Shown here: piece by piece, positions 1 through 26,123 of the stretch
Position numbering within the stretch: position 1 is the stretch's first letter
How the letters are laid out: every line of letters begins with the position of its first letter
Assembly: GCA_043718025.1 (NCBI GenBank)
Contig: JAYSWN010000134.1
Span: 1 to 26,123 of the forward strand
Length of the DNA: 26,123 bases
From: Pseudomonadota bacterium
GTDB lineage: Bacteria; Bdellovibrionota; FAC87; UBA2466
Direction: 5' to 3'
Made by a program: the position numbers and the translations under genes
The notes under the pieces: generated by a model
What the model saw: the letters and a program-made list of their open reading frames with translations, nothing else
Databases searched by the model: none
Told to the model about the DNA's origin: nothing

Positions 1-129
1 GAACAACAACGTAGGACGACCAAAAAACAAGGGCCTAGCTCTTGTCAGGGGAGTCTTTTTCCCTTGTGTTCCTTTTCCATAGACGCAATGACGGCGAAAT
101 ACCCCACTCTCCGCAGTCCCCCATTTTTC

Positions 130-206
130 TGTAAACATTTACATAAGGGTTCCTTTCTGACGTACACAAACGGTCTTCGCAATAAACGATTCTATCGTCA
201 TAGAAT
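130..206. promoter_or_regulatory. Two palindromes upstream of a sigma54-type promoter (candidate activator binding sites)
   Basis: TGTAAA-CA-TTTACA at 130-143 and ATTCTAT-CGTC-ATAGAAT at 189-206, about 140-215 bp upstream of the predicted start site near 346. Confidence 0.35.
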
Positions 207-318
207 TGCGGCGTGCCCACTTTCGGAATTCGTCAAAGCCATTCGCAAGTGTAGTGACACTTTTTGTTTTAGTCCGGTTAGTCGCATTCCCATTATTCGC
301 AAAGAAGCCTTCCGTAGT

Positions 319-335
319 TTGGCACCGCCTTTGCT
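319..335 (+). promoter_or_regulatory. sigma54 (RpoN) -24/-12 promoter
   Basis: TTGGCACCGCCTTTGCT closely matches the consensus YTGGCACG-N4-TTGCW. GG (321-322) and GC (333-334) are exactly 10 nt apart. Lies about 90 bp upstream of the ATG at 428. Confidence 0.75.
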
Positions 336-427
336 TTAGTACCTGCCGAGGCCACAAATTAGGTGTGTTACCCAAACGGGTTCAAGTTGTGGCCAAAGGT
401 TTAAGTTGAACACATTGAGGTCGTTTT

Positions 428-871
428 ATGTTGTCGTGGAAAAAGTTGTTAGTGGTAAGCGTCATGTTCCTGGGTGCCTATACTGCGAAGGCAGAAATGG
501 GAGGCCCGGTCGGCTACTATCCCGTCGCGGTTCAGCAGACGACAATTAGAATAATGAGCAACTCCTCAATGGGCTACGGTTCACACGGCATGGGCGGATG
601 CGGTAGCGGCATGTCCTGCGGTGGCGGGTACGGCGGCGGTGGCTACGGATATGGTTACGGCGGCGGATATGGTTACGGCTACGGATATGGTTTCCGCGGA
701 TACGGTCAGGGCGGAATGTGCGGCGGTCGTATGCGCCACTGCGCTTCTCACCGTAGGTGCTGCTCTCCGCACCGAAGGTATCGCAACTTTTCTTTAGGTT
801 TACGTTTTGGCGGCGGTTACGGCGGCGGTTTCGCCTTCGGCCTCAATATTTCGAGCTCTTCGTTCTACTAA
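428..871 (+). CDS. Exported Gly/Tyr-rich, Cys-containing low-complexity protein (147 aa)
   Basis: SD-like GAGG at 417-420. Sec-type signal peptide (MLSWKKLLVVSVMFLGAYTAKA|E), GYG repeats, 6 Cys, C-terminal FSLGLRF/FAFGLNI strands, followed by a terminator. Confidence 0.85.
   Translation: MLSWKKLLVVSVMFLGAYTAKAEMGGPVGYYPVAVQQTTIRIMSNSSMGYGSHGMGGCGSGMSCGGGYGGGGYGYGYGGGYGYGYGYGFRGYGQGGMCGGRMRHCASHRRCCSPHRRYRNFSLGLRFGGGYGGGFAFGLNISSSSFY
641..694 (+). repeat. 3 x 18-bp in-frame tandem repeat encoding GYGYGY / GGGYGY / GYGYGF
   Basis: GGCTACGGATATGGTTAC (641-658), GGCGGCGGATATGGTTAC (659-676), GGCTACGGATATGGTTTC (677-694). Confidence 0.9.
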
Positions 872-931
872 AAAAAATGCCCCCTAAGACGTAGACGCCA
901 ATCCCGTCAAAGAGGGCATTTTCTTTTTTTT
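870..931. terminator. Bidirectional intrinsic terminator-like hairpin with a long stem and 13-nt loop
   Basis: Arms 874-885 / 911-922 plus an inner GACG/CGTC helix (888-891 / 905-908). A8 run at 870-877 and T-rich run ending at 931. The A-C mismatch on + becomes G-U on the minus strand. Confidence 0.75.
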
Positions 932-1015
932 AAATTTAAGTGAGCCAGCCAAAGCTGGGCAGTAACCCTTGGCTGACCCACCCGAGTTTCTGTCTCGATG
1001 TATCTATACTGCCCC
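870..1015 (-). ncRNA. Putative structured small RNA (family not recognised)
   Basis: 15-bp stem 940-954 / 967-981 whose three + strand mismatches are all G-U on the minus strand. Loop segment 957-964 is perfectly complementary to 1007-1014. Small hairpin at 983-997. Ends in the terminator hairpin and U tract. Confidence 0.45.
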
Positions 1016-1073
1016 ACCGCTCCTAGCTCTTGAACATAGAAAAATGGGCATTAAAAACTCCATCAAAATATGA

Positions 1074-1082
1074 TGTTAAAAT
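1074..1082 (+). promoter_or_regulatory. Extended -10 promoter element (probable leaderless transcript)
   Basis: TGTTAAAAT lies 6 nt before ATG 1089, with no convincing SD. It is overlapped by the palindrome CATCA-N5-TGATG (1061-1075). Confidence 0.55.
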
Positions 1083-1088
1083 AGGTCC

Positions 1089-2588
1089 ATGTCTAAATGG
1101 ACTTTGCAACTGGCGGCGATTGAGGTCCGGCACCGCGCCGGCGAACGCCAAGTGGCGCTCGGCCTGCTGCGTAAGGCCATGGCGGGTCGGGTACCACGTG
1201 AGGTGGTCCTCCCCTTAGCTTCGCTGGCGCGACGGGCGGGGGCACCGGGGCTGGGCGCTCAGCTTCTTCACTCGATCGTACGGCCCGACAAGCCCACTAA
1301 CGCTACAGCGGCAGAACAAGCAGAATACGCCGCTTGTCTGGTGCGCATCGGCGCCGAAGGCGAGGCCTTAAAAATTTTGGAAACCTTGAACGGAAAGGAT
1401 TACCCGCAAGTGCTTTTGTTTCGTGCCTTCGCCCTAATTCCCCGGTGGGAATACCGGCAGAGCATCCCCCTGCTTGAGTCATTTATTGAACACCCTAAAG
1501 TGAGTGGCGAGATTCGTCTCGTCGGTCTTGCCAATCTTGCCGCCGCCCAGATTGCCGAGCGTGACTTTGCGGCGGCAGAAAAAAACGTAGATATCATTTT
1601 TGCCGAGGCCAAAGAGAAAAGTCTTCTCCTCCCGCTGGGCGTTGCGCACGAACTTTCGGCCCGCAGTGCGGTTGCCCGCCACGATTGGCAAGAGGCCGAA
1701 GTGCGGCTTAGCCGGGTTGAGGCCCACTTCGGAAGTAACGACGATATCCATCTCTTTTTTGCCCGCAAGTGGCGCTGTTTCATGGCTCTCGAAAAATCAC
1801 CCTCCAGCCCACAAGTGGCCGTCGGATTAAAAAATTTGCGCGCCGAAGCGGTAAAAAGAGGGGAGTGGGAAACGGTGCGGGAGTGCGATCGTTACGAAGC
1901 CGTGGCCCATCAAGAGAAAATTTATTTCGATCGGGTAATGGTGGGAACTCCCTATCCGCAGTACCGCCGCGGACTACTGAACGAGATGAAAGCCCAATTC
2001 ATCGAGCCCACTTATTACGATTGGCACCCCGGTGAAGTGGCGCTGCCCGACTTGGCCAAGCGAAGCGGCGGAGCAAAGGGGCTACTCGATCTATCCAGCG
2101 GTGAATTTGGCGGAGTCGAAATTAAATTAGGACAACTTTTTCATCGCCTGCTGCTCGGGCTGTCGGCAGATTTCTACCGCCCGCTGCGGCTGGCAACGTT
2201 TCACTCGCTGGTCTACCCCAGCCAGTTTTTTAATCCTCACTCATCGCCAAACCGTTTGCACAACGCCATCTCGCGCTTTAATGCCTGGGCCACGGTAAAA
2301 AAAATTCCGTTCGGCATTCACTCGGCCGCTGGCTTCTACTCTTTAACCGCAAAAAATCACGCTCGCCTTCGCCGTTTGCTGAACACCGCCCAAAGCGAAT
2401 CAGAACACCCTTCGTTAACTCTGCTGCGCCGAAAATTTGGGGCCGCAAGTTTTACCACGCAACAAGCGGCCGCAGTTCTGGAAGTTTCGCGAAGCGCCGC
2501 CCAGCGGCTTATTGATACCGCGGTCAAAAATGAGGCGTTGGCCCATTTGGGGGCGGGCCGGGGCGCGCGTCTAAAATTCTTGCCCTAA
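1089..2588 (+). CDS. TPR-like helical repeat protein with C-terminal winged-helix domains (putative transcriptional regulator, 499 aa)
   Basis: Ala/Leu-rich TPR-like helices in the N-terminal ~280 aa. OmpR/Trans_reg_C-like segment (RLLLGL...LVYP...NRLHNAISRFN) and a terminal HTH-wing (FTTQQAAAVLEVSRSAAQRLI...GAGRGARLKF). Confidence 0.75.
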   Translation: MSKWTLQLAAIEVRHRAGERQVALGLLRKAMAGRVPREVVLPLASLARRAGAPGLGAQLLHSIVRPDKPTNATAAEQAEYAACLVRIGAEGEALKILETLNGKDYPQVLLFRAFALIPRWEYRQSIPLLESFIEHPKVSGEIRLVGLANLAAAQIAERDFAAAEKNVDIIFAEAKEKSLLLPLGVAHELSARSAVARHDWQEAEVRLSRVEAHFGSNDDIHLFFARKWRCFMALEKSPSSPQVAVGLKNLRAEAVKRGEWETVRECDRYEAVAHQEKIYFDRVMVGTPYPQYRRGLLNEMKAQFIEPTYYDWHPGEVALPDLAKRSGGAKGLLDLSSGEFGGVEIKLGQLFHRLLLGLSADFYRPLRLATFHSLVYPSQFFNPHSSPNRLHNAISRFNAWATVKKIPFGIHSAAGFYSLTAKNHARLRRLLNTAQSESEHPSLTLLRRKFGAASFTTQQAAAVLEVSRSAAQRLIDTAVKNEALAHLGAGRGARLKFLP

Positions 2589-2686
2589 ATGTTTAAGAAA
2601 TTCTGTGGGTTGGCGGACGCGTTTTAAGGAAAGTGGCCGTGATTTTGCGTCCTTATCGTCGATAACGCTTGCCGCTACAATGAAAC

Positions 2687-3505
2687 ATGCCGCAAAAGTT
2701 GTCGCTTCGATGGTCAATCGGCCTAGCCCTTTGGCTGCTCACCCTTTTTGCCACGGTATCGTGTATTGATGCCACGCTCAGGCGCGGCAACAACGCCAAT
2801 GGCGGTACCGGAGTGGCGATCGATTTTGTGGTGCGGTTGCGCGGCATCGCGCTGCTTCCGCCTGGCTCGGGAGGGCATCTGTATTTGGGGCATGGCTATG
2901 ATCAGCTTTTACTAAGCTACGGTGCGCCTAATACTTTGGGCGCTTTGTACCTGTACTCCGGAGCCGCCGAGGGGCTCGACGGAAGCCGTCAGCTTCCGGC
3001 TGAGGCGATTGCGCTTACCTCGGCATTCGCGTTGCGGCAGGTCATCAACGATCCCACCCCGCTGTTTCAGATGTTCAATGAGGGAGTTCAGCAAATTGGC
3101 CTCAGCACCGTCGATTTTAAGACTCGCGACAATCAAACGGTGAGCTATCTCTTCACCAAAACCGAATCCATAGCCAGAATTGCTCCCGGCTCTGGCGTTA
3201 CCCATGTTTGCGCCGCCCCCGCTCTGTCGGCCTATGCGGCTTTGCAAGGCGAGGCTACGAGTCCGCAAATTTCTTTCGTGACCCCAGTTGGTTCCACGTT
3301 GACGTTTTTGCCGGCTACGAAGGTCTTGGGCGCCAGCACTAAGGTCTACAACTACGTTCTACCAGGGGGAGGCTTTTACGAGGTGACCTTTTCAGACAAC
3401 AGCCGCAGTTGTTCAATCCGCGCCCGCGCTGAAAACAGTGCGGACGTTCCGGCCTTTACCGCCAACGGCACATTGCTTACGCCGAGCAATGATACAAATT
3501 TTTAA
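2687..3505 (+). CDS. Exported hypothetical protein or possible lipoprotein (272 aa) with one FG-GAP-like motif
   Basis: Hydrophobic N-terminus ending in TVSC. Segment LLLSYGAPNTLGALYLYSG resembles an FG-GAP repeat. TACAAT (2676-2681) lies 5 nt before the ATG. Confidence 0.7.
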   Translation: MPQKLSLRWSIGLALWLLTLFATVSCIDATLRRGNNANGGTGVAIDFVVRLRGIALLPPGSGGHLYLGHGYDQLLLSYGAPNTLGALYLYSGAAEGLDGSRQLPAEAIALTSAFALRQVINDPTPLFQMFNEGVQQIGLSTVDFKTRDNQTVSYLFTKTESIARIAPGSGVTHVCAAPALSAYAALQGEATSPQISFVTPVGSTLTFLPATKVLGASTKVYNYVLPGGGFYEVTFSDNSRSCSIRARAENSADVPAFTANGTLLTPSNDTNF

Positions 3506-3530
3506 AAAAAACCGGCCCCGTCGCGGCCGG
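3504..3530 (-). terminator. Intrinsic terminator for 3558-4040
   Basis: CCGGCC (3512-3517) / GGCCGG (3525-3530) stem followed on the minus strand by T8 (A run 3504-3511). Confidence 0.65.
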
Positions 3531-3557
3531 CATAAAGCGTGACAATTCCAACGCGGG

Positions 3558-4040
3558 TTAGTCGCGGCGCTGGCGCGGCCCGTCCACCATCTCCACACAT
3601 TTGTAGCGAGCAATCTCATTTTTCAAACGGACGCCTTCATCGTAAGTGAGGCGGCGTTTTGCTTCGCATTCCATGATGTAGCCGTGGTTGCCTTTCCAAG
3701 GCTGGCATTCCCACAAACCGGACACTTCTTTCAAGTCAGCGATGCAGCTACTCATCTTGAGGCCGCTACTGAGGTAAGGATAGAAAAAGTACTCGGCTAA
3801 CTCTCCTCCGGCGCCTTTTTGGCCTTGGCCGAAGCAGGCATTCCAGTAGGGATAAAAAACTCCGTTGCTGTCAAAACCGGCGCCGAATATAGCCAGGCGA
3901 AAACCGCGGGCTCCGGCAATTTCCGCGCAATGCGGTAAGCTCAAAGCTCCGCCTAGATAAACGATGTTGTCAGAAGCGTGCGCTTTTCCCGTCGTGAGCA
4001 AGGCTAAGCCAAGACCCAGCGCCAAAATTTTTGCCTTCAT
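3558..4040 (-). CDS. Small secreted Cys-containing hypothetical protein (160 aa)
   Basis: SD AGGAG 7 nt before the ATG, signal peptide ending AHA|S, 6 Cys in the mature part, terminator downstream. Confidence 0.8.
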   Translation of the reverse strand: MKAKILALGLGLALLTTGKAHASDNIVYLGGALSLPHCAEIAGARGFRLAIFGAGFDSNGVFYPYWNACFGQGQKGAGGELAEYFFYPYLSSGLKMSSCIADLKEVSGLWECQPWKGNHGYIMECEAKRRLTYDEGVRLKNEIARYKCVEMVDGPRQRRD

Positions 4041-4194
4041 CTATCGACTCCTGTTTTTGTTTCGGGGAGGATAACTTCCCCCCATGCTGTGGATGGGGTG
4101 TACCACTCACGTCATTCGCTGACATGGCACTTAGCGTTGGCCCAAACCCGTGTTATGGTGCTGGTTTTTTTGAAAGAAGGATAAAGGATATTTT

Positions 4195-5326
4195 ATGGCA
4201 GCGATTCCCAATTTAGAAGAGATCCGGCGTGAGTCAGTTGACCTCGGTCAGCGGCTGGCCTTGCTACGGGGGCGTCTTTGACGTCGAACGAAAAAGCTCG
4301 CGGCTAGAAGAGATTAGTGGCTTAGAAACCCAAGAAGACTTTTGGACCGACGCGCAAAAAGCCCGTGGCGTCACCAAAGAAAAAAGCATTCTCACGGCCG
4401 TGCTCGAGCGGCTGCGTCGGGCCGAAGGCATTTTTGGCGACCTCGAAGTCATGCGCGAAATGCTGGCCGAAGACCCTTCCGAAGAAAACCGCACGGAGGC
4501 TGGCACATTACTGACCTCGTTGCATTCGGCGGTGCGGGCAATGGAAATTGCCGAGATGCTAAGTGGCCCCAACGATAATGCGGCGGCCATCGTCAATATT
4601 AACGCCGGGGCCGGTGGTACCGAAGCGCAAGACTGGGCTTCGATGTTACTACGCATGTACCTGCGTTACTGCGAAGACCGCGGTTTTAAGGTGCAAATTT
4701 TAGACTCTCTCCAGGGGGAAGAGGCCGGCATTAAATCGGCAACTTTTTTGGCCCAGGGGCAATTTGCGTACGGCATGTTGGCGGCAGAGATTGGCGTTCA
4801 CCGGTTGGTGAGAATTTCGCCTTTTGATTCAAATGCGCGCCGGCACACCTCGTTCTCTTCGGTCTTTGTTTATCCCGACATCGAAGAGGAGATTGAGATC
4901 ACCATCGATGACAAAGATCTACGGGTTGACACTTACCGGTCCGGCGGCGCCGGCGGACAAAAAGTGAACAAAACCGATTCGGCGGTTCGCCTTACCCACT
5001 TACCCTCGGGCATCGTGGTGGCCTGCCAAAACGAACGGTCGCAGCATCAAAACAAAGCGATGGCGATGAAGATATTAAAGGCGCGTTTGTATGAACGCGA
5101 GCTAGACATGCGTAAAGCCGAGTCTAGAAAAATTGAAGACACCAAAATGGAAATCGCCTGGGGCAGTCAAATTCGATCTTACGTTTTGGCCCCTTACCGA
5201 ATGGCTAAAGATCACCGCACCGATCACGAGTCGGGCGATGTAATGGCGGTGCTCGACGGCCGTTTGCAGCCGTTCATTGAGGCTTACCTCATGTCTAAAA
5301 CCGCGGCCCCGGCCCAAGGAAAATAA
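4195..5326 (+). CDS. prfB: Peptide chain release factor 2, translated via programmed +1 frameshift (join 4195-4278, 4280-5326; 376 aa)
   Basis: SPF motif (RISPFD) and GGQ motif (GGAGGQ). True start is ATG 4195 with SD AAGGA, giving MAAIPNLEEIRRESVDLGQRLALLRGRL, then CTT TGA C. Confidence 0.97.
4267..4282 (+). other. RF2 +1 programmed ribosomal frameshift cassette
   Basis: CGGGGG-CGT-CTT-TGA-C: an internal SD-like G run 3 nt before the canonical CTTTGAC slippery site (4276-4282). Confidence 0.95.
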
Positions 5327-6079
5327 ATGAAGATCTTGATCAGCAACGACGATGGTATCGACTCTTTAGGCATTCAGGCCTTAGCCCGCGCGGCGGCGAA
5401 ACTTGGTGAAGTGACGGTGGTGGCGCCCGAGCGGGAACAGAGCACGGTGAGCCACAGCTTAACGCTGCATAAGCCGCTTAGGCTCTACGCCCGTGGCGAC
5501 CGGCAGTTCGCAGTGAGTGGCAGCCCGGCCGACTGCGTTTACATTGCCGTTAAAGAAGTGCTGAAGGCTAAACCCGACATTGTGCTTTCGGGGATCAACC
5601 GCGGCGCCAATTTAGGAAACGACATTTTTTATTCGGGAACGGTGGCGGCGGCTAGAGAAGCGGCGCAATTGGGAATTCCGAGTTACGCGTTTTCTTTGGT
5701 GTACGATGACGGATCAACCGCGGGCGAAAACGATTTTACCGCCGCCGCGAAGATCGCGGTGGAAGTGGTCGAGCGTTGTCAGGCGATCCCCTTTCCGGGG
5801 CTCACTTTGCTCAACGTCAATATTCCAAAAATTGCTCAAGACTCGCGAAAGGGAATCTGCGTGGCCCGCCAGGGAATTCGCCACTACGCCAACTCGGTTT
5901 CGCGTCGTGAAGACCCGCGCGGTAAGCCGTATTTTTGGTTAGGCGGCACCTACGAGCGCTTCGAGCCCATCGAAACTACCGACTGCTCTTTGCTCGCCCA
6001 AGGCTGGACTACGGTAGTGCCGCTAAACCTCGACACCACCCATAACGAATTTTATGCGACACTTAAGGCCCGGTTGTAA
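5327..6079 (+). CDS. surE: 5'/3'-nucleotidase SurE
   Basis: MKILISNDDG, SGSPADCV, SGINRGANLG and YSGTVAAA motifs. The ATG directly abuts the prfB stop. Confidence 0.97.
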   Translation: MKILISNDDGIDSLGIQALARAAAKLGEVTVVAPEREQSTVSHSLTLHKPLRLYARGDRQFAVSGSPADCVYIAVKEVLKAKPDIVLSGINRGANLGNDIFYSGTVAAAREAAQLGIPSYAFSLVYDDGSTAGENDFTAAAKIAVEVVERCQAIPFPGLTLLNVNIPKIAQDSRKGICVARQGIRHYANSVSRREDPRGKPYFWLGGTYERFEPIETTDCSLLAQGWTTVVPLNLDTTHNEFYATLKARL

Positions 6080-6111
6080 AAAAAAAGCCACTCCATTGAA
6101 GAAGTGGCTTT
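6078..6111. terminator. Intrinsic terminator between convergent surE and lipoprotein genes (stronger on minus strand)
   Basis: AAAGCCACT (6084-6092) / AGTGGCTTT (6103-6111). The A9 run at 6078-6086 gives a minus-strand U tract. Confidence 0.8.
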
Positions 6112-6134
6112 CTGAAATTAATTGAACCTTGGGC

Positions 6135-6458
6135 TTATTTGCTTTTGCGAAGCGTGTCACACGAGTCCGCTACAGTGGACATATCGAGCGTTCGGCCGGT
6201 TTGAGGGCTGATGCACATCATTGTTTTACCGTATTTATTTACGAACTTGTCGCAGGCGACGGAGGCGGCCTTGATATCCATTCTTCCGGCCGCTTCGGTA
6301 GCGGTTTTAACGTAGGTTTCGGCATCCGACATGACGTTGCCGCTGCATTTTCCGTTAGCTTCAACGCCGGTTTCATTCTGTCCGCCTTTTTTGTCACCGC
6401 ATCCGCTGAGGCCGAGAGCAATTAGAGCAACGAAAGTAAGATTGAAAAGAGCTTTCAT
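6135..6458 (-). CDS. Small lipoprotein (107 aa) with four additional Cys
   Basis: Lipobox LSGC after a hydrophobic stretch, SD GGAG, and a candidate TTGATT-N16-TAAGCT promoter (6532-6505). Confidence 0.85.
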   Translation of the reverse strand: MKALFNLTFVALIALGLSGCGDKKGGQNETGVEANGKCSGNVMSDAETYVKTATEAAGRMDIKAASVACDKFVNKYGKTMMCISPQTGRTLDMSTVADSCDTLRKSK

Positions 6459-6662
6459 TTATAGACTCCAGAAATTGGTTGTGTTGGAAAGAGACCATCT
6501 TTCTAGCTTAAGTGACGCGCTGAGTCAATCAAGGAATCGAAATTCCCTTATTAATTCAAGCCAAATTTTGTCACTGGGGGCAAATTACTAATAGTTTTCC
6601 TCTTTTTTTTACCTCCTACGTGCGCGTCAGAGTTTTCGAAAATGGGGCCGCTGAATTGGGTT

Positions 6663-6689
6663 TAACGTTTTGCGTTAATTCGCCGATAC
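6663..6689 (+). promoter_or_regulatory. sigma28 (FliA)-type promoter
   Basis: TAAC-N15-GCCGATAC versus consensus TAAA-N15-GCCGATAA, ending 32 nt before the kinase start codon. Confidence 0.6.
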
Positions 6690-6721
6690 AGTCTCGATAA
6701 GGGGCAAATTAGGGGGGTGGC

Positions 6722-8149
6722 TTGATCACGCGGTTTAAAAAACGAACGTCGATTTTCGGCAAAGTTTGCGGTGTGATGGTGTTGTTGGGGGGCCTTATCG
6801 CCGTCATCGTCAACGCCGGTCACGCCTTCGCTCCAGCGCCCGAATTGCGGCCTAGCCCTTTCACGGTAACCGAGCCTTTGGCGCGATTTATTTTAACGCA
6901 GCTGGGATCTCCTCCCTCATTCGAAAAAGGGCAACAGATTGCCGAACAAGTTGGACTTAGTATTCGCATCGAAGCTAACGCGTGGACGTGGAGTAGTTCC
7001 GATCAGCTTCCGCCATTAGCCACCGTGCCCAATGTGCCTCCGCTCCGCAGTTCGCTTAAAGGCGACGAGGCGCTCCAATGGATGCCGAGCCTTTTCTTGC
7101 CACTTCGACGCTATTTTACGTCTGCTACCGCGTCTCGCGCGCTGGCCAGCGCTTCGTTGCCCGACCACTACGTAAAATTTGCCCACCAATTTAGCGATGG
7201 TCCAGCCACCGTGTTTATGGCTGCGCCGTTTTCTCAGCGGTCGGAAAAGCCCTTGGCCGAAGCGCTGTCATCGGCGGTGGACATGCCACTGGCCATTATG
7301 TGGGCGCAAATTCTCGGAATTTTTTCGGTGGCGGGGCTGTTCTTCCTGCTGATGCGTTGGGTGCTTTTTCCGATCGCGGTTTTAAAAGAAGGGGTGCAGG
7401 CGATTGCCGAAGGCCACCTCGACTACCGGGTGCCGATCACCAGTTCGGACGAGGTGGGTCTTTTAACTTATAACTTTAATGAAATGGCCCATAGCGTGAA
7501 GCAGATGTTTGAAGCAAAGCGACAGCCTTTGCTCGAAGTGAGCCACTCACTTCTTTCGCCGCTTGGTCGCGCCAAAATTAGTCTACAGCAAATCCAATCC
7601 AGCGAAGCAAAGGCGCAAGTGGCGGCCGACTTGCTTGAGATCGAAAACATGGTGAACCACCTTTTAGAGTCGGCCCGCCACGAAAATGGCCATGGCCTGA
7701 TCCGTCGCGAAACCATTGATCTGGTTGCCCTCACCAAAGAGGTGGTCAAAAGCTACGCAGAGTTGGGCAAGCCCGTGGCCATCACTGAGCACCCGGCCAC
7801 CCTAATGGTGCGCGTTGACGTTGATGCCTTGAAACGCGTTTTGCGCAATCTCATTGAGAATGCCCTGAATCACTCCCCCGAGGGCAAGAGCGTGAGCGTG
7901 GGCCTAACCCAGCAACCCCAACGCGCCCGCTGGCAAGTGCGAGACGAAGGGGTAGGCATTGCCAAAGAAGAGCTGGCGCGGGTGTTTCAACCATTCTACC
8001 GGGGCGCTAAATCCGAGATCCAAAAAAAGGGCGGTTTAGGCCTGGGCCTAAGCCTTTGCAAAAGAATCGTGGAAGCCCACGGCGGCACCATCCAGCTCGA
8101 AAGTACGGCCGAGCGTGGCACCTCAGCCATTGTTGCTATCCCCCTTTAG
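6722..8149 (+). CDS. Membrane sensor histidine kinase (2 TM, HAMP, HisKA, HATPase_c) with atypical H-box
   Basis: HAMP (PIAVLKEGVQAIAEGHLD...DEVGLL...FNEMA), H-box VSHSLLSPL, N box NLIENALNH, G1 DEGVGI, F box VFQPFYR, G2 GGLGLGLS. TTG start with a G-rich SD. Confidence 0.92.
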   Translation: MITRFKKRTSIFGKVCGVMVLLGGLIAVIVNAGHAFAPAPELRPSPFTVTEPLARFILTQLGSPPSFEKGQQIAEQVGLSIRIEANAWTWSSSDQLPPLATVPNVPPLRSSLKGDEALQWMPSLFLPLRRYFTSATASRALASASLPDHYVKFAHQFSDGPATVFMAAPFSQRSEKPLAEALSSAVDMPLAIMWAQILGIFSVAGLFFLLMRWVLFPIAVLKEGVQAIAEGHLDYRVPITSSDEVGLLTYNFNEMAHSVKQMFEAKRQPLLEVSHSLLSPLGRAKISLQQIQSSEAKAQVAADLLEIENMVNHLLESARHENGHGLIRRETIDLVALTKEVVKSYAELGKPVAITEHPATLMVRVDVDALKRVLRNLIENALNHSPEGKSVSVGLTQQPQRARWQVRDEGVGIAKEELARVFQPFYRGAKSEIQKKGGLGLGLSLCKRIVEAHGGTIQLESTAERGTSAIVAIPL

Positions 8150-8394
8150 GCTACCTCCCAAAAAATGAATTGGACTTATAAGGTCTAGTTAATGCGGTGC
8201 GCTTTGTTTTTTTTGGGCAACTAGGACAAGGTACTAAGGTTACAGGTTTTATACTTGGCCGTTCGGGCTCACGCTGTTGAGTCATCCTGGGGATTTGCCC
8301 ACCAAATCATCCCCTGAAACTGCCTAAGTGAACCACCAAAAATTGATTTTTCCGACCAGATGCGTTAGGAGAGGGGTTACTCAAAAACAGACAC

Positions 8395-9114
8395 GTGAAG
8401 ACTATTGCCATCATTTTAGCCTTTTGCCTTCTTTCCGCCTGCGCGGGCGTCCGTTCTCGTTATCACGAGGTCGGTCAGGGCGAAACTTTGGGTTCAATCG
8501 CTAAAAAATTTGATGTGCCATTAAATGGGTTGGTCGCTTCCAATCCCGAAGTGGTGAACAAGGGCGCGGTCAAAACGGGCGAAAAGATTTATATCCCCTT
8601 TGAAGAGCGTTCTGATTGGGACGCTGAAAATTCAACCCTTACCTATGCCGTAGACAAACGTGTGCCGGCCAGCAAAGAGGCAAAGGGCGAAAACCTTCCG
8701 GCTTTTATTTGGCCTACGCGTGGCAATTTAAGTTCGTTTTTTGGTCTGCGTTACCGCCACCGTAAAGAGACCGCTCACGAAGGCATTGACGTCGCGGCAC
8801 CTACCGGCACTCCGGTAAAGGCGGCACGTTCGGGCCATGTGATTTACGTGGGCAATCGCATTAAGGGGTACGGCAACATGGTGATCGTTCGCCACGCCGA
8901 CACCTATTCAACCGTATATGCGCACCTTTCTAAATTTAACGTTAAGAAGGGTCAGTTCATTTCGCGCGGCTCACTCTTAGGCAAAGTGGGACGCACCGGC
9001 CGCGCTCGTGGCGCGCATCTGCACTTTGAAATTCGCGATGGCCAGACTCCGGTCGATCCGATGCTCTATCTCCCCGGTGGCCAGTACGCCGTCAGTGGTT
9101 TTTCTAAAAACTAA
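8395..9114 (+). CDS. LysM + M23 metallopeptidase lipoprotein (NlpD-like)
   Basis: Lipobox LSAC, LysM (YHEVGQGETLGSIAKKF...ASNP), M23 motifs HEGID, YAHL and HLHFEIR. Confidence 0.93.
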   Translation: MKTIAIILAFCLLSACAGVRSRYHEVGQGETLGSIAKKFDVPLNGLVASNPEVVNKGAVKTGEKIYIPFEERSDWDAENSTLTYAVDKRVPASKEAKGENLPAFIWPTRGNLSSFFGLRYRHRKETAHEGIDVAAPTGTPVKAARSGHVIYVGNRIKGYGNMVIVRHADTYSTVYAHLSKFNVKKGQFISRGSLLGKVGRTGRARGAHLHFEIRDGQTPVDPMLYLPGGQYAVSGFSKN

Positions 9115-9121
9115 TTCAATT

Positions 9122-9805
9122 TTATTTGGCCGAAGTCTTGGTCATTACGTCGGTATCTTGAAACAGCGCCGCGACCGGATCTTTTGGATTTAAAGCTACC
9201 GGGCAGGTGTTTGCAGGCTCGCCCACCACTCCCGTCATTCCGCCTCCCGCACAAGCATAAGCAAACGCCCAGGCAAAAGCATAAACGCAAAGTGGCTTAG
9301 TAACGGTAGTGCATTTTTGGCTTCTACCGCACCTCACGCAGGCCGTAGCGGTTAGGGTTTTGCAAGCGAAGGCCGCACCAAATCCAGCTCCCCAGGCGCA
9401 GACGCGAGGGCAGTTAGCGGCGCCGGCGATTGGACCGTTTTTTAAGCAGACTGGCGCCAGCGCGGCGTTCGCATTGACCGCATTGGCACCGACGTTGCGG
9501 GCGGTGAGGCCACTCTGGTCACTAGTGACTTCGGTAATTTCCTTAAAATAACCTTCCAGTATGCTCTTGGCCACGTTGCCTGTCTCTTTGTCATCTGGGT
9601 CGTTAAGTAGGCCCTTAAAAAATTCTCGGTATTCCAACTCATTTGTATAAATCGCACTCTTGGGGTCGTTGATCATGCCGACCAGGCGAGTGACTGAGCT
9701 GTCAGGTACTAAACCGGATTGTGTTGTGGGGGCGCCTTTGTCTTTCACCTCAGCGCAGCTGATTAAGATAAGCGAAACACAGGTGGCCAGGATTAAGCGA
9801 ATCAT
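9122..9805 (-). CDS. Cys-rich lipoprotein with a predicted disulfide-laddered beta-hairpin (227 aa)
   Basis: Lipobox LISC (C17), SD AAGGA, 10 Cys in residues 120-201, alternating Ala/aromatic strands. Confidence 0.85.
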   Translation of the reverse strand: MIRLILATCVSLILISCAEVKDKGAPTTQSGLVPDSSVTRLVGMINDPKSAIYTNELEYREFFKGLLNDPDDKETGNVAKSILEGYFKEITEVTSDQSGLTARNVGANAVNANAALAPVCLKNGPIAGAANCPRVCAWGAGFGAAFACKTLTATACVRCGRSQKCTTVTKPLCVYAFAWAFAYACAGGGMTGVVGEPANTCPVALNPKDPVAALFQDTDVMTKTSAK

Positions 9806-9852
9806 GGTTGAAGTCCTTGGTTGGCGTCTAAAGTGTTATTCCAGCTAACTAG

Positions 9853-9869
9853 AGCAAAGCGTATACCAA
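9853..9869 (-). promoter_or_regulatory. sigma54 (RpoN) -24/-12 promoter
   Basis: Minus strand reads TTGGTATACGCTTTGCT with GG-N10-GC spacing; predicted start near 9842. Imperfect palindrome GTCAAAAGATTAGAC (9900-9914) lies upstream. Confidence 0.7.
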
Positions 9870-10056
9870 GGGCTCGTGCGGGGAGAGAGTTGGCAGAGTG
9901 TCAAAAGATTAGACGGGTGTACGAGCCAAGCACAGGGGGCATTCGTCGGCGGGCCTTTTTCTTGCTCGCCCAATGTCCCAATGCCGACGTGAGCTACCTT
10001 GTTCGGGTGTTTTCCTTGCCTTTTCGCTGCTTTCCGCCGAAATTTAACCCCTCTTT

Positions 10057-10593
10057 ATGCAAACCGAACGGCCTAAAGCAACTCCAGTGGTGGCACCAAC
10101 CGATGAGTCGAAAGACTTTGCGTTCACTACGCGATTTTCAGATTTCATTTCTTGGGGCCGCAAAAATTCGCTTTGGCCACTCCCTTTTGGCACCGCCTGT
10201 TGCGCCATTGAGTACATGGGTGTGGTGTCTTCTCACTACGACGTTTCGCGTTTCGGCGCCGAAGTGGTTCGCTTTTCACCGCGCCAATCTGACTGCATGC
10301 TGGTGCTGGGCACGGTGGTCGAAAAAATGGGCCCCGTTCTAAAAAATATTTATGATCAAATGCTTGAGCCCAAGTACGTTATCGCGGTTGGCGTTTGCGC
10401 CTCTTCGGGCGGTTTTTATCGCGCCTACCACGTGATGCAAGGCATCGATTCGATTGTTCCGGTGGATGTTTACGTACCAGGATGCCCACCGACTCCAGAG
10501 GGGATTATTCATGGAATGATTCGCCTTCAAGAAAAGATCTCCAAGGGAGGAATTGTTCGTGCCCGAGACCGACATAAACTTATCGGTAAATAA
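10057..10593 (+). CDS. nuoB: NADH-quinone oxidoreductase subunit B
   Basis: [22 protein letters not shown] and [10 protein letters not shown] motifs (N2 cluster ligands). Confidence 0.97.
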
Positions 10594-11083
10594 CTTTCCC
10601 GAATTCTCCACGGCGTTTGTCAGTGAGATTACGGCCACGGTGGAATTTCGTGGCGATCTTACGTTTGTGGTGAAACCCCAAAAAATTCGCGAGATGCTGC
10701 GTTTTCTAAAAGGGTTGCAACGTTGCCCCTTCTCTGTGCTGATGGACGTGTTTGCGATGGATTACCTAAAGGCGGCTGAAGAGACCCCTGAGCGTTATGC
10801 GGTGATCTATAATCTGTACTCCATCGAAACCAACTGCCGCGTTCGCCTGAAAGTGTTTCTCACTGAAGAAAAGCCCACGATCGATTCAGCGCACGATCTC
10901 TATGCCTCCGCCAATTGGTTTGAGCGCGAAGCGTGGGACCTGTTCGGTATCGTATTCACCGGCCATCCGCACTTGCAGCGTATTCTTTGTCACAATGATT
11001 TTGTCGGTCATCCGTTGCGCAAGGACTACCCCTCGGATGGATACCAACGGCTAAAAAGCGCCAGCTCGTCGACGGGACTTTAA
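10559..11083 (+). CDS. nuoC: NADH-quinone oxidoreductase subunit C
   Basis: [26 protein letters not shown]...[12 protein letters not shown] 10559 is preferred over TTG 10553 because GGAGG (10546-10550) is 8 nt upstream of it. Confidence 0.95.
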
Positions 11084-11086
11084 GAC

Positions 11087-12322
11087 ATGCTTGAAACCAA
11101 TAACCCTACTTTTGTTGCGCCAGGGGCCAGGCCACTTAGCGCGCCCCCGGGAACCGAAGATAAGTACCTCCGCCTTAATTTGGGGCCGTCGCACCCGGCC
11201 ACCCACGGCACACTGCGCATTTTTGTTGCCCTCGAGGGCGAAATTATTCGCGACATGAAGCTTGAGATTGGTTACTTGCACCGCTGTTTTGAAAAGATGG
11301 GAGAGACCCATACGTGGAACCAAGTCATTCCCTTTACCGATCGGCTTAACTACTGCTCGGCCATGATGAACAACGTGGGCTACGTGATGGCGGTAGAAAA
11401 GCTTTTGAATATTGAAGTGCCCAAGCGCACGCAGCGCATTCGTTTAATCATGTGCGAGCTTTCTCGCATTATTGATCATTTGGTTTGCATCGGCGCCAAT
11501 GCCGTGGATATCGGCGCGCTCACCTGTTTTTGGTACTTTTTTCGCGAGCGCGAAAATATTTATGATCTGTTCGAGGCCGCTTGCGGTGCGCGCTTAACTA
11601 CGAGCTACACCCGGGTGGGCGGTCTATACAAAGACCTGCCCGAAGGCTGGGTGGAGTGGTGTCAGCGGGTGATTAAACAAATTCCCCGCACGTTAGACGA
11701 CGTCGGCGGAATGCTCACTGACAACCGCATTTGGATCGATCGCACCAAGGGGGTGGGTTCGATTTCTAAAGAACGCGCCTTGGAGTACGGCTTTACCGGC
11801 CCCTGTTTGCGCGCTACCGGCGTGGCGCACGACCTGCGCAAAGTGAGCCCCTATTACGATTACGATAAATTTTCGTGGAATGTGGTGACGGCGACCGGCG
11901 GCTGCACCTACGCCCGCTACTTGGTGCGCATGGGTGAGATGCGCGAGAGCCTCAAGATTATTGAGCAGGCGCTGCAAGACATTCCTGAAGGGCCGGTCAA
12001 TGTGAGTGACTGGTCAATCGCGTTGCCGCCGAAAGAGCAGGTTTATTCAACGATTGAAGGGCTTATGGCCCATTTTAAATTGATCATGCACGGGATCAAA
12101 CCGCCGGTCGGTGAGGTTTATCAAGCTACGGAAGCGGCAAACGGAGAACTTGGTTTCTTCGTGCGCAGCGAAGGCGAGGGGCGGCCGGGTCGGGTTCGCG
12201 TCAGGCCCCCTTGCTTTGCCATTTATCAGGCGTTTCCGGAAATGGCGATTGGCCAAAGTGTGTCCGATGCCGTGGCCACCCTGGGAAGTTTGAATATCGT
12301 GGCCGGAGAATTGGATCGATGA
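11087..12322 (+). CDS. nuoD: NADH-quinone oxidoreductase subunit D
   Basis: NLGPSHPATHGTLR, IGYLHRCFEK, DRLNY and C-terminal GELDR. Confidence 0.97.
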   Translation: MLETNNPTFVAPGARPLSAPPGTEDKYLRLNLGPSHPATHGTLRIFVALEGEIIRDMKLEIGYLHRCFEKMGETHTWNQVIPFTDRLNYCSAMMNNVGYVMAVEKLLNIEVPKRTQRIRLIMCELSRIIDHLVCIGANAVDIGALTCFWYFFRERENIYDLFEAACGARLTTSYTRVGGLYKDLPEGWVEWCQRVIKQIPRTLDDVGGMLTDNRIWIDRTKGVGSISKERALEYGFTGPCLRATGVAHDLRKVSPYYDYDKFSWNVVTATGGCTYARYLVRMGEMRESLKIIEQALQDIPEGPVNVSDWSIALPPKEQVYSTIEGLMAHFKLIMHGIKPPVGEVYQATEAANGELGFFVRSEGEGRPGRVRVRPPCFAIYQAFPEMAIGQSVSDAVATLGSLNIVAGELDR

Positions 12323-12831
12323 GTGAAGCGCAGATTAAATTCAATCCCGAAACACAAAAGAGGTTTGATGCCACTTGTGCCAAGTACGAGCGCAAAGCCA
12401 GTGCCTTGTTGCCGACGTTGTATATGGCGCAAGAGCAGTTCGGGTTTTTGTCGTCCGACGTAATGAATTACGTGGCCACGCTTCTTCAAATGCCCCCGCG
12501 CGAGGTTTTTGAAGCGGTCAGTTTTTATACGATGTTTAAGCAAAAGGACATGGGCCAGTATGTTCTGCAAGTTTGTCAAAACGTCACCTGCTGCATGATG
12601 GGCTCTGACGATTTAATGGCGGTAGTAAAAGAGGAGTTGGGCCTCGGTCCCTCAGAAGTTACCGCCGACAAAAAGTTTAGTCTCGTTCCGGTGCAGTGTT
12701 TAGGTAGCTGCGATACCGCGCCAGTGGTTCAGGTTAACGAAGACTATATTGAAAATTTAGATCCCGAAAAATTTCGCGAACTCATCAGAAAACTGAAGGC
12801 CACTCCTGCCGCCGGCGAGGTGACGCCATGA
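12319..12831 (+). CDS. nuoE: NADH-quinone oxidoreductase subunit E (170 aa)
   Basis: VCQNVTC...QCLGSCDTAP [2Fe-2S] motif. ATG 12319 overlaps the nuoD stop (ATGA). Confidence 0.95.
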   Translation: MSEAQIKFNPETQKRFDATCAKYERKASALLPTLYMAQEQFGFLSSDVMNYVATLLQMPPREVFEAVSFYTMFKQKDMGQYVLQVCQNVTCCMMGSDDLMAVVKEELGLGPSEVTADKKFSLVPVQCLGSCDTAPVVQVNEDYIENLDPEKFRELIRKLKATPAAGEVTP

Positions 12832-14150
12832 AATTACTGAGCAAAGAACGCCAGATTTTACTTCGCAATATTGGCACTCCCGACCTTCACACCCTTACCG
12901 GTTATGAATCCACCGGTGGGTACAAGAACCTGAAAAAAGCCTTGGGCATGGCGCCCGACGCCATCATTGAAGAGGTTAAAAAGAGCGGGTTGCGTGGCCG
13001 CGGCGGAGCCGGCTTTCCTACGGGAATGAAGTGGGGCTTTGTTCCGTTTAAAATGGGTAAGCCCATTTACCTGCTCTGCAACGCCGACGAGTCCGAGCCC
13101 GGCTGTTTTAAAGACCGGTTGTTACTTGAGCACAACCCTCACTTGCTCATCGAGGGGATCATCATCGCCTCTTTCGCCGTGCGCAGTAATAAATCGTATA
13201 TCTACGTGCGCGGGGAGTACACCAAGGCCGCCAAGATCGTACAGAAGGCAATCGACGAGGCCTACGCCAAAGGCTACTTGGGTAAGAACATCTTGGGGTC
13301 CACGCATTCTCTAGAGTTGGTGCTCCACCGTGGGGCCGGCGCCTATATTTGTGGCGAAGAGACCGGTTTGATCTCTTCGCTCGAAGGAAAAAAGGGGTAC
13401 CCGCGCCTAAAACCGCCTTTCCCCGCGGTTTCCGGATTTTTGAACTGCCCTACCGTCGTGAACAATGTGGAAACGTTATCGAACATTCCTTGGATTATCG
13501 AACACGGCGGAGCGCAGTATGCAACCTACGGCACGGAGAAAAGCAAAGGCACCCGCCTGTTTTGCTTGTCGGGCTGGGTGAACAAACCGGGCGTCTACGA
13601 AGAAGAGCTGGGCCTCCCGCTTAAAGTGATGATCGAACATTACGGAGGGGGAATGAAGAACGGCGCCAAATTGAAAGCCGTAATCCCCGGCGGCAGCTCA
13701 ACCCCGCCGCTCACCGCCGAAGAAGCCGAGAAGTGTATCTTAGATTACGAAAGCGTCGCGCAGTTCGGCACTTTTTTGGGCGCTGGTGGCATTATTGTGA
13801 TTCCCGATCACATTCCGTTGATCAAGATCTTAGAGCGCATCGCCGAATTTTATTGGGATGAGTCTTGTGGGCAGTGCACCCCCTGTCGCGAAGGCACGGG
13901 CTGGCTCTACAAAACCATTCGGGCGATGGAGCACCACCGCGGCGCCAAAGAAGACATTAATGATTTGAAGCGAACGGCCAAATCGATGATGGGCGCCACC
14001 ATTTGCGCGCTGTCGGATGCAGCGGCGATGCCGGTGCTGGGTTTTTTAAACAAGTTTCCTGCCGAGTTCGAAGCCCTGTTGGCCGAGGCGGAACGGCGCC
14101 GGCAAGTTCCGGCTGGGCGCACATTGGGCGATCTAGAGGTGGGCGGATGA
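12828..14150 (+). CDS. nuoF: NADH-quinone oxidoreductase subunit F
   Basis: SGLRGRGGAGFPTG, NADESEPG, GAGAYICGEET and ESCGQCTPCREG motifs; ATGA overlap with nuoE. Confidence 0.97.
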   Translation: MKLLSKERQILLRNIGTPDLHTLTGYESTGGYKNLKKALGMAPDAIIEEVKKSGLRGRGGAGFPTGMKWGFVPFKMGKPIYLLCNADESEPGCFKDRLLLEHNPHLLIEGIIIASFAVRSNKSYIYVRGEYTKAAKIVQKAIDEAYAKGYLGKNILGSTHSLELVLHRGAGAYICGEETGLISSLEGKKGYPRLKPPFPAVSGFLNCPTVVNNVETLSNIPWIIEHGGAQYATYGTEKSKGTRLFCLSGWVNKPGVYEEELGLPLKVMIEHYGGGMKNGAKLKAVIPGGSSTPPLTAEEAEKCILDYESVAQFGTFLGAGGIIVIPDHIPLIKILERIAEFYWDESCGQCTPCREGTGWLYKTIRAMEHHRGAKEDINDLKRTAKSMMGATICALSDAAAMPVLGFLNKFPAEFEALLAEAERRRQVPAGRTLGDLEVGG

Positions 14151-15778
14151 GCGAGGTCAAAAAAATTCAGCTCGAGATCAACGGCAAAAAGGTAGAGGTT
14201 GCCGCCGGAACTACGGTTTTTAACGCCGCGGTGGAGGCCGGGGTATTTATTCCGCACTATTGCTACCACCCCGATCTGTCGATCGCCGGCGTTTGCCGCA
14301 TGTGCATGGTTGAAATTGAAAAAATTCCACGCCCCCAGATCTCCTGCAACACCGTAGCTACCGAGGGCATGGTGGTGCGCACCGATACCGATAAAATCAA
14401 AGAGACGGTGAAATCGGTGCTCGAACTCCACCTTATCAATCACCCCCTAGACTGTCCGATTTGCGACAAAGCGGGCGAGTGTGGGTTGCAAAATTTTTAT
14501 TCAAGCTACGGTCTGTATAACAGCCGAATGGACTTCGAAAAGGTTCATAAGCCCAAGGTTCAAGACATTGGTACCATCATTCTAGATTCTGAACGGTGCA
14601 TTCTTTGCACTCGCTGCGTGCGTTTTACCGACGAGGTTACCAAGACTTCGGAGCTGGGCATTTTTCAACGCGGCGATCGTAGTACCTTGCAAGTGTACGA
14701 TGGCGGCGAGCTGCGCAACGATTACACCGGAAATCTGGCCGACATTTGCCCGGTGGGGGCTCTCACCGCCAAAGACTTTCGTTTTCAGCAGCGTGTTTGG
14801 TTATTAGACAAAACTGTTTCGGTCTGCGGAATGTGCGCGCGTGGCTGCAACACCAGTGTAAGTGTTAATTCAAAAACACAAAAGCTATACCGGGTCGAAC
14901 CTCGTCGTAACCCTGAAGTGAATGCCAGTTGGATTTGCGATGAGGGGCGCTGGGGCTACCACTACGTTTCATCGGCGGACCGGCTGAGCCTACCCAAAAA
15001 ATACTGGGACGGGGTGTGGCGCGATCACACGTGGATGGACTTTTTTAAAGAGATACAGGCGGAGATCAAAAAGTCACCCGCTGCTTGCCTCATCGGTTTA
15101 AGCACCCAAATGACCAATGAAGAGCTGTGGGATTTGGGGCAGACCCTGAAGAGTCTCGGCGTCACCGAGGTGGTCCGTTTGGCGAACGACGTGGCCGTAA
15201 AAGAAAAGACTCCTTTCGATGGCATTTTAAAACACAACGATGTCACCCCAAATGCGCAGGGTTTTGAACAGGTGATGAAGTGGTTGGGCCTTAACTGGAT
15301 CACTCTTGAAGCCGCCACGGCGGCGATGCCGCGGCAATCGCCCGAATGGGTAATGTGTTTCGGATTAGAAGGCGACGAAAAGCGGCTTGAGTTTCTGGCG
15401 CCGCTCACGTCGGCAGTGCCTCGGTCGAGCAAACTCGTATTGCACGCCACGAATCCGTTGACGGTGATGTCACGGGCGACGTGGGTAGTGCCGAACGTCA
15501 CTTTTTTCGAAAAAAATGGCACCTTCACGAACGCCTTGAATCGTCTGCAGCGAGTGAAGGCGGCGTTAACCTGGCAGGGAATGAGCCGGGATGGTCATGC
15601 CGTGGCGTTGGGTTTGCGCCGCGGCGACGATCGCGAAGCGCCAAATCCACGGGCCGGAGAAGGGCACTTTCAAAAAGTGGTAGCTCCCCAGACCAAAAAT
15701 GGTGACGTGTCGTTTAAAAAATTTCCCGCTCTGGGCGAGAAATTGGGCGAAAAGGAGGCTAGTCATGTCCACCCATAA
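14147..15778 (+). CDS. nuoG: NADH-quinone oxidoreductase subunit G (short form, 543 aa)
   Basis: IPHYCYH...CRMC, HPLDCPICDKAGECGLQ, CILCTRCVR, DICPVGAL and CGMCARGC...WICDEGR. ATG 14147 overlaps the nuoF stop. Confidence 0.95.
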   Translation: MSEVKKIQLEINGKKVEVAAGTTVFNAAVEAGVFIPHYCYHPDLSIAGVCRMCMVEIEKIPRPQISCNTVATEGMVVRTDTDKIKETVKSVLELHLINHPLDCPICDKAGECGLQNFYSSYGLYNSRMDFEKVHKPKVQDIGTIILDSERCILCTRCVRFTDEVTKTSELGIFQRGDRSTLQVYDGGELRNDYTGNLADICPVGALTAKDFRFQQRVWLLDKTVSVCGMCARGCNTSVSVNSKTQKLYRVEPRRNPEVNASWICDEGRWGYHYVSSADRLSLPKKYWDGVWRDHTWMDFFKEIQAEIKKSPAACLIGLSTQMTNEELWDLGQTLKSLGVTEVVRLANDVAVKEKTPFDGILKHNDVTPNAQGFEQVMKWLGLNWITLEAATAAMPRQSPEWVMCFGLEGDEKRLEFLAPLTSAVPRSSKLVLHATNPLTVMSRATWVVPNVTFFEKNGTFTNALNRLQRVKAALTWQGMSRDGHAVALGLRRGDDREAPNPRAGEGHFQKVVAPQTKNGDVSFKKFPALGEKLGEKEASHVHP

Positions 15779-16301
15779 CGAGATCGTTAGGCGCCCGAAA
15801 TATAAGCTTCCGATTAACCAGCGCGTCTATTTTATCGCCATTCTCAAGGGGATGATGATCACCGGCCGCCACCTGATTAGGAATCTGCTTAACTTTAAGG
15901 GCATGCCTACAATTTATTATCCGGAGCAGAAACGCAATTACTCGCCCCGATTTCGCGGCTTACAAATTTTGACTTTAAAAAACAACGGCGACATCCGCTG
16001 TACGGCTTGTATGCTTTGCGCCACGGCCTGTCCCGCCGATTGCATTCACATTACCGCCGGAGAGCATCCCGATCCAAAGGTGGAAAAATTTCCGACCGAG
16101 TTTAATATCGATATGCTTCGCTGCGTTTTTTGCGGCATGTGCGAAGAGGCCTGCCCCGTCGACGCCATTCGCATGGGTCCCAATTACGAATTGGCCAGCT
16201 TTGACCGCAGTGATTTTATTTTTACAAAAGAAGATCTGGTTCGTTTGGGAAATAATACTCAGAGCCGGGTGCAAGATCCGGTTACGTTGCCTCAGGTTTG
16301 A
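15765..16301 (+). CDS. nuoI: NADH-quinone oxidoreductase subunit I (178 aa)
   Basis: YPEQK...RFRG, CTACMLCATACP and CVFCGMCEEACP. SD AGGAGG (15753-15758) precedes ATG 15765. Confidence 0.96.
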   Translation: MSTHNEIVRRPKYKLPINQRVYFIAILKGMMITGRHLIRNLLNFKGMPTIYYPEQKRNYSPRFRGLQILTLKNNGDIRCTACMLCATACPADCIHITAGEHPDPKVEKFPTEFNIDMLRCVFCGMCEEACPVDAIRMGPNYELASFDRSDFIFTKEDLVRLGNNTQSRVQDPVTLPQV

Positions 16302-16329
16302 TCCCCTTCTTTGGGAAGGCGTCGTTACC

Positions 16330-16338
16330 TGATAAGAT
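16330..16338 (+). promoter_or_regulatory. Extended -10 promoter element (probable leaderless transcript)
   Basis: TGATAAGAT lies 6 nt before ATG 16345, with TTGGGA at 16311-16316 and no SD. Confidence 0.55.
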
Positions 16339-16344
16339 GTAGCG

Positions 16345-18156
16345 ATGTGCGTAACAAAAAGGAAGGGCGACGAGACAACCCACGAAGGGTTCGAGAGCTG
16401 GGTAATTTTTGTTGCCTATCTATTCCTTTTTGTTTCCTTGCCGCTTATCGCCGACACTTTTAAGAATCCCGCCTCAACTTTCAACATGTACATGAACGAC
16501 ACCCCGGTCTGCGGAAATCTATTCCGCGGCATCTACCGGGTGGCGAATCCTGAAAAGTTGGGAATTAGCCCGCAAGCAGATAATCAGAATTTTATTGATT
16601 TGGTGGCCAAACCGGAGGGACGAAGCAAAGTCTATTTGCATGTCACCTTAAAAGTTTTGAAGCCATTGAACGATCGGGTTTTTGCCGACGAGGGGCAAAA
16701 TGGTAAAGAAGACGTAAACAGCGTGCGAAATATCTACCGCATTCTGCTTATCGAAAATCTGCAGGCTCATCCCGAATTGAGTAAAGCCCTGGTCGGGATT
16801 GGTGACCCCGAGCCGCAGAGTCGTTTTCTTGATTTTAAAACCGCCGAGTTTGCTTTTGATCCCGCCCTCTTTACCGGGGGCGAAGCGTTGATGATGCGTC
16901 AGCTGGACGGTGTTTTGGTAAAAACCGGTCTCCAATTTGAAGCGGTGGTGATGAAAGTTTACGGCCCCCATTCGGATCTCATTGCTAACATGGCGAAGGA
17001 ACATGGCCTAGTGAGCGACCTAAATGCTTGGCACTTGGCCGGCGTGGCTAAGGGCCACCCCGATGCGGCGGCCTTCGCGGCCAGGCGGAAGGCGAGCCAC
17101 TACAACCCTGAAAAGGTTAATAGTATGAACGTGGAGCGTTTCAGCGAAACCGATGCCACTGAGCTTGTTGCCCGCATCGAGAGCGACCTTCGCCCGAAGC
17201 TGCTCGCCTCTATCGGCCAGGACTCGCCGGTATTCGCAAAAGATTTTTCGGGGCAGCACGTGATTATGTCGAAGGATAGCATCGACGTGCTTCGTAAAGT
17301 CGATGCCGTGGGTAAAGAAGATTACATTAAAAAGGTGCAGGCCGAATTTAATGCAAAGTTGAAGGTCCAATTGACTAGGGAGCAAGTGCTTGGCTTGAGA
17401 GACTACTACGCTCTGGTAGATACTTTTAGCCCCTCGATTCGGGCGGCCGAACGCACTCAGATCGATTTGACCAAGGCTAAACAAGGGAAAATCAGCGTCG
17501 ATTTCGCCGGACAGAACGTCGAAAACATTTTTCAAACCATGTCGGCGGTCGCCGAAGCTCATGCGGCGAGTTCGGGATCATCGGGACGGCGGGCGATTGA
17601 GCTGAGTCGTGTAGCCGAAGGGAGAGCCACCAAACGATTGGCGGAACTTAAAGAATACTTTGCGGCGGCGGCGAAATTGGCCGGCATTACTGGAAAAGTG
17701 GAGTTTTCTGGCGACGATGGCGAATTGATTCTTGAAAAACCTCTGAGCGACGAACAGTGGACGGCCCTCCACCGAGCTCTCGAACGCGGAGTGCACGATG
17801 AAAAAGGAATGCTCGTTAAAAAATTGGTTTCCGAATTTCGTATTGTGCACACTCCCCCCATTTTTAATAAATCTGCGGGAATCGACCCGGGAGAGATGTC
17901 GCGCGAGACCGTAAAAGGTGAAGATTTTGAAAAGAGGATACGCCGCGAACTTTATGAGACAATGGATGGGTCGCGCGTAAAGAGCTTGGGGCTTGCCAGC
18001 CGTTTGAACCCTACATCCCATACGTTTGAGCTTACCCTCGTCGGTGGTTGGACGGCCGCCGAAACAGAAGCGGTGCGTCAGTTGGCCGCGGAGAAAGGGT
18101 TCTCTCCCCTGGGGTACCGATTAGGCCGAATTAACTCGGTGCGGCAGTCGCCTTGA
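16345..18156 (+). CDS. Hypothetical protein with N-terminal signal/TM segment and possible tandem GGDEF/palm-like domains (603 aa)
   Basis: Long ORF with hydrophobic WVIFVAYLFLFVSLPLIA|D. Motifs LKPLND (aa 105-110), ISVDFAGQN (D386) and FSGDDG (S455). The domain call is inference. Confidence 0.75.
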   Translation: MCVTKRKGDETTHEGFESWVIFVAYLFLFVSLPLIADTFKNPASTFNMYMNDTPVCGNLFRGIYRVANPEKLGISPQADNQNFIDLVAKPEGRSKVYLHVTLKVLKPLNDRVFADEGQNGKEDVNSVRNIYRILLIENLQAHPELSKALVGIGDPEPQSRFLDFKTAEFAFDPALFTGGEALMMRQLDGVLVKTGLQFEAVVMKVYGPHSDLIANMAKEHGLVSDLNAWHLAGVAKGHPDAAAFAARRKASHYNPEKVNSMNVERFSETDATELVARIESDLRPKLLASIGQDSPVFAKDFSGQHVIMSKDSIDVLRKVDAVGKEDYIKKVQAEFNAKLKVQLTREQVLGLRDYYALVDTFSPSIRAAERTQIDLTKAKQGKISVDFAGQNVENIFQTMSAVAEAHAASSGSSGRRAIELSRVAEGRATKRLAELKEYFAAAAKLAGITGKVEFSGDDGELILEKPLSDEQWTALHRALERGVHDEKGMLVKKLVSEFRIVHTPPIFNKSAGIDPGEMSRETVKGEDFEKRIRRELYETMDGSRVKSLGLASRLNPTSHTFELTLVGGWTAAETEAVRQLAAEKGFSPLGYRLGRINSVRQSP

Positions 18157-18190
18157 TGCGCGCGGTTCTTAGTGGTGACAACAGATTCTG

Positions 18191-18219
18191 TTGTAGCCCA
18201 TTGAAATAATTACTATAAT
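18191..18219 (+). promoter_or_regulatory. sigma70-type promoter of ihfA
   Basis: TTGTAG-N17-TATAAT, followed by a GGGGG-CATT-CCCCC hairpin (18232-18245) and SD AAGGAG (18257-18262). Confidence 0.7.
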
Positions 18220-18267
18220 AAAAGAACTCACGGGGGCATTCCCCCTACTTAGCCCGAAGGAGATCAC

Positions 18268-18621
18268 ATGACACTCACCAAAGCCGAACTCATCGACTCA
18301 GTGTACGAGAAGGTGGGTTTTTCTAAAAAAGAGGCTTCCGACCTGGTGGAGCTGGTTTTTGAGAGCATGAAAGAAGAGCTCTGCAAGGGCGGCAACATAA
18401 AGATTTCGGGTTTCGGAAAATTCCGAGTCCGCGCCAAAAAAGCGCGCATGGGCCGCAACCCCCAAACCGGCGACGCCATGATGATTTCGGCGCGCAAAGT
18501 TTTAACCTTTACCCCGAGCCGCATCCTTCGCGACGGCATTAATGGCAAGGCCACCACCTTGCCTAGTCAGCAAGGCGTCGAAGAAGATGACGACGACGAT
18601 GCTGACGAACAAGAAGCTTGA
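18268..18621 (+). CDS. ihfA: Integration host factor subunit alpha with an acidic C-terminal tail
   Basis: MTLTKAEL...KISGFGKFRVRAKKARMGRNPQTG...ISARKVLTFTPS. Confidence 0.93.
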   Translation: MTLTKAELIDSVYEKVGFSKKEASDLVELVFESMKEELCKGGNIKISGFGKFRVRAKKARMGRNPQTGDAMMISARKVLTFTPSRILRDGINGKATTLPSQQGVEEDDDDDADEQEA

Positions 18622-20201
18622 GACTCAACTTGAGTCATCTCGCCTTTGTTTCGTTGTTAATTTTTAGCGCGACAATTTCGCACGGAGCTTTAGGCCCCAC
18701 CGGAAACGGGGGGCCTTTTTCTTTTTCTGCAGATAAGGCCTCATCAGGGCTTAACCTGTTTTTTAGTGCCGACCAGGCCGAACGCGAGTTCCGCCCGCAC
18801 GCCGCTGCAGGCTTGCGCAATCAGCTCATCCTCCAATGTGAAAACGATGCATTAAGTGGGGGCAAGGCGCAAACGTCTTTTCTCTGCGCGCTGGCTCGTC
18901 GCGAAGCTCACGAGCGTTCTTTTTTTGTAGCCCTACCCTTGAGTGGCTGGCTCTTTCCGCAACCAAGTTTACCGTGGCCCAACTTAAGCGAACTCACTTT
19001 TTCGGAACGAATTGCGTGGGAGGCGAGGGCATTCTTATCTGGTTCACTTCGCGGCGACCAAAATATTGGAAAGGGCTTCTTAGCGATTGAGAGTTTGAAC
19101 CGTTTGTTTCCTTCCTTCACCAATGGCCGGTGGTGGAAATATGAGGCAGCAATGTCTACTCGTGAGCGGACACGGTTAGCCAGTGCCGTGGCCAGTCTCA
19201 ACACCCTTGGGGTGAGTGAGCACGAGGCCTCCCGGCAAGCGCGAGCTCGGTTGGACGGGTTGACCTTTGGCGTGGCTCCGCAGATTGGCTACCGATCTTT
19301 TTCGGGTTTTTTCGCCGGCGTTCGGGTGTGGGATGATCGCCTTAGCGACGAGGATCGCAGCGTAGCATTGATGGCCACGGCATTTTCAAACTCAACGCTA
19401 CTGGGGAACGCGCGCTATTGCGATCGGGTTGTCGTAGCTCCCCTTTTTATCGAGTCCGAGTTTGGCGGGGGGTGGGATCGCCGCCGTTTTCTCAATTCAC
19501 AGAGCGATGACGTCACGTATTTTAGGCAAAGCTTGGCCAGCGTCAGGCTGGGCATCGGCTATGAAATGGCCCCGTTTCTCACCGCCCGCACTGGCGTTCG
19601 GGTAAGTGCCAAAGGTGACGAGCGACCAGACGGCGGCACGGGATTGGTAGCGCAATCGGGTTACGGCACCCTCGGCCCCGACTTGAGTCTGGTTTGGGAT
19701 CTTCGCGATAGCGCCGTGATACCTCGGCACGGTTTATACGTCGGGGTGGTGGCGGGCCGTTCTTATCTAGATGGCACTTCGTCCTATTGGGATTTAAGGG
19801 GCCGTATCGAGGCCTACTCGAGTTTGTCGCGCCGGGTGTCGTGGAACACCATTCTTGCGGCATCGGTTTTTGTAGGCAATTCGCGGCGGGATCTTTTACC
19901 GGTATGGGGCGAACAAAATTTATGGCTGCCGGGGGTGGCCCACGAACGTTACCGGGCGCAACGGGGCTTGGGCGCGTCGACGGAAATCCAAAGCGAGTTG
20001 GCCGAAGGGATTCGCGGTTTAGTCTTTGCCACGGCAATTGCCTTAGGCGATCCGCAGGTAAGGCAAGATGCCTTTTTGTGGGGCGGCGGCGTGGGCGCAG
20101 AGGTCTCTTTTACCAGAAAAACACGGCCCACCTTTCGCTTTGAACTGGGGTGGCTGTCTCAGGAGCTGAGCATTCGCACCGAATGGAAAGTCGCGATTTA
20201 G
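18618..20201 (+). CDS. Omp85/BamA-TamA superfamily-like outer-membrane beta-barrel protein with helical N-terminal domain
   Basis: Signal peptide; amphipathic strands from about aa 215; WDLRDSAVIPRHG (D-x-R-D...P-x-x-G), LPGV...RYR, WGGGVGAEV and FRFELGW. TTG start overlaps the ihfA stop. Confidence 0.7.
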   Translation: MRLNLSHLAFVSLLIFSATISHGALGPTGNGGPFSFSADKASSGLNLFFSADQAEREFRPHAAAGLRNQLILQCENDALSGGKAQTSFLCALARREAHERSFFVALPLSGWLFPQPSLPWPNLSELTFSERIAWEARAFLSGSLRGDQNIGKGFLAIESLNRLFPSFTNGRWWKYEAAMSTRERTRLASAVASLNTLGVSEHEASRQARARLDGLTFGVAPQIGYRSFSGFFAGVRVWDDRLSDEDRSVALMATAFSNSTLLGNARYCDRVVVAPLFIESEFGGGWDRRRFLNSQSDDVTYFRQSLASVRLGIGYEMAPFLTARTGVRVSAKGDERPDGGTGLVAQSGYGTLGPDLSLVWDLRDSAVIPRHGLYVGVVAGRSYLDGTSSYWDLRGRIEAYSSLSRRVSWNTILAASVFVGNSRRDLLPVWGEQNLWLPGVAHERYRAQRGLGASTEIQSELAEGIRGLVFATAIALGDPQVRQDAFLWGGGVGAEVSFTRKTRPTFRFELGWLSQELSIRTEWKVAI

Positions 20202-20211
20202 TATTTTATAC

Positions 20212-21315
20212 TCAGGCCTTGGTCGTGAAAAAATCTCGTAGCTTATCTTCTTGTGCCTCGGCGTCGCGTTGGCCGAGCGCCAACACTTCGCGCACGTAGT
20301 TAGGGCTAAACATGAGATAGCTAATAAGGTCCCCCAACTGATCGCGGCTCGCGGTAGATTTTAGTAGCTGTCGCAAATGAAAAGGAATGTCATCTAAGAA
20401 GCCCTTGGCCAACTCGCCTAGGTCTTGACTAGGGCGTAGTAGCAAAGCGGGAATGTTTCTCACCATATCAGTGTCACCGAGCAAATTTAGTCTTTGCAGA
20501 TTTTCGAAGTCCACCTCAAGGCTATCCTGAAACAATGAGTTCAATACCGAGCCGGCCAGGTAACCCATATTTCCTGACGCCAAATCGATAAAGTCATCTT
20601 TAGTTTTAGCGGGATGGGGGCAGCGCGTTCCCACCGCCAGAATCTGATTAGCTCCCATGTGTATGGCGGGGCTAAGCGGAAAACTAAATCTCAGCGACCC
20701 ATCGCCGTAGAGCTCGCCGCCAATCACCACGGGTTCAAACAAAATCGGAATCGAGCAACTGCCCATGACGTGCTTAACCCGAATCGCCGTGCGCTTGGCA
20801 ATTCGTTGCTCACGTTGCCATTCGGCTAGGGGGTCCGCCGAGTCAAAAAAAACCGTAGTCTTGCCTTCTCGGTATGCCGTGGCGGTTACCGACAGGCCCA
20901 AAATCGTCCCGCTGCGTAGGGCACGAGAAATTCGTGAGAAGTGAATATGGTTTACCAACGTCATTGCCAGCGGCGAGGCATCGAGAAGCGAGCGGAGCAA
21001 CAGTTTGCGAGTGAAACGAGAAAGCATTAAATCGGAGCCCCAGCGAAGAAACATGCGGAACAAGGTTCTAAACTGGGTTTTCAGAACATGATCGAAAGTC
21101 AAATGAGACCAGAGCGCGTAGAGATCTTCGGTAGATCGCGCGAAGGGAAGGCCTTGCGCCAGAAAGCACGCATTGATTGAGCCCGCCGAGACGCCGCAAA
21201 AAATATTTGGTTGGTAGCTAGGAAAGCGCTTGGCGATGTAGCTAAGCACACCCACTTGGTAGGCGGCCCTTGCTCCGCCCGCTGGTAAAACGATGGCCGG
21301 CCCTCGGTGAGTCAT
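20212..21315 (-). CDS. Patatin-like phospholipase
   Basis: Oxyanion loop AGGARAAYQVG, nucleophile GVSAG, catalytic DGS; no signal peptide. Confidence 0.93.
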   Translation of the reverse strand: MTHRGPAIVLPAGGARAAYQVGVLSYIAKRFPSYQPNIFCGVSAGSINACFLAQGLPFARSTEDLYALWSHLTFDHVLKTQFRTLFRMFLRWGSDLMLSRFTRKLLLRSLLDASPLAMTLVNHIHFSRISRALRSGTILGLSVTATAYREGKTTVFFDSADPLAEWQREQRIAKRTAIRVKHVMGSCSIPILFEPVVIGGELYGDGSLRFSFPLSPAIHMGANQILAVGTRCPHPAKTKDDFIDLASGNMGYLAGSVLNSLFQDSLEVDFENLQRLNLLGDTDMVRNIPALLLRPSQDLGELAKGFLDDIPFHLRQLLKSTASRDQLGDLISYLMFSPNYVREVLALGQRDAEAQEDKLRDFFTTKA

Positions 21316-21321
21316 GCGGCA

Positions 21322-21330
21322 ATCATACCA
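21322..21330 (-). promoter_or_regulatory. Extended -10 promoter element (probable leaderless transcript)
   Basis: Minus strand reads TGGTATGAT-TGCCGC-ATG, with no SD. Confidence 0.55.
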
Positions 21331-21334
21331 TTTT

Positions 21335-21745
21335 TTAATGGGGTAGTCGGATCAGCACTTCGTCGAAGTCTACTTTTTTACGATTCGCCGCTCGCGCGGT
21401 TACCACGGCGGATTGCGGCGGGAGATCTAGGGTAAGCTCGCCGCTATCAACGTCGAAACTTCCGCGCCGAAGCACGTAGGCCAACGCCAATTGCTTGGGA
21501 AATCGTACGATCGATTTTGAAAAAGACTCGGTCAGTTCAAATTCAAATTCGAAGAAATCCACCCCTTTTTTCGCTACGGAAACTCGCGAGAATCGATCCG
21601 CGATGGCGGGCTCAAGCGCTAGACTTAACGGTTTCGTTAGCGGCTTCGAACGATACTCACGCAGCGAAATACCAACGGCAATGGCCAGAGCTACTCCCCC
21701 CCACAGGGTGAGGTAGAGTTTCTTTTCGGCGGGGGTCAATTTCAT
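21335..21745 (-). CDS. Hypothetical membrane-anchored protein (136 aa)
   Basis: One N-terminal TM (LYLTLWGGVALAIAVGISL); starts 7 nt downstream of the methyltransferase gene on the same strand. Confidence 0.75.
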   Translation of the reverse strand: MKLTPAEKKLYLTLWGGVALAIAVGISLREYRSKPLTKPLSLALEPAIADRFSRVSVAKKGVDFFEFEFELTESFSKSIVRFPKQLALAYVLRRGSFDVDSGELTLDLPPQSAVVTARAANRKKVDFDEVLIRLPH

Positions 21746-21752
21746 TTGAAAA

Positions 21753-22466
21753 TCATCTCCGCCGGGCCATTTTAGGGGAGGGGCCCAGCACTAAGATAAA
21801 CTCGCCCTTTTCCAATCCATATTGCGCGATTTGCCTTTTCCAGTCTTTAAGCAAGAACCAGAGAAGGCGTTCGCTTTCGCCCGCCAATTGCCAAGCAAGA
21901 AACAGCTCGCGTTCGCCGCCGACTTTTTCGTGCAGTTCTTGCAATATTTTCAGGAAGCGGTACGGAGTCTCGAGTAAAACGATTGGCTCACCCTTGTTTT
22001 TTAGGGCAGAGAAAAAATGATCTCGTTCAACCTTATCGCGCGGAGGGAAGCCCCATACCGAAAAGGGCGGTTGGTATCCGCTTAGGGCGATGGCCGATCC
22101 CCACGAGGTGGCGGCGGGCTGCGATCGAATCTCAATATTCTTTTTCCGGGCCCAATCCAGAATTTCACCGCCCGGATCAAAACTGATTGGCATTCCGGTG
22201 TCCGAAAAGAGCGCAATGTCTTTTCCCAGAGCTGCCGCGGTTTCCAGCCCCTCGAAGATAGCCGCGCGTTGGTGGGGATGCGGCGGATCTAAAAAATAGA
22301 CCTCTTTACCAATTTCGTTTGCCAAGTCTTTAAGCAAAAAGAGCGTGCGCCCGCGCGATTCGCCCACAATTACAGAAATCGACTTCAACTTTTCTCGGGC
22401 GGCGGGTGCCAGCGGTTCGGCGTCGCTAAGCGGGGTACCTATTATCCAAAGTTTTGAGCGCATCAT
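21753..22466 (-). CDS. rsmI: RsmI-like SAM-dependent (tetrapyrrole methylase family) methyltransferase
   Basis: LWIIGTPL, ALFSDTGMP...DPG, GFPP and LETPYR motifs. ATG 22466 overlaps the lptD stop; ATG 22463 is an alternative. Divergent, so exact orthology is uncertain. Confidence 0.75.
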   Translation of the reverse strand: MMRSKLWIIGTPLSDAEPLAPAAREKLKSISVIVGESRGRTLFLLKDLANEIGKEVYFLDPPHPHQRAAIFEGLETAAALGKDIALFSDTGMPISFDPGGEILDWARKKNIEIRSQPAATSWGSAIALSGYQPPFSVWGFPPRDKVERDHFFSALKNKGEPIVLLETPYRFLKILQELHEKVGGERELFLAWQLAGESERLLWFLLKDWKRQIAQYGLEKGEFILVLGPSPKMARRR

Positions 22467-24790
22467 CCTCCCCACCACTGGCCAGAGCCAAGGTTGAGTG
22501 TAAAATTGGCAAAGACAAAGGGGTTTTTCGCGCTATCGCGACCGATCTTAAAGACAAATTCCCAACACGATAGCGGCTTTGTTCTGAGGTGCAGGCCCAC
22601 GGTGTATGAGCGAACTCCACCGCGGCCGCCTCCTAGAAATGAGTACTCCACCGCACCTTCGATATCGAAAACGGTCGGTAACGGGCGATAGAAACTTAGG
22701 CTAATATTCTGAACGTCGAGTGAGGGGTCCACTCGGCTTCTAAACAAAGTGCTCAGGGCAACGAAGTTGTAGGCATGTTCCTGAAATGAAATTGCCGCCG
22801 AAATTTCGGTTTCGCGAATTTGCCGACCACCGGCATTCTCTAGCTGCAGCGGGTAGACGCCCTGCATCTGTGCGTTCCAACGGCCTAACGTAACTTCGCC
22901 CAGGATTTCGATGGGGCCAATTGTTTTAGAAAATCGTGGGTCAATGCGCGATCGCTTGGAATTGAACTGCTCAGAAATTTGCAATCTGAAAAAACGCTCG
23001 ATTCCTCGCGAGCTCAATCTACGAAAACGGTTGATCAGTTCCAATCTAAAATATTCGTAGGGTTCAATTTGGTCGTGCAAATCGAACCGAGGACTTGAGA
23101 GCAATGGCGGCGTTAGGCCATTGGGAAACGATTGTCCGGGCACCAGAGTGATGGGGCGGTTTTCGTAGAAAAAGGGGTGATTTGGTGACTCGGTTTGAGC
23201 TAGGCGCGATCCGTAAATCACCCGCGGTTGAACGACATGGGCCACTTTCTCAAAATTTTCCCAGCCCAGATTGAAGGTCCGGCTGACGTACAAAGAGAAG
23301 GGAACCTCGAGATCCAGATAGGCCTGACCAGTTAACTTCGAGCTGGGCTCGGCGAAATGGTACCCCAGCAATCCTCCACGAAGAACCGGCTGTAGCTGGA
23401 CGCCATCGGGCATCGGAGGATTTCCGGTGATCTTGGGTTCAATAAAAATGCGTTGTCCGGTCCTTATGTAGTCGTTCAGGCCGGAGTCAGTGGCGGTGGC
23501 CTCATTGTTTCCAACCAATGAAATGCGGTCGGGAAGGCGATCGGTTGCATTGGCTCTCACGAAGGAGTTCACCCGGGCATCGAACTCGTAAAGTAGGTGG
23601 CGAGTGAAAATCGGTTTAGTGGTACCAAAAAACCCCAATACGGGTAGCTGACTGGTCGCCCCTTTGTCCACGCCATATTCTTTTGACAGGTAAAGCGACT
23701 GCAGGTGCTGAAGTTGCATCGTCGCCAAGTAGCTGCGAAAGGTTCGAGTCGCGGAGAAGTTCGTGCGCAAATACCCCAAGTCGGAGACGCCACCAAAATC
23801 AAAACCGTAATCTCTGGTGAAATAGGGGTGCGAAACATAGCGAAGGTTCTGAAAGGTTTTTATCCCGTTTTCAAAATTGGCAGTGTTGGAGAGGTTTATG
23901 CCGATCTCTCCGAAGATACCGAACCTCTTTTCGGGTGACGAGATTGAAGGGTCGCTGGGGTCGGCGCCGTAGCGTCGAGGAATAAGGAATAGTTTTGATT
24001 CGCCGAAGAAATTAGCCGATTTACGGTAGCGGTAGTGCACACCGAGGTGGTAACCAGCGCGGCTGAAGAGTTGCGGATAGATGGTGAGATCGTGCCACCG
24101 CCCGAGATCGGCAAAAAATGGTGGGGTGAAGGAAGACCCCAGCTCGCCGTAGTAAATGTACTGAGGAAAAAGAAAGCCAGTCTGGCGTTTGGTCTTTATC
24201 GGCAGTAAGGCGTAAGGCGCGTAAAAGACTGGGGTTTGGTGGAGTGAGAAAATACCGTCATAAATTGAGACGTAGCCTTCGATGGTGATCGAAATCTTTC
24301 GTCCGCTAATTCTCCAGGCAAAGGCACAGTTGACGACTTCGGGCCCTTCGCTAGGCGTTAATAGGCAGTTTGTGTAGCTGCCATTTTCAATTACGTAACT
24401 GTCGGTATCTACCCGGCGAATGGTTTCGCCGCTCAAGACAAGCTGCCCCCTGATCACCACCGCTTTTTCCAAGAGGATTTCGGCGTTTTTTAATGAGTAC
24501 GTGCCTTGCTCACTATAGATGGTGGCACCCTTTTCAATGATTTTAACCCTGCCAATACCCGTGGCCAGCTGGCTGGTGTAATCAACCTCAATCTTATCGG
24601 CAAAGATTTCGCGCCCCCCCTGTTTAAGGTAGGCGTCGCCAATGCCTACCGTGCGGCCGGTGGTTAGGTCTTTGGACAGGCGATTGGCCTTAAATTCAAT
24701 GCGCATTTCCGGGGGGATCGTGCCGTTTTCAGCGCGTAGCACCGCACCGACCAAAAGCGCGCAAATGAGGATAAAAATTCGAGAATTCAC
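22463..24790 (-). CDS. lptD: LPS-assembly protein LptD
   Basis: Signal peptide, OstA-like beta-jellyroll N-terminus, YTNC, PVFYAPY and KRQTGFLFP motifs, long beta-barrel with C-terminal SCW; 775 aa. Confidence 0.9.
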   Translation of the reverse strand: MNSRIFILICALLVGAVLRAENGTIPPEMRIEFKANRLSKDLTTGRTVGIGDAYLKQGGREIFADKIEVDYTSQLATGIGRVKIIEKGATIYSEQGTYSLKNAEILLEKAVVIRGQLVLSGETIRRVDTDSYVIENGSYTNCLLTPSEGPEVVNCAFAWRISGRKISITIEGYVSIYDGIFSLHQTPVFYAPYALLPIKTKRQTGFLFPQYIYYGELGSSFTPPFFADLGRWHDLTIYPQLFSRAGYHLGVHYRYRKSANFFGESKLFLIPRRYGADPSDPSISSPEKRFGIFGEIGINLSNTANFENGIKTFQNLRYVSHPYFTRDYGFDFGGVSDLGYLRTNFSATRTFRSYLATMQLQHLQSLYLSKEYGVDKGATSQLPVLGFFGTTKPIFTRHLLYEFDARVNSFVRANATDRLPDRISLVGNNEATATDSGLNDYIRTGQRIFIEPKITGNPPMPDGVQLQPVLRGGLLGYHFAEPSSKLTGQAYLDLEVPFSLYVSRTFNLGWENFEKVAHVVQPRVIYGSRLAQTESPNHPFFYENRPITLVPGQSFPNGLTPPLLSSPRFDLHDQIEPYEYFRLELINRFRRLSSRGIERFFRLQISEQFNSKRSRIDPRFSKTIGPIEILGEVTLGRWNAQMQGVYPLQLENAGGRQIRETEISAAISFQEHAYNFVALSTLFRSRVDPSLDVQNISLSFYRPLPTVFDIEGAVEYSFLGGGRGGVRSYTVGLHLRTKPLSCWEFVFKIGRDSAKNPFVFANFTLNLGSGQWWGG

Positions 24791-24878
24791 CTAGGCGATA
24801 GACACTACTTGAGGCGAGAAAGGTCGTAAATCGTCTTCCTACCGTGAAAAAGTTACTCGTACGGAGCGGTATCTCTCC

Positions 24879-24907
24879 TTGAAAAGGCTCAGCGCACTCT
24901 TTACAGT
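24879..24907 (+). promoter_or_regulatory. sigma70-type promoter (probable leaderless transcript)
   Basis: TTGAAA-N17-TACAGT ending 7 nt before ATG 24915. Confidence 0.55.
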
Positions 24908-24914
24908 GTCGACC

Positions 24915-25709
24915 ATGTCATTAGAGGAGATTACCCAGGCCACCCCTGAAGTTCCCGTAGCCGTTGTTGTTGAAGGGCCGCGAGCCTTAGTAAACACCTC
25001 GGCGCTGCGCGGCTGCGAATTGAAGCTCGCCGATAAGAGCGTTCAGGTTCATGACCTCTCGTGCATTCGCATCGTCACCGCCCCGATTGAAGGGGTTTTC
25101 GACGACGGCGTTCCGGTGGAAGCTGAATTGTGCTTAGACCGTTTGCGATTTAAGACGATGGTGGAGTTGAAGGCCCGCGGCGAAAACTATTTTAGGCTGG
25201 GCTTTACCCGGCTCGCCCATAGCGGCCTGTCTCATTTACGATCTTTTTTGTCGCCCAAAAAAGTGGGCGAGTCTTTGGTTGAGGTGGCGCGCTCTGGAGC
25301 TGTGCGCCACTATCACGGCTTGAAAGACACCGAGATTTGGTTTGAACCCGGTGGCGTGACTTTGTTCACGTTCTTGGACGATCCCGACGGGGCATCTCAA
25401 GTTCTTATTCGTCTATTGGAACCTCGCGGCCCTTTGCGTGTGGGGCGGGTGGCCAGAGCCGATTACTTAGAGTTACAGGGGCTAGATGCCGAAATTCCTC
25501 TTTTGCCTTTGAATGAACGCGATTCCTATCTCAAACTTTCTGAATGCCGCGACATCGTAACCAACATGCGACCGGCCTCGCAGGTAGAATACGACCTGAA
25601 ACAGAAGCTGCTCAGGGCGATTAGCGATACGCTCTATTCCACAAGTCATCGTGTTGAGCTGCACGTTTCTAAACCGATGCGCACCAGCTCGACTCCTTTG
25701 GACAATTAA
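24915..25709 (+). CDS. Hypothetical protein with degenerate PilZ-like N-terminal domain (264 aa)
   Basis: VHDLSCIRI (D-x-S-like) followed by beta strands and FRLGFTRL...LRSFL; no RxxxR. ATG 24915 is preferred because the TTG at 24879 coincides with the -35 box. Confidence 0.65.
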   Translation: MSLEEITQATPEVPVAVVVEGPRALVNTSALRGCELKLADKSVQVHDLSCIRIVTAPIEGVFDDGVPVEAELCLDRLRFKTMVELKARGENYFRLGFTRLAHSGLSHLRSFLSPKKVGESLVEVARSGAVRHYHGLKDTEIWFEPGGVTLFTFLDDPDGASQVLIRLLEPRGPLRVGRVARADYLELQGLDAEIPLLPLNERDSYLKLSECRDIVTNMRPASQVEYDLKQKLLRAISDTLYSTSHRVELHVSKPMRTSSTPLDN

Positions 25710-25863
25710 TTTCTGCGAGTTTTAGGCTAAACCACCGCGTAGGCATCCGTTCAACGCGTGTACATCTGCCTATCTTTTTTACGACGGACGCTACTACCAA
25801 TTCAAATCAGCGGTTGCGTTAGTTCACCGCCGGTTTTTCCGGCCAAGAATACAGCGACAAAAA

Positions 25864-25880
25864 ACGGCCTTGGCCTTGCA
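25864..25880 (+). promoter_or_regulatory. Possible sigma54 promoter
   Basis: ACGGCCTTGGCCTTGCA has GG-N10-GC spacing and a good TTGCA but a weak -24 element. Confidence 0.35.
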
Positions 25881-25936
25881 GCCTTAATACTTAGTTCAGA
25901 AATATAAATGGTACGTTTAAAGGCTAAGTTATTAAT

Positions 25937-26123
25937 ATGATGAATAAAATAAATACATTCAGCATAGTCTTGGGGCTTGTCCTGTTGTCGAACTCGTATA
26001 CGGTTCGGTCGCTTGCCGATGATCGCGATGAAAACAGTAAAGACCACGATTCAGATACGCCAACGGCGGGAACTGCGGCGAAAGACGCGGAAGCCGCCAA
26101 GCCTAAGGCTGATGAGGCCGGCA
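25937..26123 (+). CDS. 5' part of a secreted protein (runs off the window; absent from the ORF track)
   Basis: MMNKINTFSIVLGLVLLSNSYTVRSLA|DDRDENSKDHDSDTPTAGTAAKDAEAAKPKADEAG...: signal peptide then a charged low-complexity region, open to the window end. Confidence 0.8.
   Translation, partial: MMNKINTFSIVLGLVLLSNSYTVRSLADDRDENSKDHDSDTPTAGTAAKDAEAAKPKADEAG

Follow-up and report, generated by a model that had tools for sequence, protein, structure and literature searches.

What kind of protein is built around cysteines that mirror one another? The question is raised by one gene in the stretch of DNA analysed here (26,123 nt; hereafter, the window), an open reading frame (ORF) on the minus strand at 9122–9805, whose 227-aa product (P0001) has cysteines at residues 9, 17, 120, 132, 136, 148, 156, 159, 165, 173, 185, and 201. 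A first-pass annotation of the window had singled out the ten cysteines from residue 120 to residue 201, four pairs of which share an index sum of 321 and two of which (C132 and C159) have no mirror partner, and had interpreted them as a disulfide-laddered beta-hairpin on a lipoprotein. Rereading the ORF confirmed these positions and pairs, and the region runs, as had been given, from 9203 (end of the C201 codon) to 9448 (start of the C120 codon); the strand sequences and the lipobox are also as described there. Every other index sum occurs in at most two pairs, and when ten cysteines were placed at random in the same span, four pairs fell on one sum in ∼0.2 per cent of 200,000 trials. A looser mirror test is passed by 14 of the 4,508 six-frame ORFs of the window's genome, and hence P0001 by itself is suggestive and the proof rests on its homologs. 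Further candidate six-frame ORFs with four to five nested mirror pairs of cysteines are found on contigs C100, C163, C65, and C2 of this genome.

The P0001 gene is present in a single copy in the assembly, and its neighbors are not co-oriented with it. Its first 17 residues (9755–9805; this and all other parts of the gene are on the minus strand) comprise a signal peptide whose hydrophobic stretch leads into the lipobox LISC17, which is followed by alanine and not by aspartate. C17 is invariant in all eight rows of our first alignment, and a lipobox-like cysteine, assigned by eye, is present in 19 of the 28 family proteins. P0001 is thus a bacterial lipoprotein by the usual criterion (signal peptide II with a lipobox cysteine), and its lipidation is predicted. 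A helical domain with a recurrent L..DP.S..Y/F motif, delimited by AlphaFold helices and alignments, spans residues ∼35–94 (9524–9703). The hairpin consists of strand 1 (C136–C159, 9329–9400) and strand 2 (C165–C185, 9251–9313), both assigned from the spacing of the ladder and from AlphaFold strands at 148–159 and 162–173, respectively. In strand 1, odd offsets from the first rung are occupied by alanine and glycine, and even offsets by the rung cysteines (136, 148, and 156) and by aromatic residues; strand 2, with rung cysteines 165, 173, and 185, mirrors it. C159 (9329–9331), at an odd offset, is a spare cysteine at the hairpin tip on the alanine face, and C132 (9410–9412) is a spare cysteine at the base; both are invariant in the eight-row alignment. 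C120 (9446–9448) is likely bonded to C201 (9203–9205), as suggested by their spacing and by their joint presence or absence in relatives.

A word-indexed search recovered a first relative, P0002, which is 46 per cent identical to P0001 and has all ten cysteines at the same spacing. Searches of related genomes supplied further members, and a profile built from eight sequences and run against 1.84 billion representatives retrieved 28 proteins at an E-value of 0.001 (query included), to which a final search added P0029. With L003, the set comprises 30 sequences, two of which (P0020 and P0022) are N-terminal fragments and one of which (P0015) stops in the middle of the hairpin. The family is therefore small (∼29 proteins). 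Within the window's order, a member is encoded in eight of 37 other genomes (one of them truncated by a contig end), and a ninth match covers the N-terminal region only; outside the order, weak partial matches (E-values of 0.001–0.009) that do not extend to a full hairpin occur in eight of 363 sampled genomes. Genome G010 has a second family copy at the end of contig C517 (L283, 1465–1740), of which the contig end leaves the N-terminal part. We take P0011–P0013 to resemble myxobacterial lipoproteins. The first-pass annotation had recognized no family for P0001, and neither did our searches: P0001–P0028 have no family match in Pfam, NCBIfam matches only the HAF repeat of P0021, and PHROGs have no match to the family. 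The best match of a 28-row profile among PDB sequences has an E-value of 0.23, which is not a real match, and the ESM Atlas returned unnamed clusters (best score 0.81) and nothing for the hairpin. No member was found in phage and plasmid records, locus searches of named genomes, metagenomes, and viral contigs gave nothing that tblastn confirmed, and a degenerate DNA pattern search led to simple repeats, with a family member at none of those loci. A literature search of open main texts did not reveal a description of such a bacterial family. We conclude that the family is real and undescribed.

The homologs bear out the ladder. In each of 27 hairpins, the outermost in-register pair of cysteines was chosen by eye (P0015 was left out, as was P0023, which has unequal strands, no tip cysteine, and no single register), and all 38 of the remaining inner cysteines on the outer face have a mirror partner. 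When strand 2 was shuffled, the mean number of matched cysteines was 5.8 and the maximum was 14 (5,000 trials). Eight rung patterns are found, and at least nine changes are needed to explain them on a tree of 26 proteins, a tree that includes the hairpin columns and has weak deep branches. Given the close relatedness of many members and the visual choice of the outer rung, these counts overstate independence. Across the family, gains and losses of rungs are pairwise, and the loss of a single rung cysteine, which would have spoken against the hairpin, was never seen. Changes in length likewise affect both strands together, placing the tip 19, 23, 25, 29, or 33 residues past the first rung and giving hairpin spans of 43–71 residues. 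The hairpin is therefore well supported by paired changes, and its disulfide bonds are predicted. The ∼80-residue extent originally proposed does not hold, however: the C120–C201 pair keeps exact register in no members other than P0001 and P0002, and in the remaining relatives it is off register or both cysteines are gone, so that the true hairpin is C136–C185 (∼50 residues), with C120–C201 likely tying together two flanking linkers and not forming a rung of the strands. If strand 1 is straight, C136 and C159 are 76–78 Å apart, and the hairpins of the family likely fold as two-stranded ribbons of 6–11 nm.

Structure prediction, which had been suggested as a check of the ladder, agrees with it in part. 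AlphaFold models made from two and from 28 alignment rows have mean pLDDT values of 35.8 and 53.5, respectively, and both contain strands only at 148–159 and 162–173. In the 28-row model, these strands are joined by a turn at 160–161 in the register that the ladder demands, and helices are predicted at 37–46, 56–67, and 73–94 (pLDDT 57–80). The alanine-rich base of the hairpin, on the other hand, is drawn as a low-confidence helix, and hence these weak models support the tip half of the hairpin only. Fold searches of the PDB and BFVD with the 28-row model gave nothing at an E-value of 0.001. Retroviral capsid N-terminal domains, which came up in a wide fold search (Z = 5.3, rmsd = 5.6), were rejected, as the match is below the tool's threshold and leans on the low-confidence helix.

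The two faces of the hairpin differ sharply in composition. At odd offsets, the 27 hairpins have 71 per cent alanine, 10 per cent glycine, 7 per cent valine, 5 per cent serine, and ∼1 per cent charged residues, whereas even offsets have 41 per cent aromatic residues and 12 per cent cysteine, the rest being mixed and including serine, glutamate, threonine, lysine, and histidine. Alanine and glycine together account for 81 per cent of the odd face and 7 per cent of the even face, and aromatic residues account for 1 and 41 per cent, respectively. Rungs and aromatic pairs thus occupy the same face, and disulfides and aromatic (Trp) pairs at non-hydrogen-bonded sites are described as standard stabilizers of designed hairpins (PMC10302803). 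Since this is the face on which such stabilizers are placed, a membrane is not required to explain the aromatic residues. The alanine face is small throughout in every member, from which we infer that it is buried against a flat and close surface.

That surface could in principle be provided by other hairpins in a membrane. Several hairpins would then close into a beta-barrel, with aromatic residues toward the lipid and an alanine- and glycine-lined lumen, and serve as an outer-membrane anchor, a greasy channel, or a protegrin-like pore. The base of P0001, with two strands of 11 wholly apolar residues each (approximately one membrane thickness), fits a membrane as well and so counts against packing between ribbons; the outer face at the base lacks polar residues in six of 27 members, and a lipid anchor is present. 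But a barrel of this kind would have no polar lumen face, given that the alanine face is almost free of charged residues, and at the base, two to four of ten outer-face residues are charged in three of 27 members and at least four are polar in seven of 27. Ideal barrel radii are 3–4.7 Å for four strands, 5.3–6.2 Å for six, and 7–7.9 Å for eight, and a filling of alanine only would suit the tightest packing. In the loci that we read, genes for immunity or transport are not among the conserved neighbors. We regard the barrel, one of the options put forward at the outset, as weakened by these observations and rather unlikely; judged from sequence features, the other option, an oligomer or fibre, fits better.

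Charge bears on the same question. The first-pass annotation had pointed to a basic turn and to an acidic, pro-like helical domain, but neither is a family trait: the net charge of the hairpin ranges from −7 to +7 (it is positive in six of 28 members), and that of the upstream region, which is mildly acidic in P0001, ranges from −21 to +13. The protegrin-like pore is weakened accordingly. Within the lipoproteins, the helical domain and the hairpin do tend to be oppositely charged (rho = −0.66, n = 19; after merging of close kin, rho = −0.63, P-value = 0.02, 13 lineages), as would be expected of a pro-domain or of a domain folded against its own hairpin, but over all 26 full-length members the correlation fades (rho = −0.30, P-value = 0.14), and it was spotted post hoc, after the data had been viewed. 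We treat it as a lead for a shielding role. The helical domain may be a spacer for the hairpin, or a shield that covers the ribbon until assembly. P0025 has a signal peptide followed by the hairpin and almost no helical domain, and P0021 has a HAF-repeat region after the hairpin; the hairpin is therefore a portable module.

The cysteines outside the ladder follow a rule of their own: all 32 unmatched inner cysteines are at odd offsets, that is, on the alanine face. A tip cysteine equivalent to C159 is present in 26 of 27 hairpins at an odd offset of 19–33 from the first rung, and C159 is >90 per cent conserved in the 28-row alignment. P0023 has no tip cysteine, and P0026 has lost it and kept the base cysteine. 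Six members (seven with P0029), which form a separate group, have a second alanine-face cysteine at +15; in a separate clade consisting of P0018, P0021, P0024, P0027, and P0029, which also have this cysteine, the lipobox is missing and a Lys/Arg-rich stretch precedes the hairpin. The total of cysteines in the mature protein is even in all 18 lipoproteins with a tip cysteine, which leaves one flanking cysteine over, and the number of flanking cysteines is odd in all 19 lipoproteins. In P0011–P0013, the leftover cysteine follows the hairpin instead of preceding it. The total is odd in four of 26 full-length members, and in these at least one cysteine must be free or bonded to another chain.

In a straight ribbon, C132 is out of reach of C159, and the strands of four of the 28 proteins (P0008, P0010, P0019, and P0026) have neither glycine nor proline at which to bend. 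Bonds between subunits are therefore the simplest account of the spare cysteines, and the earlier suggestion of such links is plausible, considering that these are among the best-conserved cysteines of the family. Alternatively, the ribbon could fold back or curl within a monomer, burying its alanine face on itself or on the helical domain and closing an intrachain C132–C159 bond. The even totals are equally expected from a monomer with intramolecular bonds throughout and to that extent count against the intersubunit reading. P0011–P0013, which exchange the upstream base cysteine for one located six residues downstream, look as if the tip needed a base partner, and strand 1 of P0001 has three glycines. 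For a monomer, however, the Ala-X period would be expected to break at mid-strand, which it does not; many members have a rung at the would-be bend, the distance to the tip varies from 19 to 33, and P0025 has almost no helical domain to fold against. In the second group, moreover, strand geometry would place the +15 and +23 cysteines ∼27 Å apart on one strand. On this evidence we hold the monomer to be improbable.

The tip cysteine raises one more possibility. By analogy with the needle of phage tail fibers, three hairpins could assemble into a six-stranded, metal-tipped needle, on whose axis the tip cysteines would surround a metal ion. The tip cysteine does face the alanine side, the would-be axis, and of the 27 members with a tip cysteine, 17 have it within a CxxC motif. 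Yet the first cysteine of this motif is absent from the other ten, whereas rung cysteines are never lost singly, and no histidine follows the tip cysteine, so a haem c site is absent. A six-stranded barrel would probably be too loose for alanines alone, and the oxidizing setting of an exported protein disfavors thiolate–metal sites. We consider such a needle very unlikely.

We lean, with modest confidence, toward an assembly. P0001 would be an exported lipoprotein whose residues 136–185 form a ∼7.5-nm ribbon, and copies of it would pack by their alanine faces and be locked by disulfides of C159 and C132, either as a dimeric rod or as a two-layer fibre; we divide the likelihood about evenly between the rod and the fibre or mesh. 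After export and lipidation, the protein would be oxidized by DsbA/DsbB-type proteins of the host, and the genome encodes DsbB and four DsbA-like proteins. The rungs and the cross-strand aromatic pairs would stiffen one face of the ribbon, and a partner ribbon would bury the alanine face, in an arrangement resembling the double sheets of silk-like or RADA16/MAX1-like assemblies. The spare cysteines would cross-link subunits either tip to tip and base to base (parallel) or tip to base (antiparallel). The parallel arrangement is slightly favored, since it fits every member and places both lipid anchors in one membrane, while antiparallel stacking is compatible with the even cysteine totals and with the 'anti' stacking reported for MAX1 (PMC12940918). 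Through its free edge strands, the pair may grow at the cell surface into a cross-beta fibre or mesh of two layers, although a long fibre may be impeded by the lipid anchor and helical domain that every subunit carries. The product might be a structural component of the envelope or cell surface that is made at a specific stage, with a cargo domain carried in one member. More speculatively, and with more doubt than belief, we suggest that the family is a natural, encoded counterpart of designed self-assembling hairpins, in which a dry alanine interface, welds by spare cysteines, and growth at the edges yield a cross-beta fibre or mesh that is covalently cross-linked and attached to the outer membrane and whose width is tuned by the lengthening of both strands. 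It would be an undescribed class of bacterial surface polymer, turned on by sigma-54.

Among known systems, cystine-ladder hairpin peptides (theta-defensins, protegrins, and tachyplesin) are ∼18–21 residues long when mature. Like them, the family has a two-stranded hairpin with nested cross-strand cysteine pairs along one face, preceded by a separate domain and by an export signal at the N-terminus. Unlike them, it is bacterial and mostly lipid-anchored, spans 43–71 residues, is not cationic throughout, has an opposite face made almost entirely of alanine and glycine, and conserves spare cysteines. Designed peptides offer a second comparison: MAX1 hairpins assemble into double-layered cross-beta fibrils (PMC12940918), and in RADA16 fibers two sheets are stacked around a hydrophobic core (PMC4909781). 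As these sources describe them, they share with the family a strict alternation, a uniform face of small apolar residues (alanine in RADA16), the hairpin (MAX1), and, as predicted here, two-layer packing; the family differs in being natural, two to three times longer, and disulfide-stapled, with aromatic residues on its outer face and with a helical domain and a lipid anchor besides, and its fibre is a prediction. In Ena1 pili, the endospore appendages of Bacillus, stacking of beta-sheets is locked by intersubunit disulfides through cysteines of a terminal connector (bioRxiv 10.1101/2020.08.21.260141). The likeness to Ena1, so far as that report describes it, lies in intersubunit disulfides, predicted here from the position of the cysteines, and in a stage-specific surface structure. 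Ena subunits, however, are jellyrolls in Gram-positive spores, whereas our protein, which does not match them in sequence, is a lipoprotein of the Gram-negative type that carries a single hairpin, and fold searches with the low-confidence P0001 model did not match an Ena-type jellyroll. Curli subunits (CsgA/CsgB) have Gln/Asn-rich curlin repeats; P0001–P0028 have no Pfam curlin match, and glutamine and asparagine are minor in their strands. The family belongs to none of the cystine-ladder peptides, the RADA16/MAX1 designs, or the Ena pili.

The sequence rules are unusually clean (paired rungs, alanine on one face, and spare cysteines confined to that face), and what they predict is a type of assembly that is built deliberately in protein design and for which the literature searched yielded no bacterial counterpart. 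The minimal member is 140 residues long with a core of ∼50, and one synthetic gene or peptide would suffice for a test. Should the hairpin polymerize, envelope fibres would gain a new kind, and redox-locked peptide materials would have a natural template. The weight of the finding is limited by the rarity of the family, its uncultured hosts, and the lack of a phenotype.

Expression of the gene may depend on sigma-54. A pattern search identified a −24/−12 element of the sigma-54 type (TGG-N8-TTGC; 9854–9868, minus strand) ∼60 nt upstream of the start. The element is present in five of the nine upstream regions examined and absent from four, against a background of 0.03 per 300 nt; it is located 56–64 nt upstream in four genomes, that of the window among them, and in a fifth it precedes the methionine used by 112 nt; four of the five genomes are congeners. 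We consider it a conserved putative promoter element. No sigma-70 promoter was found upstream of P0001. An exact match to a mis-spaced version of the promoter pattern, at 20796–20809 within a patatin gene on the other strand, is at chance level. The rpoN gene was not found in the window's assembly (92 per cent complete), but all five relatives have it and the window's genome has 14 strong matches to sigma-54 activators; we therefore read its absence as an assembly gap.

In the window's genome and three relatives, the P0001 gene is divergent from nuoB, and in the window's genome and two relatives, it adjoins a convergent gene for an NlpD-like LysM/M23 protein. These orientations, together with the other neighbors of distant members, led us to reject a link with complex I or NlpD. 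The nuo genes of the window run in the order nuoB-C-D-E-F-G-I (10057–16301), with no nuoA directly upstream, and the adjoining ORFs have no Pfam match to the membrane arm. They are followed by an ORF of 603 aa without a match (16345–18153), found in the same place in a congener with 49 per cent identity. A 527-aa protein (18618–20198) has a weak match to Omp85 (E-value = 2e−5), and the start of its gene overlaps the end of an IHF/HU gene, an order also found in L026. The regions 1–4040 and 6135–6458 have several ORFs that lack a Pfam match; most of these appear to encode an export signal, and one of them specifies a 107-aa cysteine-rich lipoprotein. In L027 (1027–2181) and L025 (250–1920), cysteine-rich ORFs with no Pfam match and with N-termini that by eye are pilin-like and hydrophobic adjoin the P0001 homolog. 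L025 also encodes, in one genome only (G012; 3127–4785), a lipoprotein-like haem peroxidase of the animal type, divergent from the homolog; that it might cross-link Tyr-rich hairpins through dityrosine is a thought only.
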